Of a stretch of DNA of 64,000 nt, positions 1 through 64,000 are shown piece by piece; the first letter of the stretch is position 1; each line of letters begins with the position of its first letter. Below the pieces are notes generated by a model. It saw only the letters and a list, made by a program, of their open reading frames with translations. It searched no databases and had not been told where the DNA came from. The DNA is from Nitrospirales bacterium (GTDB lineage: Bacteria > Nitrospirota > Nitrospiria > Nitrospirales > NS-4): assembly GCA_030648395.1 (NCBI GenBank), contig JAUSHW010000201.1, positions 1,046 through 65,045 on the forward strand, read 5' to 3'. Position numbers and translations under genes: made by a program.

Positions 1-135
1 CGGGGCCGCGGCCTCCTGCTCATCGAGTACGCAGTCCCAGCACTTGGGATTATTCGGCTGACGCGGCTCGCCACAGGGGCAGAGGTCCAGGGGCGAGGTC
101 ACGCCGCGCGGATCGAAGAGGGCCTGTATGGTCAT
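1..135 (-). CDS. hypothetical Cys-rich small protein, 5' part only (runs off left edge)
   Basis: Hand translation from ATG 135..133 gives MTIQALFDPRGVTSPLDLCPCGEPRQPNNPKCWDCVLDEQEAAAP, with no stop before position 1. ATGA overlap with the stop of 132..713. CxC...CxxC spacing. Confidence 0.4.
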   Translation of the reverse strand, partial: MTIQALFDPRGVTSPLDLCPCGEPRQPNNPKCWDCVLDEQEAAAP

Positions 136-713
136 GATTGGGCTCCTTTCGTAAAGACTAACTGGCTCCCGTTCCACGGCGCGTCCGGCGCGAATTCCTT
201 GACGAGGGCGTTGAGCGCAGGCCGGCATGCGGCCCCCGCCGTGTCGTACGCGGCCCTCGCCTCGTCGTACGCGGCCCGCGCCTTGCGGCACGCGGCCCCC
301 GCCTTGCCGTACGCGGCCAACGCCTTGTCGTACGCGGCCCACGCCTTGTCGTACGCGGCCCCCGCCTTGCCGTACGCGGCCCCCGCCTTGCGGCACGCGG
401 CCCCCGCCTTGCCGTACGCGGCCTCCGCCTCGTAGTACGCGGCCCTCGCCTCGTCGTACGCGGCCCGCGCCGTGTTGTACGCGGCCCCCGCCGTACAAAG
501 CGGGAGGGGAATCCGCGCGGTGGGCACGAGACAGATCGCCGCAAGACGGATGGCGCGCTCCTGCTTGGGCTTTTCTTTTCTGGTATCGGCGATCCGTTCC
601 TGGACGTTGGCGCTGTACTCGACGGGCTCGCCGGCGTGATGCAGGAGCGTGAACCAGCCCGTGGAGGGGCCTTCGTACTTTGGTTTGCCTGGGTGGGTTG
701 TATTGGTGGGCAT
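132..713 (-). CDS. AAY-heptad repeat protein, paralog 1
   Basis: ORF track, 193 aa. ATG 713 has AAAGGAG about 7 nt upstream. Conserved ~70-aa N-domain (GWFTLLHHAGEPVEYSANVQERIA), then 13 AAYxxAx heptads, then an LNxLVxEFxPxAPWNG tail. Paralog of 717..1271. Confidence 0.7.
   Translation of the reverse strand: MPTNTTHPGKPKYEGPSTGWFTLLHHAGEPVEYSANVQERIADTRKEKPKQERAIRLAAICLVPTARIPLPLCTAGAAYNTARAAYDEARAAYYEAEAAYGKAGAACRKAGAAYGKAGAAYDKAWAAYDKALAAYGKAGAACRKARAAYDEARAAYDTAGAACRPALNALVKEFAPDAPWNGSQLVFTKGAQS
213..485. repeat. 21-bp tandem repeat array (codes the AAYxxAx heptads) inside 132..713
   Basis: Units such as gccttgccgtacgcggccccc / gccttgtcgtacgcggcccac recur about 13 times head to tail. All six frames stay open across the array. 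Confidence 0.85.
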
Positions 714-716
714 GGG

Positions 717-1271
717 TTAGGCTCCTTTCGTGCTGGTTGCGGGGAAGATCAACGTCGTTCCATTCCAGGGTGCATTCGGCACGAATTCATTGACGAGGGT
801 ATTCAATTCATCCCGGTACGCGGCCCGCGCCCTGTTGTACGCGGTCCACGCCGGGTAACACGCCTTGCCGTACGCGGCCTCCGCCTCGTAGTACGCGGCC
901 CTCGCCTCGTCGTACGCGGCCCGCGCCGTGTTGTACGCGGCCCCCGCCTTGCCGTACGCGGCCCCCGCCTTGCCGTACGCGGCCCCCGCCTTGCCGTACG
1001 CGGCCCACGCCGTGCTGTACACGGCCAACGCCGTGTTGTACGCGGCCCACGCCGTGCTGTACGCGGAGGGAATGCGCGTCGTGGGCACGAGACAGATCGC
1101 CGCAAGACGGATGGCGCGCTCCTGCTTGGGCTTTTTTTTTCTGATATTGGCGATCCGTTCCTGGACGTTGGCGCTGTACTCGACGGGCTCGCCGGCGTGA
1201 TGCAGGAGCGTGAACCAGCCCGTGGAGGGGCCTTCGTACTTTGGTTTGCCTGGGTGTGTGAGATTCTTCAT
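717..1271 (-). CDS. AAY-heptad repeat protein, paralog 2
   Basis: Same N-domain, about 12 heptads and the same tail as paralog 1. Start placed at ATG 1271 (MKNLTHPG; AAGGA RBS; ATGA overlap with 1268..1477) rather than ORF-track 1304. Confidence 0.7.
   Translation of the reverse strand: MKNLTHPGKPKYEGPSTGWFTLLHHAGEPVEYSANVQERIANIRKKKPKQERAIRLAAICLVPTTRIPSAYSTAWAAYNTALAVYSTAWAAYGKAGAAYGKAGAAYGKAGAAYNTARAAYDEARAAYYEAEAAYGKACYPAWTAYNRARAAYRDELNTLVNEFVPNAPWNGTTLIFPATSTKGA
807..1067. repeat. 21-bp tandem repeat array inside 717..1271
   Basis: Same 21-bp unit family as 213..485, including three identical consecutive gccttgccgtacgcggccccc units. The number and order of units differ from paralog 1. 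Confidence 0.85.
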
Positions 1272-1477
1272 GAGGGTCGTCCTTTCTTTGGTTGTGTGGG
1301 GCACGGGCCCGCGCAGGCGGTCACCCGCGCGCGGCCCTCGAGCCGGCGCGTGAGACGGTCACGCATGGCGAGGGCGGTCGATTGTGAGGGATAGGTGCAC
1401 TGGTCCCCGAGGTGTGGGTCTAGCAGGCCGCTTAGGCAGAACGGCACGCGGTTGATTTTGATGTGCTGGGGTCTCAT
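1268..1477 (-). CDS. hypothetical protein (69 aa)
   Basis: Inner part of ORF 1268..1621 (MRPQHIKINRVPFCLSG...). ATGA overlaps at both ends (1474-1477 and 1268-1271) indicate translational coupling. Confidence 0.5.
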   Translation of the reverse strand: MRPQHIKINRVPFCLSGLLDPHLGDQCTYPSQSTALAMRDRLTRRLEGRARVTACAGPCPTQPKKGRPS

Positions 1478-1716
1478 GCGTCTACCTCTAATCCCTCGAG
1501 CGCTTCCGCTCGCAGGCGTTGATCCTCGATCCGTTGCCGCTCGCGCTGGGTCTCCATGTCGGAGAAGAAGGCCTGCTTCTTGGCCTCCTTGTTCTCCCGG
1601 CGTGTGGTACAGGCCGGGCATCCCTGCTCGGGATTGAGGACCACGGTGACACAGTCCGTGCAGACGTAGTCGGTGCCGCCAAAGAGATGGCGTTCGCGCA
1701 GGCCGGGGGCGATCAA
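1474..1716 (-). CDS. hypothetical zinc-ribbon-like protein (80 aa)
   Basis: ORF track. TTG start overlapping the stop of 1713..2000. Two CxxC pairs (CTDC...CPAC) followed by a Glu/Arg-rich helix. Confidence 0.5.
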   Translation of the reverse strand: MIAPGLRERHLFGGTDYVCTDCVTVVLNPEQGCPACTTRRENKEAKKQAFFSDMETQRERQRIEDQRLRAEALEGLEVDA

Positions 1717-2000
1717 CGGGGCACCTTGGCGAGAGCGGCGCGCGCTACCGTTCGAATGCGTAGCAATCGCTTATCGTTACCGCAGGCCGATGTGAGGCGG
1801 TTCCCGATGATGGTAAGCGCCGCCAGCAGCTCCGGCGCGTTGGTGATCAGCGCGCGCGCGGCCTTAATATCCTGTTCATTGTCTCGCGCGGCTTGGCGTT
1901 CTTCGGCGGTTGTGGCGCAGGCAAAGCGCTCTTGCGTGTCACAGTCCGCGAGGTCGAGAACGTTCTCCACTTGGCGTTGAATTTCTGATTGCTTTCTCAT
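1713..2000 (-). CDS. hypothetical protein (95 aa)
   Basis: ORF track. ATG 2000 preceded by GAAAGGA. Confidence 0.55.
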   Translation of the reverse strand: MRKQSEIQRQVENVLDLADCDTQERFACATTAEERQAARDNEQDIKAARALITNAPELLAALTIIGNRLTSACGNDKRLLRIRTVARAALAKVPR

Positions 2001-2054
2001 CTGATTCCTTTCGGCGCCCCGGCCCTTCCGAGCCGGAGCGCGCTGTCGTGGCCG

Positions 2055-2207
2055 CTAGGCCTCGGTCTCCTTGGTGGTAAAGTCTAGGTCAGGATTGGCC
2101 GTTTTGATGGCTTCGGCCGCCTTCGTGTCGCCGGCCGCGCAGGCGGCTGCGTGCTCACGCAGGACGGCGTCCTGTTGCTCCTTCCAACTGTAGCTGGCTC
2201 CTCGCAT
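2055..2207 (-). CDS. hypothetical small protein (50 aa)
   Basis: Below ORF-track cutoff. Hand translation: MRGASYSWKEQQDAVLREHAAACAAGDTKAAEAIKTANPDLDFTTKETEA. GAGGAGGTGA RBS about 8 nt upstream of ATG 2207. Confidence 0.5.
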   Translation of the reverse strand: MRGASYSWKEQQDAVLREHAAACAAGDTKAAEAIKTANPDLDFTTKETEA

Positions 2208-2281
2208 AGTAGAAATCACCTCCTCTCGGTTAAATTCAAGACAACCCGTGAGCCCCTCCGAGCTCGCGAGCTGGTTTGAGT

Positions 2282-2494
2282 TTACCCTTTGATCTTGCCG
2301 CCCGAGGGGCCGCAGTCGCCCCTGATATAGCCGATGAACGCTTCTCGGTTGAAGGCTTCGCTCTGCTCCTGGCAGAAGTCCGCGAGCACGTCGATTAAGA
2401 AGGGCGGTTTATTTTCGAGCTCGCCGTTGCGGTACTTCGTGAGCTGATAGACCCGCACCTTGTCTGCTAGCGCGATGAAGTGTTTTCTGGTCAT
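2282..2494 (-). CDS. hypothetical protein (70 aa)
   Basis: C-terminal part of ORF 2282..2875 from MTRKHFIALADK. ATGA overlap with the stop of 2491..2778. The upstream part of that ORF looks non-coding in this frame. Confidence 0.6.
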   Translation of the reverse strand: MTRKHFIALADKVRVYQLTKYRNGELENKPPFLIDVLADFCQEQSEAFNREAFIGYIRGDCGPSGGKIKG

Positions 2495-2778
2495 GCTGGT
2501 TTTCCTTTCGTGTACTCGGTCACAAAAACTTGAAATTGACCGACCCCGGTTATCGCGTAATAGCAGCCGGCCTTGAGTCTGGCAAGGAACGCGGGAATGG
2601 TCAGGGCGGCCTCGCCCGGCGCCCCGAGCCCGGAGGAGTCTACAAAATAGATTTGGGTTTTTGTAAACCCTTTCGGGTGTTCCATGTCCGACCGGTCGGG
2701 GAACGGTAACAAAGGTTCGGACTTCCACTTGAGTAAGTCCGCCTCGGTCACCTTGTATGGAAGTCTTGGCTTGCTCAT
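2491..2778 (-). CDS. hypothetical protein (95 aa)
   Basis: ORF 2491..2844 trimmed to MSKPRLPYKV (ATG 2778, GGGGGTGGGAG RBS). ATGA overlaps on both sides. Confidence 0.6.
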   Translation of the reverse strand: MSKPRLPYKVTEADLLKWKSEPLLPFPDRSDMEHPKGFTKTQIYFVDSSGLGAPGEAALTIPAFLARLKAGCYYAITGVGQFQVFVTEYTKGKPA

Positions 2779-2969
2779 ACTCCCACCCCCTTTGCATGGC
2801 AGAGGCCTTGCTCGATGAGCGCCGAGGCAGTCCGTCCGAACCATCCCTGAAGACTCCAGGCAAGGCCGGTGTCAATCAGGTATTGCCACGCTTCGATCTG
2901 CTCCTCGCGGCTGGCGTTCTCGCCGCCACAGAAGCCCTCTGCAATTGAAACCGCTGTGAAGTGATCCAT
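2775..2969 (-). CDS. hypothetical protein (64 aa), first gene behind promoter/leader copy 1
   Basis: ORF track. ATG 2969 lies 9 nt after the AAGGAGG contributed by the 118-bp repeat. Confidence 0.6.
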   Translation of the reverse strand: MDHFTAVSIAEGFCGGENASREEQIEAWQYLIDTGLAWSLQGWFGRTASALIEQGLCHAKGVGV

Positions 2970-2978
2970 TGTGCTAGT

Positions 2979-3096
2979 CCTCCTTGGTTGTAGCCGGTGC
3001 CGCTTCCGCCGCGCCGGCCGTGTGGTTTATCAATCCTGCATACCTATAACTGAGTCACTCAGCTATTGTCAAGAGAATTCGAAAATAATTCTCCCT
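2979..3096 (-). promoter_or_regulatory. 118-bp promoter/operator/leader element, copy 1
   Basis: Identical to 4782..4899. On the minus strand: TTGACA (3072..3067), 18-nt spacer holding the perfect palindrome CTGAGTGACTCAG (3050..3062), TATAGG (3048..3043), ~55-nt leader, then AAGGAGG RBS. Confidence 0.65.
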
Positions 3097-3222
3097 TGCC
3101 CCCCAAGTGGTCGCACGTTTAATCGCCCGCTGGCCCTCATGTAACCGCGCTATAGCGTATCGCTGTAAGTGTGCTTGTGTAGCTTTGTCCATCGTTCGCC
3201 CCCTCGGTTCGTTGCGTGTCAT
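3055..3222 (-). CDS. hypothetical small protein with MTRNEP N-terminus (55 aa; alternative start 3192)
   Basis: ORF 3055..3249. ATG 3222 sits 5 nt after the upstream TAA. A second in-frame ATG at 3192 follows GAGGGGG. The 3' end runs into promoter copy 1, so coding status is uncertain. Confidence 0.35.
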   Translation of the reverse strand: MTRNEPRGRTMDKATQAHLQRYAIARLHEGQRAIKRATTWGARENYFRILLTIAE

Positions 3223-3227
3223 GCTGG

Positions 3228-3449
3228 TTACCACTGCCCAAACGTACACACTGGGCCGCGATCGCCATCAAGATGCCGCCGCGAGCGGAAGTGTGCGCTG
3301 ATCTGCTCGGATGTAGTTGTGCTCACAGCGCGATACCACCCTTGTCTCGGCGTACCACCGGCGGCAAGTTGCTGGCAACGCGGGCACGTTAGATCGTACC
3401 GCTTAAACACCCTCTTACAATCATCCGTATGTGTCACTTTGGTTTCCAT
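3228..3449 (-). CDS. hypothetical Cys-containing protein (73 aa)
   Basis: ORF 3228..3512 trimmed to METKVTHTDDCKRVFKRYDLTCPRCQQL (ATG 3449, GAGAGGGGGA RBS inside the repeat element). Confidence 0.55.
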   Translation of the reverse strand: METKVTHTDDCKRVFKRYDLTCPRCQQLAAGGTPRQGWYRAVSTTTSEQISAHFRSRRHLDGDRGPVCTFGQW

Positions 3450-3454
3450 GGTCT

Positions 3455-3531
3455 GCGTCCCCCTCTCGTGCGCCCGTGGCCTAGCCCCTTGTACTGCCCC
3501 CTGTACCACCAAGGGGCAGGGAAGAGGTTAG
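3455..3531 (-). repeat. intercistronic cassette, copy 1 (RBS box + alternative hairpins)
   Basis: gcgtccccctctcgtgcgcccgtggcctag + ccccttgtactgccccctgtaccaccaaggggcagggaaga. The two halves recur at 3892..3921 and 4004..4060. It spans from one gene's stop codon to the next gene's RBS. Confidence 0.8.
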
Positions 3532-3890
3532 CGTAGATAGTTCCATCGCTTTCCGTGAAGCGTCTCCGCGTTGACCGTGAGCACGTTGCCGAGATCGGCC
3601 TTTTTCTTCTTGTTGTAGTCCGGTCGCCCGTAGCCTGAGATATTGAACAATTCACCGTTGACGACATCCACAAGGAACGCGCCGGAGTTCCCACAATCGA
3701 GCGCATGAAACTTTCGCCGCTCGCTGGCGTGCCAGAAGTCTGCGGTATGTGTAAAGCCCTGCTCAGCGTGGCTGATTTTCTCGATGGTGTTAAGGCAGTC
3801 AATCACCCTACCAACTGCTTCATTCACTGTGGCCCGCGTGATTTCGATTGTGCTGTCCATGGTGCCCTCCGTTGGTTCGTTGCGTGTCAT
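3528..3890 (-). CDS. hypothetical protein with MTRNEPTEG N-terminus (120 aa; alternative start 3860)
   Basis: ORF track. ATG 3890 lies 5 nt after GAGAGGGGGA. A second in-frame ATG at 3860 follows GGAGGG. Confidence 0.6.
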   Translation of the reverse strand: MTRNEPTEGTMDSTIEITRATVNEAVGRVIDCLNTIEKISHAEQGFTHTADFWHASERRKFHALDCGNSGAFLVDVVNGELFNISGYGRPDYNKKKKADLGNVLTVNAETLHGKRWNYLR

Positions 3891-3891
3891 C

Positions 3892-4060
3892 GCGTCCCCC
3901 TCTCGTTCGCCCGTGGCCTAGTTTGCTAATTACGCGGGTAAAGGGGAAGGCGCTCTCCCCGTGAGCCTCTAGCGCTCTGCCTAGACATATCGCTTCACCC
4001 CGCCGTGGTCTAGCCCCTTGTACTGCCCCCTGTACCACCAAGGGGCAGGGAAGATGTTAG
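3892..4060 (-). repeat. intercistronic cassette, copy 2, split by an 82-bp insert
   Basis: The same two halves as 3455..3531, separated by 3922..4003. The insert is bracketed by cgtggcctag (3912..3921) and cgtggtctag (4004..4013). Confidence 0.75.
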
Positions 4061-4317
4061 ATTTCTGGTCCTTCGATGAAGTCGCCGTTCTGCAATCGAA
4101 CGATATATTCCCCACTGTCAATGTCCTGTTCAAGCGAACAGGCTTTTCCATCTGCAAATTCACGAATAGAGACTTCCCTGCCAAGGTACTGCTTAGCCAA
4201 CCACATAGGCTTGAGTGATACCGTGTGAGGCTCAATTGTGATAGTGTCCACAAAGAACGGTATGCTTCGTGTGCTTCGTCCCATTTTAATTCCCTCCGTT
4301 GGTTCATTGCGGGTCAT
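4057..4317 (-). CDS. hypothetical protein with MTRNEPTEG N-terminus (86 aa; alternative start 4284)
   Basis: ORF 4057..4359. ATG 4317 lies 5 nt after the upstream TAA (TAAccaccATG). In-frame ATG 4284 follows GGAGGG. Confidence 0.55.
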   Translation of the reverse strand: MTRNEPTEGIKMGRSTRSIPFFVDTITIEPHTVSLKPMWLAKQYLGREVSIREFADGKACSLEQDIDSGEYIVRLQNGDFIEGPEI

Positions 4318-4322
4318 GGTGG

Positions 4323-4544
4323 TTAGATGCCGTGGCTGATTGGGAAACATTCGGGACATTCAGGACATTTGCCGCCGCGATCTTCATAGCCTTCATGCTT
4401 CCCGCCGTTGTCGCTATGTTCGTTGACTAAGCCGCCGACATCGTAGCAATGAGCGCAGAGGCCGATATGCTCATTGTCGCCGCGCCCTGTCGAACGAGTG
4501 AGCTTGTTACAATTGCGGCACTTGTAGCAGCCTGAACCAGCCAT
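4323..4544 (-). CDS. hypothetical multi-Cys zinc-binding-like protein (73 aa)
   Basis: ORF 4323..4724 trimmed to MAGSGCYKCRNC...CAHC...CPECPEC. The start is uncertain (alternative 4580). Overlaps the 3' end of 4507..4773. Confidence 0.45.
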   Translation of the reverse strand: MAGSGCYKCRNCNKLTRSTGRGDNEHIGLCAHCYDVGGLVNEHSDNGGKHEGYEDRGGKCPECPECFPISHGI

Positions 4545-4773
4545 TGACGAGTTCGCACTGTCCGCATGGAAGAGGATCATCTGGTGAGTTGAAATGCCAC
4601 GCTGCATGCCCCGCACTTTCAGTATATTCCAAGATAGAAGCCAATCGCTTGATCGTTTCGACTGGCACGGACACTTCAATGGTTTGCGTACCCTTGCCGT
4701 GCTTCTTTTCGGCCTTAAATCCAAATCTGTAGCCGCCGAATCCTACTACTGATCTACACGTTAAATACGTCAT
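4507..4773 (-). CDS. hypothetical protein (88 aa), first gene behind promoter/leader copy 2
   Basis: ORF 4507..4836 trimmed to MTYLTCRSVVGF. ATG 4773 lies downstream of the repeat-borne AAGGAGG. Confidence 0.6.
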   Translation of the reverse strand: MTYLTCRSVVGFGGYRFGFKAEKKHGKGTQTIEVSVPVETIKRLASILEYTESAGHAAWHFNSPDDPLPCGQCELVNGWFRLLQVPQL

Positions 4774-4781
4774 GTTCGCGC

Positions 4782-4899
4782 CCTCCTTGGTTGTAGCCGG
4801 TGCCGCTTCCGCCGCGCCGGCCGTGTGGTTTATCAATCCTGCATACCTATAACTGAGTCACTCAGCTATTGTCAAGAGAATTCGAAAATAATTCTCCCT
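4782..4899 (-). promoter_or_regulatory. 118-bp promoter/operator/leader element, copy 2
   Basis: Identical by eye to 2979..3096 (offset 1803 bp). TTGACA at 4875..4870, palindrome at 4853..4865, TATAGG at 4851..4846. It sits in the divergent gap between the leftward and rightward blocks. Confidence 0.65.
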
Positions 4900-4973
4900 C
4901 CCGGGGATTTTCACGTCCTGATAGAATAAGAGTTGAATCGCACGTAACCGTTTACTTATCGGAGGTGATGAAC

Positions 4974-5255
4974 ATGGTCCCACAGATGGATGAAGACACA
5001 GAACAGCCCGATCTGAGTGCGGGGTATTGCGTGGAGCTGTACGTGAATGCCGACGGCACGTTCACGGTGAGCGGCCCGAAGCCCCATGAGGCCGAGGCCG
5101 TTGAGGGCGAGACGGAGGCCGCAGGCGGTGCGCCGCTGCCTACGATCGCGGCGGCGCTGAAGGCGATCATGCAGATGGTCCAGGACAACCCCATCGGGCA
5201 GAGCGCGCAGGCGGGCTTCGAGGCCGGCTTCTCGTCCGGCCCAAATCGTGCCTAA
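4974..5255 (+). CDS. hypothetical acidic protein (93 aa)
   Basis: ORF 4869..5255 trimmed to ATG 4974, 8 nt after GGAGG (4961..4965). Confidence 0.6.
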   Translation: MVPQMDEDTEQPDLSAGYCVELYVNADGTFTVSGPKPHEAEAVEGETEAAGGAPLPTIAAALKAIMQMVQDNPIGQSAQAGFEAGFSSGPNRA

Positions 5256-5267
5256 GGAGGAACACGT

Positions 5268-5516
5268 ATGACGACCGCGCATTTGAATTTTGAAGTCAGC
5301 GACGATGGGCTGGTCAATGTGATGGAAGTCTACGAGGGGGGCTTCTCGTTGGAGAACCCGGCGCACTGCTTCGCGCGGGCCTTGATGAAGCACGCGCCCG
5401 AGGTCGGCGCCGATCAGGCCGGCGAGCCGCTGATCGTGGAGACGGCGCGCGCCATTGAGGTGGATGCCCACCCGATTCTGATCCCGGGCTGCGGCCCGGT
5501 GCATGAGGCCTCGTGA
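5268..5516 (+). CDS. hypothetical protein (82 aa)
   Basis: ORF track. TAAGGAGG RBS. Confidence 0.6.
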   Translation: MTTAHLNFEVSDDGLVNVMEVYEGGFSLENPAHCFARALMKHAPEVGADQAGEPLIVETARAIEVDAHPILIPGCGPVHEAS

Positions 5517-5764
5517 GGACCACGCTCGAGCTCACCCCCACCGCGGAGCTCATCGAGGAGCTCGCCAAGCGGTTCGATGTCCTCGTCTTCAATGCCATGA
5601 ATCGCCGGACGATGGAGACGGACGCGGGCCCGATCTCGTCCGTCCGCGCGTGGCGGCTCAAGGGCGATGTCGATCTGTGCGTGAGCCTGTCGGCCGTCAT
5701 CCATGATATGGCGCTCGAGGGCCTCCGGCGTCAGAGCACCGAACTGGACCCGGGCGAGCTGTGA
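5513..5764 (+). CDS. hypothetical protein (83 aa)
   Basis: ORF track. GTGA start-stop overlap. Confidence 0.55.
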   Translation: MRTTLELTPTAELIEELAKRFDVLVFNAMNRRTMETDAGPISSVRAWRLKGDVDLCVSLSAVIHDMALEGLRRQSTELDPGEL

Positions 5765-6318
5765 TCATCCTGACAGCCAAGCGCGAGGCCTTCTGTCTCC
5801 TCCTGGTCGCCGGGAAGACGCTCAATGAGGCCTACCGTCAGAGCCGGCCGGCCGGGGTCATGAATGACCAGACCGCGCAACAGCGCGCGAAGGAGCTGCT
5901 CCGCAATCCCCAGATACTCCGACGGATCGCTGAAATCCGATTGCCGGCCGTGCAGGCCTTCCGCAAGACGTACGAGTACAAGCTCGAGCATGCCCTCGCC
6001 GAGTGTAACGAGGCCCACGCTCTGGCTATGTCATTAGGCCAGCCCAGCGTCATGGTCACTGCCATTCAACTCAAGGCCAAGCTGGCTGGTCTGATTGTCG
6101 ATAAGAAGGAAGAGCGCCACGGGCTACTGGACGACGTGACGACGCGTGATCTCTTACGCATGCGCGCCGAGCTGAAGGCGCGCGAGGCCGTGGTTCGGAA
6201 TGAGGTGATCGACATGGTGGAGGATTCCTCAGAAAAAACAGTTAGGGAATCGGACCGAGGGGGCGTGGCCCGCTTTTCGCTGCCAGCGATGGGGCCCACC
6301 GTGCTGGACAGGTCCTGA
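5761..6318 (+). CDS. terS: terminase small subunit (Terminase_2/P27-like HTH)
   Basis: 185 aa. N-terminus LTAKREAFCLLLVAGKTLNEAYRQS...AQQRAKELLRNPQILRRIAEI follows the LTxKQxxF..Y...A...A.RLL.NP.V...I pattern of small terminases. Same operon as terL. Confidence 0.7.
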   Translation: MIILTAKREAFCLLLVAGKTLNEAYRQSRPAGVMNDQTAQQRAKELLRNPQILRRIAEIRLPAVQAFRKTYEYKLEHALAECNEAHALAMSLGQPSVMVTAIQLKAKLAGLIVDKKEERHGLLDDVTTRDLLRMRAELKAREAVVRNEVIDMVEDSSEKTVRESDRGGVARFSLPAMGPTVLDRS

Positions 6319-6335
6319 CACGGGTGTGACACAAC

Positions 6336-6593
6336 ATGCCTGAAAATTTCGAAAAAATTTCCGCGAGCGAAAAATTACCAGAGGGCAGCGCCGTCCCGCT
6401 CACCTACCAACAGCGCGCGATCGACTTCGCGCAGGCCGTGCTCGCAACCGCCCGCGCGTTTCCCACGCGCCTGACCCCCGAGATCCCCGACAAGGAATAC
6501 GCGGCCGTCGTCGAGCGGGTCAAAGTGGCGGCCGAGTTTCTGATTCGCGAGGGGGTAATGGCGCCCCGTTTTGCACCGGAGCCCCACGCCTAA
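6336..6593 (+). CDS. hypothetical protein (85 aa)
   Basis: ORF track. Confidence 0.5.
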   Translation: MPENFEKISASEKLPEGSAVPLTYQQRAIDFAQAVLATARAFPTRLTPEIPDKEYAAVVERVKVAAEFLIREGVMAPRFAPEPHA

Positions 6594-6790
6594 TGGAAAA
6601 CATCAGCGACATCTACACGATCTGCGGCCAGATGGGTTGGCAGTGGCATTGGCAAACGGTACGACGCTGGTCCTATCAACATCTCCCGGATCTCGGTGAT
6701 GAGGAGGGCGACCTCTGGAATCGGTACGTGCTCTACCTCGGGCCGTTCTTTGCGAGCTGGTCCGTCGCAAAGGATCCCGCGAATGGATAA
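6593..6790 (+). CDS. hypothetical Trp-rich protein (65 aa)
   Basis: ORF track. TAATG overlap with the upstream stop. Confidence 0.5.
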   Translation: MENISDIYTICGQMGWQWHWQTVRRWSYQHLPDLGDEEGDLWNRYVLYLGPFFASWSVAKDPANG

Positions 6791-6947
6791 TCTCGGCGGT
6801 ATCTGCTGGAGCCCGGGCGATCCGGAGGAGACCCTGAACACCATGGAGCAAGTGCTGGACTATCTCAATTCCGAGCGGATTGCCGAGGGCAAGCCGGCCT
6901 ACCGCGGGCTGATTCTGGTGGGCTCGATGGAGAACTATACGACATGA
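6783..6947 (+). CDS. hypothetical protein (54 aa)
   Basis: ORF 6696..6947 trimmed to MDNLGGICWSPGD. ATG 6783 overlaps the stop of 6593..6790. Confidence 0.45.
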   Translation: MDNLGGICWSPGDPEETLNTMEQVLDYLNSERIAEGKPAYRGLILVGSMENYTT

Positions 6948-7126
6948 GACGCCCGCGACCCACGGCCCCCGGCCGGCTCACGAACTACGAGATGGCCGGC
7001 CTGCGTGAGAATCCTCCCCCGCGCCGATTCCCGGACGGCGGACGGTGCCGGTGGACGTATATGTGGGCCAGCGTCTGTGACCCGTTTCATCCGCGTAGCC
7101 AGCAGGAGTGGAACGAGCGGCCGTGA
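6944..7126 (+). CDS. hypothetical protein (60 aa)
   Basis: ORF track. ATGA overlap. Confidence 0.4.
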   Translation: MRRPRPTAPGRLTNYEMAGLRENPPPRRFPDGGRCRWTYMWASVCDPFHPRSQQEWNERP

Positions 7127-7148
7127 CGACGAGCTGAAGGAGGACAGG

Positions 7149-7532
7149 ATGGAACTGAATCTCTATGCCACGAGTGCCCGCCCCGAGGAACGCTTTCACT
7201 GGCAGGCGCCGCAGCCGTGGGTTGCGAGCTGCCGCGGCTGGCGCGGGCTCGTCCGCCGCACGACCTGGACGGATCTCCAGCTCCCCGGCCCATGGAACGA
7301 CCCGGCGCGCTTTACCTCCTGGGTGATCGGGTGGTTCCTGCAGATCTACTACGGGAGCGCCAAGTGTGATGGAAGCCGGACGCAGGATCTGCGAAACGGC
7401 ACGCTCGGCGGAAACGACGGCGAGCGGAGGGGGTACGTCATGACGACGACCCCCTCGGAGCTGCTCGCCGTCCGGTGGCGCGGGAAGGGCCTCGAGCGGA
7501 TCCCGCGCTGGGACAACATGGGCGGGGCCTGA
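7149..7532 (+). CDS. hypothetical Trp-rich protein (127 aa)
   Basis: ORF 7005..7532 trimmed to MELNLYATS. GAAGGAGG RBS 6 nt upstream of ATG 7149. Confidence 0.55.
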   Translation: MELNLYATSARPEERFHWQAPQPWVASCRGWRGLVRRTTWTDLQLPGPWNDPARFTSWVIGWFLQIYYGSAKCDGSRTQDLRNGTLGGNDGERRGYVMTTTPSELLAVRWRGKGLERIPRWDNMGGA

Positions 7533-7544
7533 GTGTGCTACACT
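7533..7544 (+). promoter_or_regulatory. extended -10-like box GTGTGCTACACT immediately upstream of tRNA-Met
   Basis: Member of the recurring TGTGsTAynnT family (see findings). It ends 6 nt before the tRNA 5' end. Confidence 0.4.
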
Positions 7545-7550
7545 GATGAC

Positions 7551-7627
7551 TGCGGGGTGGAGCAGCCTGGTAGCTCGTCTGGCCCATACCCAGAAGGTCG
7601 CTGGTTCAAATCCAGCCCCCGCAACCA
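7551..7627 (+). tRNA. tRNA-Met (CAU), initiator-like, CCA encoded
   Basis: Hand-folded cloverleaf. Acceptor UGCGGGG/CCCCGCA, D arm GAGC-AGCCUGGUA-GCUC, anticodon arm UCUGG-CCCAUAC-CCAGA, T arm GCUGG-UUCAAAU-CCAGC. Outline close to bacterial tRNA-fMet. A11:U24 is present and position 33 is C. Confidence 0.85.
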
Positions 7628-7799
7628 TGACGCCGAGGATCCCGTCCTGTCGACGGGAAAGGCCGCGCGCCACTGGCGAAGCCGGTGCCGTGCGAGAGGC
7701 GAAGGGATCCCGCCCGGGTTGATCACCGGACGTTCGCCGAAAAAAATTATACTATTCTCGATATAATTCGAGGGTCGTTTTATATCATGCACGATATAC

Positions 7800-7874
7800 G
7801 CGAGCGTAACTCAGCGGTAGAGTCGCCGCCTTCCAAGCGGCCGGTCGGGGGTTCAACTCCTCCCGCTCGCTCCA
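7800..7874 (+). tRNA. tRNA-Gly (UCC), CCA encoded
   Basis: Acceptor GCGAGCG/CGCUCGC, D arm ACUC-AGCGGUA-GAGU, anticodon arm GCCGC-CUUCCAA-GCGGC, T arm GGGGG-UUCAACU-CCUCC, discriminator U. Confidence 0.9.
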
Positions 7875-7880
7875 TAACGG

Positions 7881-7955
7881 GCCGGTGTAGCTCAGAGGTA
7901 GAGCGGCTGATTCGTAATCAGCGGGTCGGGGGTTCAACTCCTCCCGCCGGCTCCA
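7881..7955 (+). tRNA. tRNA-Thr (CGU), CCA encoded
   Basis: Acceptor GCCGGUG/CGCCGGC, anticodon arm GCUGA-UUCGUAA-UCAGC. The T arm is identical to that of the adjacent tRNA-Gly. Confidence 0.9.
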
Positions 7956-7982
7956 ACTACTAGGGTACTGGAGGATTAGTAG

Positions 7983-8231
7983 ATGCCTGAGTCACGCGAA
8001 TGCGGCTGCCCGTATCCCGGGCCCCATACCGCGCACTGCCTGGCGCCGCTGGACGGCTGCCGGCCGCGCGGGGGTGATCCCGCGCACGACCATACGTGGA
8101 TTCAAGTACGCGCCGGTGGCTGGCTGATGAAGGCGGTCTGCACGTGCAAGACGATCCGGCGATTCGTCCTCCAGGACTTCAACCGCGAACTCGCGCTCGG
8201 GAAGATGACCCTCCTGCCGAGGCGGGCGTGA
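7983..8231 (+). CDS. hypothetical Cys/His-rich protein (82 aa)
   Basis: ORF track. GGAGGATTAGTAG-ATG RBS. Its stop overlaps the proposed GTG start of terL. Confidence 0.5.
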   Translation: MPESRECGCPYPGPHTAHCLAPLDGCRPRGGDPAHDHTWIQVRAGGWLMKAVCTCKTIRRFVLQDFNRELALGKMTLLPRRA

Positions 8232-9718
8232 CGCCCGATCTGGACCCCGCCCACGGGAACGCCGCCCTCGCGGCCCTCATCGAGAAGCTCCTCGCCCAGC
8301 GGGCCCTTGAATTTTATCAGCCCTATCCGAAACAGAAAGAATTTCATCGCCTCGGGACCACGATCGACGAGCGCCTGCTGATGGCAGCCAATCAAGTGGG
8401 CAAGACCGTCTGTGCCTCGCGCGAGACCGCCTACCACGCCACCGGGAGGTACCCCGACTGGTGGGAGGGCCAGCGCTGGACGCGGCGGACCGTCGGCTGG
8501 ACCGGCTCACCAACCGGGCAGACCTCGCGTGACACGGTGCAGCGCCTGCTCCTCGGACGGACGGAGGATGGCTGGGGGACGGGGGCCATTCCGGAGGCCG
8601 ATATTTTTGACATCAAGCGCGCCAGTGGGAGTGTCCCGAACCAGGTCGAGAGTATTATCGTGAAGTCGGTCTTCGGCGGCGTCTCGACGATTACGCTCAA
8701 GACCTACGACCAGGGCCGCCTCCGGTGGCAGGGGGAGAGCATCGACTACGTCTGGTACGACGAGGAGCCGCCGGAGGATATCTACAGCGAGGGGAAGACG
8801 CGCACGCAGGCCTCCAAGCCACGGGGGACGTTTGTCTACATGACCTTTACGCCCCTGTTGGGCATGACGAGCGTCGTCAACCGGCTGACGAAGGAGAAGC
8901 CCGCGCGCACGCAGGTCATCGGCATGACGATCCACGACGCGCAGCACTACACGGACGAGGAACGCGCGCGGATTATCGCCGGCTATCTGCCGCACGAACG
9001 CGAGGCGCGGGCACTCGGTATTCCCGTGCTCGGCTCCGGCCGGGTGTTCACGATCCCGGAGGAGGAGCTCCGCTGCGAGCCGGTTGCCATTCCGGCGTTC
9101 TGGTATCGAATCAACGGGATGGACTTCGGCTGGGACCATCCGACGGCGAACGCCTGGCTCGCGTGGGACAAGGACAACGACATCATCTACGTCTATGCGG
9201 TTCATCGCCAGCGGGAGACGACCCCGTTGGTGTATGCCGCGGCGATCAAGGCCCGCGGGCCCTGGATCCCGGTGGCGTGGCCGCATGACGGCCTGCAGCA
9301 CGATAAAGGCAGCGGCGTCCAGCTTGCCCAGCAGTACAAGGCCCAGGGTGTGAATATGCTGAAGATGCGCGCGACGCATCCGCCCCTGCCGGGGAAGGAA
9401 GAGGGGAGCGGGGGATTCGGTGTCGAGGCGGGTATCCAGGACATGATCGACCGGATGCAGACCGGCCGCTGGAAGGTGTTCCGGACGTGTGCCGATTGGT
9501 TTGACGAGTATCGCATGTATCATCGGAAGGACGGCCTAATTGTGAAGGAGGGGGATGACCTCATGGCCGCCTCTCGGATCGGGAACATGATGAAACGCTT
9601 CGCGAAAGTAGCCCCCGCACCAGCGCGGCCGGCGGCCCCGCGATTTGTGGTCACGGATCCTTCAATGGGTGTCTTAGGCTCCTTGGCACTGATGATGCTC
9701 GCGGGATTATTTCTATGA
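8228..9718 (+). CDS. terL: terminase large subunit
   Basis: ORF 8096..9718. Start moved to GTG 8228 (GTGA overlap). Walker A AANQVGKT, an acidic WYDEEP stretch that could serve as Walker B, then a nuclease-half pattern (GMDFGWDHP...). Typical length. Confidence 0.9.
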   Translation: MTPDLDPAHGNAALAALIEKLLAQRALEFYQPYPKQKEFHRLGTTIDERLLMAANQVGKTVCASRETAYHATGRYPDWWEGQRWTRRTVGWTGSPTGQTSRDTVQRLLLGRTEDGWGTGAIPEADIFDIKRASGSVPNQVESIIVKSVFGGVSTITLKTYDQGRLRWQGESIDYVWYDEEPPEDIYSEGKTRTQASKPRGTFVYMTFTPLLGMTSVVNRLTKEKPARTQVIGMTIHDAQHYTDEERARIIAGYLPHEREARALGIPVLGSGRVFTIPEEELRCEPVAIPAFWYRINGMDFGWDHPTANAWLAWDKDNDIIYVYAVHRQRETTPLVYAAAIKARGPWIPVAWPHDGLQHDKGSGVQLAQQYKAQGVNMLKMRATHPPLPGKEEGSGGFGVEAGIQDMIDRMQTGRWKVFRTCADWFDEYRMYHRKDGLIVKEGDDLMAASRIGNMMKRFAKVAPAPARPAAPRFVVTDPSMGVLGSLALMMLAGLFL

Positions 9719-9725
9719 GCACAAA

Positions 9726-9737
9726 ATCTGCTATACT
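9726..9737 (+). promoter_or_regulatory. extended -10-like box ATCTGCTATACT
   Basis: TGcTATACT in the 25-nt gap after terL. It would give a near-leaderless transcript for 9747..10052. Confidence 0.3.
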
Positions 9738-9746
9738 AGGAAGTTG

Positions 9747-10052
9747 ATGAAGAACACACCCGAGCAAGAGAAGGCCGCCATCGCCGAGTCTGGCCGCCGA
9801 AGCGCGGCAGCCAGAGCGCCCAAGAAGCCGCCGGCCTGTCCGCCCCACATCTGGTTCCGACAGACGGGGCAGGCCGATCCGGAGGGGACGGTCGTCCTGA
9901 AGTGTCACGGGAGCTGCGCGGGGACGACGACCATTGACCTCGCGACCTGGGACGCGGCCAGCGGTGCAGGGCTTGTTGAGCCGGCACAGGCCGCCAAGGC
10001 GCGGGCCCATATTGACGCAAAACTCGGACTCGCCGTAGTCGGCGGGAAATAA
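9747..10052 (+). CDS. hypothetical protein (101 aa)
   Basis: ORF 9744..10052. ATG 9747 follows AGGAAG. Confidence 0.55.
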   Translation: MKNTPEQEKAAIAESGRRSAAARAPKKPPACPPHIWFRQTGQADPEGTVVLKCHGSCAGTTTIDLATWDAASGAGLVEPAQAAKARAHIDAKLGLAVVGGK

Positions 10053-10064
10053 GGAGGCGGTATC

Positions 10065-10448
10065 ATGGCAGTCCCCAATCCTGTGTTTACGAATACCATC
10101 GGCGAGTCCGACGGGTCGGTCATCCTGGCAACGTGGACGCTGACGACGGCCGATCATACCGGGAAGGGCCTGCTGATTCCCGAGTGGGCGGATCGCACCG
10201 GCCAGTTCGTCGGCACCTGGGGCGGCGCGACGGCGGCCTGGGAGGGGAGCAACGACGACACGGTCTACGGGCCGATGCACAACGCAGCCGGCGCCGCATC
10301 CATTACGGCGACCGCGGACGCGAATGGCGGCCCATTTGGCGTCATCGAGCTCCCGCTCTATATGCGCCCGAAGCTGACCACCGTGGGCGTCGGCGCGACG
10401 ATTGTCTGTACGCTGCTCCTGCGGCGTGCGAATCCCATGCGGTCATAA
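10065..10448 (+). CDS. hypothetical virion-module protein (127 aa)
   Basis: ORF track. TAAGGAGG RBS. Confidence 0.6.
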   Translation: MAVPNPVFTNTIGESDGSVILATWTLTTADHTGKGLLIPEWADRTGQFVGTWGGATAAWEGSNDDTVYGPMHNAAGAASITATADANGGPFGVIELPLYMRPKLTTVGVGATIVCTLLLRRANPMRS

Positions 10449-10460
10449 GGAGGGCTGACA

Positions 10461-11000
10461 ATGGCGGACAATTACAGTGAGCATGTAAGCAATCTCCGCC
10501 GGCTGGCGGTCACCCTGCAGGGGGTCATCGCCGCGGCGGACGCAATGGAGAAGATAGGCTCGATCGAGAATGCGATCACCGAGGCGGAGCGGGCCCGAAG
10601 TGCCACACTGGACGCGAAGCGCCAGGCGGAAGAGGAATTTGAGGCCACGAAGAACGCCATCGCGCAGAACAACCTCGCCGCCGCGGTGACGATCGCGGAC
10701 GCGAAGAAGGAGGTTGAGGCTCGGCTCCAGCGCGCCGACGCTGAGGCGGAGAAGGCTGTCAGCGATGCGAAGGAAGTCGCGCGCCAGGCCGCCGATCGGA
10801 TCACGACGGAGCGGAACGTGGAACTCAACCGGCTGCTCGACGAGATCGAGCGCCAGCGCGGGGAGCTCTTCACGCTCAACGGGCAGGTCCTGGCGGCGAG
10901 GGCGGAGGCGGAGGACGCCGAGCGCGTCCGCGCGGAGAAGCAGAAGGCCCTCGACGCCATCAACGAGTCCATCGCGAAACTACACCCGGTTCGGTTGTGA
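10461..11000 (+). CDS. Ala/Glu-rich coiled-coil protein (179 aa)
   Basis: ORF track. AAGGAGGG RBS. Long heptad-like AExxA/R composition. Directly upstream of a fibre gene, so possibly a fibre assembly or connector protein. Confidence 0.6.
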   Translation: MADNYSEHVSNLRRLAVTLQGVIAAADAMEKIGSIENAITEAERARSATLDAKRQAEEEFEATKNAIAQNNLAAAVTIADAKKEVEARLQRADAEAEKAVSDAKEVARQAADRITTERNVELNRLLDEIERQRGELFTLNGQVLAARAEAEDAERVRAEKQKALDAINESIAKLHPVRL

Positions 11001-11023
11001 GCAGGCAGACGAAGGGCTCGTAA

Positions 11024-12562
11024 GTGGCCGTTAAGCACGCATTCGTCTCCGCCATCGCGGACGAGGCCGACGCGACCCTCGTTCGACCCTCGAACTGGAA
11101 CGACGATCACACGATCGAGGCGGGCACGATTACGCTCGCCATGCAGGCGGATATCGCCACGGCCTCCATTCTCGGGCGAAGCACGGCCGCGACGGGCGTC
11201 ATCGAAGTCCTCTCTGCGGCGACGACGAAGTCCCTCCTCTCGCTCAATCTCGTCGAAAATACCGCCCTCTCCACCTGGGCCGGCAGCACCGCCATCACCA
11301 CGCTCGGGACGATCGCCGCCGCCAGTATCCCCGAGAGTATGCTCACCTTCACGGACATCACGACCGGAAACGCATCCACTTCGAATCACGGTTTTCTCCT
11401 CAAGCTCAGCAATGTCGCCACGCAGTATATGGACGGGACCGGTGCGTGGAGCACGCCAACCGCCTCAGTGACGCTAGATGGCGTCTCAGCCGCCGTTGCC
11501 GACCAAGCTGGCATTGCGAACGCGGACTGGAACATCGTTTGGAACTGGCAAAAGACGACGAACAGCGAGATTGCGTTCACGTTTGGCGAGTCGGTGGCAA
11601 GCACGAACGGCACGTCTACCAGCGGCGTGCCCAATCAAATCCTTGCCAAGTTCATCACGAAGACCGGCAGTACGATGTCTTCGGCGTCGTTCTGGTCGCG
11701 TGGGGTACATGTGTTCAGCGTGTCGCCAACGACGGCGCAACTCCTGTTCACTGATGGTAGCGCGTCGGCTCCCTCAATCGCTGGGTCTAGTGCGCCGACA
11801 ACTGGAATTTCATTTGGCGGCGCGATCAATATAAATAAATCAGGACTACTCGTTTCGAGATGGAATGGCATCGGCCTTGAGATTTTCCAAGCCGGGTCGT
11901 CCTCTCCGCTTGGTGGATACTGGTCTGACCTCGGCATCGCCGCAGGGACACAGCCCACCGCCACACTCTCAACGTTCGGGATGGCCTACGCCGGGTCTGA
12001 CACATCCGGAGCGCAGATAGGTGGCTATAAGGCACGAGGCGGATTCGGTGGGGGCTTTGCCGCCATCACCAGTGGCGACGATATGCTCAAGCTCGTCGGT
12101 GAGGGACGAGTGGGTGGTACAAATGGGTGGCAGATGGGGGCCTTTATATCGCTTACTTCTACTGGGACTATCAGTGATAGCGCCACGGGCATTGGCGGCA
12201 TGATTAAACTCGCGCACGCCATCGTTGGCGCAGAGCCTGTTGTAGTCGCAACCGTTAAGTCTCAGCACATCATCCACAGCGGCACGGCACCCACGATTAC
12301 GGCAGGCGGCGGGACGAACCCCACTATCGTTGGGGCAGACGAAGCCTTTGAAGTCACGATTGGCACCGGCGACGTAGCGACCAGCGTAGAAGTCACCTTC
12401 GGGAATGCCTTCACAACCAACGCCCCGATCTGTGTCGTGCAGTCCGATACGGACATCGTGCCATTTAAGTGTGTTACAACGGTTACAAAGGTCACGATCA
12501 CAGCGACCCTGGCGTTTACCGCAGGGAGTATTCTCCATGTTGTCTGTCGGGGGTGGGAGTAA
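11024..12562 (+). CDS. tail fibre-like protein (512 aa)
   Basis: GTG start. N-terminus FVSAIADEADATLVRPSNWNDDH resembles conserved fibre N-termini. Ser/Thr/Gly/Ala-rich beta-type composition. Followed by a tail-collar protein. Confidence 0.65.
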   Translation: MAVKHAFVSAIADEADATLVRPSNWNDDHTIEAGTITLAMQADIATASILGRSTAATGVIEVLSAATTKSLLSLNLVENTALSTWAGSTAITTLGTIAAASIPESMLTFTDITTGNASTSNHGFLLKLSNVATQYMDGTGAWSTPTASVTLDGVSAAVADQAGIANADWNIVWNWQKTTNSEIAFTFGESVASTNGTSTSGVPNQILAKFITKTGSTMSSASFWSRGVHVFSVSPTTAQLLFTDGSASAPSIAGSSAPTTGISFGGAININKSGLLVSRWNGIGLEIFQAGSSSPLGGYWSDLGIAAGTQPTATLSTFGMAYAGSDTSGAQIGGYKARGGFGGGFAAITSGDDMLKLVGEGRVGGTNGWQMGAFISLTSTGTISDSATGIGGMIKLAHAIVGAEPVVVATVKSQHIIHSGTAPTITAGGGTNPTIVGADEAFEVTIGTGDVATSVEVTFGNAFTTNAPICVVQSDTDIVPFKCVTTVTKVTITATLAFTAGSILHVVCRGWE

Positions 12563-13092
12563 TGGCGAAAGAGGTGCAGCAGTACGATACGGATACCGCC
12601 GGAACACCTGACGGGACAAAGTTTTGGCGCGACGATAGAACATGGGCCGCGCCACCCGGCAGCGGGCCAGCATTTCCCATTGGGTCGGTGTTTATTGCGG
12701 TCGTCGACACGAATCCCGCCACGCTCCTCGGGTACGGAACGTGGAGTGCCATCGCAGCAGGTCGCGTACTGGTCGGACTAGATAGCGGCGATACGGATTT
12801 TGACACCGTAGAGGAAACGGGCGGCGCGAAGACCGTCACGCTGGATACGACGATGATCCCGGCGCATACGCATACGCAAGATGCACACGCACACACGATC
12901 GGTCAGGTCAGGGACGCAACCACCGGAGGGGCAACCACCAACATCGCAAAGACGGCGGATACCTCGTCTACGCTCGGAACGGCGACCGCGACCAACAGCG
13001 CGACCGCCGTGAACCAGAACGCTGGCGGGGGTCTTGCTCATGCTAATGTGCAGCCGTACTTTGTTGTCTATATGTGGAAACGCACGGCGTAA
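12562..13092 (+). CDS. phage tail-collar domain protein (176 aa)
   Basis: ORF 12469..13092 trimmed to MAKEVQQ (TAATG overlap). GGAKTVTLDTTMIPAHTHT and HANVQPYFVVYMW match the tail-collar pattern GG..VTL....P.H.H ... H.N.QPY. Confidence 0.7.
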   Translation: MAKEVQQYDTDTAGTPDGTKFWRDDRTWAAPPGSGPAFPIGSVFIAVVDTNPATLLGYGTWSAIAAGRVLVGLDSGDTDFDTVEETGGAKTVTLDTTMIPAHTHTQDAHAHTIGQVRDATTGGATTNIAKTADTSSTLGTATATNSATAVNQNAGGGLAHANVQPYFVVYMWKRTA

Positions 13093-13111
13093 CGATAAGG
13101 AGAAATAAGCA

Positions 13112-13396
13112 ATGGAGCAGCTCGACCTGACCACGCCGATCAGTGGTCAATCCGTCACGTCCTACAAAGTGCTGCGCCTGAATCTCGGCACCACGCCGCC
13201 GGTCATTGATTGGGCGGTAGTGGATAACAACGGCAAGACGTTCAGTGGCAGCTACAACGGGGCGGAGGGGGCGGCCCTGCTCAGTATCTTGAACACCGCA
13301 AACCTGACGACCAACTCGCTCATTAAGCGGGTCATGACCAAGCTGCAGGCGGACGGATTGATTCCATCAGGGACGGTGAGTGGGATGCCGCAATAA
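13112..13396 (+). CDS. hypothetical protein (94 aa)
   Basis: ORF track. AAGGAG RBS. Confidence 0.55.
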   Translation: MEQLDLTTPISGQSVTSYKVLRLNLGTTPPVIDWAVVDNNGKTFSGSYNGAEGAALLSILNTANLTTNSLIKRVMTKLQADGLIPSGTVSGMPQ

Positions 13397-13397
13397 G

Positions 13398-13538
13398 ATG
13401 GCAACGGCCTTTCAGCTCAGTGCCTTTCAGAATCAGGGGAACGCGCCAAATAATGCGTTCCAGATTGTTGCAATCCTGACGTCTATGATCGTCTGGGTTC
13501 GCCATAACTGCGGGTTCCCTGGACGAAAAGGACGATAA
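13398..13538 (+). CDS. possible AFQ-repeat mini-protein (46 aa)
   Basis: Hand translation: MATAFQLSAFQNQGNAPNNAFQIVAILTSMIVWVRHNCGFPGRKGR. ATG lies 1 nt after the upstream TAA. No RBS. Below ORF-track cutoff. Confidence 0.3.
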   Translation: MATAFQLSAFQNQGNAPNNAFQIVAILTSMIVWVRHNCGFPGRKGR

Positions 13539-13555
13539 TTCCCGCGCAGGGGATT

Positions 13556-13567
13556 GTGTGCTATACT
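13556..13567 (+). promoter_or_regulatory. extended -10-like box GTGTGCTATACT
   Basis: Lies in the only sizeable non-coding gap of the fibre cluster, about 75 nt upstream of ATG 13644. Confidence 0.4.
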
Positions 13568-13643
13568 CTGAAGTAACTCAGACGTCGTTCACTTCTTAGT
13601 TTTCCTTTACAACGGAACACCAGTCACGCAGGGAGGAATCCCC

Positions 13644-14072
13644 ATGGGCCAAGTTTTGTCTTCCGTCAATCAGGCGATCAAGCGACTGATCGGTGTCTGG
13701 GATCGGTGGCTCGTGGATCCGTCCACGAACACCGTCGTCGGAATTGCCAACCCGAACGCCGGCGGGCAGGACACGTTTATCTATCCCATTCAACTCACGG
13801 ACGCGCAGATTGACGCCCCGACGGCCGACATGCTGGCGGACATCCAATCCACCTACGCACTCAACGTGGCCCCCTACACGCGCTATCGGAGCACGGGCTC
13901 CGTGCTGCAGCCCCTCGGGAGCGACGCGGGAGGCGGCTCGTTGGGCGTGCCGTCAGGGATCACGAGTGGGCTCTATACGATTCCGGCGGGCTGGACGCTG
14001 ACGGTCGACGGGCCGTTTGAGGTCTCGGATCCGGGGACGCTCATTGTCGAAGGCACTCTCACGGTTACCTAA
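13644..14072 (+). CDS. hypothetical fibre-associated protein (142 aa)
   Basis: ORF track. GGGAGG RBS. Confidence 0.6.
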   Translation: MGQVLSSVNQAIKRLIGVWDRWLVDPSTNTVVGIANPNAGGQDTFIYPIQLTDAQIDAPTADMLADIQSTYALNVAPYTRYRSTGSVLQPLGSDAGGGSLGVPSGITSGLYTIPAGWTLTVDGPFEVSDPGTLIVEGTLTVT

Positions 14073-14114
14073 ATGCCAGGAGCAGATCAACCAGGAATGC
14101 AGGAGGATTAAGTC

Positions 14115-17036
14115 ATGGCGAGTACACCAGCAATTATCGTTGACGGCGCGACCAACAGCGTCAAAGGGCAGCCGGGGTCCAGCGACGCCGGCGGCGCGGT
14201 CGTTCTTGCAGGCGGGCTCGGGGCCTCCACCTATGCGGGTGGACTGGTTTCCCTGACCGGCGGCGCGGGCACCACAACTGGGGCCGGCGGGGCTGCCAGT
14301 GTGGTCGGCGGCGCGGGCGGGGATGACGCCGTCGGCGGCACGCTGACCCTCACGGCCGGCGCGGCCGGCGGGGGCAATCGTGCGGGAGGGGCGACCACGA
14401 TCGCGGGCGGAGCCGGTAGCGGCACCGGTGCGGGTGGCGCGGCCACGCTCACCGGTGGAGCCAGCGGAACGGGCGCCACGGGCGCGGGCGGTGCCGCAAC
14501 GGTGACGGGCGGCGCGGCCAGTTCGACGAACAATGTGGGCGGCGTGGCCTCGGTCGTCGGCGGCGCGGGAAACGGAACGGGCAACGGTGCTGCGGCGAAG
14601 CTGACCGGCGGCGTCGGCGGAGCCACCTCTGGCGTCGGCGGCGCGTGCACGATCAAGGGCGGCGCGGGCGGAAGCTCGGCGGGAGCGGGCGGCGCGGTGA
14701 CGCTGGACGGTGGCGGGGCCACGGCCGCGGCCACGGCCGGCGGAGCAATTACGATCACAGGCGGATTGTCGACGACCTCTGCCGCGGGCGGCGCGGTGAC
14801 GCTCGTCGGCGGCGGTGTCGGGACGACCGGAATTGGCGGACTGGTCTCCATCACGGGTGGCGTCGGTGGGACGTCGGGTGCGCGTGACGGCGGTGCGGTC
14901 TCGCTGATCGGCGGCGCCACGGGCGCGGCCAGCACGGGCGTCGGCGGCGTGGTCACGATCACCGGCGGTGCGAGCACGGCCGGCGGGGCCAGCGGAGCGG
15001 GCGGTGCGGTCGCCATTACGGGCGGCGCGGCCGGGACGACGAACGCAGCCGGCGGGGCGGCCAGCCTCATTGGCGGTGCGGGATCCGGAACGGGGAACGG
15101 CGGAGCGGTCACGTCCACGGGTGGACTCGGCGGGGCGACCTCCGGAGTCGGCGGGGCCCTGGTCTTCACGGGCGGCGCGGGGGGATCCTCGGCCGGCGCG
15201 GGCGGCGCGGTTTCGCTGATCGGTGGGGCGGCTACGGCCGGCGCCACGGCGGGCGGCGCGGCAAATTTGAAGGGCGGCGCGAGCACAGGATCTGGAACCG
15301 GCGGACTGGTCACCATCACCGGCGGCGCGGGGAGCGCGGCCACGGGTGTCGGCGGCGGGGTCACCGGAGCGGGCGGACTCGGAAATACGACCGGCGCTGG
15401 TGGGGCGGTCTCCTGGACGGGCGGCGCGGGCGGCACGGATGCCGTCGGCGGGACGGCCAGTCTGATCGGCGGCGCGGCCGGCGGTGGAAACCGTGCAGGC
15501 GGTGCAGCCGCTCTGACGGGCGGCGCGGGTGCGGGGACCTCCGACGGCGGAGCCTCCACGGTCACCGGCGGCGCGGGTGGGGCGACCTCCGGTATCGGTG
15601 GGGCGGCCTCCATCGTGGGCGGTGTGGGCGGAACGTCGGCCGGTGCGGGCGGGGCGGCTCTCGTCACGGGCGGCGCGGCCACGGGTGCGGCCACAGCCGG
15701 CGGGGCGGTCACGATCGCGGGCGGACTCTCGACGACCTCTGCGGCAGGTGGTGCGATTACGATCACGGGCGGCGGCGTCGGGACGACCGGAGTCGGCGGA
15801 TCGGTGGCGGTTGCCGGTGGCGTGGGCGGCACCTCGGGTGCGAGGAACGGCGGTGCCGTCTCGGTGATCGGCGGCGCAGGTGGCGCGGCGGGTATCGGAG
15901 ACGGTGGGATTGCCACCTTCAAGGGTGGTGCGAGCGGAACGGGTGCCACGGGCGCGGGCGGTGCGTTAGCCATCACGGGCGGTGCCGCGGCCTCGACGGA
16001 CGGTGCCGGTGGTGCGGGCGTCATCGCGGGCGGCGCGGGCGCGGGCACGGGCGCCGGTGGACTGGTCTCCCTGACGGGCGGCGCGTCCGGTGCGGGCGCG
16101 ACGGGCAACGGTGGCGCCGCAACGTTGAAGGGGGGAGCCTCTCTGTCAACGGCTGGCGACGGTGGGGCGGTGAGCGTGACCGGCGGCCTGGGCACGACGA
16201 CCGGAGCGGGCGGGGCCATCACGGTGACGTCTGGCGCGGGCGGGACGTCCGGTCTGAGCGGCGCGGTGACGATTGCGAGCGGCGCGGGTGGGACGACCTC
16301 GGCGTCGGGTACGCTGACGATTCGCACGGGTGCCGTCACGGCGACGGCCGGTGCGGCTTCCGGAGCCATGACCATTGAAACCTCTGCCGGGGCAACCGGA
16401 GCAACCTCAACGAACGGCGGCGCCTCGGGTGCGATGACCTTACAGACGTTGGCCGGCGGGACGACGGGGACGGGGACCGGCGGCGCGGGCGGACTCATTT
16501 CAATCCTGACGGGCGTCGGCGGTTTGACGACGGGCGTGGGAACCGCGGGCGGAGCCGGCGGTGGCCTGACCGTGACGACGGGCAACGGTGGCGCGGGCTC
16601 AACCCCGACCACGGGCGGTGTGGGCGGCGCGATTGCCGTGACGGCCGGGAACGGTGGCAACGGGACCACGGGCGGTGTGGGCGGCGCGATTGCGCTCGTG
16701 GCCGGTAATGCCGGAACGGGCGGGAACGTCAACGGGGCGAACATCGACCTGACGCCCGGGACGCTGACGGGGACGGCCTTGAACGGGCATGTGCGGATTG
16801 CACCGGCCACGGCGACGCCGGCCAACGGCGTCTCATCCGGGACGATTGCGAGCAAGGTCGGTCTTCTGTTCGGGAGCACGGCCGGATTCGGCATCTACAT
16901 CGGATCGAGCACGCCGTCTCTGACGGCGGCCCAGGGCTCGTTGTATCTGCGGAGTGACGGCTCGAGCACGAGCACGCGGGCGTACATCAATACGGACGGC
17001 GGGACGACCTGGACGGCCGTGACGACCGCCGCATAA
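14115..17036 (+). CDS. Gly/Ala/Thr-rich repetitive fibre protein (973 aa)
   Basis: ORF track. CAGGAGG RBS. Dozens of GGxGG / (T/S)(L/I)(T/I)GG units with long-range internal duplications. C-terminus GSLYLRSDGSSTSTRAYINTDGGTTWTAV resembles fibre-tip motifs. Confidence 0.8.
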   Translation: MASTPAIIVDGATNSVKGQPGSSDAGGAVVLAGGLGASTYAGGLVSLTGGAGTTTGAGGAASVVGGAGGDDAVGGTLTLTAGAAGGGNRAGGATTIAGGAGSGTGAGGAATLTGGASGTGATGAGGAATVTGGAASSTNNVGGVASVVGGAGNGTGNGAAAKLTGGVGGATSGVGGACTIKGGAGGSSAGAGGAVTLDGGGATAAATAGGAITITGGLSTTSAAGGAVTLVGGGVGTTGIGGLVSITGGVGGTSGARDGGAVSLIGGATGAASTGVGGVVTITGGASTAGGASGAGGAVAITGGAAGTTNAAGGAASLIGGAGSGTGNGGAVTSTGGLGGATSGVGGALVFTGGAGGSSAGAGGAVSLIGGAATAGATAGGAANLKGGASTGSGTGGLVTITGGAGSAATGVGGGVTGAGGLGNTTGAGGAVSWTGGAGGTDAVGGTASLIGGAAGGGNRAGGAAALTGGAGAGTSDGGASTVTGGAGGATSGIGGAASIVGGVGGTSAGAGGAALVTGGAATGAATAGGAVTIAGGLSTTSAAGGAITITGGGVGTTGVGGSVAVAGGVGGTSGARNGGAVSVIGGAGGAAGIGDGGIATFKGGASGTGATGAGGALAITGGAAASTDGAGGAGVIAGGAGAGTGAGGLVSLTGGASGAGATGNGGAATLKGGASLSTAGDGGAVSVTGGLGTTTGAGGAITVTSGAGGTSGLSGAVTIASGAGGTTSASGTLTIRTGAVTATAGAASGAMTIETSAGATGATSTNGGASGAMTLQTLAGGTTGTGTGGAGGLISILTGVGGLTTGVGTAGGAGGGLTVTTGNGGAGSTPTTGGVGGAIAVTAGNGGNGTTGGVGGAIALVAGNAGTGGNVNGANIDLTPGTLTGTALNGHVRIAPATATPANGVSSGTIASKVGLLFGSTAGFGIYIGSSTPSLTAAQGSLYLRSDGSSTSTRAYINTDGGTTWTAVTTAA

Positions 17037-17044
17037 GGGGAAGA

Positions 17045-19504
17045 ATGGCCGGAGTCGCAGAACTTCCTCCTGAGATTCAAGAAGCCCTCCAGGACCGCCA
17101 GGTGTTCAGCCAGGCGGTCCTGGATCAGCTTGCGACCGTCCTCGAGGAGAAGCTGAAGAAGGCGGTCACGGATCGGAAGACCAAGGGGATCGAAGCCACA
17201 TGGACGATGGCCGAGGAATCCTACTGCGGGATTGACGAGGCCAACCGCCATGAGTTTAACGAGGGGACGTGGATTAAACCCCTCACGATTAACGCCCCTG
17301 TGCAGACGACCTCCCGCAAGGGAGACCCGAGCGAGAATCCGAAGTCGACCGCCTTCGTGCGGCTCACGAGCCGGTATGTAGACGCCGGGGCGGCAAAAAT
17401 TGGTGAAGTGATCCTCTCCCCGACGGACAAGGCTTTCAATATCAAGCCGATGCCGATGGAGGAACTCGTCGAGGGGATGAAGGATACGAGTCCGGTCCTG
17501 CAGGAAGGTCAGACGCTTCAACGGAACGCTAAGCCGGAAGAGATCCAACCCGGCGAGCAGGGTGCCAACGGGCTCCCGCCTGGGCGTGATCTCCTGACGA
17601 AGGACCTCGCGGAGGAGGCGATCACTCTTCGCGCAAAGTCGGCCGAGAAGGCGGAGACGCGTATCTATAGCTGGCTCACACGCGCCGGCTATACGCGCGA
17701 GATGCGGAAGGTTATCTTTGACGCGGCGCGGATTGGGGTCGGCATCCTGAAGGGCCCCTTCCCCGAGAAGATCCGGGTCATGGCCGTCAAGAAAAATAAG
17801 ACCGACGGGCGCATTGGTCTGATCATCGAGGAGAAGATCGTCCCGACCTGCCGGTGGGTGAACCCCTGGTTCATCTATCCCGATCCGGCGTGTGGGGAGG
17901 ATCTGCATAGCGCGGATTATATTTTTGAGCGCGACGGGCTCTCCCCGAAACAGGTGCGAAAGTTGAAGGGTCTCCCCGGCTACTTGGATCACGAAATTGA
18001 CGCCGTACTCGAGAAGGGCCCCGATAAAACTCGGATTGATTCGCGCGCACCGAACGAGAAGAAGAACGAGGACCAGTTCGAGGCCTGGTACTACTACGGC
18101 CGGATCCCGCGGTCGGCCCTCGAGGCTGGGAATGCCGAGGCGGCCAAACCGATTCCGGCAGACAGGAAATTCGTCGACGCGATCGTGACGATGATCAACG
18201 GGCGACCCATTAAGGTCGTCCTGCAGACGCTGGACTCCGGCGAGGGGATCTATCACTCGGTCCCCTGGATGCGACGGACGGGCTACTGGGCCGGGATCGG
18301 CGTTGCCGAGCAGGTGCAGATGCCCCAGCGGATGATCAACGCCGCCACGCGCGCGATGCTGAATAACGCGGGCGTCTCCGGTGGGCCACAGATTGTCATT
18401 GACCAGGGGGCGATCACGCCCGTCAACGGGCAGTGGTATCTGACGTCCGGGAAGCTCTGGTACAAGTCGACGGAGGGCACGACGGACGACGTCAACAAGG
18501 CCTTCCAGACGTACGACATTCCGAACGTCGTCGACCCGATGATGAAGATCATCAACTACGCCCTCCGATTGGCGGAGGAGTCCACGAGTATCCCGCTGAT
18601 TACCCAGGGGCAGTCGGGGAAGACGACGCCGGAGACGTTCGGGGCGACCCAGCTCCAGAACAACAACGCGAACCAGTTGCTCCGGAGTATTGGTTACTCG
18701 TTCGACGACCATATCACGGAGCCGTTCATTCATCGGTGCTACGAGTGGCTGCTGCTCGATCCGGACGTCCCGGAGGACGAGAAGCAGGAGTTCCTCATTG
18801 ACGCCCACGGGTCGAGTGCCATGGTCGAGCGGGCGATTCAGGATCAGACGATTACGCAGATGTTTCCCGAGCTGCTCGCGAACGCGGGCGCCTTCGGGAT
18901 CAATCCGAAGCGGCTCTTCGCGCAGCTCTGGAAGATGCGCCACCTCGACCCGGCGGAGGTCCAGAATACGCCCGAGGAGCAGCAGAAGATTGACAGCCAA
19001 CAGCCGCCGCCTCCGCCCGCGGTCCAGGTGGCGATGATCAAGGCTCAGACGGCGGAGAAGACCCTCCAGGCGCAGGCGACGCGCGGGCAGGAGGAGGACG
19101 CCCTCGTGCGTGAGATCGAGCAGCTCGACTCGCAGGTCAAGATTGAGATCGAGACGATTCGCGCGCGGACGCAGGAACTGAAGAGCAAGCTCGACACGGA
19201 CCGGGACACGGTCTACGTCGAGGCGGAGACCACGAAGGCCCAGGCGGTCTTCTCTCAGAAGATGGAAGAGCTCCGACTCAAGAAGGAGCTCGCCATCATG
19301 CAGTACGCGAACGAGCACCAGGTCACGATGGAGGGTGTCAAAGCGAAACTGGCCGAGACCGCGATGAAGCTCAAGGTCGAGAAGGAACTCAATGCGGCGG
19401 CGCTGGGGGCGGATCTGCATAAGCATCACACCCCCTCGGCCGACAAGCCACCCGTCCAGGTGGCCGGGAAGGCGCCCAATGGCCGGGCGATGGCACAGGC
19501 ATGA
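17045..19504 (+). CDS. portal protein (putative, N4-size class)
   Basis: 819 aa. Sits directly upstream of a small ORF, an acidic scaffold-like ORF and the capsid gene (portal-scaffold-capsid synteny). C-terminal Gln/Glu coiled coil. No motif-level proof. Confidence 0.7.
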   Translation: MAGVAELPPEIQEALQDRQVFSQAVLDQLATVLEEKLKKAVTDRKTKGIEATWTMAEESYCGIDEANRHEFNEGTWIKPLTINAPVQTTSRKGDPSENPKSTAFVRLTSRYVDAGAAKIGEVILSPTDKAFNIKPMPMEELVEGMKDTSPVLQEGQTLQRNAKPEEIQPGEQGANGLPPGRDLLTKDLAEEAITLRAKSAEKAETRIYSWLTRAGYTREMRKVIFDAARIGVGILKGPFPEKIRVMAVKKNKTDGRIGLIIEEKIVPTCRWVNPWFIYPDPACGEDLHSADYIFERDGLSPKQVRKLKGLPGYLDHEIDAVLEKGPDKTRIDSRAPNEKKNEDQFEAWYYYGRIPRSALEAGNAEAAKPIPADRKFVDAIVTMINGRPIKVVLQTLDSGEGIYHSVPWMRRTGYWAGIGVAEQVQMPQRMINAATRAMLNNAGVSGGPQIVIDQGAITPVNGQWYLTSGKLWYKSTEGTTDDVNKAFQTYDIPNVVDPMMKIINYALRLAEESTSIPLITQGQSGKTTPETFGATQLQNNNANQLLRSIGYSFDDHITEPFIHRCYEWLLLDPDVPEDEKQEFLIDAHGSSAMVERAIQDQTITQMFPELLANAGAFGINPKRLFAQLWKMRHLDPAEVQNTPEEQQKIDSQQPPPPPAVQVAMIKAQTAEKTLQAQATRGQEEDALVREIEQLDSQVKIEIETIRARTQELKSKLDTDRDTVYVEAETTKAQAVFSQKMEELRLKKELAIMQYANEHQVTMEGVKAKLAETAMKLKVEKELNAAALGADLHKHHTPSADKPPVQVAGKAPNGRAMAQA

Positions 19505-19713
19505 TCGACTTTGCTGAGAGCGATAAGCAGTCCGCCACCTGGCGGAAGATGAAGGCGTACCTCAAGGAACTCCTCGAGAGACGACGGGGGGAACTGGAGT
19601 TGAATAAGACGCCCGAGGAGACCGAACGCCTACGCGGGCGTATCGCGGAATTGAAGCATCTCATGAAGATGGATGAGGACCAGGTCATTGAGGATTTATT
19701 GCCGCCTGCTTAA
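19501..19713 (+). CDS. hypothetical helical protein (70 aa)
   Basis: ORF track. ATGA overlap with the portal stop. Confidence 0.55.
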   Translation: MIDFAESDKQSATWRKMKAYLKELLERRRGELELNKTPEETERLRGRIAELKHLMKMDEDQVIEDLLPPA

Positions 19714-19776
19714 GAGCATACGGCCACGGAGCTCCCCCACGCTTACCACGCCGGGGAGGGGAAGGATCAGGACCCT

Positions 19777-20679
19777 ATGACGACCACAGCCACGAAGGAC
19801 GAGGAGCCGATCGTCGAGGACGCGGCCGAGGAGACGGTCTATACACCCGAGGAGCGGGCGGCCTTTGCCTCCGGTTTCGAGGGGAAGAAGACTGCACCGG
19901 AGGACGTCGTCAAGACGGAGGAGGCCACCGCGGAACTACCCGCGAAGGCAGAGGAGGTTCTGCCTGCGAAGCTCGTCGAACTGACCGAGGAGAAGTACCA
20001 GGAGTTGCTGAAGACCGCAACCACTGTCCAGGAGCTGGCGGTGGCGGTCGAGCAGTTCAAGGGCAACGCCTTCGGAAAGATGGGCGGGCTCGAGCGGACG
20101 ATTAAGGGACTGCAGGAGGGAAACACCAGCGGCAAGCCGATGGAACTCTCGCCTGAGGACCTCGCCGAGTTGCGGATGGAATACCCGGAGATGACGATCG
20201 GGCTCGAGAAGGGCCTGACGCGGATCCTGGGGAAGATCAAGACCGGAGGGCCGGCATTTGATCCGGCATCTGTAGAGCCGCTCATCCAGGCGGCCATTGA
20301 CAAAGCCAAGCCGGCCTGGAAGGAAGAGCTCCGGCGCGAGGACGCGACGGAGGCCCTAAGGGAGCGTCATCCCACCTGGGAGACCATTATCGGCCAGGGG
20401 GCCGATACAGACTTCCGAAAGTGGCTGAAGGGAACGAAAACGCCCGAGGAACAGACGAGGATCTTGGACACCTGGAACCCGAAAGCGGCCGGGGACGTGA
20501 TCGACGAATTCCTCGAGCATCAAAAGAAAACCGCCGCGCCTCCGAAGACGTCGGACGCGGAAGGCCGACGATCACGAATGGAGCAGGGCGTGCAACCTCG
20601 AGGGAGCACCCCGCCGGTTCCGAAATCGTCGACTGTTGAGGACGCGTTCCGCGAGGGCTTTAAGACAGGCCGCTCGTGA
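19777..20679 (+). CDS. scaffolding-like protein (300 aa)
   Basis: Acidic, Glu/Lys/Ala-rich and helical. Lies immediately upstream of the capsid gene. Confidence 0.6.
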   Translation: MTTTATKDEEPIVEDAAEETVYTPEERAAFASGFEGKKTAPEDVVKTEEATAELPAKAEEVLPAKLVELTEEKYQELLKTATTVQELAVAVEQFKGNAFGKMGGLERTIKGLQEGNTSGKPMELSPEDLAELRMEYPEMTIGLEKGLTRILGKIKTGGPAFDPASVEPLIQAAIDKAKPAWKEELRREDATEALRERHPTWETIIGQGADTDFRKWLKGTKTPEEQTRILDTWNPKAAGDVIDEFLEHQKKTAAPPKTSDAEGRRSRMEQGVQPRGSTPPVPKSSTVEDAFREGFKTGRS

Positions 20680-20699
20680 GCGCATAAAGGAGATCGACC

Positions 20700-21779
20700 A
20701 TGGCAACGGGAACACAGACGTATGGGCTCAGCACCCAGCGTGTCGGAAAATACAAGGGCGAGATTCTGGCCCACGCCGTCCCGGTGGAGGTGCTCGGGCG
20801 CGAAGGGCGTCAGGTTCGGATGCCGAAGAACAACAGCGACACATACGTCGCGCGGCGCTTCCTGCCGTACGGCGCGAGCTCCACGAGTGCGAGCACGATC
20901 AATCGCTTCTTCTCGGATGGGACCGGTGATCGCGGCAACGTGATCGTGCAGGCCCATCAGACGCAGGAGGGGATCACGAACGCGCCCGAGACGATCACGC
21001 CCATGGACGTGACGGTCGTGATCGTGCAGTATTCCTGCCTGTACGCCTTCACGGACAAGACGTTCGACCTCTACGAGGACGACATCCCGAAGGAGATGAT
21101 CAAGCAGGTCGGCGAGCGGGTGACGCTGGTCAACGAACTGATCGTCTACGGGGTGCTGAAGGCCTGCACGAACGCCTACTATGGCGGAACGGGCACGACG
21201 ATCGCGACGGTCAACGGCGGCCTGACGCTGGGATTGCTGCGGAAGATCACGAAGGGTCTCCAGGCGAACCACGCCAAGCCGGTCAACAAGATGCTCGGCG
21301 CGGGCGGGGACTACGGCACGGACGCCGTGGAGCAGGGGTACACGATCTACTGCCACACGGATCTGGAGCCGGACATCCGGGATCTCCCGGGGTTCACGCC
21401 GACGGTGAAGTACGCCAGCGGCAAGCCGATGAGCGAGTACGAGGTCGGGAAGGTGGAGCGGATGCGCTTCGTGACCTCCCCGGATCTGCCGTCCATTCAG
21501 GACGGGGGTGCGGCCATCGGGAGCACGAACCTGTACTCGACGTCGGATACGTCCTTGGACGTCTATCCCTTCGTCGTCGTGGCGCAGGATGCCTGGAGCC
21601 AGATTGCGGTCCGTGGGATGGAGTCCCTGGATCCGACCTATCTGGCCCCCGGGCAGAAGAGCAAGTCCGATCCGCATGGACAGCGCGGGTACGCCGGCAC
21701 CATCTGGTGGAAGGCGGCGCTCGTGGAGAATCACGGCTGGATGGCGGTCGGCCACGTCGGCGTGAAGAACCTGGTCTGA
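20700..21779 (+). CDS. major capsid protein (HK97-fold, N4 gp56-like by recall)
   Basis: 359 aa. AAAGGAG RBS. Position after the scaffold-like gene. The C-terminal pattern GQRGYAGTIWWKAALVENHGWMAV recalls the N4-gp56 capsid family. Confidence 0.85.
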   Translation: MATGTQTYGLSTQRVGKYKGEILAHAVPVEVLGREGRQVRMPKNNSDTYVARRFLPYGASSTSASTINRFFSDGTGDRGNVIVQAHQTQEGITNAPETITPMDVTVVIVQYSCLYAFTDKTFDLYEDDIPKEMIKQVGERVTLVNELIVYGVLKACTNAYYGGTGTTIATVNGGLTLGLLRKITKGLQANHAKPVNKMLGAGGDYGTDAVEQGYTIYCHTDLEPDIRDLPGFTPTVKYASGKPMSEYEVGKVERMRFVTSPDLPSIQDGGAAIGSTNLYSTSDTSLDVYPFVVVAQDAWSQIAVRGMESLDPTYLAPGQKSKSDPHGQRGYAGTIWWKAALVENHGWMAVGHVGVKNLV

Positions 21780-21809
21780 GTGACGGTCTAACGAAAGGAG
21801 GACCTTCAC

Positions 21810-22310
21810 ATGATTGATACGGTGACACGGTGGCTGGAGGCGTTTGGCGACAAGCGCCACCAGACCGCTCTGAATAAAACGCTCGGCGCGATTGCGGACC
21901 GACTGTCCTGTCAGATGACGGGGACGGCTGGGCTGGTCATTAAGGCGGGCGGCAGTGCGCTGGCGATGTCCAGCGCGACGGTGGCGGCGCACGGGATCGT
22001 GCAAGGGGTCCCGGTCACGATTGCCACCAGCACGGATATGCCCGCGCTGGTGGGGACGATCACGGCCGGGTCCTACAACATCTTCGCGTTCTTCATCGAC
22101 CGCGCGTCAACCCTGACGGTGGCGATGGGTACGGAAGGGACCACGCTCGCGCTGGTTACATTCCCTCCGATTCCGGAGGGGAAGGCGCTCGTGGGTTACA
22201 TCACGGTCACCTACGCGTCGACCTTCACAGGGGGCACGACGCCGTTGGACACGGCCACGACCAAGTACATCAGCGTGGTGGGGGCCTTTGACCCCAGCAT
22301 TCTGCCGTAA
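21810..22310 (+). CDS. hypothetical capsid-associated protein (166 aa)
   Basis: ORF track. GAAAGGAGG RBS. Position suggests a decoration or head-completion role. Confidence 0.55.
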   Translation: MIDTVTRWLEAFGDKRHQTALNKTLGAIADRLSCQMTGTAGLVIKAGGSALAMSSATVAAHGIVQGVPVTIATSTDMPALVGTITAGSYNIFAFFIDRASTLTVAMGTEGTTLALVTFPPIPEGKALVGYITVTYASTFTGGTTPLDTATTKYISVVGAFDPSILP

Positions 22311-22337
22311 TAACGGCAGGGAAAAGGGAGAAGCACA

Positions 22338-22841
22338 ATGGACACAATTCGTTCGGATAACTTCTGCACCACGAGCGGTCTCCTGACCGCGACGGGGGCG
22401 GAGACGGTCTATGACACAACCGTCACGATCTGCTTCTGTGTCAATGGGAAAGCCAAGACGAAGGGGGCCGTTGCGGACCAGGCCACGCCCACGCTGGACT
22501 ACAACACGGGCGCCGCGTTTCCGGCGTTGGTCGGTGGGGCCAGCGTGGCGAACACGCCCGGCCACGGCTGCATCGTGGTCTGGGGGATGATCGCCGACGG
22601 GACGGTGAAGTGCATGATGGGGACGCACGAGTCCCTGGACATGGACGGGAATTTTGTGCACGCCCCGCAGTTCCCGGTGGTCCCGGACCTGGTGACGCCC
22701 TTTGCGTACCAGGTGCTGAAGGCGGGCGCCACGGCCTCGGCCACGGCGATCGTCTTCGGGGATTCGAACTGGAACGCGACCGGGTTCACGAACGCCATCG
22801 TCAACGTCTTCACGTTGCCGAAGCGTCCGCAGGTCGCCTAA
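22338..22841 (+). CDS. hypothetical capsid-associated protein (167 aa)
   Basis: ORF track. AAGGGAG RBS. Similar size and composition to 21810..22310. Confidence 0.55.
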   Translation: MDTIRSDNFCTTSGLLTATGAETVYDTTVTICFCVNGKAKTKGAVADQATPTLDYNTGAAFPALVGGASVANTPGHGCIVVWGMIADGTVKCMMGTHESLDMDGNFVHAPQFPVVPDLVTPFAYQVLKAGATASATAIVFGDSNWNATGFTNAIVNVFTLPKRPQVA

Positions 22842-22855
22842 GTAGGTGAGAATGG

Positions 22856-22881
22856 GGTGTGCCGCAATCACGCGGCACACC
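22856..22881 (+). terminator. perfect 10-bp stem-loop after the capsid genes (no U tract)
   Basis: GGTGTGCCGC-aatcac-GCGGCACACC, 15 nt after the stop of 22338..22841. It could be an attenuator or an RNA-stability element. Confidence 0.4.
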
Positions 22882-22909
22882 TCGGACTCCTCAGGACGAA
22901 GGGAGACGT

Positions 22910-23461
22910 ATGACTACAGGCGCAACACTGACACCCCCGGTTCGCCGGATGTCGAAGCATGAACGGGACTCACGGGAGCACACGCCCGCCCAGCCGGCGG
23001 TCCTACGGCCGGATCTGTCCAATCGGTCGGAGGCGATTCAGCCGATGGATCGTCCGCTGATGAAAGACGAGGCCGAGGGGCTGGCGTTCAACGAGGAAGT
23101 GGTGCGGATTCTGATTCACCGCTCGGACGATGAGGACCTGGCTTCAAACGTGACGGACTTCATCGCCGTGAATGGCATCAAAGCGGAAGTGATTATGCAC
23201 GACGGCCGCTGGCTGGCGCTCGGGTATCTCCCGAAGGGGATTCCGATCTACACCAAGCGGAAGTACGTCGAGCAGCTCGCACGCGCCAAGATGGACAAGA
23301 TCAAGACGCGCGTGGAGGACATCACCGACAGCGCGGGAGCGGGTGGGAAAGAGAACCACGTCGACCGGTTCACGAAGGCGGTTGCGGCCTTCTCGGTCCT
23401 CGAGGACAAAAATCCGAAGGGTGGCGAGTGGCTGTCTCGCTTGCTGCTCCAGCGCTGGTAA
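22910..23461 (+). CDS. hypothetical head-tail module protein (183 aa)
   Basis: ORF 22859..23461 trimmed to MTTGATL. GAAGGGAG RBS. Confidence 0.55.
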   Translation: MTTGATLTPPVRRMSKHERDSREHTPAQPAVLRPDLSNRSEAIQPMDRPLMKDEAEGLAFNEEVVRILIHRSDDEDLASNVTDFIAVNGIKAEVIMHDGRWLALGYLPKGIPIYTKRKYVEQLARAKMDKIKTRVEDITDSAGAGGKENHVDRFTKAVAAFSVLEDKNPKGGEWLSRLLLQRW

Positions 23462-23464
23462 GCG

Positions 23465-24172
23465 ATGTCGGTCCTCTACCCGGAGACGTTCCTTGACCTG
23501 GTCAAGCGCACCTTCATTGAGTGCGGCTGTTCAGGGGAGGCCCCCACGACGGTCGTGGGGGTCACGGGCGAAGCCTCGCGTGTGACCAACTGGGTCTCCT
23601 CGGCCTGGCTGAGTCTGCAGCAGGTCCATGAGGACTGGCAGTTCCTCGAGGCGTCCTTCTCGTTTGCCACGACCGCCGGCCAGGCGACCTATACACCCGT
23701 CCAGGCGGGGATCACCGCGGGGACGTTCGGGCAATGGAAGACCTGGGACGACCTCCCGCGGAACTATCTGACCGCCACCGGGACGGACGACGAATTTGAA
23801 ATGGACGAGGTGAGTTTCGACGCCTGGCGGGCGCTCTACGACTTTGGCGCACTGAAAAATGTGCGGACACGCCCGGTCGTATTCGCGGTGACGCCGGCGA
23901 AGTCGCTCGCGCTGGGACCGTACCCCCTCGTGGGCTATACGGTCACCGGGAAATACTTCACGGCGCCCGTCTCCATGAGTCTCGACGCGGACGTCCCGAC
24001 CCTCCCCCGGCAGTATCTCCTCGCAATCGTGGGCGGCGCGATGATGGAATACGCGGCCTTCAAGGCGTCCTCGGAGGTCTACCAGCGCGGCAAGCAGTGG
24101 CACGACCAGTATGTCGGACGTCTTGAGCACGCGCGTCTGCCGAGAATGCAATCGGGAGGCGCCCTCGCGTGA
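23465..24172 (+). CDS. adaptor / tail tubular protein A-like (235 aa)
   Basis: Call from position and size only: it precedes a ~700-aa protein downstream of the capsid gene, as gp11/gp12 do in T7-type phages. Confidence 0.4.
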   Translation: MSVLYPETFLDLVKRTFIECGCSGEAPTTVVGVTGEASRVTNWVSSAWLSLQQVHEDWQFLEASFSFATTAGQATYTPVQAGITAGTFGQWKTWDDLPRNYLTATGTDDEFEMDEVSFDAWRALYDFGALKNVRTRPVVFAVTPAKSLALGPYPLVGYTVTGKYFTAPVSMSLDADVPTLPRQYLLAIVGGAMMEYAAFKASSEVYQRGKQWHDQYVGRLEHARLPRMQSGGALA

Positions 24173-26301
24173 AATCCAAGACGCTCTACCCCTCGCGCTA
24201 TCGGTCCTCGTCCAAGCAGATGTCGATGCCGACGGTCTCCTACGACACCATTCACTGTGTGGGCGGTCTGGATCAGCTCACGCCCTCCCTCTCACTCAAT
24301 ACAGGGGCGGTGCGCGACGGGCGGAATTTTGAATGCGCGCCCACGCTGAACCAGCAACGCCAACCGACCGGCGGCTATACGCGCACCGGCGGCTACGAGC
24401 GATACAACGGAGAGGCCAGTCCCTCTGACGCGTCCTACCAGGTCATTCAGGTCACGAGTTTTACGAATGTCCCCACGGTCGGGCAGACGCTGACCGGATT
24501 CTCCTCGAGCGCGACGGGGCAGATTATTGCCGTCGTGGAGGCGTCGCTCTACGTCGTCCTGACTAAAATCGTGGGCGCCTTTACCAGCGTTGAGGTGGTG
24601 AAAGTCGGCGCGACGACGATCGGCACGGCCACGAGTACGACGGTCAGCGTCACCGCCCTCCTCAACGCCCAGTACAAGAACCTCGCCGCGGACGTGTACC
24701 GGGCGCTCATCGACGCGGTCCCCGGATCGGGCGAGGTGCGGGGGGTCATTGGGGCGACCTTTAGCGGTGTGGACTGTGTGTACGCCTTCCGCGATAACGC
24801 CGCCGGGACGGCCTGTGACCTCTATCAGGCGAGCGCCAGCGGCTGGACTCAGATTACGCTCTACAACGAAATCAGTTTCACGCTCGGTGGTACGGGGACG
24901 CCTGCAGACGGCGCCACGCTCACGGAGGGCGGCGTGACGGCGACGATCAAGCGCGTTATGCTCCAATCCGGGAGTTGGGCGGCCGGGACGGCGGCGGGGC
25001 GATTTATCGTCACGAACCCGGCCGGTGGGGATTTTAGCGCCGGGGCGGCGACGGCGGGCGCAGTGGGGGTGACCCTCTCCGCAATCCAAACCGCGATCAC
25101 AATCACGGCCGGCGGGGAGTACGAGTTCGATGTCGTCAACTTCTTCGGCCAGGCGGGGACGAAGCGAATCTACGGGGCGGACAATACCAATCGGGGGTTT
25201 GAGTTTGACGGGACGACCTACGCGCCCATCACGACCGGGACGACGAACGATCACCCGAAGTATGTCAAGGCCCATAAGACGCACCTGTTCTGGGCCTTTG
25301 AGAGCTCCGCCATTCATAGCGGGCCGGGGCTTCCCTATACCTACACGGCTCTATCTGGGGGCAGCGAAATTGCGACCGGGGATCTCATCGCGGGATTTCA
25401 AATCCTCCCTGGGATGCAGACCACTGCGGCCATGGCGATCTACGGGAGCGAAACCACCCATATCCTCTACGGGACCACGGCGGCGACCTGGAGTCTGGTC
25501 CCCTTTAATTCGGGTATCGGGGCGCTGGATCACACGGCGCAGAATCTGGCCCAGTCATATATTCTGGATAACGTCGGCCTCTCGAGTCTCCAGACGAGCC
25601 AATCCTACGGCAACTTTGCCCAGTCCTACCTGACGCATAACATTCAGACGTTCATCAATAGCAAGCGCTCGCTCGTCTCCTGTTCGACCGTCTCGCGCGC
25701 GAAGAGCCAGTATCGGCTCTTCTTCACAGACGCGAGCGCGCTCTACGTGACGATCGTCAACGGGAAACTCCTCGGCTCCATGCCGCAGTATTTTGCGGAC
25801 GCCTTCTCGTGTGTCTGGAATCGACGCACGTCCACGGGCGCGGAGGTCACGTACGCGGGTGCCGCGACGGGCGGCTATGTCTTCGAGCTCGATCAGGGCT
25901 CCTCCTTCGACGGCGCGGATATTGACGCCTACATCACGCTCAACTGGAACGCGGTGCGCTCGCCCCAGACGCTGAAGGACTTCCTGCACGCGTCGCTCGA
26001 GATTGATGGAAACTTCTACGCCGCTATCAGCTTTGGGTATGAACTGGGGTATGCCACAACCACCCTCACGCAGCAGACGCCTGTAAATTACGCAACGGGG
26101 TTCTCGGGCGCGCCCGTGTGGGACACGTTCGTCTGGGATAGCTTTACCTGGGACGGGGTGACGCTCTTCCCGACGGAGGTCGACATGACCGGGACGGCGG
26201 AGAATTACCGCATCACCATCCGATCGGGGACGGACTACATCTATCCCTTTACCGTGAATACCATCATCGCGCACTACATTCCGCGGAGAGGAAAACGCTA
26301 A
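24169..26301 (+). CDS. nozzle / tail tubular protein B-like (710 aa)
   Basis: GTGA overlap. The call rests on size and synteny. Beta-rich composition. Confidence 0.45.
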   Translation: MKSKTLYPSRYRSSSKQMSMPTVSYDTIHCVGGLDQLTPSLSLNTGAVRDGRNFECAPTLNQQRQPTGGYTRTGGYERYNGEASPSDASYQVIQVTSFTNVPTVGQTLTGFSSSATGQIIAVVEASLYVVLTKIVGAFTSVEVVKVGATTIGTATSTTVSVTALLNAQYKNLAADVYRALIDAVPGSGEVRGVIGATFSGVDCVYAFRDNAAGTACDLYQASASGWTQITLYNEISFTLGGTGTPADGATLTEGGVTATIKRVMLQSGSWAAGTAAGRFIVTNPAGGDFSAGAATAGAVGVTLSAIQTAITITAGGEYEFDVVNFFGQAGTKRIYGADNTNRGFEFDGTTYAPITTGTTNDHPKYVKAHKTHLFWAFESSAIHSGPGLPYTYTALSGGSEIATGDLIAGFQILPGMQTTAAMAIYGSETTHILYGTTAATWSLVPFNSGIGALDHTAQNLAQSYILDNVGLSSLQTSQSYGNFAQSYLTHNIQTFINSKRSLVSCSTVSRAKSQYRLFFTDASALYVTIVNGKLLGSMPQYFADAFSCVWNRRTSTGAEVTYAGAATGGYVFELDQGSSFDGADIDAYITLNWNAVRSPQTLKDFLHASLEIDGNFYAAISFGYELGYATTTLTQQTPVNYATGFSGAPVWDTFVWDSFTWDGVTLFPTEVDMTGTAENYRITIRSGTDYIYPFTVNTIIAHYIPRRGKR

Positions 26302-27236
26302 TGGCTTTCTATACGCACGGCGGGGTACCGGCTCAGGGGTCTACAGGCGCGTCGGCTGAAATCCGCGCAGAGTTGGATTCCATCGCGGCGAGCTTTGTCC
26401 TCCTTGGCGCGCTGACGGCGGACCGCGCGATCGTCAACAATAGCGGCGGTACCGCACGCACGGTCACGGCCGGGACGCTGGCGCTCCCGTACAATTTTGC
26501 GATTGCCGGGGCCGCGATCACGCTCACGGCGACGGGGACCACGAACGTGACGCTCCCCACGAGTGGGACGCTGCTGGCGACGAACGGCAGTGCCGCCGAC
26601 CTCACGAGTTTCCCGACGTTGAACCAGAATACGACCGGCTCGTCCGCGTCCTGTACGGGGAACGCCGCCACGGTGACTACGAATGCTAACCTGAGCGGGG
26701 ACGTCTCGTCCTCCGGGAATACCACGACGATTGGCTCGCTCAAGGTGACCAACGGGATGATCGCCAATACGACAATCGACCTGGCGGCCAAAGTCACCGG
26801 CGTTTTGCCGACCGCCAACGGCGGGACAGGGATTGCGTACTTCACGGCCGCGGGGCCCACGGCTGCGCGTGTCTATACCTTCCCGGACGCGGCGATGTCG
26901 GTCGGCTATCTGAACATCCCCCAGAACAGTCAGAGCGCGGCGTACGAACTAATACTGACTGACTCAGGGAAGCATATCCTCCACCCCGCGGCGGACACCA
27001 CGGCGCGCATCTGGACGATTCCTGCGAATGGGTCCGTTGCCTTCCCTGTGGGGACGGCGATTACCTTCGTCAACGAAACGCTGGGTGGCGTGATTACGAT
27101 TTCCATTACGTCCGATACGCTCCTCTTCACAGATGGGACAACTGGGAGCCGTAGTCTCGCGGCCAGTTCCATCGCCACGGCGCTCAAGATTACGACGACA
27201 AAATGGATCATCAGCGGCTCCGCGGGGCTGACGTAA
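26301..27236 (+). CDS. tail fibre/spike-like protein (311 aa)
   Basis: TAATG overlap. Thr/Ser/Gly/Ala/Asn-rich. The N-terminus GASAEIRAELDSIAASF resembles fibre anchors. Confidence 0.6.
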   Translation: MAFYTHGGVPAQGSTGASAEIRAELDSIAASFVLLGALTADRAIVNNSGGTARTVTAGTLALPYNFAIAGAAITLTATGTTNVTLPTSGTLLATNGSAADLTSFPTLNQNTTGSSASCTGNAATVTTNANLSGDVSSSGNTTTIGSLKVTNGMIANTTIDLAAKVTGVLPTANGGTGIAYFTAAGPTAARVYTFPDAAMSVGYLNIPQNSQSAAYELILTDSGKHILHPAADTTARIWTIPANGSVAFPVGTAITFVNETLGGVITISITSDTLLFTDGTTGSRSLAASSIATALKITTTKWIISGSAGLT

Positions 27237-27239
27237 GCC

Positions 27240-28067
27240 ATGGGCGCGGCGCAACAAGTCATTCTCGCGGGCGGGGCGCCGAAGACGTACGACATGCTGG
27301 TCGTGGCTGGCGGGGCCTCCGGCGGAAGCAACGAGGCCGGCGGCGGCGGGGCCGGTGGGGTTCATAACTATACTACACAGACGCTCGTCGTGGGTGTGGG
27401 CTACGCCGTCACGGTTGGCGCTGGCGGTGTGGGCGTTACGAACGCGAACGGGAACCCTGGGACGAATTCGGTATTTGCTGGCACGTCCACGCTGACGGCA
27501 GGCGGGGGCGGATACGGCAACGGGGTCCTCGGAAACGGCGGCGCGGGAGGATCTGGCGGTGGTGGCGGCGGCACGACGGCCACGACCGGGGGTGCCGCGA
27601 ACGGCAACGGAACGGGCAACGCGGGCGGCGGCGGCACGCTGGATACCTCGCGTGTCGGCGGCGGTGGCGGCGGGTACACGGCCGCTGGACAGACTGCGAC
27701 GACGAATGGTATTGGAGGGAACGGCGGAGCCGGTCTCACTCTCGACGCTACGACCGCCGGCTTGTCGTCATTTAGTGGCATGACCGTGGTCGCATCGGGC
27801 GGCGGGGGATCTGGAAATGTGACCCCCGGGACCGGTGGAACGGGGGCCGGGAATGCGGTGTATGCCGGCGGCGGCGGGTCTGCCACCTCGTTTGGTTCTG
27901 GCGGGGGCGCGAACGGAGACGGCGGGTCTCCCAGCGGCGCGGGCAAGGCCGGCGTCGTCGTCGTCCGTTATGCCGGCGCGCAGTCCGCGACCGGCGGGAA
28001 CGTGATCACCACCACGGGCGGATTTACCTACCATGTGTTTACGAGCAACGGAACATTTACGCCCTAA
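27240..28067 (+). CDS. glycine-rich domain protein (275 aa)
   Basis: Runs of GGGGxG and NGNG. The ending GKAGVVVVRYAG...GGFTYHVFTSNGTF is typical of phage glycine-rich fibre-module proteins. Confidence 0.65.
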   Translation: MGAAQQVILAGGAPKTYDMLVVAGGASGGSNEAGGGGAGGVHNYTTQTLVVGVGYAVTVGAGGVGVTNANGNPGTNSVFAGTSTLTAGGGGYGNGVLGNGGAGGSGGGGGGTTATTGGAANGNGTGNAGGGGTLDTSRVGGGGGGYTAAGQTATTNGIGGNGGAGLTLDATTAGLSSFSGMTVVASGGGGSGNVTPGTGGTGAGNAVYAGGGGSATSFGSGGGANGDGGSPSGAGKAGVVVVRYAGAQSATGGNVITTTGGFTYHVFTSNGTFTP

Positions 28068-28079
28068 AGGAGATCGACG

Positions 28080-28421
28080 ATGCCACCCGGAGATAACACA
28101 CAACAGGCCGCGACGATTGCCTCCCAGGCGAGCGGGATCTTGAGTCACATCGGGACGCTCGGGTCGCTCATCAATACGATCGGCTTCGCGAATGTCTTGA
28201 TTGCCGGCGGGATGGTGTGGGTCTTTTCCTTCTTTATGGGCTGGGTGCCGAACCCGCTCGTGAGTTCGACGTCGTTCAATACCCACATCGAGAGCCAGGC
28301 TGAGCAAGTTCGGTTTACGAGGGAGATGGTCAAGCAACTGCGCGAGATTAAGTGCGACGGGAAGACCACGCTTCGGGAGACGAAGGACTGCTACAAGCAA
28401 GAGTCCATCGACTGGAAGTAG
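28080..28421 (+). CDS. membrane protein, holin candidate (113 aa)
   Basis: AAAGGAG RBS. Hydrophobic helix FANVLIAGGMVWVFSFFMGWV, then a charged C-terminus. First gene of the lysis cluster. Confidence 0.45.
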   Translation: MPPGDNTQQAATIASQASGILSHIGTLGSLINTIGFANVLIAGGMVWVFSFFMGWVPNPLVSSTSFNTHIESQAEQVRFTREMVKQLREIKCDGKTTLRETKDCYKQESIDWK

Positions 28422-28424
28422 GCC

Positions 28425-28838
28425 ATGCGCCTGACGTTGAACCGCTACCTGTACCACCCGTGGGGGATCTTCTCCCGGTGGATCCGTGACGACGGCAGCC
28501 AACTTATGGTGTCCCTCACGCACGCCTTCGCGGAGGCGGAGACCTGGCTCCCGATCGTCAAACCAGGGGAGTACGTCATGCGGCGGTATCAGAGCCCACA
28601 CTTTGGGCTCGTGTGGGAGATTTGCGACGTCCCGGGGCACACGTATATCCTCGTCCACGCGGGGAATTTCAACCTCGATTCGGAGGGCTGTGAGGTCGTC
28701 GGCGAGGACATCGCCATCGGCGACGATCCGCGGACCCAGGGGCCGGACGAGATGGTCACGAACAGCAAAGCCGCCTTGAAGAAATTCATGGCGGAAACGG
28801 CGGCCGAGGACGTGCTATACTTGACTGTGAACGGATAA
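28425..28838 (+). CDS. DUF5675-like protein in the endolysin slot (137 aa)
   Basis: PGEYVMRRYQSPHFGLVWEICDVPGHTYILVHAGNFNLDSEGCEVVG follows the pattern G.Y.....SP.F......VPG...I.IH.GN...D..GC. It lies between the holin candidate and the spanins. Confidence 0.55.
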   Translation: MRLTLNRYLYHPWGIFSRWIRDDGSQLMVSLTHAFAEAETWLPIVKPGEYVMRRYQSPHFGLVWEICDVPGHTYILVHAGNFNLDSEGCEVVGEDIAIGDDPRTQGPDEMVTNSKAALKKFMAETAAEDVLYLTVNG

Positions 28839-28848
28839 AGGAGACCCC

Positions 28849-28968
28849 ATGAGCGAGATTCAAAAACTTCGGACCTGGTTGAAATGGCAGTGGCTGGATC
28901 ACTGGCCGGAAATCCTGAGGGGCACGGCGATCTTCGTGGTGGGCGCGTATCTCGGCTCGAAGATCTGA
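28849..28968 (+). CDS. 39-aa single-TM mini-protein (holin/antiholin-type candidate)
   Basis: Hand translation: MSEIQKLRTWLKWQWLDHWPEILRGTAIFVVGAYLGSKI. AAAGGAG RBS. TGATG overlap with the Rz-like gene. Confidence 0.45.
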   Translation: MSEIQKLRTWLKWQWLDHWPEILRGTAIFVVGAYLGSKI

Positions 28969-29498
28969 TGCCGATTGGCATCCCCTACGGGCTGCTGATC
29001 AAACTGGCGCTGCTGATTGCACTCGTGGGCGGGATCTTCTTCGCCGGCGCCCACTGGAAGCAGACGCAGTGGGACGCCGCCATCATGGAGCAGTCCGTGA
29101 AGGTGGCCCACGTCATCGTCGAGGTGGCGCAATTAACCGGGACAATTGCCGCGGAGCACGCGCGCACGACCGTGAAGACCGCGGCCCGGCACGAGGCCCT
29201 CAGAAAGGACGTCGCTGACCATGCCCCTACCACTCGAACGATTCGGATCTCTCCTGTTCTTGAGCGTGTGTTTGATGACATTGGCGGCGTGCGCGGACGT
29301 CCAGACGGTGTGCCCGCCCCCGCCGGTCATCCCGCAGCAGCTCCTGACTCACCAGAAGATGGAGCCACGCTCGCTGAGGTCCTTCAGGCCTACGAGTACG
29401 TCAGCGACCACTACGACGCCCTCTGGGACGACTACCACGCCCTAGTGGAGATTATCGTGCAGACGGACGCCATTGTGAAAAAGGGAAGCGGGAACTAA
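28968..29498 (+). CDS. i-spanin (Rz-like)
   Basis: ORF 28884..29498 trimmed to MPIGIPYGLLIKLALLIALVGGIFFAG (N-terminal TM), then a charged helical periplasmic part. It contains an embedded +1-frame lipoprotein ORF. Confidence 0.65.
   Translation: MPIGIPYGLLIKLALLIALVGGIFFAGAHWKQTQWDAAIMEQSVKVAHVIVEVAQLTGTIAAEHARTTVKTAARHEALRKDVADHAPTTRTIRISPVLERVFDDIGGVRGRPDGVPAPAGHPAAAPDSPEDGATLAEVLQAYEYVSDHYDALWDDYHALVEIIVQTDAIVKKGSGN
29221..29445 (+). CDS. o-spanin (Rz1-like lipoprotein), embedded in the +1 frame of the Rz-like gene
   Basis: ORF track, 74 aa. Signal peptide plus lipobox LMTLAAC, followed by Pro-rich CPPPPVIPQQ. Wholly inside 28968..29498 in another frame. Confidence 0.65.
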   Translation: MPLPLERFGSLLFLSVCLMTLAACADVQTVCPPPPVIPQQLLTHQKMEPRSLRSFRPTSTSATTTTPSGTTTTP

Positions 29499-29499
29499 G

Positions 29500-30543
29500 A
29501 TGCCCGACGCGCAAGGAAATCTTCTCCCCGGCGAGGCCGGCTATCAGGCTCCGGGCACCGGCCTGCTCAACTCCACGCCAGGCCAGACGAATGTGACCCC
29601 CGGGGCGCCAATCGTCAACTACACGCCCGCGCTCGCGGAGCCCAAGGCCGCGACCGCGACGGGCTATACGCCCACACCCTACGGCGTCGCACCGAAGCAG
29701 ACGGTCGCTGAGCAGGTCAAGACGATCGTCGGCGAGGACAGTCCGCTGATGCAGCAGGCGGCCACGCGTGCGAAGCAGACGATGGTGGACCGTGGGCTGC
29801 TGAATTCGTCCCTGGCGATTGACGCCGGTCAGAACGCGGTGATCGCCCAGGCCATGCCCATTGCCACGGCCGACGCCGCGACGTACGACCGCGCGGCCAC
29901 GAATACCGCCAATGCCGAGAACGCCTCCAAGGGTATCCTCACGCAGGCGACCAACACGGCCGAGCTACAGAACGCGAACGCGGCGACGAGCGTGGACGTC
30001 TCGAACGCCGGGAATATCAATTTTGCGCTCAATGTGGGCGCCACGGCCGCAAACACCGCCGCGCTCAACAAGGCCCTCGCGGGGATTGACAACGAGGTTA
30101 AACTCCAACTCGGCACGCTCGACGCCCAGAATCGCCAGCTCCTGCAGACGAACGCCAACGCCGCGAATATGTACCAGGAGACGGTCAAGAACATTGCCGC
30201 TATTGCGACCGATCATACGATCAGCGAGGAGGCGAAGAAGACCGCCACGGCCACGCAGATGAATCTCCTGAACGAGGGCCTGCGGACGACCGCGGCCGTC
30301 GCGGCCACCGCGCAGGCGGCCGTCAGCGCGCTGGATCTGAGCTCCTACTTCCAGGACACGAGCGGGAGCCTCTCGGGCTCGCAGACGATCACCCCGGGCG
30401 GCACCTTCGCCGGCCAGGGCGGGCAGAAGTACGCCACGCAGTCCGCCGCGGACAATAGCTGGCCGCGGCCGGCGGATCTTGGGCAGGCCGGGCATCCGTA
30501 TCACTTCGTGGCCGGCACGGGCTGGGTCGCGGGGGCCGAGTGA
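29500..30543 (+). CDS. internal virion/ejection-type protein (347 aa)
   Basis: Ala/Thr/Asn/Gln-rich and low-complexity helical. Position between the lysis cassette and the giant ORF. Confidence 0.5.
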   Translation: MPDAQGNLLPGEAGYQAPGTGLLNSTPGQTNVTPGAPIVNYTPALAEPKAATATGYTPTPYGVAPKQTVAEQVKTIVGEDSPLMQQAATRAKQTMVDRGLLNSSLAIDAGQNAVIAQAMPIATADAATYDRAATNTANAENASKGILTQATNTAELQNANAATSVDVSNAGNINFALNVGATAANTAALNKALAGIDNEVKLQLGTLDAQNRQLLQTNANAANMYQETVKNIAAIATDHTISEEAKKTATATQMNLLNEGLRTTAAVAATAQAAVSALDLSSYFQDTSGSLSGSQTITPGGTFAGQGGQKYATQSAADNSWPRPADLGQAGHPYHFVAGTGWVAGAE

Positions 30544-31010
30544 TCCGCCCGCTCGTTCTGCAGGAGCTGGGGGACTGTGAACCGTTTGCGAAGGCGTTCC
30601 ATGAGGAGCTGCAGCTCCCGGGCGTCTTCTCGATCGAGGCCTTCACGAAGACGTGGACGTTCCTCCTGACGGCGCCAACGGTTGCGGCGGTCATCTTTGG
30701 GCTGTTCGAGGACGACCGACTGATCGGTGGCCTGGGCGCGATGATTGCGGACGATCTGAACACGGGGGCGAGGACGGCGAATGAGATGTTCTGGTTCGTC
30801 GACGCGACCCATCGCAAAGGATCGGGGGCCTTTCGACTGGTTCATGAGTTTGAGCGATGGGGTGATCAGCATGACGCGAGTGACTTCCGCCTGGTGCATA
30901 TGCTGAGCAAGGATGGCCTGCGGTTCGAGAAGATTTACGACCATATGGGCTATCGGCCGATCGAGGTCGCGTACCTCAAGCCGAACCCGCGCTTTCTGAG
31001 GGAGACGTAA
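30540..31010 (+). CDS. GNAT-family N-acetyltransferase-like protein (156 aa)
   Basis: GTGA overlap. HRKGSGAFRLV fits the acetyl-CoA pyrophosphate-binding motif (Q/R)xxGxG/A. Size and beta-alpha pattern fit GNAT. Confidence 0.55.
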   Translation: MIRPLVLQELGDCEPFAKAFHEELQLPGVFSIEAFTKTWTFLLTAPTVAAVIFGLFEDDRLIGGLGAMIADDLNTGARTANEMFWFVDATHRKGSGAFRLVHEFERWGDQHDASDFRLVHMLSKDGLRFEKIYDHMGYRPIEVAYLKPNPRFLRET

Positions 31011-31011
31011 G

Positions 31012-32016
31012 ATGCCTGTCTTTACCACCGCCGCTGTTGCGGTCGCCGCTGCCGTTGCCTCAACGACAGCTATTACGGTTGCCGCGGCCGTAGTTGCCGT
31101 CTCGGCCGCCATTGGTGTCGTCGGCCTGGCCCTGAGTGTCGTCGGGGCGATTACGGGCGATCAGACTATCAGCAAGATCGGGAAGTACATGGGCTACGCC
31201 GGTATCGCCGGCGGCCTCGCGGGCGGGGCCATCGGCGGCATTGGGGCCCTGAGCGCCGGCGCCGAGGGGGGCTTCCTGGCCGGGGCGACGAAACCATTTG
31301 AGACCGTTGCCTCGCTGACCGACCAGGTGTGGAAGAACTACGGGGAGCTGAATCTGTTCACCGGGACGACCTCCATCGCCGACCAGGCCTCGGCCGTCAA
31401 TATCACAAGCGGCGCCGTACCGATGATTCCCGCTGGCACAGGGGAGGCCGGGGCGGGTGTCTTGAATTCACCACCTCCGCTCATCACGGATCAGGCGGCA
31501 ATCGGCACGCATGAAATCGAGCAGGCCGGACAGACGGCCGGACAGACGGCCGGACAGGCGCCCGTCAACCCGCCGCCCGCTGCCGCGCCAGGGGCCCCGA
31601 CGGTTCTTAATACGGACGCCACGACACGCGGAGGCATTCTCAATACAGGAGCTAATCTGACCGTCGGAAATCCCGCGGGCGTGCCAGGGGCGACGAGCCT
31701 TCGCGAGATTACAGCCTCGCCTGGCGGCTTCTTGAAGTGGTTTAATGAGCAGGACGCCTTCACGAAGTACGCCGTCATGCAGGGAGGGGCAGGCCTTGTA
31801 ACGACGGCCGGGAGCACCTTGTCGGGCCTCTACGCGTCCGCCAACGAGAGCGATAAACTCAGGTTTGAACAGGAACGGCAGTCCTTTGTCCAGGCCCAGC
31901 AGGCGGTAATCAATCAGCGTACGGGGACGGCCCCCTCGGTGACGTTCGACAAGCGGCGCGCGGTGGCGGATGCCAGTGGGCGAGTCATTCGCCCGGCCGA
32001 TATGCTGGGCGCATAA
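31012..32016 (+). CDS. membrane-anchored internal virion-type protein (334 aa)
   Basis: The N-terminal ~90 aa are Ala/Val/Gly-rich hydrophobic helices. Contains a 3x12-bp tandem repeat at 31525..31560 (AGQT AGQT AGQA). Confidence 0.55.
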   Translation: MPVFTTAAVAVAAAVASTTAITVAAAVVAVSAAIGVVGLALSVVGAITGDQTISKIGKYMGYAGIAGGLAGGAIGGIGALSAGAEGGFLAGATKPFETVASLTDQVWKNYGELNLFTGTTSIADQASAVNITSGAVPMIPAGTGEAGAGVLNSPPPLITDQAAIGTHEIEQAGQTAGQTAGQAPVNPPPAAAPGAPTVLNTDATTRGGILNTGANLTVGNPAGVPGATSLREITASPGGFLKWFNEQDAFTKYAVMQGGAGLVTTAGSTLSGLYASANESDKLRFEQERQSFVQAQQAVINQRTGTAPSVTFDKRRAVADASGRVIRPADMLGA

Positions 32017-32026
32017 GGGAGCAACC

Positions 32027-32560
32027 ATGGCAAAGGCAATTCAGGATCCCATCCTCAGACAGATTAAGTCCGGCATCGAGGCCAAGATCCCGGCGGACAT
32101 GAAGCGCGACTACCTGGCCGTCGTCACGGCCGGACTCAAGCTGATGTACTCCGACGAGACGCATCACTTTATGCAGGAGTTCCTCGACGGCGTTAAGGCC
32201 AAGGGCGAGGACCCGAAGGCGATCGCCCAGGGGATCGTGAAGCTGGCGACGGTCATCCAGAACGAGAGCAAGCGTCCGGAGATCATCCCGGCCATCTTCC
32301 CGGCGGCGTTGGTCCTCATGTGCTACGCCCTCGAGGATCTCGAGAAGGCCCACGGGGTGGACTTCTCGAAGGAACAGGTGTCCGAGATCACGAAGCTGGT
32401 CATGTTCCAGCTCATGAAGGTCTACAAGATTGACCCGAAACAGATCCACCAGGCGGTGCAGACCGGTGTTCCGAAGCCCGGGCAGGAGCCTGTCGCGCAA
32501 GAGCCTGCGGCGCCGACGGCACCTCCGGGAGGCGGCTTGCTCGCGCAGGCGGAGGTGTAA
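32027..32560 (+). CDS. hypothetical virion-module protein (177 aa)
   Basis: ORF 31970..32560 trimmed to MAKAIQDP. AAGGGAG RBS. Confidence 0.55.
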   Translation: MAKAIQDPILRQIKSGIEAKIPADMKRDYLAVVTAGLKLMYSDETHHFMQEFLDGVKAKGEDPKAIAQGIVKLATVIQNESKRPEIIPAIFPAALVLMCYALEDLEKAHGVDFSKEQVSEITKLVMFQLMKVYKIDPKQIHQAVQTGVPKPGQEPVAQEPAAPTAPPGGGLLAQAEV

Positions 32561-32563
32561 GCG

Positions 32564-33526
32564 ATGAGTCGAGGACTATTAGGCGCACTCAGCGGATTTG
32601 GACGGGGGCTCGAGAAGGTCGGGGAGCTCGCCGGGAAGACGGCCTCGGAGGGGTTTCTCCTGAGCGAGCGGGCGAAGTACGACGAGCTGCGGGATACGCG
32701 GCATGAGAAGTACCAGGTCGCGCGCGAAGAGCTCGCTGAGGGGCGTGCCATCGCGCGCGCAGACGTGGCCGAGGGGCGTGCCGTGGCATCCCAGGGGCGA
32801 GTGTTTGCTCAGGAGCAGGATCGTTGGACGGCCCAGCTCTGGTCGGCCGAGGGGATCAGCGAGGCAAACCGTAAACAGTTGGACGAGCACTTCAAGGCCA
32901 CCACGGAGCATCAGAAGGGGGTGCTTGCCCTGCAGAATCGACAGGTTGATCTCAGCGAAGCACAACTCCGACAGAATGGGACGAAGACGCTCGAACTGAA
33001 GGACGGAACGATTGCCATCTACTCCGTGAACGGCGGGAAGGCAAAGGTGCACGGGCTTCTACTCGGATCGGACGAGAAACCACTTCGTCTCAAGGCGACC
33101 CTCTCAGACGTTGAGAAGTCGCAAATACTCTCCCTCAGGGAGGAGATGACCCACACGATCGACGCGGCCAAGGCCCCCTCGTCGATGGGATGGAGCGACA
33201 CGCAACGGGCTGAGAATAGCGCCCACGTCTCGGAGCTGCAGAAGAAAATTCAAGCCTTTGGCGAGCCGGCGGCTCCCGAGAAGGCCGCGGCGCTCAAACT
33301 TGCCAGTCCGGCCCAGGCGGCGCAATACCGCAAGCAAAATGCAGGCAAGAGCGAGGCCGAACTCAAGGCCGGTGCTGCGAAGGCAGGCTATACGCTCCCG
33401 CCGCTCACACCGAGCGGCGATATACTCAATTCAGGACCCCTTGCTTCGTACACGCCCGCGGAACAGGCTGAAATTGATTCAGCCTACGAGCGCCTGAAGC
33501 AAGGACGCGCCAGCCAACTCCCGTAA
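32564..33526 (+). CDS. coiled-coil protein (320 aa)
   Basis: ORF track. Charged helical repeats (AEGRAIARADVAEGRAVA). Confidence 0.55.
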   Translation: MSRGLLGALSGFGRGLEKVGELAGKTASEGFLLSERAKYDELRDTRHEKYQVAREELAEGRAIARADVAEGRAVASQGRVFAQEQDRWTAQLWSAEGISEANRKQLDEHFKATTEHQKGVLALQNRQVDLSEAQLRQNGTKTLELKDGTIAIYSVNGGKAKVHGLLLGSDEKPLRLKATLSDVEKSQILSLREEMTHTIDAAKAPSSMGWSDTQRAENSAHVSELQKKIQAFGEPAAPEKAAALKLASPAQAAQYRKQNAGKSEAELKAGAAKAGYTLPPLTPSGDILNSGPLASYTPAEQAEIDSAYERLKQGRASQLP

Positions 33527-36500
33527 ATGGGAGACCTCAACCTCAGCGCCTTTGAGACGCCCACAGCCGAACCGGCCGAGGGATTGAATCTCTCTGCCTT
33601 TGAGCCGGCGTCTCCGCCATCCTCGTCCGACGTGCTCCGTGGCGCCACGACGGCCATCAAGCAACTGCCTCAGCTTACCTACGGCCTCGGCGCCGGGTTG
33701 ATGGCGACCAGTCAATCCCTCAAAGAATTTGTCGGGCAAAAATACAGCGGCTACGCGCCGCAAGCTGGCGAAACGACCTTCGATAGCGATCAGCTTGTGA
33801 AGGAGTACCTCGTTGGAAAGTCTCGCGCCTGGGGCGAGGAAATTGCCAAGGAGACAAAAGCGACTGATTCGTTGGTGACGGCGTATGAGCGTGCAAGCGA
33901 GGGGGATTATGGTGCGCTCGTTGATTGGATGCAGTACGGCATTGGATACGGCGGCGTGCAGGTTCTTCAAATGCTCGGCAGCGCAGGCGTCGGCTCCGTG
34001 TTCGGGAAGGCGGCCCTGAAGGAAGTAACAGCCCAGACAGCGGAGCGATTGGTGACGAAAGCCTCCATCGGCCTGGCGGCCGAATCGGGTGGAAAACTCA
34101 CCGGCGAGGCGTTGACGAAAGCTGCGGTTGAACAGGTCGCCTCCAAGATCGGACAATATACAGCCCTCGCCGCCACGGCCACAGGCATGGAGGGCGGTGA
34201 GATTCTCGGTGGAGTGGCCGAGCAATCTGTTGACGAAGGCCGAAGCCTTCGGGGAGACGAACTGGCAAAAGCGTGGGGTGCAACCCTTGCAGCCGGCGCG
34301 CTCGAGTTCGTGGGCGACAAATTCGGCCTTGATCTCGTCACCGGGAAGATAGGGAAGTTTGCTGGAGCGAGGGGGCGGCTCGCGCGCGGAGGCATCCTCG
34401 GGGCCGCCGACGCGGGCGTCGAGAGTGGGACGGAGTTTACTCAGACGCTCGTGGAGGAGGCGGGAAAGGGGCACGATCCATTTACGCTGAAGGCGGTGCG
34501 TGACGCCATCGACGCCGCAGGCCTCGGCGCGATTATGGGAGGCGTCGTCGGCGGGACATCGGGCGCGCTGACCCCCTCCGCCCCGCCGTCTATTACCGGT
34601 ACCGTCCCCCCACTGCCTAAGAGTGGAACTGGAGAAGAGCCGCCGCCCGAGCCTCCTATCATTCCGCCCGACGCGGTTGAGGCTGCGACGGCGTCAATCG
34701 TCCCTCCGCTTCCTGGCATTCTGGATCTGACGCGCGAGCGCGACGACGCGAAGCTCATCGTCCAGGAGATCGCCGAGCGCGTCAATCATCTCGAGTCGAT
34801 TGGTTTGGGCGTTCCGAACTTTCTCCGCGACGAGTTAGAGGCGGCAAACGAGCGCTTCCGCAATCTGAAGGCCGAGCAGGCGACCGTCGTGGAGATTCCG
34901 ACGTCCGTCCTCGCGGCGCCGGATGTCGCGAGCGCCATCACGCAGGCCCAGGCCTTCGTTGACAACCGACCCGCAGCCCCTGCTGGGGAGAACCTTCCAT
35001 TCAGCCGCAGTGAAACCTTTCAATCAGCCTTGGAGTCCCACATTGGCTCCGAGGCCTACACGGAGGCCACCCATGCCGGAGACCAAGCCGCCCTTATTGC
35101 CGCCGTCCGCAACGCCACCGGCTTTGACGACGCCGGGGGGCTCCCCACCCTGCACGGCCTCCCCCTCCGCGCCGTTGCGCCCGAGAGGTTGCCTGACACC
35201 GCTGATACGCCGGGGCAGCTCACACGAGGTCAGTACGACGCCGCCAATCTCTTCCTCGGACTCTTTGGTAAGCGCGCCGTAGTCTTCGAGGACCACCCAG
35301 CGATGGCGGGGTTTGTCGCGCCTGAGGGGGGCGATCAGTCGATCGTCTTCCTCGGCTCGCGGAGCGAGAGCCATCCGCTGGCCGTTGTCGCCCACGAGCT
35401 CGGCCATCTGCTCGAGGGCACGGAGGCCTATCGCGCGTTCCAGGCGGTGCTCCTCGAGAACCTGGACCCGGAAGCCAAACTGGCCGCGCGCGAGCGCCAC
35501 ACGACCGCCAAGACGGACCTGGAACTCTTCAACGAAATCTCCGCGGACGTGAAGGGCGACGCCATGACCGATCCCGCGTTCATGACGAAGCTCGTGGCGC
35601 GGATGCGGGAGAAACTCGGGGACGAGGAGACGAAAGTTCAGGCGCGTACGTTCCTGGACGTCATCCGCGACGTTATTGCGAAGTTTACCGAGCGCATTGG
35701 GATCCGTATGTCCGACGACTACCTGCCCTATATCACGAACCTGGAGAAGATTCACGACGCGCTCGCCATAGCCGTCGCGGAGGCGTACCTGAAGGGCACG
35801 ACGCCCACCGCTGAGAAGGGGAAGCTGAAACTCTCAGAGCGCCAGACCGGTGAGGGCGCGCGCGAAGTCGTCCATCCGGAGGCGGTGGAGAAATTCAGCG
35901 GGCTGGCGTCCGCGCAACGCGATAAACCAGAAGCCGCTATGCTCACGGTACAGATGACCCACGGTGGGGGCGTCCTCAATCCGGTCGTGGAGCACGTCGG
36001 GGATCTGACCCACCGGATGTCGCACCACGCACGGCACGGCACCGCGTACCGCGCCGAGGTGGCGTCGAAGATCGAGCGCGCCCTCGCGGCCCTCACGCAC
36101 CCCTACGGCTTCGAGAAGGAGCACGCGGAGAACCTTCGGAACAACGCCCGCGGATGGACGAAGGAAGGGAAACCCATCTCCACGGCGGATCTCCGCAAGG
36201 CCGTCCACGCCGCCATGGACGAGTACGCCGCGGAGCACCGGAAACTCTCCGTCTACAACCTCCCGCAGTGGCTTGCGCGCGAGGCGGCGGTGGCTGTGGG
36301 CGAGCGGCGCTGGGACGACGCGATCCGACGGCTGAAGGAACTCCACGAGATCGTGAAGTCTGCGGACTACGACCGGCAGGCGCTGGCGGTGAATAGGGAC
36401 AAAAAGGGGACAATTCTCACCTTCGAGGAAATTGGCGAGGTCCTGACGGACGCGGAGAAGCTCGCCCAGCAGAAAGTTTCGTCAGAAAAAGAGACCATTT

Positions 36501-39500
36501 TATCTGACAACGACCTTACCCCCAACGGCCGGCAGGACGATGGTAAGGGCGGTGGATTTGACCTCTACACCACCACTCGCGAACTGCCGGTCTTGACGAA
36601 GAACGACCTCTACCCGCACGCCGCGATCCCGAAGGGCGGGACCGTCAGCCGGCAGACGCTCGAGGCGAGCGGCTATCGGCTAGCCGACGATTTACTCAAT
36701 TCATTGAGTAAGATTCAACTCGCCCCTCGCAAACACCCGGAGCACAAGCGCACCTCCGAGGGGAAGTACGTCGGCGCCCCGCCGGCCGTCGTGAGCCCGG
36801 CGAAGCTCACGAAGCTGCGTGAGATTCTGAAGGGGCTCGCGAAGGAGGGAAAGGCCGGGCGCTTCTGGCATGAGAAGTCGAGCCACGCCATCCTCGATCT
36901 CGCCGAGGGCAACCGGAACCTCGCTGAGAAGATTGTCGGCCTGATTGCGATCTACAGCCCGCGGCAGGGGATCCTCGGGAATATGACCTCCGCCCTGACC
37001 GCCTACTACCAGTGGGCGAACGGCAAGCCGATCACCACGCCCGGACGGAGTGGCCTCGAGCCCGCGTACCGCGCCGAGGCGTGGATGCACGAGAGCGCCA
37101 CCGAGGAGACGATCACTGGGATCAAGCGCTCCAACTTCTACAAGAACCTCATGCGCGTCATCAACCCCGCGGCGCTCGGCACCGAGGCCCAGGGCGTGAC
37201 GGTGGATATGTGGATCGCCCGTGCGATGGGGTACTTCAAGACCACCGTCGGGAAGGCCCAGTATCTCTTCACCGAGCGGGAGATCAAGCACCTCGCGTCG
37301 ACCCTCGGGTGGGAACCGCAGCAGGCCCAGGCCGCCGTCTGGGTGGCCGTCCGGAGTCGGATACAGGCCCCGGTCGAGCGGGACGGGGTGATGACGACCC
37401 TCTATGAGGCGACCCGGAAGGACGCGGTCACTCGCGGATGGCTCGAGAGGGTCACGAACTACTCCAAATCCGGCCAGGCCTATACGCACCACAAGGCGGT
37501 CGACGCAGAGCGCGGGCGCGCCTTTGAACGCCTCCTCCTCCAGCGGGCGTTGAAGCTCGATTCGGTCGAGATCGACAGTCTGGACTTCTCCGACGCGCTC
37601 AAGCAGCGCACCGCGCAGATCTCCTGGGAGGCCACCCCCGGGAAGACGTCCCTCATCCTCCCCGGCATCCACGGCGCGACGCTCGGCCAGCAGGCGGAGT
37701 ATCTCGCCGCGGTCGACGCGGCCTTGCGGGGGGATTATGGACAGGATCTCATTGCCGAGAAGTTGAACCTCGCCGGCGCGAACACCATCTTCGGCCCCGG
37801 GGCCTGGCAGGGGAACATCACGGTCGGCGCCCAGACGCGGACGGCCATCGGACTCCAGACGGACGCCGACGGTCTTCAGCGCGTCTCGGACGACGCCCGT
37901 GCCCTGATCAACCTCTATGCCGATATCCGCGGCTATACGATGAGCCAGGAGGGGGTCTATTGGGCCTATCCCTTCTACGAGGAGACGAAAGCCAAGGCGA
38001 ACGGCGTCCGGCTCCTCTTCGGCCGCGCGCTCGATACGACAGAAATGGGTAGCCTCTATCGGGCCATTATGGACGTCGCCGGGCATGACGAGTGGGCCCC
38101 GGCGTACACGGAGGACGGCGCGTTTATTTTGAATTTCAAGACCGAGGATCATCTCGCGTTTCAGAAGACGATTAAAGAGGCGGTCGGCCGACTGCCGGAC
38201 GAACTGTCGGCCACGATGAAGACCTTCCGCTCGGACGGCGACGCGCGGATGAATGATTGGAAGGAGTCCCCCCATGGCGAGAGTTATCGAGAGCGGATCG
38301 GTGCCGAAGGAGGACCCGATGTTCTCCAGTGGAGTGCGGATCTACGGCAAGCCGTCGTTGGCGTCAACGAGCACTTCAGCGAGCGATACGACTGGGGGAA
38401 TCCCGGAGAAGCCTACCCCGAAGCCGCTGAAGTAGAGACCCAGCAGACGGACGTCAGCCCGAGTACCGGGCACGATATCCGCTTCGCCCCGCGGAACTTC
38501 CCCGTCGCCTACCAGCGCATGGCAGACGAGTACGACGCGGCACCCGTCTTGGATAAGGCGGCCATCCCTGCGTGGAACGCCCTGCGAGATGATACCGCGC
38601 GGCGCTACAAGGAGATCCTTCTCAAGGTCCACGTCGAACGGGTCACCGGGCAGCCTTACACGGACGCAACCAGTATGATCGCCGACATTGCGAAGGGCTC
38701 GTTCAAAGTCACCACCGATTACAGTGAGCACCCGGTCTGGACCGTCGAGGAAAATGTGCAGTTCCGCGTGGTGCACGATTACCTCGGGCACTTTAAGACC
38801 GGGTATGACTTTAGTCTCTATGGCGAGCAGCGCGCCTACGCCGCCCACGCTGAGTTGCTGACAGACCCGCTGGCGAAGCAGGCCCTCAAGGTCGAGGTCT
38901 ACGGGCAGGCCGCGGCAGCCGTGTCACACGACGGCGTCTTCCAGGTCCAGAAGATTTTCCTCCCGAAGCCGGACGTTCGTAATTTTGACGCCGAGTGGGC
39001 CGCGCAGAGTGGCGGCCAGAAAATGGCCGAAGAACGCGGTCTCAACATGACCGGCAACGAGTACCTGACGCGTATTGAACGTGCTCGGGCGACTGGGATA
39101 GGGCAAGGCCGGCTGCCTAGAGACATCCGCTTCGCCCCCCGCGACGCGACGCCGCCCTACGGTCTGAAGACGCTCCCCAAGGGCGCGAAGGTGCCGCGGG
39201 TGCAGTGGGATAAGGATGAACTGCGCGAGAACGAGGACGCCCTGCGGGACGATTACGCCCAGACCGGCCCGAACGAACTCGAGCACACGATCTATCCGAC
39301 CGTCTACCGTGCTTGGGTGCCAATGGATGACGTGCCGAGGGCCCGCATCGCCGACCGCGCGCAGGATCGCGCCAAGGGTGGATACGACTGGAGTGAATAT
39401 AAAAAGACCGGGGTCTTCCCGCCGGTGACCATTCAGCTCCACCCGAACGGCGTCGCAACCTCCCTCGACGACGGCAACCATCGCGTGCGCTATTGGCGCG

Positions 39501-42500
39501 AGCACAAGTTTACGCACGTCCCGGCCTGGATTGTCGACTTCCGTCCGGACAGCCCTGCCCGCCCTGGGACGCTCGCGGAGTACAAGAAGCAGCACCCGGA
39601 ACTCAAGTTCGCGCCCCGTAAGCAGCCTGTCTTCTACTCCGCGCTGCAGAAGGTTCTGAGCGAGCGGATGCCCGTCTCCGCCTCGGGTGAGCAGGTGAAG
39701 GGGATCCTGAACGCCCCGGGCGTGAAGCAGGACGAGATTAAATGGTCCGGAGTCCTGGACTACCTCGAGGCGCGGAAGCTGAAGACCATCTCGCGCGACT
39801 CCCTCCTTGCCTGGCTCAAGAAGAACGAGGTCAAGATCGTCGAGGTCATGAAGTCCGGCGAGAGCGCGGAGGATCTGCCGTCGCTGCAAGAGTTTAAACG
39901 CGACTATTACGAATCAGAGATCGTGCCCGAGGATCCGTCGTATATCGAAGAAGAAACAACGCGGCTCCGGGATATGCGGCGCCAGGATCTGGAGATCGAG
40001 GGCGGCTATACGACGGAAGAAATTGAGGACGAGGTTTCCAAGATCGAGTACGAGCAGGACGACTACGCTAGCGAGCAAGAAACCCGGCACCGGACGTACC
40101 CCTTCCGCATTCTCGGACGCGAGGTGGAGTTTAAAGTGAGTGTCTACGACGATGTCGTCCCTATGACAAGCGGGAGGAAAGCAAAATTCCTCGGCGATCT
40201 CAAGAAGGATGGGACGCTCGAAGAGGACGGCTACGGGCCCGCCTTCAACCGGTTCTCTGAGGCCAACGAGGCAGCCTACGAATACTTCGTCGGGAAGGCC
40301 AAGGCACAGGCCGAAGAGAGCGCCCCCAAGTACCCGGGTTCCACGCTCAAGGGGCCGAATACAGATTATCGGGAGTTGCTGCTGACGTTTGAGCCGGCAT
40401 TAGCAAAGACCATCGCCGAGCGCGCAAAGAAACTTCACAATACACTGATGGGCATCCACAATCAGATTGCGGCCGCGAAGGATCCAGGAACGACGAAGAA
40501 ACCCTCTGTTGAAGTGCTGAACCTTCAGCGGGATGCCGATCGTATCCGTCGTGAAATTCAACTTGCGCGCGAGAAAGAGCCGTCAAAATTTACCTCCTCC
40601 CACTGGGACGAGGAGAACATCCTCGCGCACATTCGCTACGACACGCGGACGGACGCGGCCGGGAAGCGGACGCTGTTTATCGAGGAGATCCAGAGCGATT
40701 GGCATCAGAAGGGGCGGGAGGAGGGGTACACAAAGGACACGACAGGCTGGACAGCAAAATCCCTTTCCGAACCAGAGGCGGGATTTACATCATGGGAAAT
40801 TCACGACGCCGCCGGCAACTATATTACGGGAATCGTTGGCGGCAGCGAAGAATCCGCTATTCGCAAAGCCGCAGAAGGCGTCCCCCAGGCCCCCTTCTCC
40901 AAGTCCTGGCACGAGCTCGCGCTCAAGCGGATGCTCCGCCTCGCGGCGGACGAGGGCTACGACCAGCTCGCGTGGACGACCGGGCGGCAGCAGAATGAGC
41001 GGTATCGGCTGTCGAAGTATGTTTCGAGGGTCGTCTATGATAACGGCATCCTCAACGCGAGTGATTTAAGTGGGCGAAAGGTCTTCGCGGAAGAGGTAAG
41101 CGAGAATGATCTTGCCAAGCATATTGGGAAAGAGGCCGCAGAGAAACTTATTGCGATGACTCCCGACGAAGACGGTCTCAGGATTCTCGAAGGCCTCGAC
41201 CTCGAGATCGGCGGCTCGGGCATGGTGGGCTTCTACGACCAGATGCTCCCGCGGTTCCTCGACAAGTACCTCAAACGGTGGGGCGTGACAGTCGGGACGG
41301 CGGTGTTTGATTTTGTGCCAAGTGGCCAGAAAAAGCTCTATAGTACGCCATCACAAAATGCGGCAGGGGTTGCCCACGCCATCCCCATCACAACGGAGAT
41401 GAAGGCCTCCGTCCAGGGCGAGTCCCAGCCGCAGTTCGCGCCGCGCTCGAAGCAGACCCAGACGCCCGAGTTTAAGAAGTGGTTCGGGGACAGCAAGGTG
41501 GTCGACACCCAGGGCTCGCCTTTAGTGGTGTATCACGGGACGACGAACGCGGCCGCTATTGCCCAATTCGAGTTAAGGGGCGAGGCCGCGGCATTTCACT
41601 TTACAGCAGATCCTGCGTACGCGTCTAAATATGCCAAAGGAATTACGAGCGCCGCAAAAGCGGGTAATGAAAGATCTGCCGCGGTGCTCCCTGTTTATTT
41701 GAAAATTGAAAATCCTTTCTTTACATGGAAAGGGACGGACACTTATTTTTTAAGTCCAGAAAAGATCAAGGAACTCGCTAAACATGGTTTTGACGGCGTA
41801 ATTCAAAGCGTATTGCTCGCTCCTCCTAACCCTGTAAACCACGCGAGGGCTGTAGAAACAGCAAGTGAACTTGTCGTCTTCTCCCCCACCCAAATCAAAT
41901 CCGCCACCGGCAACCGTGGCACGTTTGACTCAGAGAATCCCGATATCCGGTTTGCGCCGAGGAAGGCAACGCCGCCGTACGGCCTACGCGAGGATCAGCT
42001 CCCTCATGGTGCAAAGGTGCCGAACGTGGATTGGAATCAGGAAGACCTCGTAGCAGGTATAGGGGAGTTGAGGAGACAGACGCCGAAGACACTTGCAAAG
42101 GGATACGAAACTATTTATTCCGGGATCTACGGTGTCAGAAAAGGTTTTACACCAATCGTCTCTCGCGCGTTTGTTCCTGTCAATCGCGTGCCAAAAGAAC
42201 ATATTTCCTATGAAGACGAGTATATGGATGAGTACGATTGGCAGTCTCTAAAAGACGCGGCGACGCTCCCGCCGGCAACCGTCGTTCTGTTTAATAATGG
42301 CCCGAAATTACTCGAAGACGGTAATCACCGCGTCCGTCATTGGCGTGAAGAAGGGATGACCCATATCCCCGCGTGGATCGTCGACTTCCGCAAAGGCGCC
42401 AAGCCGGTCTTCGCCCCCCGCACCGCGCCCACCTATACCGTCCCCGAGCCGACACGGACCGACAAAGTTCGGCGCGTGCTCCAGGACAAGAATATCGACA

Positions 42501-45082
42501 TTGCGAAGTTCGTCGCGGCCGTTAAGGAGACCGTCGCCGATCTGCACGATGACCTGAATCCCGTCCTGCACGAGGAGATGTTCCACGCCCGCGCGGCCCA
42601 GGCCACGACCGACTTCCTGACCGATGAACTCGAGCCGCTGGTGAAGGACCTCGCCCTGCGCCAGGGGACCCAGGGCGGCCTGAACGCCTACCTGCACGCG
42701 CGCCACGCCGCGGAGGCCAACGCGCGCCTGAAGACGCTCAATCCCAAACTCGAGAAGAACGAGGCCCTCTCGGGCATGTCCGACACGGAGGCGCGGACGA
42801 TCCTCGACGATACCGCGAACGACAAGTACGCCGCCCTTGCGCTCAAGATCGACGCGATCGTCAACAAGACCCGCGACCTCATGGTGAGCTACGGCCTGGA
42901 ATCCGAGGCCCGTGTCGCCGAGTGGCGAACCCTCTACCAGCACTACATCCCGCTTCGGCGCGAGGGGCACGAGGAGGAGGGGATCCCCACCGGCACCGGG
43001 CGCTCCGTCCGCGGCTCGATGGTGAAGGAGCGCCTTGGATCCACCGCCGCGGTGGACGAGATCCTCGGCAATCTCGCCCTGGCGCGCGAGGCCACGATCA
43101 CCCGCGGCGAGAAGATGCGCCCGGTCATTGCAATGGCTGGCCTCCTGATGGCGCACCCCAACAAAGAGATCGCGCACCTCGCGAAGCCGGCGCCGATTAC
43201 CATCATGAATCCGATTACCGGACTACCGGAGGTCCTCCCGGGCGACCTCGGGGACTACAAGGTCCCCCGCGTCCGACGGATCGACCCGGCCACTGGGGTC
43301 GTCAAGGAATTCCCCGATCCCACCTATAAGGGGCGTGACAATGTCGTCAACTTCCGGATCAAGGGCGTCGACTACGCCATTATCTTCAACGAACGCAACG
43401 AGCGCGCGATGGAGATCGCGAAGGCGTTCAAAGATCTCGACACCGCCGCGCTGAATATCTACGTCGCGCAGGTCGCGAAGGTCACCCGCTGGATTGCGTC
43501 CGTGAACACCCAGTACAATCCCATCTTCGGGATCATCAACTTCGTCCGCGACGTGCCCTTTGCCATGCTCACGCTGACGAGCACGCCGCTGCACGGGAAG
43601 CAGGTCGAGGTCCTGGCGAACACCGTCAAACTCATGAGCGGGATCTACCAGGATGCCCGGGCCGTCCGTCGGGGGGAGCACCCAACCTCACCCGCGGCGG
43701 CCATGTGGGAGCGCTTCGAGCACGTCGGCGGACCGACCGGCTACCGGGACCTCTTCACCACCGCCGGGGATCGGGCGAAGGAGATCGAGAAGCTCCTCGA
43801 CCCCTCCACGCTCCGCATGGCCTGGAACGCCGGCGGCGGGAAGGCCATCGCCGACTGGCTCTCGGATTACAACAAGACCATGGAGAACGCCGTCCGCCTG
43901 GGGGTCTTTAAGAGCGCCGTCGACATGGGGATCTCCGACATCCAGGCGGCCAGCTACGCGAAGAACATCACCGTCAACTTTAACAAGAAGGGGCAGATCG
44001 GGGCCTTCCTCGGCGCCCTCTATGCCTTCTTTAACGCCTCCATTCAGGGCGTCGCGCGCATTCACGAGACGCTCTTCGAGAAGGACAGCCTGGCCCTCAG
44101 CGCGATCGGGAAACGCGTCGTCGCCGGTGGCGTCGCCCTCGGCGTCATCCAGACGGTCGTCCTGGCGCTGGCCGGGTTCGACGACCAGGAGCCCCCGGAG
44201 TACATCAAGGAGAAGAACCTCGTCGTCCCGCTCCCGGGCGGGAAATACGTGAACATCCCCTACCCGCTCGGCTTCAACGTCCTCCCCTCGATCGGCCGGC
44301 TGACGATGGAGACGTTCATCTACGGGCGTCCTCTGGACCGGGCCTATAGCCTCGCGGCGACACTCGGCGGGGCCCTCTCGCCGGTCGGCGGGGCCGTCAG
44401 TTGGGCCCAGCTCCTGAGCCCCACCGTGACCGACCCGCTCGTCGCCCTGGGGGAGAACAAGGACTGGACCGGGAAGCCCATCTTCAAGGAAGACCGGGAT
44501 GCCCTGGCGCCCACCCCCGGACATAGCCGCCGGCGGGACACGGCGACCCCCTGGGCCATCTTCCTGTCCCGGGCGATCAACTACCTCAGCGGCGGGACGG
44601 AGTACAAGCCGGGGATTGCCAGCCCGACGCCGGACGCGATCGACTACCTCATCACCCAGGCCACCGGAGGCGTCGGCCGGGAGATCTCCAAGACCGTTCA
44701 GGTAGGCCAGGGACTCGTCACCGGAGAGGACGTCCCGGAGTACAAGGTGCCCCTCTACGGCCGTTTCGTCGGCGCGACCGAGGGCCTGGCGGCCACACGG
44801 GGGCGCTTCTACGAGAACCTCAAGCAAATTAACGCCCACGAGCTTGAAATCAAGGGGCGCCTGAAGGCGCACGAGCCGATCGGGGACTACCGCCTCAAGA
44901 ACCCCCTGACGCGGATGATCGACGCCGGCAATCAGACCGAGCGCGCCGTCCAGGAACTCGTCCGCCAGAAGCACCTCATGGTCAGGCAGGGCGCCTCGGC
45001 CGAGAAGGTCCGCCTCATGGAGGAGCGGATCGGGGCCATCATGGGCCGGTTCAACGCCCAGGTCCAAGCACTTAGTAAATAA
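33527..45082 (+). CDS. giant multi-domain 'polyvalent' virion protein (3,851 aa)
   Basis: Single uninterrupted ORF whose ATG lies immediately after the upstream TAA. Contains HELGH, two DGNHR ParB-like modules, a WFGDSKVVD..VVYHGT module, an IEEIQSDWHQ module, and a C-terminal TM region with PLYGRFVG (PLxRFG-like). It occupies the T7 gp16 / N4 gp50 position. Confidence 0.9.
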   Translation: MGDLNLSAFETPTAEPAEGLNLSAFEPASPPSSSDVLRGATTAIKQLPQLTYGLGAGLMATSQSLKEFVGQKYSGYAPQAGETTFDSDQLVKEYLVGKSRAWGEEIAKETKATDSLVTAYERASEGDYGALVDWMQYGIGYGGVQVLQMLGSAGVGSVFGKAALKEVTAQTAERLVTKASIGLAAESGGKLTGEALTKAAVEQVASKIGQYTALAATATGMEGGEILGGVAEQSVDEGRSLRGDELAKAWGATLAAGALEFVGDKFGLDLVTGKIGKFAGARGRLARGGILGAADAGVESGTEFTQTLVEEAGKGHDPFTLKAVRDAIDAAGLGAIMGGVVGGTSGALTPSAPPSITGTVPPLPKSGTGEEPPPEPPIIPPDAVEAATASIVPPLPGILDLTRERDDAKLIVQEIAERVNHLESIGLGVPNFLRDELEAANERFRNLKAEQATVVEIPTSVLAAPDVASAITQAQAFVDNRPAAPAGENLPFSRSETFQSALESHIGSEAYTEATHAGDQAALIAAVRNATGFDDAGGLPTLHGLPLRAVAPERLPDTADTPGQLTRGQYDAANLFLGLFGKRAVVFEDHPAMAGFVAPEGGDQSIVFLGSRSESHPLAVVAHELGHLLEGTEAYRAFQAVLLENLDPEAKLAARERHTTAKTDLELFNEISADVKGDAMTDPAFMTKLVARMREKLGDEETKVQARTFLDVIRDVIAKFTERIGIRMSDDYLPYITNLEKIHDALAIAVAEAYLKGTTPTAEKGKLKLSERQTGEGAREVVHPEAVEKFSGLASAQRDKPEAAMLTVQMTHGGGVLNPVVEHVGDLTHRMSHHARHGTAYRAEVASKIERALAALTHPYGFEKEHAENLRNNARGWTKEGKPISTADLRKAVHAAMDEYAAEHRKLSVYNLPQWLAREAAVAVGERRWDDAIRRLKELHEIVKSADYDRQALAVNRDKKGTILTFEEIGEVLTDAEKLAQQKVSSEKETILSDNDLTPNGRQDDGKGGGFDLYTTTRELPVLTKNDLYPHAAIPKGGTVSRQTLEASGYRLADDLLNSLSKIQLAPRKHPEHKRTSEGKYVGAPPAVVSPAKLTKLREILKGLAKEGKAGRFWHEKSSHAILDLAEGNRNLAEKIVGLIAIYSPRQGILGNMTSALTAYYQWANGKPITTPGRSGLEPAYRAEAWMHESATEETITGIKRSNFYKNLMRVINPAALGTEAQGVTVDMWIARAMGYFKTTVGKAQYLFTEREIKHLASTLGWEPQQAQAAVWVAVRSRIQAPVERDGVMTTLYEATRKDAVTRGWLERVTNYSKSGQAYTHHKAVDAERGRAFERLLLQRALKLDSVEIDSLDFSDALKQRTAQISWEATPGKTSLILPGIHGATLGQQAEYLAAVDAALRGDYGQDLIAEKLNLAGANTIFGPGAWQGNITVGAQTRTAIGLQTDADGLQRVSDDARALINLYADIRGYTMSQEGVYWAYPFYEETKAKANGVRLLFGRALDTTEMGSLYRAIMDVAGHDEWAPAYTEDGAFILNFKTEDHLAFQKTIKEAVGRLPDELSATMKTFRSDGDARMNDWKESPHGESYRERIGAEGGPDVLQWSADLRQAVVGVNEHFSERYDWGNPGEAYPEAAEVETQQTDVSPSTGHDIRFAPRNFPVAYQRMADEYDAAPVLDKAAIPAWNALRDDTARRYKEILLKVHVERVTGQPYTDATSMIADIAKGSFKVTTDYSEHPVWTVEENVQFRVVHDYLGHFKTGYDFSLYGEQRAYAAHAELLTDPLAKQALKVEVYGQAAAAVSHDGVFQVQKIFLPKPDVRNFDAEWAAQSGGQKMAEERGLNMTGNEYLTRIERARATGIGQGRLPRDIRFAPRDATPPYGLKTLPKGAKVPRVQWDKDELRENEDALRDDYAQTGPNELEHTIYPTVYRAWVPMDDVPRARIADRAQDRAKGGYDWSEYKKTGVFPPVTIQLHPNGVATSLDDGNHRVRYWREHKFTHVPAWIVDFRPDSPARPGTLAEYKKQHPELKFAPRKQPVFYSALQKVLSERMPVSASGEQVKGILNAPGVKQDEIKWSGVLDYLEARKLKTISRDSLLAWLKKNEVKIVEVMKSGESAEDLPSLQEFKRDYYESEIVPEDPSYIEEETTRLRDMRRQDLEIEGGYTTEEIEDEVSKIEYEQDDYASEQETRHRTYPFRILGREVEFKVSVYDDVVPMTSGRKAKFLGDLKKDGTLEEDGYGPAFNRFSEANEAAYEYFVGKAKAQAEESAPKYPGSTLKGPNTDYRELLLTFEPALAKTIAERAKKLHNTLMGIHNQIAAAKDPGTTKKPSVEVLNLQRDADRIRREIQLAREKEPSKFTSSHWDEENILAHIRYDTRTDAAGKRTLFIEEIQSDWHQKGREEGYTKDTTGWTAKSLSEPEAGFTSWEIHDAAGNYITGIVGGSEESAIRKAAEGVPQAPFSKSWHELALKRMLRLAADEGYDQLAWTTGRQQNERYRLSKYVSRVVYDNGILNASDLSGRKVFAEEVSENDLAKHIGKEAAEKLIAMTPDEDGLRILEGLDLEIGGSGMVGFYDQMLPRFLDKYLKRWGVTVGTAVFDFVPSGQKKLYSTPSQNAAGVAHAIPITTEMKASVQGESQPQFAPRSKQTQTPEFKKWFGDSKVVDTQGSPLVVYHGTTNAAAIAQFELRGEAAAFHFTADPAYASKYAKGITSAAKAGNERSAAVLPVYLKIENPFFTWKGTDTYFLSPEKIKELAKHGFDGVIQSVLLAPPNPVNHARAVETASELVVFSPTQIKSATGNRGTFDSENPDIRFAPRKATPPYGLREDQLPHGAKVPNVDWNQEDLVAGIGELRRQTPKTLAKGYETIYSGIYGVRKGFTPIVSRAFVPVNRVPKEHISYEDEYMDEYDWQSLKDAATLPPATVVLFNNGPKLLEDGNHRVRHWREEGMTHIPAWIVDFRKGAKPVFAPRTAPTYTVPEPTRTDKVRRVLQDKNIDIAKFVAAVKETVADLHDDLNPVLHEEMFHARAAQATTDFLTDELEPLVKDLALRQGTQGGLNAYLHARHAAEANARLKTLNPKLEKNEALSGMSDTEARTILDDTANDKYAALALKIDAIVNKTRDLMVSYGLESEARVAEWRTLYQHYIPLRREGHEEEGIPTGTGRSVRGSMVKERLGSTAAVDEILGNLALAREATITRGEKMRPVIAMAGLLMAHPNKEIAHLAKPAPITIMNPITGLPEVLPGDLGDYKVPRVRRIDPATGVVKEFPDPTYKGRDNVVNFRIKGVDYAIIFNERNERAMEIAKAFKDLDTAALNIYVAQVAKVTRWIASVNTQYNPIFGIINFVRDVPFAMLTLTSTPLHGKQVEVLANTVKLMSGIYQDARAVRRGEHPTSPAAAMWERFEHVGGPTGYRDLFTTAGDRAKEIEKLLDPSTLRMAWNAGGGKAIADWLSDYNKTMENAVRLGVFKSAVDMGISDIQAASYAKNITVNFNKKGQIGAFLGALYAFFNASIQGVARIHETLFEKDSLALSAIGKRVVAGGVALGVIQTVVLALAGFDDQEPPEYIKEKNLVVPLPGGKYVNIPYPLGFNVLPSIGRLTMETFIYGRPLDRAYSLAATLGGALSPVGGAVSWAQLLSPTVTDPLVALGENKDWTGKPIFKEDRDALAPTPGHSRRRDTATPWAIFLSRAINYLSGGTEYKPGIASPTPDAIDYLITQATGGVGREISKTVQVGQGLVTGEDVPEYKVPLYGRFVGATEGLAATRGRFYENLKQINAHELEIKGRLKAHEPIGDYRLKNPLTRMIDAGNQTERAVQELVRQKHLMVRQGASAEKVRLMEERIGAIMGRFNAQVQALSK
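35393..35407 (+). other. HExxH zincin motif (HELGH) within the giant ORF
   Basis: Context: SESHPLAVVAHELGHLLEGTEAY. In frame (aa 623-627). Confidence 0.6.
39122..39546 (+). repeat. internal protein-level repeat 1: DIRFAPRxATPPYGL + ParB-like DGNHRVR(Y/H)WRE..H(V/I)PAWIVDFR
   Basis: Collinear with 41942..42391. DDGNHR at 39467..39484. Confidence 0.75.
41453..41935 (+). other. ART-like 'polyvalent' module (TPEFKKWFGDSKVVD...PLVVYHGT) inside the giant ORF
   Basis: This motif string is the hallmark I recall for the ADP-ribosyltransferase-like domain of phage/plasmid polyvalent proteins. The region is visibly more AT-rich than its flanks. Confidence 0.5.
41942..42391 (+). repeat. internal protein-level repeat 2 (PPYGL + ParB-like DGNHR)
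   Basis: PDIRFAPRKATPPYGLREDQLPHGAKVPNVDW ... LEDGNHRVRHWREEGMTHIPAWIVDFR. EDGNHR at 42314..42331. Confidence 0.75.
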
Positions 45083-45085
45083 CGC

Positions 45086-45114
45086 TTGACTTTTCCGCCG
45101 TCGTTTGCTATCCT
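45086..45114 (+). promoter_or_regulatory. sigma70-type promoter TTGACT-N17-TATCCT (with TG extension)
   Basis: Lies in the 53-nt gap after the giant ORF, upstream of 45136..45426. Confidence 0.5.
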
Positions 45115-45135
45115 GTACCCCAACCTGGAGGGCGT

Positions 45136-45426
45136 ATGAAGATCGGGCGCCACTATATCGGCAAGATCGTCGAAGTCCGCTGGCTCGATCCGAACTACGG
45201 AAAGTGCGACCTCGCCTCCTTGAAAAAAGGGCGCTCGGCGCTTGCCGTGTGGCGCGAGTTTGGCATGATCCACGACATCACCGACGGGGTGATCATCCTG
45301 GTCCACTCCTACGGGACGCTCAACGAAAACCCCGACAAGGACGACGAGGTCTGCTCGACGGCGCTCCCCGAGGAGCTCATTGAGTCCATCCGAGTGCTCC
45401 TCCCCGAACCCACGGAGATCAAATAG
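45136..45426 (+). CDS. hypothetical protein (96 aa)
   Basis: ORF track. GGAGGG RBS. Confidence 0.6.
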   Translation: MKIGRHYIGKIVEVRWLDPNYGKCDLASLKKGRSALAVWREFGMIHDITDGVIILVHSYGTLNENPDKDDEVCSTALPEELIESIRVLLPEPTEIK

Positions 45427-45427
45427 T

Positions 45428-46654
45428 ATGGCACAGAAAACCCTCACGGATGGTCAATGCCAGGAGGCGGTCGACGCCTACGCGACGCACGGAAACCATC
45501 CGGCTGCCGCGGCCTCATTACGAATCCCTGAGGCCACGTTCTATAATCGCTATCTACGAGCGAAGAACCTCGGATTCAAGCCCTCAAAAGGCGTGCAGGA
45601 TCTGGAGAATCCGAAGCACCTCCTCGCCCAGATCAAGGAGCTGCAGACCGATCTCAAGAAGGCCCAGGCGACGGAGATCAATCACGAGATTATCCAGTCA
45701 AAGATTATCGAGCTCAAGCACGGAATTGCTACCGTCACGCCGCCGACGTGGCTGCTCTCGAAGCGCGCCCCCAGCTCCTCCCCCGGTGTGCCCACCCTAC
45801 TCTGTTCAGATTGGCATGTGGGGGAGGTCGTCACCCCGTCGCAGATTGGCGGCGTCAATGCCTACAATATGACGATCTTCCGCCAGCGGGTCCGCGTGCT
45901 GCTCGACTCGACCATTAAACTCCTTCGCATCATCAGCCCGAAGATGGACTACCCCGGGATTGTCCTCCCGCTCGGCGGAGACATGGTGAGCGGGGATATT
46001 CACGAAGAACTGCGGGCGACCAACGAACTGCGGACGATGCCCACCGTCCTCGTCCTCTACGGCGTCCTCATGTGGCTGATCGACGAACTCCTGCAGCACT
46101 TCCCGGCCGTCTTCATTCCCTGTGTCAGTGGCAACCACGGGCGGGATACTATGAAAATTTGGAACAAGGACCGGAACGCTACCTCGTTTGATTGGCTGCT
46201 CTATAGTTTCCTCGCCAAGCACTACGAGGGGAATCCGCGCGTGATCTTTCAGATCCCCAACGGCCCCGATGCGTACTACAAGGTCTACCAACACCGGTAT
46301 TTGCTGACCCATCTGGACCAGTTCCGCGGTGGCGACGGGATGATTGGCGCCCTCGGGCCGATCATCCGCGGGGATCATAAGAAGCGCTCCCGGAACGCCC
46401 AGGTCGGTCAGGAGTATGACACCCTCATCGGCGGCCACTGGCACCAGCTCATTCAGCTCACACGCCTTATTGTGAACGGCTCCCTCAAGGGATACTGCGA
46501 GTACGCCTACGCGAACAACTTCCCCTTCGAGCCGCCACAGCAAGCCCTCTGGCTCACGCACCCTAAGTATGGGATCACGTACCGTATGCCGGTCTACGTG
46601 GAGACCACGCAACTCAATATCGCCCCCACGTCCTGGGTCAGTGTGCCGGCATGA
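45428..46654 (+). CDS. calcineurin-like metallophosphoesterase with N-terminal HTH-like region (408 aa)
   Basis: ORF 45380..46654 trimmed to MAQKTL. Motifs CSDWHVG, GGDMVSGDIH, SGNHG and GGHWH match the MPP signature D.H / GD / GNH / GH.H. Confidence 0.75.
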   Translation: MAQKTLTDGQCQEAVDAYATHGNHPAAAASLRIPEATFYNRYLRAKNLGFKPSKGVQDLENPKHLLAQIKELQTDLKKAQATEINHEIIQSKIIELKHGIATVTPPTWLLSKRAPSSSPGVPTLLCSDWHVGEVVTPSQIGGVNAYNMTIFRQRVRVLLDSTIKLLRIISPKMDYPGIVLPLGGDMVSGDIHEELRATNELRTMPTVLVLYGVLMWLIDELLQHFPAVFIPCVSGNHGRDTMKIWNKDRNATSFDWLLYSFLAKHYEGNPRVIFQIPNGPDAYYKVYQHRYLLTHLDQFRGGDGMIGALGPIIRGDHKKRSRNAQVGQEYDTLIGGHWHQLIQLTRLIVNGSLKGYCEYAYANNFPFEPPQQALWLTHPKYGITYRMPVYVETTQLNIAPTSWVSVPA

Positions 46655-47058
46655 CCGACGCCCAGGACCGCGAACGTGCCGGCAACCGCCTCTTTATCTG
46701 GCTCTGCATTGGAGTGATCTACGCCGTCCTCCTGTCCACCTGCTGGCAGCCGCAACCGGCCTTCGCCTGTGACCAGTTTCCCATCCTCGGCCCGGAGCAA
46801 CAGGTGGGCGAGCCCACGAATCAGGCTGACGGACTGGTGGTGGTCGAGTTCGATCGAGACGGGGACGGGGTCGTGGATCACGCCCTGCTGTTCCAGCGCG
46901 GATCGACGGGCACGATGCTGAAGTGGCCGCTCTTCTACGCCTACGGCAAGAAGGGCGCCCATCGTCTGTACGTGGATAAGGGATCCCCCCATCCCATGGG
47001 GCGCTGTGAGGATATCGTCCCGAAGGATCGGTACTACAGCCCGAAAGAGCAGGCCTAA
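46651..47058 (+). CDS. secreted or membrane-anchored protein with DxDxDG loop (135 aa)
   Basis: ATGA overlap. N-terminal hydrophobic helix LFIWLCIGVIYAVLL. DRDGDGVVD resembles an EF-hand-type Ca-binding loop. Confidence 0.5.
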   Translation: MTDAQDRERAGNRLFIWLCIGVIYAVLLSTCWQPQPAFACDQFPILGPEQQVGEPTNQADGLVVVEFDRDGDGVVDHALLFQRGSTGTMLKWPLFYAYGKKGAHRLYVDKGSPHPMGRCEDIVPKDRYYSPKEQA

Positions 47059-47063
47059 TAAAA

Positions 47064-47085
47064 AGGGCCAGCCGAGGCTGACCCT
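47064..47085. terminator. bidirectional stem-loop between convergent blocks
   Basis: AGGGCCAGC-cgag-GCTGACCCT (9 bp, one C.A mismatch). It is flanked by A5 on one side, giving a T-run for the minus-strand transcript, and by a weaker TCTCT tract for the plus strand. Confidence 0.55.
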
Positions 47086-47118
47086 TCTCTCCCTACTCTG
47101 TTCCCCGTCTACTCGACG

Positions 47119-47757
47119 CTATGGGCTAGTCTTCCCGGCCGGCCAGGATCCGCGAGAGAGCGGCGCCAGGCCGGCGTCCTCGAGCTCCTTCTGCAGAAGC
47201 GCCAGTACCCGCCAGGCCGCCTTCGCCGTATGCCGCGTACCGTCCGTGTCGATTGATCCGCGCTCCATGAGGTGACGGACGATCGTATCCGCCTCGTCGG
47301 TCGACTTGCCGCGCGCCCAGTGAATGGGTTCGCCCGGATTGTGCTGATCGTTCCCAATCTTCGAGACCTTCGCCACCTCCGCCAGCGCCGCCGGGAAGTA
47401 GTCCAGGCACCCGGTCATGAGCGGGATCGCCTTGCGCGCGGCCGCGTCAGTGGGAAGGACCGAAGGGGCGCCGACCTCTTGACCGTCAGGAACGCGAGAC
47501 CAGATCACTGGATCAGGGACGTCTAGGTTGCCACTTCTCGCGGTAGGTCCATCGCCGCGGCAGATATGCTCGAACGAGAAGACTACCATCTCCCCGCACA
47601 GGGGGCAAATCGTTGCGCTCATTTCGTACTCCCCCGCTTCGTCGGCCGCCCGCGCCGCAGTCGAATCGAGCGTGCGGCGGTCTCCACCGTCGGGCACCCA
47701 ACCGGACTGCAGTGCGACTCGTGGCTCTTCTTCCGCCGGCGATGGCACGCCGTGCAT
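47119..47757 (-). CDS. dATP/dGTP pyrophosphohydrolase-like domain protein (212 aa; alternative start 47622)
   Basis: The C-terminal half RKAIPLMTGCLDYFPAALAEVAKVSKIGNDQHN...DTIVRHLMERGSIDTDGTRHTAKAAWRVLALLQ matches my recollection of that phage family. CPLCG...C zinc-like N-terminus. Confidence 0.55.
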   Translation of the reverse strand: MHGVPSPAEEEPRVALQSGWVPDGGDRRTLDSTAARAADEAGEYEMSATICPLCGEMVVFSFEHICRGDGPTARSGNLDVPDPVIWSRVPDGQEVGAPSVLPTDAAARKAIPLMTGCLDYFPAALAEVAKVSKIGNDQHNPGEPIHWARGKSTDEADTIVRHLMERGSIDTDGTRHTAKAAWRVLALLQKELEDAGLAPLSRGSWPAGKTSP

Positions 47758-47770
47758 CGCATATTACTGA

Positions 47771-48031
47771 TCATGACCGCCTCCTCGTCACCCCTTTATG
47801 AATAACCATCGCGAGCAGCGCCCCGCAGGCCCCGCCGACGCCGGTCGCCAGCCCGAGCCAGACGGTATCCGCCCGCACAATCATCAGCACCATCGCCACC
47901 TCGAGTAACCCCATACCGATTGACGTCGGGATCACCCAGATGTATTCCTTGTGCACCACGTTCAGTTGCTGGAAGGCCTTCAGGAAAATGTAGGCAAAGG
48001 AGAAGACCGCCATCGTAACCCAGTAGTTCAT
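47771..48031 (-). CDS. three-TM small membrane protein (86 aa)
   Basis: ORF 47771..48265 trimmed to MNYWVTMAVFSFAYIFL. GGAAGGTGA RBS. Confidence 0.6.
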   Translation of the reverse strand: MNYWVTMAVFSFAYIFLKAFQQLNVVHKEYIWVIPTSIGMGLLEVAMVLMIVRADTVWLGLATGVGGACGALLAMVIHKGVTRRRS

Positions 48032-48198
48032 TCCGAGATCACCTTCCTGAGCGCCAGCAGATGCCCGCAGAACTTCACGATGGCCGGCATGGTATGGCGG
48101 CACACCATCTCCTGTTCGGCAAACAGCTCCTGGAATTCCTGTTGCGTCATGGTAATTTGAACGGGCTCCTTCGTGCCCGGGGCGTAGGTGCTCGTCAC
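48028..48198 (-). CDS. possible small protein (56 aa from GTG 48198, or 40 aa from ATG 48150)
   Basis: Hand translation: ...MTQQEFQELFAEQEMVCRHTMPAIVKFCGHLLALRKVISE. GTGA and ATGA overlaps with both neighbours. Confidence 0.35.
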   Translation of the reverse strand: MTSTYAPGTKEPVQITMTQQEFQELFAEQEMVCRHTMPAIVKFCGHLLALRKVISE

Positions 48199-48470
48199 TT
48201 CCGCGTCCGATCGGTCGACAGGCCGGCGCCCTTCCCGAAGCAGCGGTCGGAGATCCCCTTCGCATCCGCGAGCACGTCGGCCGAGTGACGACTGAAGGGG
48301 TAGGGATTGTTGACCTGGGAGCAGCTCACGAGGAACCCCTTATCGAGCTCCTCGATCAGGGCCGTGCGCTTCATGTTCAGCGCCGCCGCCGGCCTGCTCG
48401 CCACGTCCATGAGGAGCCAGCCGCCCCCGAAACTCACCACACCGATCACAGGGAGCCACCAGTTCTTCAT
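48195..48470 (-). CDS. N-terminally anchored small protein (91 aa)
   Basis: ORF 48195..48524 trimmed to MKNWWLPVIGVVSFGGGWLLM. ATGA overlap with 48467..48715. Confidence 0.55.
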   Translation of the reverse strand: MKNWWLPVIGVVSFGGGWLLMDVASRPAAALNMKRTALIEELDKGFLVSCSQVNNPYPFSRHSADVLADAKGISDRCFGKGAGLSTDRTRK

Positions 48471-48715
48471 GCCCGCACCGCCGGCTTCCCGCGGCGCAGG
48501 AGCAATCCCCGGCCACGATTCCATTTCTCAGCGCCACGATCGCGCAGTCTTGAGCAGGGCACCCAACGCACCCTGTCTGCACCACTCTTTCGGTGTGCCG
48601 CCCTGTAGCCCTTCGGGAACGTCGCGCTTGCCCGAGGTTCCCGAGGAAACACCGGCTCGCACGAGAGAAGAAACTTGAAGAATCCGACATCCCCAATTGC
48701 TTTTAATCCCGCCAT
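48467..48715 (-). CDS. hypothetical basic protein (82 aa)
   Basis: ORF track. GAGGGA RBS. ATGA coupling to the next gene. The Arg-rich composition lowers confidence. Confidence 0.4.
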   Translation of the reverse strand: MAGLKAIGDVGFFKFLLSCEPVFPREPRASATFPKGYRAAHRKSGADRVRWVPCSRLRDRGAEKWNRGRGLLLRRGKPAVRA

Positions 48716-48737
48716 AGGTCCCTCACTTTCAAACGCA

Positions 48738-48749
48738 ATGGTAGCACAC
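48738..48749 (-). promoter_or_regulatory. extended -10-like box GTGTGCTACCAT (minus strand)
   Basis: Lies in the 48-nt gap between the helicase stop and 48715. Confidence 0.35.
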
Positions 48750-48763
48750 CGCTCATATCCGTG

Positions 48764-57459: not shown

Positions 57460-57816
57460 TTAGAGCGCCTTCAGATCGGCGCTGACCGCGTCGTACTGCT
57501 CCGGCTTGAGCTGGCTCCCGAGCGTGACGCCGTGCTTCGCGAGCACCGCCACGACGGCCTCGCGGCCCTTCGCGGCGACGGTGTCCTTGATGAGCTTCCC
57601 CACCGGCGCGTAGGGCGTCTCGGGCGTCTTCGGGGCCTCGGTCTGTGCGGGGGCGGCCTTCGGCTCGTCTTTCTTCTTGCTCTCCCTCTTCGCGGCGGGT
57701 TCCTCCACAGCCTTCGTCGGCAACGACAGCGTCTGGACGATCTCCTGGCCGATCAGCGCGCGCAACTGCGTGCGAACCTCCTCGGCATTTGCTCCTTCAA
57801 CGTGTACGGAAACCAT
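57460..57816 (-). CDS. hypothetical Lys/Ala/Pro-rich protein (118 aa), first gene of the leftward replication operon
   Basis: ORF 57460..57966 trimmed to MVSVHVEGANAEEV. GGAGGG RBS. Confidence 0.55.
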   Translation of the reverse strand: MVSVHVEGANAEEVRTQLRALIGQEIVQTLSLPTKAVEEPAAKRESKKKDEPKAAPAQTEAPKTPETPYAPVGKLIKDTVAAKGREAVVAVLAKHGVTLGSQLKPEQYDAVSADLKAL

Positions 57817-57860
57817 AGGACGGGCCCTCCTGCATAAAAGGTTATTCAACTGTTGGAGGC

Positions 57861-57890
57861 ATCTTAGCATGGCGCGCAGGATTGTGTCAA
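57861..57890 (-). promoter_or_regulatory. sigma70-type promoter TTGACA-N18-TAAGAT (leftward)
   Basis: Reverse complement of tgtcaa (57885..57890) and atctta (57861..57866), about 45 nt upstream of ATG 57816. Confidence 0.5.
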
Positions 57891-57921
57891 GGATTATTTT
57901 CATGATGGGGAGATTTTCGGC

Positions 57922-57950
57922 TTGACTTCCCCCGTCTCCTATGGTAGCAT
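57922..57950 (+). promoter_or_regulatory. sigma70-type promoter TTGACT-N17-TAGCAT (rightward)
   Basis: Upstream of 57961. The same bases read on the minus strand give TGCTACCAT, another copy of the extended -10 family. Confidence 0.45.
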
Positions 57951-57960
57951 CCTGCTCATT

Positions 57961-58155
57961 ATGCACCTCTCCAAACGCAAGATGCTCGGACTGCGGCGGC
58001 TCCGTCGACTCCAGGCCGCTACCGCCATCCTGAGTGCTATGGTTGCTTCGGCGCCAATGTGTGATAGGACTGCTGTAAATAAAGACGCGTGGGCGGGAGT
58101 TGCTTTAGACTTTGCCGACGCCCTTATTATGCGCGTGAAGAAGGAGCCCGCTTGA
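57961..58155 (+). CDS. small protein with signal-peptide-like N-terminus (64 aa)
   Basis: ORF 57922..58155 trimmed to MHLSKRKMLGLRRLRRLQAATAILSAMVASA. Confidence 0.4.
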   Translation: MHLSKRKMLGLRRLRRLQAATAILSAMVASAPMCDRTAVNKDAWAGVALDFADALIMRVKKEPA

Positions 58156-58691
58156 TGATTCGCCCCATCCTCACCGACGGCCATCCACTCTTGCGGAAAG
58201 TCGCACCGCCCGTCAATCTTCTGGAGATCCCCGGGCCGATGATCCAGGGCTTGCTCCGCGACATGATGGAAACCATGCACGCCGCGCACGGCATTGGCCT
58301 CGCGGCGCCGCAGATCGGTTCCCCGCTGCGGCTGGTTGTCATGGGGAACGTAAAGGCCGACGGCGGGGCGCGAGGCTTTCCCGCTCGGGTGCTGATCAAT
58401 CCGGTGCTCCTCTCTCAGACCACGACGATTCTCCAGACCAACCGAGAGGGCTGCCTCTCGGTGCCCGGGTGGTGCGGGGACGTGGCCCGCCCGCTTGGTC
58501 TTGAGGTCCAGTATCTCGATGAGAAGGGGGCCACGCAGCGCGTCAAAATGAATGGCCTCGAGGCGGCCTGCCTGCTGCACGAGGCCGATCACCTCGATGG
58601 GATTCTTTTTATTGATAAGCTCGAGGGGGAGAAGATCGCCCAGCCGCGCCTCGTCGCGCGGCCTGAGTTCGAGAGACCGGAGGGCCAATGA
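58155..58691 (+). CDS. def: peptide deformylase
   Basis: ORF 58089..58691 trimmed to MIRPIL (AAGGAG RBS, TGATG overlap). All three PDF motifs are present: GIGLAAPQIG, EGCLSVPG, HEADHLDG. Confidence 0.9.
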   Translation: MIRPILTDGHPLLRKVAPPVNLLEIPGPMIQGLLRDMMETMHAAHGIGLAAPQIGSPLRLVVMGNVKADGGARGFPARVLINPVLLSQTTTILQTNREGCLSVPGWCGDVARPLGLEVQYLDEKGATQRVKMNGLEAACLLHEADHLDGILFIDKLEGEKIAQPRLVARPEFERPEGQ

Positions 58692-58855
58692 GACATTTTA
58701 AACTGACGCTCCGAAAGGCACTGGATTACATTGAAGAGGCCGTGAACGAGGTCCGCGAGCCACACCAGAAGAGCGCGGAGGAGGTGGATCGCGCCCTGCA
58801 ACGGCTCGACGGATGGATTGCTGGCGTCAGAGATGGCATGCGAGGGCGCGGATGA
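58688..58855 (+). CDS. hypothetical helical mini-protein (55 aa)
   Basis: Hand translation: MRHFKLTLRKALDYIEEAVNEVREPHQKSAEEVDRALQRLDGWIAGVRDGMRGRG. ATGA overlaps at both ends. Confidence 0.5.
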   Translation: MRHFKLTLRKALDYIEEAVNEVREPHQKSAEEVDRALQRLDGWIAGVRDGMRGRG

Positions 58856-59079
58856 GCCGCTCACGGAAACTCACCCTCGGGGCCTACGCCCTGCTCCGGC
58901 GGGGGAATCTGGCCCGCCTCGCACGGGCCCTGGATCTTCCCCCGTCCGTTGTCTCAGCCTGGGCTCATCGGCGCCGGCCGGTCCCGGTGCGGCACTGTCT
59001 CGCGATTGAGCAGCAGACGGCCGGGCTCGTTCGCGCGGAGACGCTCCGGCCGGACGTCTCGTGGCGGAGGACGGCCTGA
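58852..59079 (+). CDS. Cro/YdaS-like HTH DNA-binding protein (75 aa)
   Basis: ORF 58813..59079 trimmed to MSRSRKL. LARALDLPPSVVSAWAHRRRPVPVRHCLAIEQQTAGLVRAETLRPD fits the YdaS/Cro pattern. Confidence 0.65.
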   Translation: MSRSRKLTLGAYALLRRGNLARLARALDLPPSVVSAWAHRRRPVPVRHCLAIEQQTAGLVRAETLRPDVSWRRTA

Positions 59080-59336
59080 TGCCCGAAATAATGAACCCGC
59101 AGGCGTTTGTGGACAAGTGGGGCGAGAACCGCTGGCCTGTAATTAAAACCAAAGAGATGACCGCCGACCTGACCGCCCTGCTCGCCCAGCGCGAGGCGGA
59201 GGTCAGGGAGGCGTGCGCGACGGTGGCGGAGAAGTGCGGCAAGGTTTACTTCAGTGACCCACCACGAATTAATCCTATTGCCGAGTCAATAGCCGCCGCG
59301 ATCCGCAGCCTGACGAGCCGGACGGGAGGGGCGTAA
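59079..59336 (+). CDS. hypothetical protein (85 aa)
   Basis: ORF 59061..59336 trimmed to MPEIMNPQ (TGATG overlap). Confidence 0.5.
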   Translation: MPEIMNPQAFVDKWGENRWPVIKTKEMTADLTALLAQREAEVREACATVAEKCGKVYFSDPPRINPIAESIAAAIRSLTSRTGGA

Positions 59337-59337
59337 G

Positions 59338-59727
59338 GTGATAGAGATTCCTGAAGTTACTCCAGATGTCTATGCCCCTGGAACATGGCAAAGGTATTTG
59401 CATTACACACCCGAACCGGAGTGCAGACCGTATTGGTCTGTGATTGTTTGGTGTAAAGAATGCGGGAACCCAATGAACCTTATTAACCACACGATTGCGG
59501 AAGATGGAGTAGTGACACCCTCCGTAGGACATCCACTCCCTGAAACTTGTGCGTGGCATCCTAATTTGAAATTAGTTGGTTGGAAAGTATTACCAACTCC
59601 CGCCCCTCCAAGTTTATCTACTTGTGAACGCTGTCACAGAACAGCACATTTTATTGGTGGGTGGGGAACATGGTCAGGAGGAAGCGGAATTATTTGCAGT
59701 GAGTGTTTCACTACGAGAGGGGCGTGA
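59338..59727 (+). CDS. Cys/Trp-rich protein in the lower-GC island (129 aa)
   Basis: GTG start after GGGAGGGG. Cys pairs CKECG, CERC and CSEC. Visibly AT-richer codons than its neighbours. Confidence 0.55.
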   Translation: MIEIPEVTPDVYAPGTWQRYLHYTPEPECRPYWSVIVWCKECGNPMNLINHTIAEDGVVTPSVGHPLPETCAWHPNLKLVGWKVLPTPAPPSLSTCERCHRTAHFIGGWGTWSGGSGIICSECFTTRGA

Positions 59728-59879
59728 TGATGAAGTGTAAGGAGTGTGGCAAGCGGGCGTCTATACTGGTGAGTAGGCGTTCTCCGTTTTCTAGGCAATG
59801 GCCGCTATGCCGTAAGGACGCTAACAACGAAACAGTTGTGATGAAATGGACATGGTACGATGGCAAGGAGGCCCCATGA
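59727..59879 (+). CDS. 50-aa CxxC...C mini-protein
   Basis: Hand translation: MMKCKECGKRASILVSRRSPFSRQWPLCRKDANNETVVMKWTWYDGKEAP. TGATG and ATGA overlaps. Confidence 0.4.
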   Translation: MMKCKECGKRASILVSRRSPFSRQWPLCRKDANNETVVMKWTWYDGKEAP

Positions 59880-59986
59880 CGCCGACGCTGACGCGCTTTC
59901 CGTGGTGGGCCTTGGGCGCAGGATTACTCTTTATGGTGGGCCTCGACCGGCTGGCAGGAAAGGTGGTGGGCAGATGGAGAAGCTGA
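59876..59986 (+). CDS. 36-aa single-TM mini-protein
   Basis: Hand translation: MTPTLTRFPWWALGAGLLFMVGLDRLAGKVVGRWRS. ATGA overlap. Confidence 0.35.
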   Translation: MTPTLTRFPWWALGAGLLFMVGLDRLAGKVVGRWRS

Positions 59987-60240
59987 CGCGCTACGTTGGT
60001 ACGCTTCCTAAATGCGGGGGCGTCCATTCAACTCGTACAAGCGATCAGGTGTACGTCCTTTATTCCGACGTGGAGCCGCTGCTGGCCTTTGTCGAGGCGT
60101 GGGATGTGTTTGAAAAATCGTTGACTGATAGAGTGTCAATGCACGAGCAGGGTTTATTGTATGACACCATTCTAGCCGCACGGCGCAGGCTGGAGGAGGC
60201 CGCCCTCCTTGAACGCATCAAGGAATTGGAGAAAGGCTAA
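59974..60240 (+). CDS. hypothetical protein (88 aa)
   Basis: ORF 59860..60240 trimmed to MEKLTRYVG. Confidence 0.5.
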   Translation: MEKLTRYVGTLPKCGGVHSTRTSDQVYVLYSDVEPLLAFVEAWDVFEKSLTDRVSMHEQGLLYDTILAARRRLEEAALLERIKELEKG

Positions 60241-60244
60241 CGAC

Positions 60245-60556
60245 ATGGACGCAGCAGCGACGGCGGCGGTGCGGGCGCGGCTAGAAGATATTGACCAACT
60301 CACGGGCGAGTCCTATGATCTTATTTCTGAAAGTGAGAGGCGAACCAACTATATCAATGCCTGTCGAATTGCAAGAAGCATGGAAGCCGAGCGTAACGCG
60401 CTGGCGCGGCGGGTGACGTGGCTGGAGGAAGGCAAGCAAGCGGCATTGTTTGTAAAGCAACAGCGCGAAAACACATCGGCAGGATCACTTTCAGAAATTG
60501 AAGCGGTGACACATTTACTCGACTGGCTGGCCCGCGAGCCGAAGGAGACGACATGA
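60245..60556 (+). CDS. hypothetical coiled-coil protein (103 aa)
   Basis: ORF 60209..60556 trimmed to MDAAATAAV. GGAGAAAGG RBS. Confidence 0.5.
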   Translation: MDAAATAAVRARLEDIDQLTGESYDLISESERRTNYINACRIARSMEAERNALARRVTWLEEGKQAALFVKQQRENTSAGSLSEIEAVTHLLDWLAREPKETT

Positions 60557-60843
60557 CCCCTAACACGGCGGCGATCCGGGCCGACGCCGACCAGGAGACC
60601 ATTGCGCGGCTGCGGGAGGCACTTAACATTGACAGACTCGTAGATAAATTTCTTGCATGGCCGTTGCCGGAGAGCGTCTGTAGTGATCTCTGCGCCACCA
60701 AGCAAAACTATCCGCACCGCTCAGGTACGAATTTACTGTCTGCTGACGAGGCAAAGAAGATGCTCGAATACTTGTTACGGCAGGCCCTCGGCGGGGAGCT
60801 CTTGACATCCCCCTCCAATCCTGGTATCCTGCCGCCGCAATGA
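60553..60843 (+). CDS. hypothetical protein (96 aa)
   Basis: ORF track. ATGA overlap. Confidence 0.55.
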   Translation: MTPNTAAIRADADQETIARLREALNIDRLVDKFLAWPLPESVCSDLCATKQNYPHRSGTNLLSADEAKKMLEYLLRQALGGELLTSPSNPGILPPQ

Positions 60844-61226
60844 CGCCTGTTACACGCCGCGGGCTGCTGAAGGGACTCCTCGGACTGACCGCCCTGTCGG
60901 CCATCGGGCCGGTACTCCCGGCGGTGTTGCCGGTGGCGGCCGCGGTACCGGCTCTCGCGACGGTCAACGGCGGACTGACGCTTGCGCATCTCAGAAAAAT
61001 TGCGTGCGATCTTCAGGCCAACGCGGCCCCCATGCTGGACGAGGGCTATTTTATCGGGCATTACGAGTCCTTCCGCTTTATCACCGCCAACGAGTTCTAC
61101 GCCCCGCCTCCGCGTGCCGGCGGGCTGCGGTTCACGAAGGACGGCGCCGAGGTGAACCCGCGGGAGTACTTCGGGCCGGATCGCGTGTGGAGATCTACGA
61201 AGGAGCATGCCCTTGACATTCTCTAA
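60840..61226 (+). CDS. Tat-signal protein carrying a major-capsid-protein-like segment (128 aa)
   Basis: N-terminus TRRGLLKGLLGLTALSA...AVPALA is a twin-arginine signal with an AxA site. The following ATVNGGLTLAHLRKIACDLQANAAP matches capsid residues ATVNGGLTLGLLRKITKGLQANHAKP (20700..21779). Confidence 0.6.
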   Translation: MTPVTRRGLLKGLLGLTALSAIGPVLPAVLPVAAAVPALATVNGGLTLAHLRKIACDLQANAAPMLDEGYFIGHYESFRFITANEFYAPPPRAGGLRFTKDGAEVNPREYFGPDRVWRSTKEHALDIL

Positions 61227-61240
61227 ACATGTGGTATACT
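61213..61240 (+). promoter_or_regulatory. strong sigma70-type promoter TTGACA-N16-(TGg)TATACT
   Basis: Overlaps the last codons of 60840..61226. It drives the mini-ORF/terminator unit. Confidence 0.6.
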
Positions 61241-61303
61241 GGATGCTTGCGATCTGGACCCTGGTTTCGGCGCACCGTCTCATCGAACGAAAGGAGGCAC
61301 CCC

Positions 61304-61330
61304 ATGCGTTGCACTCACGAGAGCAACTGA
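61304..61330 (+). CDS. 8-aa leader-type mini-ORF (MRCTHESN)
   Basis: AAAGGAGG RBS 7 nt upstream. Lies between the promoter and the intrinsic terminator. Confidence 0.35.
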   Translation: MRCTHESN

Positions 61331-61371
61331 GCTCCCTTTACAAGTACACTGATACTTCACTAACGGCAACA

Positions 61372-61409
61372 GGGGCCGGCGTTCTCTCGAAGGGCGCCGG
61401 CCTTTTTGT
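61372..61409 (+). terminator. rho-independent terminator
   Basis: GGCCGGCG-13 nt loop-CGCCGGCC followed by TTTTT. Confidence 0.75.
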
Positions 61410-61418
61410 GTGTACGGT

Positions 61419-61616
61419 ATGATACTCCGTCAGGGGTGGCGCCGGCATCGTCTTGGTTACCGCTGGATCTATGTGTTTACCTATTGCCTCAACGGCTTCT
61501 ACGTGAGGCGTACACTCCTGCCGGCTGAGATCCGCGCGGCCAAATTCAATGCCTGGGAGGCCGAGGAGCGGGAGGCCGTCTGTCTTGCTCGGCGGCACTG
61601 TGGGATTCTCTCGTGA
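61419..61616 (+). CDS. hypothetical basic protein (65 aa)
   Basis: ORF 61410..61616 trimmed to MILRQGWRRH. GTGA overlap with the primase start. Confidence 0.45.
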   Translation: MILRQGWRRHRLGYRWIYVFTYCLNGFYVRRTLLPAEIRAAKFNAWEAEEREAVCLARRHCGILS

Positions 61617-63931
61617 GTGACCGCTGGGGAGCCTCCCAAGAAGACTGGACCCACTGGTCGAGGACGCTCGGCCTCACCGAGGACCTGCTCCCGGTCGTCT
61701 GTAATCCCCACGCGCCGCTGCACGCCGCCTCGAAGGTCACCTCCATCGGCAAGCTCCCCTCGCGCTACGTCTCAGGCGGCGCCCTGTGTGGCATCCCGGC
61801 GTGGACGTCACTCCACGCCACCCCGGGGCAGGTCGAGGACTGGGGCCGGGAGCCGGACTATGGGCTCTGCCTCCAGACACGGCGGGTTCGCGCGCTGGAC
61901 GTGGACGTCACCGATCCGGAGCAGGCGGAACAGATTCTCCTCCAGCTCGCGGGTCCTCTTCTCGGCTATCGTCGTACGCGATCGGACTCGAGCAAATTTC
62001 TTCTCCTCTTCAGACTTGACGGAGACTGGGGGAAGCGTACGCTCGAGGTCGAGCACGGCATCATTGAATTCCTCGCCAACGGCCAGCAGTGCGTCGTCGC
62101 CGGTACCCACAAGGACGGCGCGCGCTACGAGTGGACTCCCTCACGGCCGGATTCAATCCCCACGCTGACCGCTGACCAATTCGAGCAGCTCTGGTCGGAC
62201 CTCGTGCTCCTCTTCCTCAAGCCCGGCGGGCAGACGACCGAGGCCCGTGTGCGGCGGGCGCGTGGCGTGCATGATCGTCAGTTACCGACTGACCCCGCGA
62301 CCATCACGATCGGCGATCCGGTCGTGTACTTCCTCGAGCGACGCGGGCTCCTCCTTCCTGACTCGGATGCGGGCCATTGCTATGTCACCTGCCCATGGGC
62401 CTCCGACCATACCGCCGGGGGAGACCCCACGGCCAGTTGCTGGTTCCCTGCGGGGACGGGGTCGTTTGACCAGGGCTGGTATCGGTGCCTTCACGCGCAC
62501 TGCGCCTCGCGCTCACAGATGGACTTCCTCTCGGCGATCGGCTACGCGACGGATGGCTTCGAGGCCCCGGAGGGGGGCCCCTCACGCCTCGGCGGGCCGC
62601 TGGACACGGAGGCTCAGGCCGCGCTGGCGGCCCTGGGGGTGGATCTGGCATCGGACCTGGCGGCCCCGCCGCGGGGCGCCGATCCGGATCCCCTGCCGCC
62701 GTTCGAGCGCGACCTCCAGACCTCCTGGATTCGGTGCGTGGAGCGGAACGTGGTGCTCGCGGTCCGCCGGCCGGATCTCTGCGGCGTGCGGGTGCTCTAC
62801 GATACCTTCACGGACGCGCTCCTGGCCGAGCGCGACGGCGTCCGCCGGCCGTTTCGCGATGAGGACTATACGGCCATCGCGCTGGCGCTCCGGGGGCAGA
62901 TTGGGGGCGTGATGAAGGGCTTCGGGCCGGGGGACATCCCGAAGGAGGCGCTCCGTGCCGCGGTGGCGTTCGTGGGGCGCGAGTCGGCGGTGGACTCGGC
63001 GCAGGAGTGGCTCGCCACGCTCCCGGCGTGGGACGGGGTGCCGCGGGTGGCGGGCTTCTGCACGGACTACCTCGGCTGCCCGGCGTCGGACTATGCCCGG
63101 GCGGTCGGACGGTACTGGTGGACGGCCCAGGCCGGACGGGTGCTCGATCCCGGGTGCCAGGCCGACATGGCCGTCGTGCTGATTGCCGGGCAGGGGACGG
63201 GGAAGACCTCCACGCTGCGGGCCCTCGTCCCCGAGGCGCGGCAGTATGTGGAACTCAATCTGATGGACCGGGACGAGGACCTCTCGCGCCGCATGCGGGG
63301 CGTGCTCGTGGGCGAGATGGCGGAGCTGCGCGGGATCAACAGCCGGGAGATGGAGAGCATTAAGGCCTGGATCAGCCGCCGGGAGGAGAGCTGGGTCCCG
63401 AAGTATAAGGAGTTCGCGACCACGTTCCCCCGGCGCCTGGTCCTCGTGGGGACCTCGAACCAGGAGGAGTTCCTCGCCGACGAGACCGGGAACCGCCGCT
63501 GGCTGCCGATTGTGGTCGGACTGCGGCAGGACGTGGACGCCATCGCGCGGGATCGGGACCAGTTGTGGGCCGAGGGGCGGCTGCTCTTCGAGGTCGGACT
63601 GCTGGACGACGGCATGGGGGTCCTGTGGCGGGACGCGGAGACGCTGGCGAAGCTCGAGCATGAGCAGTTTCGTCTGGTCGATCCCTGGGAGGGGGCGGTT
63701 CGTCAGTGGCTCGCGGAGGGCGGATTGAAGGCGGACCGGCCGGCGGATCGGGAGTGGATCACGGCGGACGACGTCCTCCACGAGGCGATACGTGTTGAAG
63801 ATCGTCAAATCAAGATGGCGGAGTATTTTCGGATTGGTAAAATACTGCATGCGATTGGTTACCAACGCGTGCCAAAACGCATTGACGGCGTCGTTAAGAA
63901 GGTTTGGGTGAAGAAAAGTGGACTTTTGTAA
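61613..63931 (+). CDS. bifunctional primase-polymerase / VirE(D5)-type helicase (772 aa)
   Basis: AEP motifs RALDVDVTD and VVAGTHKDG. Zn-like CPWASDHT...C..HC. Walker A AGQGTGKTS, Walker B LVGEMAEL, and RRWLPIVV typical of VirE/D5_N helicases. Confidence 0.85.
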   Translation: MSDRWGASQEDWTHWSRTLGLTEDLLPVVCNPHAPLHAASKVTSIGKLPSRYVSGGALCGIPAWTSLHATPGQVEDWGREPDYGLCLQTRRVRALDVDVTDPEQAEQILLQLAGPLLGYRRTRSDSSKFLLLFRLDGDWGKRTLEVEHGIIEFLANGQQCVVAGTHKDGARYEWTPSRPDSIPTLTADQFEQLWSDLVLLFLKPGGQTTEARVRRARGVHDRQLPTDPATITIGDPVVYFLERRGLLLPDSDAGHCYVTCPWASDHTAGGDPTASCWFPAGTGSFDQGWYRCLHAHCASRSQMDFLSAIGYATDGFEAPEGGPSRLGGPLDTEAQAALAALGVDLASDLAAPPRGADPDPLPPFERDLQTSWIRCVERNVVLAVRRPDLCGVRVLYDTFTDALLAERDGVRRPFRDEDYTAIALALRGQIGGVMKGFGPGDIPKEALRAAVAFVGRESAVDSAQEWLATLPAWDGVPRVAGFCTDYLGCPASDYARAVGRYWWTAQAGRVLDPGCQADMAVVLIAGQGTGKTSTLRALVPEARQYVELNLMDRDEDLSRRMRGVLVGEMAELRGINSREMESIKAWISRREESWVPKYKEFATTFPRRLVLVGTSNQEEFLADETGNRRWLPIVVGLRQDVDAIARDRDQLWAEGRLLFEVGLLDDGMGVLWRDAETLAKLEHEQFRLVDPWEGAVRQWLAEGGLKADRPADREWITADDVLHEAIRVEDRQIKMAEYFRIGKILHAIGYQRVPKRIDGVVKKVWVKKSGLL

Positions 63932-64000
63932 CCGCTGTAACCGCCAGAATTCAGGTTATGGAAGTAAAAAGGTGACGGTATAGCTATAGGGGCTATATAG

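Follow-up and report, generated by a model that had tools for sequence, protein, structure and literature searches.

The described categories nearest to the gene analysed here are the substrates of the twin-arginine (Tat) pathway and the small accessory proteins that phages target to the envelope. Tat signal peptides (PF10518, TIGR01409) combine an S/T-R-R-x-F/L-L-K/T motif with a moderately hydrophobic, uncharged core and an A-x-A site. The superinfection-exclusion proteins Imm and Sp of T4, Llp of T5 and gp15 of HK97 depend on a Sec signal, a lipobox or a membrane helix and not on a twin-arginine (RR) signal, and we know of none that is capsid-derived. Capsid proteins have been recruited elsewhere, as encapsulin shells and as satellite-encoded capsid homologues that resize helper capsids. 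In both, the whole HK97-type fold is kept and a shell is assembled in the cytoplasm. On a smaller scale, the Lit protease is activated by a short stretch of the T4 capsid protein gp23, the Gol peptide, which lies within that protein rather than in a separate gene and acts in the cytoplasm. To our knowledge, no reused capsid protein carries an export signal, and our literature search for phage Tat substrates combined with capsid homology found no precedent.

We analysed a phage gene, ORF128, that resembles each of these systems in part. Its N-terminus has the elements of a Tat signal, but the protein differs from Tat substrates in being a phage protein of ~90 aa without a cofactor-binding signature, whose export is predicted from sequence. 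Like the superinfection-exclusion proteins, it is small, phage-encoded, putatively envelope-targeted and placed outside the structural genes, in a mosaic region that varies between close relatives; it has no sequence relationship to them (no PHROG match). As with encapsulins and the satellite homologues, an HK97-type capsid gene would have been the raw material for a new function, but here the contribution is a small sub-domain fragment joined to an export signal. The Gol peptide indicates that ~25-30 capsid residues could be a biologically relevant unit, and ORF128 differs from it in being a separate gene with an export signal. Compared with the N4-gp56 capsid family (TIGR04387, HK97 fold, PDB 9E99), ORF128 shares the A-domain helix region and a beta-hairpin with most invariant residues kept, and lacks the N-arm, E-loop, P-domain and spine helix. 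Two members of its family have these pieces in permuted order, and the protein has two additions, an export signal and a C-terminal module unrelated to the capsid.

The window, a 64,000-nt stretch of DNA, holds most of the genome of an N4-like phage. The product of its capsid gene matches both phrog_1357 (E 3.9e-51) and TIGR04387 of the N4-gp56 family (E 2.3e-53), a portal gene lies 5' of it according to PHROGs, and an ORF of 3851 aa is, by its size, presumably the N4-type virion RNA polymerase. ORF128 lies in the early/replication block, 40 kb away from the head genes. Its protein is identical to an NCBI hypothetical protein from a 'Nitrospirales' metagenome bin, located on a 65.7-kb contig. 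The gene and its surroundings are as follows.

20700..21779, + strand: major capsid protein gene, N4-gp56 family, source of both capsid-like pieces (piece 1 from 21198-21281, piece 2 from 21438-21488)
60553..60843, + strand: ORF of 96 aa upstream of ORF128, with a stop that overlaps the ORF128 start (ATGA)
60802..60830, + strand: sigma-70-like promoter match, TTGACA-17-TATCCT with a TG extension, just 5' of ORF128 (10/12, a consensus match alone)
60840..61226, + strand: ORF128, with an RR signal, two capsid-derived pieces and an orphan C-terminal module; it has homologues, and dN/dS is below 1
61613..63931, + strand: Prim-Pol / VapE-like primase-helicase, 772 aa (PF05272, E 2.6e-55), the downstream neighbour in all related loci

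The window ORF call places an ATG-started frame of 128 aa at 60840..61226 on the + strand, exactly where the initial annotation had put it. The overlap between the stop of the upstream ORF and the ORF128 start implies that the pair is probably translated together; the same start/stop overlap is seen in the window and in its relatives and suggests an operon. Of the flanking signals that would mark a moron, an accessory gene with transcription of its own, ORF128 has the promoter-like site at 60802-60830, and the terminator at 61371-61405 belongs to another unit. The primase starts ~390 nt 3' of ORF128.

Within the gene, we distinguish five elements.

60840..60956, + strand: twin-arginine-type signal peptide, aa 1-39 (T-RR-G-L-L-K-G, a ~30-residue uncharged core, and A-L-A before the capsid-like stretch)
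60951..61034, + strand: capsid-derived piece 1, ORF128 aa 38-65, which match capsid aa 167-194 (a loop and a helix of the A-domain)
60955..60982, + strand: candidate gene-conversion tract of 28 nt, with 27/28 identities to positions 21202-21229 in the capsid gene of the window itself and 26/26 to the P0004 capsid gene
61047..61097, + strand: capsid-derived piece 2 (YFIGHYESFRFITANEF), ORF128 aa 70-86 corresponding to capsid aa 247-263 (YEVGKVERMRFVTSPDL), an A-domain beta-hairpin
61104..61193, + strand: orphan C-terminal module (PPRAGGLRFTKDGAEVNPREYFGPDRVW), the most conserved part of the family

We found that the match between ORF128 and the capsid protein is real and beyond chance, as established by a window-wide search, by shuffling and by comparison of the DNA and its codons. 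A capsid-family profile built from 121 capsid sequences, when run against all 1157 six-frame fragments of the window, matched the capsid and ORF128 only, the latter with an E-value of 2.5e-6. ORF128 scored 23.6 bits against this profile, compared to 8.1 bits for the best of 4000 shuffles. Piece 1 accounts for a domain score of 20.4 bits and keeps 10 of the 11 residues that are invariant in capsids over the same stretch. The pairwise BLASTP alignment of ORF128 39-63 with capsid 168-192 has 18/25 identical residues without gaps (E 1e-7), or 19/26 when one gap is allowed, so that the 20 of 26 identities first reported are a slight overcount. The DNA positions given for the match are right, with A40 of ORF128 at 60957 and A169 of the capsid at 21204. 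Near-identity of the first nucleotides was likewise borne out: 27 of 28 agree between 60955-60982 and 21202-21229. When ORF128 is compared by blastn with the whole window, this stretch (E 2.6e-7) is the sole significant DNA match other than ORF128 itself.

Among the 18 conserved codons of piece 1, 8 differ only synonymously between ORF128 and the capsid gene, which shows that the amino-acid sequence has been kept and that the match as a whole does not stem from a very recent duplication, a reading that we reject on this count. The claim that later differences are largely synonymous holds for 8/18 conserved codons, the LRKI codons included, although the two copies of the latter had been swapped: ctcagaaaaatt belongs to ORF128 and ctgcggaagatc to the capsid gene.

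A second stretch of capsid likeness follows, at a place other than the one proposed before. The collinear match between EGYFIGH and QGYTIYCH that had been described appears in no computed alignment; instead, the profile aligns ORF128 70-86 with capsid 247-263. Taken by itself, piece 2 of ORF128 gives a weak score of 1.9 bits, and it retains the capsid-invariant residues G250, E253, R256, F257 and T259. The two pieces, which the profile aligns to capsid positions 165-192 and 245-260, are joined with ~55 intervening capsid residues omitted, and ~45 of the 359 capsid residues are represented in ORF128. The protein has no match to TIGR04387 or phrog_1357, and hence no full-length capsid family match. 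ORF128 is not a member of the N4-gp56 capsid family and cannot form a capsid shell.

Both pieces can be placed on a known structure. The window's capsid protein aligns to coliphage N4 gp56 (PDB 9E99) with an E-value of 8.4e-13, whereby capsid 165-192 corresponds to about N4 187-222 and capsid 247-263 to about N4 281-297. In N4 gp56, the loops 184-203, 223-242 and 300-328 belong to the A-domain, which makes intra-capsomer contacts, and loop 184-203 lies within an outer-surface protrusion (PMC11768535). Taken together, the alignment and these loop positions identify both pieces as A-domain elements. AlphaFold2 models of ORF128 (pLDDT 40.6, three-sequence alignment; helix 48-68, strands 72-75 and 78-81) and of the capsid (pLDDT 35.0, 25 close homologues; helix 177-189, strands 248-252 and 255-259) agree in their helix-then-hairpin order, both being low-confidence models that are too poor for a fold comparison. 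The alignment used for the capsid model is too shallow in diversity.

Homologue searches covered 5.8 billion proteins with a word-indexed method and 1.84 billion representative proteins with a full HMMER profile. They returned four homologues only, P0002, P0003, P0124 and P0125, the last two found by the HMMER search alone; P0126 and P0127 were considered as relatives and rejected as repeat-protein noise. Identity to ORF128 is 47 % for P0002 and P0124 and 36 % for P0003 and P0125. All four come from Hainich groundwater assemblies. ORF128 itself (P0001), P0003 and P0125 lie on contigs of 59-66 kb, and P0002 and P0124 on contigs of <2 kb. A scan of IMG/VR with the family alignment yielded no relatives, and searches of ORF128 against PHROGs, Pfam, NCBIfam, PADLOC and PDB sequences gave no match except to Tat-signal models. 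By these comparisons, ORF128 belongs to no described family, and its origin from capsid fragments is the unusual part.

The four homologues are intact, with no loss or frameshift of the ORF in any of these relatives, and all lie just 5' of a VapE-like primase, on independent contigs and in several samples. Within the family, dN/dS is about 0.3-0.6 (0.33 for P0003/P0125; 0.27-0.5 by segment for P0002/P0124), where the family numbers five and every such statistic rests on few sequences. Intact homologues at the same position, together with dN/dS below 1, indicate a maintained protein, as the initial annotation had argued, and refute its reading as a dead fragment. The C-terminal module is nearly invariant in all five members (PPKAGGLRFTKxGVEVDPxDYFGPDRVW). 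These ~30 residues have no relatives outside the family in the protein and profile databases searched. A capsid origin for this module was also considered and rejected, since its best hhalign match, capsid 209-240, has an E-value of 0.61 and is not significant.

The predicted signal is conserved as well. In the window protein, T-R-R-G-L-L-K occupies aa 5-11 and ALA aa 37-39. The motif S/T-RR-x-[FL]-L-[KT]-G is kept in five of five members, each time ahead of a hydrophobic stretch, reading TRRGFLT in P0002 and P0124, SRRSLLK in P0003 and SRRSLLT in P0125. A rule-based scan, which asks for an uncharged core of at least about 13 residues and a small-x-small site, passes the window protein and P0125, fails P0003 (12 uncharged residues, then Arg), and, applied to every possible ORF of the window, yields no further credible RR N-terminus. 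The only family models matched by any member are the Tat-signal models PF10518 or TIGR01409. With TIGR01409, which has a cut-off of 16.7, P0002 (17.2) and P0124 (17.0) score high enough, and P0003 and P0125 are under both cut-offs. The window protein reaches 14.6 bits with PF10518, under the cut-off of 22.7, and has no TIGR01409 match at E up to 1. Of the textbook Tat signal first proposed, the motif stands in all members and the core and the ALA site in the window protein, and the score of the window protein falls short. We call the ORF128 signal a likely Tat signal rather than an established one, because just P0002 and P0124 exceed a curated cut-off.

A neighbouring gene bears on whether export matters. 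In the locus L005, the gene after P0124 encodes a different protein of 92 aa with an RR signal (MIPITRRLILKGLLGWTALATVG) that matches the ORF128 signal at 16 of 23 residues (phmmer E 2.1e-5 against the six-frame window), followed by a Cys-rich mature part unrelated to ORF128. The presence of one signal module on different cargoes in the same slot argues that the predicted export is the selected property.

We compared all five members to the capsid profile. Each outscores its own shuffles, as listed here.

P0001 (ORF128): 23.6 bits, a score reached by 0 of 4000 shuffles
P0003: 13.3 bits, 0 of 4000
P0125: 8.5 bits, 0 of 4000
P0002: 1.7 bits, 21 of 4000
P0124: 1.0 bits, 21 of 4000

The resemblance persists when the window protein is left out. 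By hhalign against the capsid alignment, P0003 and P0125 (type B) match capsid 243-263 with an E-value of 5.3e-5, and P0002 and P0124 match capsid 166-193 with an E-value of 0.011. The likeness to capsid is family-wide and old.

The order of the pieces varies. ORF128, P0002 and P0124 are arranged as signal, helix piece, hairpin piece and C-terminal module; P0003 and P0125 are arranged as signal, hairpin piece (EVGRCESVRFITAP), helix piece, the stretch MYYxxLVHxxYxxxLxDL, and C-terminal module. Duplication followed by differential loss could produce such a permutation. By eye only, the MYYxxLVHxxYxxxLxDL stretch resembles capsid GYTIYCHTDLEPDIRDL.

Nucleotide comparisons point to segments with different histories. 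Piece 1 begins with 27 nt over which ORF128 agrees with its own capsid gene at 25/27 positions, with the capsid gene of P0004 (a 94 %-identical relative) at 26/26, and with that of P0006 (77 % identical protein) at 20/27, the two capsid lineages themselves differing at 8/27 positions. In the 45 nt that follow, the two lineages are equally distant from ORF128, at 25/45 each. Piece 2 is closer to foreign capsids than to the window's own capsid, in both DNA and protein: ORF128 has FRFIT, the majority capsid consensus, and its own capsid has MRFVT. Accordingly, the statement that ORF128 contains a fragment of the phage's own capsid protein stands in part: the protein is partly capsid-derived, but in two pieces, with a likeness that is family-wide, and only the patch of ~28 nt is specific to the window's capsid lineage. 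This patch starts exactly after the predicted ALA cleavage site. The pattern is like that of gene conversion, and we hold moderate confidence in an old capture followed by conversion, given the small numbers involved (5-7 nucleotide differences). P0023, which we had taken for the capsid on the same contig as a type-B member, was a wrong guess and was rejected.

P0002 and P0124 have one synonymous difference only over codons 1-69 (dS 0.018), a highly diverged hairpin piece over codons 70-98 (dS 1.37, dN 0.68), and a C-terminus with dS 0.16. Between the window and the related locus L001, dS is 0.81 in the primase, 1.17 in the signal, 1.32 in the middle of the ORF and 0.12 in the C-terminal module, whose DNA is 89 % identical over 84 nt. 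The ORF128 gene is a recombination mosaic. The second piece, the five-member family, the permuted architecture, the mosaic evolution and the shuffled signal module are all new beyond the earlier claim.

The explanation that we favour, with confidence a little better than even, is that ORF128 is a functional and fast-evolving accessory gene of an N4-like phage, derived in part from the capsid A-domain, whose product is probably exported by the Tat pathway. An ancestral phage of the clade would have copied pieces of its capsid gene into a small ORF with an export signal, and gene conversion would later have refreshed a tract of ~28 nt with capsid-gene sequence of the window's lineage. The product would fold in the cytoplasm, be exported by the host Tat pathway, be cleaved after ALA, and act in the periplasm or at the inner membrane. 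As a guess, and one that is rather unlikely to be right in its particulars, it may be an envelope-level accessory factor that mediates, for example, superinfection exclusion or the modification of an envelope component, with the C-terminal module as its active part and the capsid-derived alpha/beta unit as a folding scaffold. We base this guess on the signal, the small size, the variable early-region position and the pattern of conservation.

If the favoured explanation is true, new phage accessory genes can be built from scraps, namely a signal cassette, pieces of an essential structural gene and an orphan module, and such modules are shuffled in a hypervariable slot adjoining the primase. 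It would also add a case in which a capsid protein is reused as a sub-domain fragment rather than as a whole shell-forming fold. ORF128 is open to testing as a candidate Tat-exported phage effector, with a practical weight that is limited by a family of five members, all from groundwater metagenomes.

Among the alternatives, a capsid mimic survives best, although we regard it as improbable. According to this proposal, ORF128 is a folded, Tat-exported miniature resembling the A-domain core, kept capsid-like by recurrent gene conversion, that serves as a decoy for a host or rival factor recognising this surface of the capsid, or as an exclusion factor directed at related phages; if true, it would be the first described capsid-derived secreted phage effector. 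The near-complete retention of capsid-invariant residues in piece 1 (10/11) of the window copy would be expected from it, as would a patch specific to the phage's own capsid lineage and the persistence of capsid-like pieces throughout a family of five that has diverged fast and been rearranged. The patch also aligns to N4 gp56 184-203, the A-domain loop at the outer surface (PMC11768535). Set against these points, P0002 and P0124 are far less capsid-like (1-2 bits), piece 2 resembles the phage's own capsid less than it does the capsid consensus at large, and the most conserved part of the family is the C-terminal module, which is not capsid-like. The export signal is a further difficulty: the capsid sensors known to us are all cytoplasmic, and we know of no entry of capsids into the periplasm during infection.

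Slightly less probable than a mimic is a regulator of head assembly, cytoplasmic or membrane-anchored, where the N-terminus either stays uncleaved as an anchor or plays no part in export, and the A-domain-like unit attaches to capsid subunits at the centre of the capsomer to modulate or disrupt assembly of the phage's own heads or those of a competitor. The A-domain is the site of intra-capsomer contacts, the Tat models score below threshold in three of the five members, and satellites do encode capsid homologues that redirect assembly. A regulator of assembly is, however, poorly placed among early and replication genes, at a distance of 40 kb from those for the head, and it would not account for an S/T-RR-x-F/L-L-K/T motif that is conserved exactly, or for the reuse of the same signal on an unrelated Cys-rich protein, which points to export as the selected property. 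We consider this role less likely in view of a signal that is both conserved and reused.

That ORF128 is a decaying partial duplication of the capsid gene, or an assembly chimera, within a frame that is open by chance is very improbable and already largely refuted. At 60-65 % GC, long ORFs often arise spuriously, and an identity of 28 nt could in principle mislead an assembler, but intact homologues occur with the same neighbours on independent contigs from several samples, dN/dS is below 1, conservation extends to the signal motif and the C-terminal module, and the capsid-like parts of the relatives have diverged and are not identical to capsid genes. A chance resemblance, in which an amphipathic helix and a short RF-I-T motif arose with no common origin, could appeal to matches of only 25 and 17 residues and to scores barely above background in P0002 and P0124, but it is scarcely credible and is refuted by the statistics: the window-wide E-value and the blastn E-value for 27/28 identical nucleotides, the absence of any equally scoring shuffle for three members, and the independent matching of members to the same two capsid segments.

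The region around ORF128 was also searched for other elements. An Rfam search of 60500-61700 returned no match, and a search of phage GenBank entries with a 6-kb region returned distant primase matches only. Duplex energies between a putative small downstream transcript and the primase start were inconsistent between phages, as calculated with a method ill-suited to such long inputs. A terminator at 61371-61405 is part of a separate promoter-terminator unit 3' of ORF128.

Directly after ORF128, the gene with a likely twin-arginine signal and two capsid-derived pieces, the window contains a compact promoter-to-terminator unit, and the type-B phage locus L001 contains a unit with the same layout.

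Window 61213-61405, + strand: promoter, ribosome-binding site, 8-codon ORF and terminator
L001 10891-11070: counterpart of this unit

The window's promoter lies within the final codons of ORF128 and is a near-perfect sigma-70 site (TTGACA-16-TATACT, 11 of 12 positions), followed by a strong ribosome-binding site, an 8-codon ORF (AAAGGAGGCACCCCATG, encoding MRCTHESN) and a terminator composed of a 15-bp hairpin and a T-run. The L001 version has the promoter TTGACT-17-TATAAT and the peptide MRCTSNGN, and the two units share 27 identical nt surrounding the ribosome-binding site and ATG. A comparison with Rfam yielded no match to the window's unit, which may encode a small RNA or a micropeptide.

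Part of this unit (61293-61323) is reverse-complementary to the start region of the downstream primase gene (61608-61636, with the GTG at 61613), pairing at 27 of 31 positions, including 12 perfect bases (CACTCACGAGAG). The complementarity is weaker in L001, where the unit is complementary to the primase codons for RWGA, and the calculated duplex energies were not consistent between the phages, the method being ill-suited to such long inputs. The compact unit may exert antisense or leader control over primase translation.

The C-terminal module of ORF128 is also shared with L001, at the level of DNA. Window 61107-61190 and L001 10298-10381 are 89% identical, even though the L001 homologue of ORF128 is only 36% identical overall, and synonymous divergence between the two phages is 0.12 in this module, far under the 0.81 of the adjoining primase. 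Either the module was recently exchanged, or its DNA or RNA is under constraint.

The primase-adjacent region differs in related phages. At L001 11077-11560, the opening ~30 primase codons are present twice (MSNRWGASPEEWAHWSQTLGLTEDLLPVVC and MTQWGVSPETWRHWSSHLKLTEDLLPVVC), and between the copies is inserted a Cys/His-rich ORF of ~95 aa that has a promoter-like site to itself. On visual inspection, the arrangement resembles a candidate homing endonuclease insertion of the HNH/endonuclease-VII type. On the related groundwater phage locus L005, a second RR-signal ORF (625-900, 92 aa, with a Cys-rich mature part) lies directly 3' of the ORF128 homologue P0124. A search of 5.8 billion proteins returned one twin, 98% identical, and no relatives beyond it. 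The final 12 residues of this protein match the end of a 79-aa gene product at the same position in another locus, L004.

Elsewhere in the window, about 22 copies of a 21-bp tandem repeat (GTACGCGGCCCnCGCCTTGnC) form two arrays (195-620 and 816-1075), both within overlapping long ORFs; this implies either that the encoded protein repeats every 7 residues or that this end of the genome is rich in repeats. A 127-nt direct repeat (2970-3096 and 4773-4899) is 97% identical across copies 1.8 kb apart. Just upstream of the portal gene, a 75% GC stretch holds an extremely Gly/Ala-rich, internally repetitive ORF of 973 aa (14115-17036, + strand). The ribosome-binding and start context of the capsid gene (TAAAGGAGATCGACCATGGCA, 20685-20711) recurs with 85% identity at 28065-28091, where it precedes another late gene.

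Follow-up and report, generated by a model that had tools for sequence, protein, structure and literature searches.

In plasmid R1 (CopA/CopT-tap-repA) and in IncB/IncI plasmids (RNAI), an abundant constitutive small RNA limits translation of the replication initiator, and plasmid antisense control often works through a short leader ORF that is coupled to the rep gene. For c4 of phages P1 and P7, Citron and Schuster are said to have shown in 1990 that an antisense RNA blocks the ribosome-binding site of an ORF coupled to the regulated gene. The target of C4 is icd-ant (antirepressor), the outcome is Rho-dependent termination, and C4 itself is processed from its transcript. The CI RNA of phage P4 is also made by processing, and it causes transcription termination at complementary sites upstream and downstream. 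Through this leader-derived RNA, P4 shuts off its replication genes (PMC4825925). IsrK, from the Salmonella prophage Gifsy-1, ends early at a terminator as a short RNA; when transcription reads through, the longer form includes a small ORF whose translation is coupled to that of the following gene. IsrK activates translation, and the downstream gene is an anti-repressor (PMC4825925). In the microcin C operon, the mccA leader holds a 7-codon ORF with ribosome-controlled termination (PMC4231749).

Here we analyse a short RNA unit in the DNA of an uncultivated ~65-kb groundwater phage. The window (the whole 64-kb stretch that was analysed) has no DNA match among known phages, whose primase homologues are at most 41% identical. 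Our data support a conserved promoter-short RNA-terminator unit, predicted from sequence, at the head of the primase operon. The best reading is a riboregulator that acts like IsrK, P4 CI and P1 C4 yet belongs to no Rfam family. Computation on two lineages suggests that this leader-derived RNA may well control primase translation through RNA pairing.

A predicted short RNA unit ahead of the primase

The features of the locus are collected in Table 1. The best sigma-70 match in the window is the promoter at 61213-61240, which scores 11/12 with an extended -10 and was the sole 11/12 site in four scans. An earlier note on this DNA had read it as TTGACA-N16-TGgTATACT. Both elements are where that note put them, but since the TGg (61232-61234) falls within the 16-nt spacer, the layout is actually N13-TGg-TATACT. 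The 8-bp GC hairpin with T5 that had been described is present as the core of a longer stem, in which GGCCGGCG/CGCCGGCC extends to 15 pairs (9 G-C, 4 G-U, loop of 5). All four scans returned this hairpin as the only stem longer than 10 bp in the window; it is by far the strongest, and its region folds with z = -2.85. The RNA upstream of the terminator has no more structure than shuffles (z = +0.15 to +1.7; whole RNA, z = 0.15). Together, promoter and terminator (61213-61407) predict the RNA of about 160 nt that had been proposed, and the same length is predicted in the related phage L031 (transcript ~9245-9405). The unit sits in a stretch that is locally A+T-richer, as had been remarked.

Table 1. 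Features of the unit and its neighbours in the window.
Feature	Position	Strand	Description
128-aa gene	60840-61226	+	twin-arginine-like signal; no family match; carries the -35 in its last codons
-35 hexamer TTGACA	61213-61218	+	within the final codons of the 128-aa gene
Extended -10 TGgTATACT	61232-61240	+	TATACT at 61235-61240; 16-nt spacer to the -35
Predicted primary transcript, ~160 nt	61247-61407	+	start placed ~7 nt past the -10; end taken from the terminator
27-nt block CGAAAGGAGGCACCCCATGCGTTGCAC	61288-61314	+	identical to L031 9285-9311; spans Shine-Dalgarno, ATG and codons 2-4
Shine-Dalgarno AAAGGAGG	61290-61297	+	6 nt 5' of the ATG; kept in L031
Candidate antisense core	61293-61323	+	overlaps the ribosome-binding site and codons 1-7 of the mini-ORF
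8-codon mini-ORF MRCTHESN	ATG 61304 to TGA 61330	+	L031: MRCTSNGN and TAA, equal length and position
A/U-rich spacer	61331-61370	+	little predicted structure; between mini-ORF stop and terminator
Intrinsic terminator	61371-61407	+	15-pair stem 61371-61405, its 3' end running into T5 61403-61407
ORF68	61410-61616	+	GTG 61410, or ATG 61419 (65 aa); no Shine-Dalgarno; GC3 0.70
Putative primase mRNA target	61608-61636	+	-5 to +24 relative to GTG 61613
Primase-helicase, 772 aa	61613-63931	+	Prim-Pol and VapE-like domains

Between promoter and terminator, the AAAGGAGG motif and the 8-aa ORF MRCTHESN were found where the earlier note had placed both (61290-61330). The primase-helicase gene does not follow the unit directly at 61419, as that note had it: the gene there is an ORF of 65-68 codons (61410/61419-61616), and the primase begins at GTG 61613. 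This ORF68 is an orphan that L031 lacks, and its TGA stop overlaps the primase start codon (GTGA). Genes after the terminator have no Shine-Dalgarno sequence.

Conservation of the unit in related phages

L031, whose primase is 72% identical, carries a matching unit with equal order and spacings. Its -35 is TTGACT (9211-9216) and its extended -10 is TGaTATAAT (9230-9238), separated by the same 16-nt spacer. When the two terminators are compared, 96.7% of cells are paired, with 2 pairs changed on both sides and 3 on one side. The flanks of the shared 27-nt block are only ~40-50% identical between the two phages, and a 25-mer of this SD-ATG block has a single copy in the window, where 0.00 are expected. 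The mini-ORF peptides differ at 3 of their 8 positions. The L031 counterpart of the spacer is 36 nt long and A/U-rich, and CCAATTT(T/A)AC is present in it twice.

The window-type unit, defined by its conserved core, is known from these two lineages. It occupies the junction between the 128-aa gene and ORF68 in the window and that between a 79-aa gene and the primase in L031, and it is entirely absent from the close relative L028. Homology of the window to its relatives ends at ~61190, shortly before the -35. A promoter and a very stable hairpin head the primase operon in each of the eight lineages with a unit that were examined (window, L031, L049 and L051-L055), which argues for a position-specific role. 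L052 has an architecturally similar unit, with SD-ATG-CGT-AAG-TAA (peptide MRK) ahead of the terminator. Relatives also carry perfect inverted repeats of great length in the corresponding position, and their downstream operon comprises the primase and a Sigma70_r4-like regulator. The leaders of relatives at 50% identity form a three-way junction whose C-rich loop changes in step with the Shine-Dalgarno context of the gene that follows; this element was not found in the window.

Further copies were sought in sequence collections. A scan of IMG/VR with a 23-mer of the unit gave 0 matches, and a degenerate SD-ATG pattern gave 3, all of them chance gene starts. One JGI metagenome yielded 11 loci, namely 10 ordinary genes starting MRCT and L047, which is the L031 phage again. 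Loci reached through the primase protein in IMG/VR and GTDB were at most 45% identical, and none of them had the unit. The earlier note had also suggested an Rfam scan; run on the window, L031 and six relatives, it gave no relevant family match. With 4227 models at the gathering threshold, the whole window returned just 3 tRNAs. At E <= 10, the sole match in 61000-61800 was to the terminator of isrD (16.9 bits against a gathering value of 37, E = 1.5), and L031 9150-9900 gave SorX at 13.1 bits against 46.6.

Complementarity between the conserved core and the primase start

The core of the unit can pair with the start of the primase mRNA in a predicted duplex of 27 bp (12+1+3+5+6) at -49.0 kcal/mol. 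This duplex ranks first among 12,736 and among 9,480 scanned windows, and in the second of these scans (9,480) it leads the next site by 12 kcal/mol. Shuffling either partner never reached this energy (0/3000; mean -23, sd 3.9), which is also lower than the region-wide minima of 40 shuffled cores. A 12/12 inverted repeat links 61312-61323 with 61608-61619, and the 12-bp helix is formed, on one side, by mini-ORF sequence in which the window and L031 diverge and, on the other, by a primase start context specific to the window. The window core favours its own primase start over 10 other primase start regions of relatives. Some of the complementarity (GGAGG/CCUCC, CCCC/GGGG) consists of motifs that are frequent in G+C-rich coding DNA.

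The intact primase start of L031 (ATG 9833) lies past an inserted endonuclease gene, ~520 nt away. The L031 core is predicted to pair with it at -35.4 kcal/mol, an energy attained by 0/3000 and 2/3000 shuffles. Pairing with the remnant primase start beside the L031 terminator is not significant (-22.7 kcal/mol, rank 2314). In both phages the long-range helix appears in the MFE and centroid folds predicted for the read-through RNA, with a net interaction after opening costs of ~-19 kcal/mol in the window and ~-13 kcal/mol in L031. Significant complementarity to the downstream ribosome-binding region of the same transcript, the mark of a co-oriented antisense RNA, is thus found in the window and in L031. 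The best duplex of the L031 core in its own locus is with a site inside a DUF932 gene, at 16410-16449 on the minus strand (-48.0 kcal/mol), not with the primase. For L052, the mini-ORF against its own primase start was not significant (p ~0.04-0.05), and the helix is absent from the predicted fold.

The only conserved stretch of the predicted RNA is at once the ribosome-binding site with its mini-gene and the primase-start complement, and RNA pairing therefore most likely tunes primase output. From the computed promoter, terminator, conservation and complementarity and their statistics, we infer the following mechanism. Host sigma-70 polymerase would initiate at ~61247 at an autonomous unit, and the majority of transcripts would end at the terminator as the ~160-nt RNA. 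The conserved unstructured segment would have a dual role, as a near-perfect ribosome-binding site with a presumably translated 8-codon ORF and as the complement of the primase mRNA. By occluding the primase translation start, it would set the level or timing of primase synthesis, with repression the most likely direction. The abundant short RNA could act in trans, and the segment could act in cis within the minority of read-through transcripts. The two roles use the same nucleotides, so a ribosome loaded on the mini-ORF would preclude pairing with the primase start, and vice versa. A stand-alone or leader-derived small RNA tied to replication-gene expression, one of the options offered in the earlier note, fits these data.

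Comparison with described leader RNAs

The locus resembles that of IsrK in its predicted output, a short RNA made from a promoter and ended at an intrinsic terminator, with a fraction reading through. As in the IsrK locus, the read-through mRNA has a small ORF coupled to the next gene, here ORF68 with its GTGA overlap onto the primase, and a leader segment is predicted to pair with a ribosome-binding region further down the same mRNA. IsrK in its short form can act in trans on the long form, as we propose here. Unlike IsrK, to which it has no sequence or structure match, the unit precedes a primase rather than an anti-repressor, and its pairing segment coincides with a strong ribosome-binding site and an 8-codon ORF. 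The effect would most likely be repressive, whereas IsrK activates.

The immunity system of P4 (CI, seqA/seqC and the alpha primase-helicase operon) likewise has a constitutive promoter and prematurely terminated leaders before replication/primase genes. As proposed here, its leader-derived RNA controls those genes via pairing on the same transcript. The two differ in that the complementary site here is the primase translation start; no seqA/seqC-type repeats and no Rfam match were found. Like c4 of P1 and P7, the candidate antisense RNA shares strand and transcript with its target, which lies downstream, and it would block a ribosome-binding site to act on a downstream translationally coupled gene. 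Unlike C4, it would be ended by a terminator instead of being processed out, and it has no Rfam C4 match. Plasmid antisense RNAs come from the opposite strand, whereas the regulator proposed here is encoded on the same strand and owes its complementarity to an inverted repeat.

With mccA the unit shares a promoter, a strong Shine-Dalgarno sequence, an ORF of 7-8 codons and an intrinsic terminator, which are predicted to yield an abundant short RNA and minor read-through. Like MccA, both 8-mers (window and L031) end in Asn, which gives the succession of short ORF, Asn and terminator. Unlike mccA, the locus has no conserved upstream sequence able to attenuate the terminator, and the L052 mini-ORF ends in Lys. 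Nor did an enzyme of the MccB/ThiF type turn up, next to the unit or elsewhere, among 31 non-structural ORFs of the window and a set of 19 ORFs, outside the structural-gene block at 8-45 kb, or in the L028 and L031 loci according to their precomputed Pfam lists. A microcin-C precursor, prompted by the C-terminal Asn and the terminator, was rejected on the lack of MccB and the Lys of L052.

Alternative explanations for the unit

Trans-acting sRNAs usually consist of an A/U-rich part and, behind it, a terminator that ends in a U tail, and the unit is built likewise. It is possible, though unlikely, that it is a moron-like mobile sRNA cassette that has other host or phage mRNA targets or insulates the primase operon, the primase complementarity being incidental or a relic. 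The unit has its own promoter and terminator and varies in presence and position, as phage morons do, with an RNA or mini-ORF instead of a protein gene as cargo. Mobility would account for the different junctions in the window and L031, the absence from L028 and the break in relatives' homology right before the -35, and a DUF932 gene, rather than the primase, is the strongest predicted partner of the L031 core. However, the top partner of the window core is the start codon of the primase in the same operon, the next-but-one gene (0/3000 shuffles), and the position at the primase-operon head in 8/8 unit-bearing lineages also argues against a mobile cassette. A MITE with ends marked by the 12-nt inverted repeat was rejected: the enclosed terminator is homologous to that of L031, which has no ORF68.

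The earlier note had favoured a leader-peptide-controlled attenuator. On this reading, translation of the 8-codon ORF would decide terminator formation and gate read-through, in the manner of the trp/his/pyrBI leaders or, induced by the ribosome, of mccA. This now looks improbable. The window and L031 do each have a strong Shine-Dalgarno sequence and an ORF of conserved length ahead of a strong terminator, L052 has its SD-ATG-CGT-AAG-TAA, an intrinsic terminator (15-pair stem and T5) stands between the leader ORF and the regulated genes, and the 7-codon ORF of mccA is a documented precedent (PMC4231749). In the window, 61254-61263 could base-pair with the terminator's 5' arm while the 3' arm has yet to be made. 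However, this candidate antiterminator is missing from L031, and the search for alternative pairings that had been suggested, run on both phages, found none common to them. Mutually exclusive antiterminator and terminator hairpins chosen by ribosome position were not found, and leader folding was no better than that of shuffles. Moreover, the mini-ORF stop lies 40 nt (window) or 36 nt (L031) from the stem, beyond the reach of a terminating ribosome. The peptides (MRCTHESN and MRCTSNGN) hold no repeated regulatory codons and none that would report a metabolite or tRNA; they differ at three of eight residues, and L052 encodes just MRK. With no conserved antiterminator, classical leader-peptide attenuation is unsupported.

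The overlapping 71-aa ORF at 61207-61422, which the earlier note had raised as a possible real product, is very unlikely to be one. As a genuine small protein, possibly made from upstream read-through transcripts only, it would suppress termination by its translation and couple the next gene. In both phages this frame runs through the unit without a stop (71 aa in the window; 58 aa in L031, from ATG 9237); the probability that a given frame is open is 0.15-0.18 per sequence and ~0.03-0.05 for both. In addition, the end of the long ORF overlaps the next start codon in each phage (ATGA in the window, ATGTCTAA in L031), the genes past the terminator lack a Shine-Dalgarno sequence, and a gene caller annotated the ORF on the identical contig L056. 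However, among 5.8 billion protein clusters it matches only itself, on that identical contig, and it has no Pfam or PHROG match. The long-ORF peptides have in common only RKEAPHALH, encoded by the nucleotide-identical block with zero synonymous changes, and GLF from the terminator tail. The long ORF has a GC3 of 0.60 (window) and 0.46 (L031), lower than the 0.66-0.84 of most neighbouring genes, and the candidate starts of the 71-aa ORF fall within the -35 or -10 elements or 1 nt past the Shine-Dalgarno sequence. The compensatory changes preserve the terminator hairpin and not the peptide, and in L031 the gene caller placed no gene at this position. As seen on L056, a gene caller can misannotate such an RNA unit as an orphan "hypothetical protein".

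At the lambda late promoter, a strong promoter is followed ~160 nt on by a strong terminator, before the operon, and the unit shows this layout ahead of the primase operon. A gate like lambda PR'-6S RNA-tR', worked by an antitermination protein, at which a constitutive promoter would make the short terminated RNA until a phage antiterminator opened the operon of the primase and sigma-r4-like regulator, would suit the downstream genes of the relatives (primase and Sigma70_r4-like regulator) but is highly improbable. No Q-like or N-like protein was detected, and the gene just upstream encodes the 128-aa protein without family match; Pfam and PHROG showed no Q-family antiterminator gene by the promoter among the upstream genes. 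On reading the sequence, the first 25 transcribed bases have no obvious -10-like repeat. Such a gate would also leave the identical 27-nt SD-ATG block and the primase-start complementarity unexplained.

Replication-origin transcription, in which the promoter and short RNA would serve to activate an origin or to prime it, like T4 ori(uvsY) or the T7 primary origin, and the hairpin would act as DNA, is scarcely credible: the unit does lie directly upstream of a replication initiator-type gene in an A+T-richer stretch, and relatives have their long, perfect inverted repeats in the corresponding position, but the hairpin stems include G-U pairs that exist only on the transcribed strand, no iterons were found, GC skew marks no origin at the unit and is uninformative as an origin marker because it follows gene orientation, and the conserved SD-ATG block is left unexplained.

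Implications

Relative to the logic of P4 CI, P1 C4 and Gifsy-1 IsrK, the new element in the proposed riboregulator would be an antisense seed that is at the same time the strong ribosome-binding site of a mini-gene. It is conceivable, if doubtful, that the RNA senses translation, with ribosome occupancy of the leader deciding whether the primase start is masked, and that it belongs to a wider, undescribed class of leader RNAs in front of the primase genes across this phage group. If so, phage DNA replication would be coupled to the translational capacity of the host. The unit and the primase start fit a directly testable construct of ~600 bp, and the region that opens the primase operon in this phage group may be a good hunting ground for new riboregulators. 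If the pairing model is correct, an uncultivated environmental phage would control its replication genes at this point by RNA alone.

A conserved small transcription unit lies upstream of the primase gene

The segment ahead of the primase is a real, conserved small transcription unit, and we infer all aspects of its expression. It lies at the end of a rightward run of small genes and is directly followed by an ORF of 65-68 codons and then by the primase. The earlier note described a promoter, an eight-codon mini-ORF (MRCTHESN) and an intrinsic terminator here, and every one of these elements is present. The promoter (TTGACA, 16 nt, TATACT with TGg) is the sole 11/12 match in the window, and its -35 hexamer is contained in the 3' end of the 128-aa gene that precedes it. 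The hairpin and T-tail were also found, but the stem has 15 pairs rather than the 8 bp described; together with its T5 tail it stands far above every other terminator-like site in the window. The primase had been taken for the next gene, but ORF68 comes first. Among 5.8 billion protein clusters ORF68 had no homologue but itself, and it had no Pfam or PHROG match; it may be a coupling ORF, not a functional protein. An unrelated 68-aa ORF occupies the same position in L052, a relative whose primase is ~50% identical.

A homologous unit is present in the related phage L031 at 9211-9405 (primase 72% identical; the same phage was seen as L032 and L047). There the promoter reads TTGACT, 16 nt, TGaTATAAT, and the leader is equal in length to that of the window. 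The two share 27 identical nucleotides, CGAAAGGAGGCACCCCATGCGTTGCAC, between near-random flanks. The L031 mini-ORF again has eight codons (MRCTSNGN; stop TAA vs TGA in the window), followed by an A/U-rich spacer of 36 nt and a terminator of 14 pairs plus T6. When the two terminators were aligned, 96.7% of pair cells were standard pairs, with both sides changed in two pairs and one side in three; this signal was lost in a control in which the partners were slid by one column. The unit occupies different junctions: in L031 it is flanked by a 79-aa gene and the primase, in the window by the 128-aa gene and ORF68. It is absent from the close relative L028 (75% identical), searches of IMG/VR and JGI metagenomes returned no further copies, and no Rfam family matches it. 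The homologous unit is carried by two lineages only.

The last ~10 codons of the 128-aa protein are unlike those of L028 and L031 exactly from the beginning of the unit promoter, with homology stopping at ~61190. Downstream of the unit in L031 (9406-9836), an Endonuclease VII-type ORF (9561-9836; PF02945, E=5e-16) lies between two copies of the primase 5' end. It has an 11/12 promoter of its own (9500-9529), and its stop overlaps the ATG (9833) of the intact primase. The original primase start survives as a 30-codon remnant adjoining the terminator. The endonuclease ORF looks like the insertion of a free-standing homing endonuclease.

Genomic context

The window covers about 64 kb of a tailed-phage genome of roughly 65 kb. 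It encodes a DUF2800/PD-(D/E)XK nuclease, an Enc34-type ssDNA-binding protein, an SNF2 helicase, a peptide deformylase, a YdaS/Cro-like regulator and a Prim-Pol plus VapE-type primase-helicase. Its nearest relatives come from Hainich groundwater metagenomes (contigs of 59-66 kb; primase identities of 70-79%); window ~8.1-9.7 kb gives a 74% alignment to the L031 terminase region, and the Logan contig L056 has the same sequence as window 55758-61899. Genes run leftward left of ~57.4 kb and rightward from ~57.9 kb; both runs begin at a divergent promoter-like pair, which is also kept in L028 (6489-6578) and L031 (5781-5880). The 54-64 kb stretch is rich in promoter-like sites (8 found, 1.5 expected).

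Three tRNA genes (Met-CAT, Gly-TCC and Thr-CGT; 7551-7955, +) lie directly upstream of the part aligning to the L031 terminase gene. Elsewhere, a single ORF of 3851 aa fills 33527-45082 (+), and tandem paralogues of 193 and 195 aa (132-713 and 717-1304, -) share 76% identity and have no Pfam match.

Locations of features (window coordinates unless a relative is named)
Feature	Location	Remarks
Small transcription unit	61213-61407	mini-ORF 61304-61330
Divergent promoter-like pair, extended -10	57861-57890 (-), 57922-57950 (+)	between leftward replication/recombination genes and rightward deformylase-Cro operon
Peptide deformylase	58089-58691	PF01327, E=2e-44; gene 2 of rightward early operon; kept in L028, L031
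128-aa protein	60840-61226	twin-arginine-like signal MTPVTRRGLLKGLLGL...; homologues in L028, L031
ORF68	61410-61616	start GTG 61410 or ATG 61419; no SD; GC3 0.70 (moderate); GTGA overlap with primase start
Primase-helicase	61613-63931	start GTG 61613
Three-way-junction elements	L049 3266-3370; L051 3103-3197; L052 1086-1177; L053 2150-2249; L054 113-218; L055 80-173
TGGCGAGAGGAG start context	L049 3375-3395, 3660-3684, 3848-3870; L053 2262-2282; L054 225-245, 645-665, 1055-1075

The core of the predicted short RNA is complementary to the primase start

In a repeat search, 61312-61323 (CACTCACGAGAG, mini-ORF codons 3-7) was complementary at 12/12 positions to 61608-61619, which covers both the stop of ORF68 and the GTG of the primase. 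With RNAduplex, 61293-61323 and 61608-61636 form 27 bp at -49.0 kcal/mol, the best of the 12,736 windows obtained by scanning the whole stretch on both strands. When the 33-nt core was scanned across 24 kb, the primase-start duplex led the next site by 12 kcal/mol. Dinucleotide shuffling of either partner never reached its energy (0/3000; mean -23, sd 3.9), and the minima found across the region with 40 shuffled cores were all weaker (mean -39.8, min -46.3); some of the motifs that pair occur often in G+C-rich coding DNA. The 12-bp helix joins the window-specific part of the mini-ORF to a window-specific primase context (GTG AGT vs ATG TCT), and the SD GGAGGC pairs with the Ala-Ser codons GCC TCC, where the L031 remnant has GCC AGC.

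The L031 core pairs with its intact primase start (ATG 9833) at -35.4 kcal/mol, an energy reached by 0/3000 and 2/3000 shuffles, and weakly with the remnant start next to the terminator. For the window and L031 alike, both the MFE and the centroid fold predicted for the read-through RNA contain the long-range helix, and net interaction after opening energies is about -19 and -13 kcal/mol, respectively. Against ten further primase start regions of relatives, the window core gave -22 to -42 kcal/mol vs -49 with its own. The strongest partner in the L031 locus is inside a DUF932 gene ((-)16410-16449, codons ~29-42; ~28 bp, -48.0 kcal/mol). This pairing involves the core with its lineage-specific part and is stronger than every one of the 40 shuffled-core minima; the site may be another target, or the match may be due to chance. 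The window has no DUF932 gene.

Function of the unit

Riboregulation of primase translation is the best supported function for the unit, and we consider it about evenly balanced between right and wrong. Host RNA polymerase would yield mostly a terminated 160-nt RNA, whose accessible core would mask the primase start in trans and, on read-through transcripts, also in cis. Translation of ORF68, ending inside the helix, would open it, as would ribosome loading on the mini-ORF. P1 c4 and plasmid CopA are among the analogues of such a unit. Its nearest documented parallels are IsrK of Gifsy-1, a short RNA with a read-through mRNA and a small coupled ORF, and P4 CI, which shuts off P4 replication genes (PMC4825925). 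By sequence or structure, the unit is a member of none of these systems.

The earlier note's label of attenuator is only partly right; stop-to-stem distance, pairing and structure all depart from a classical leader-peptide attenuator. The mini-ORF ends 36-40 nt ahead of the terminator stem, an antiterminator search found no alternative pairing of a terminator arm common to the window and L031, and the RNA 5' of the terminator has, if anything, less structure than its shuffled versions.

We also considered the overlapping 71-aa ORF (61207-61422) as the product. In the window and L031 alike, its frame stays open through the unit and ends over the next start codon, and the chance of both frames being open is about 0.03-0.05. 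However, the two peptides share just nine residues from the nucleotide-identical block and GLF from the terminator tail, and GC3 is 0.60 (window) and 0.46 (L031) vs 0.66-0.84 in most neighbouring genes. Its candidate starts sit within the promoter hexamers, it has no Pfam or PHROG match, and in 5.8 billion protein clusters it matches only its own sequence, from the identical contig L056. The 71-aa ORF is very probably non-coding, although its frame may undergo pass-through translation from upstream transcripts, and a unit of this kind can be mis-called as an orphan protein.

A microcin-C-like reading, with a 7-8-codon ORF ending in Asn and then a terminator (PMC4231749), was rejected: no MccB-type enzyme was found in the non-structural ORFs of the window (outside the 8-45 kb structural block) or in the L028 and L031 loci.

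Leaders of primase operons in relatives

In six relatives with primases ~50% identical (L049, L051-L055), a sigma-70-like promoter followed by an extremely stable three-way-junction hairpin heads the primase operon. These elements have free energies of -62 to -78 kcal/mol (z about -5 to -10 against shuffles, on complete elements where run). Their P1 has about 21-26 perfect or nearly perfect pairs, and its sequence is wholly different between members while pairing is kept. The P3 loop reads UCCCC. The P2 loop, which is C-rich, shows complementarity to the Shine-Dalgarno context of the following gene, in three versions that co-vary. Both loops are complementary to the motif (C/T)TGGCGAGAGGAG-N6-9-ATG, a near-identical start context of several genes in these relatives. 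The element has no Rfam match and is not present in the window. The L052 leader additionally carries SD-ATG-CGT-AAG-TAA and a T5 tail, and its pairing with the primase start is not significant.

In L024 (5664-6000), a more distant relative whose primase has 36% identity, a promoter-like site and a small ORF precede a perfect ~34-bp inverted repeat that lies directly ahead of the primase start. In relatives, the primase is followed by a gene for a 114-148-aa protein with a Sigma70_r4-like helix-turn-helix (L031 12362-12808; L028 12753-13184; L033 2627-2971), and the L031 copy matches phrog_36, a transcriptional regulator. A copy in the window is not visible because the window stops 69 nt past the primase. 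In the relatives this gene would share the primase transcript, and hence the same gate.

Given the promoter and leader-hairpin pattern in the six relatives with ~50% primase identity, a promoter, a structured leader and start-site complementarity seem to recur in this group as the head of the primase operon, with the unit in the window as one variant.
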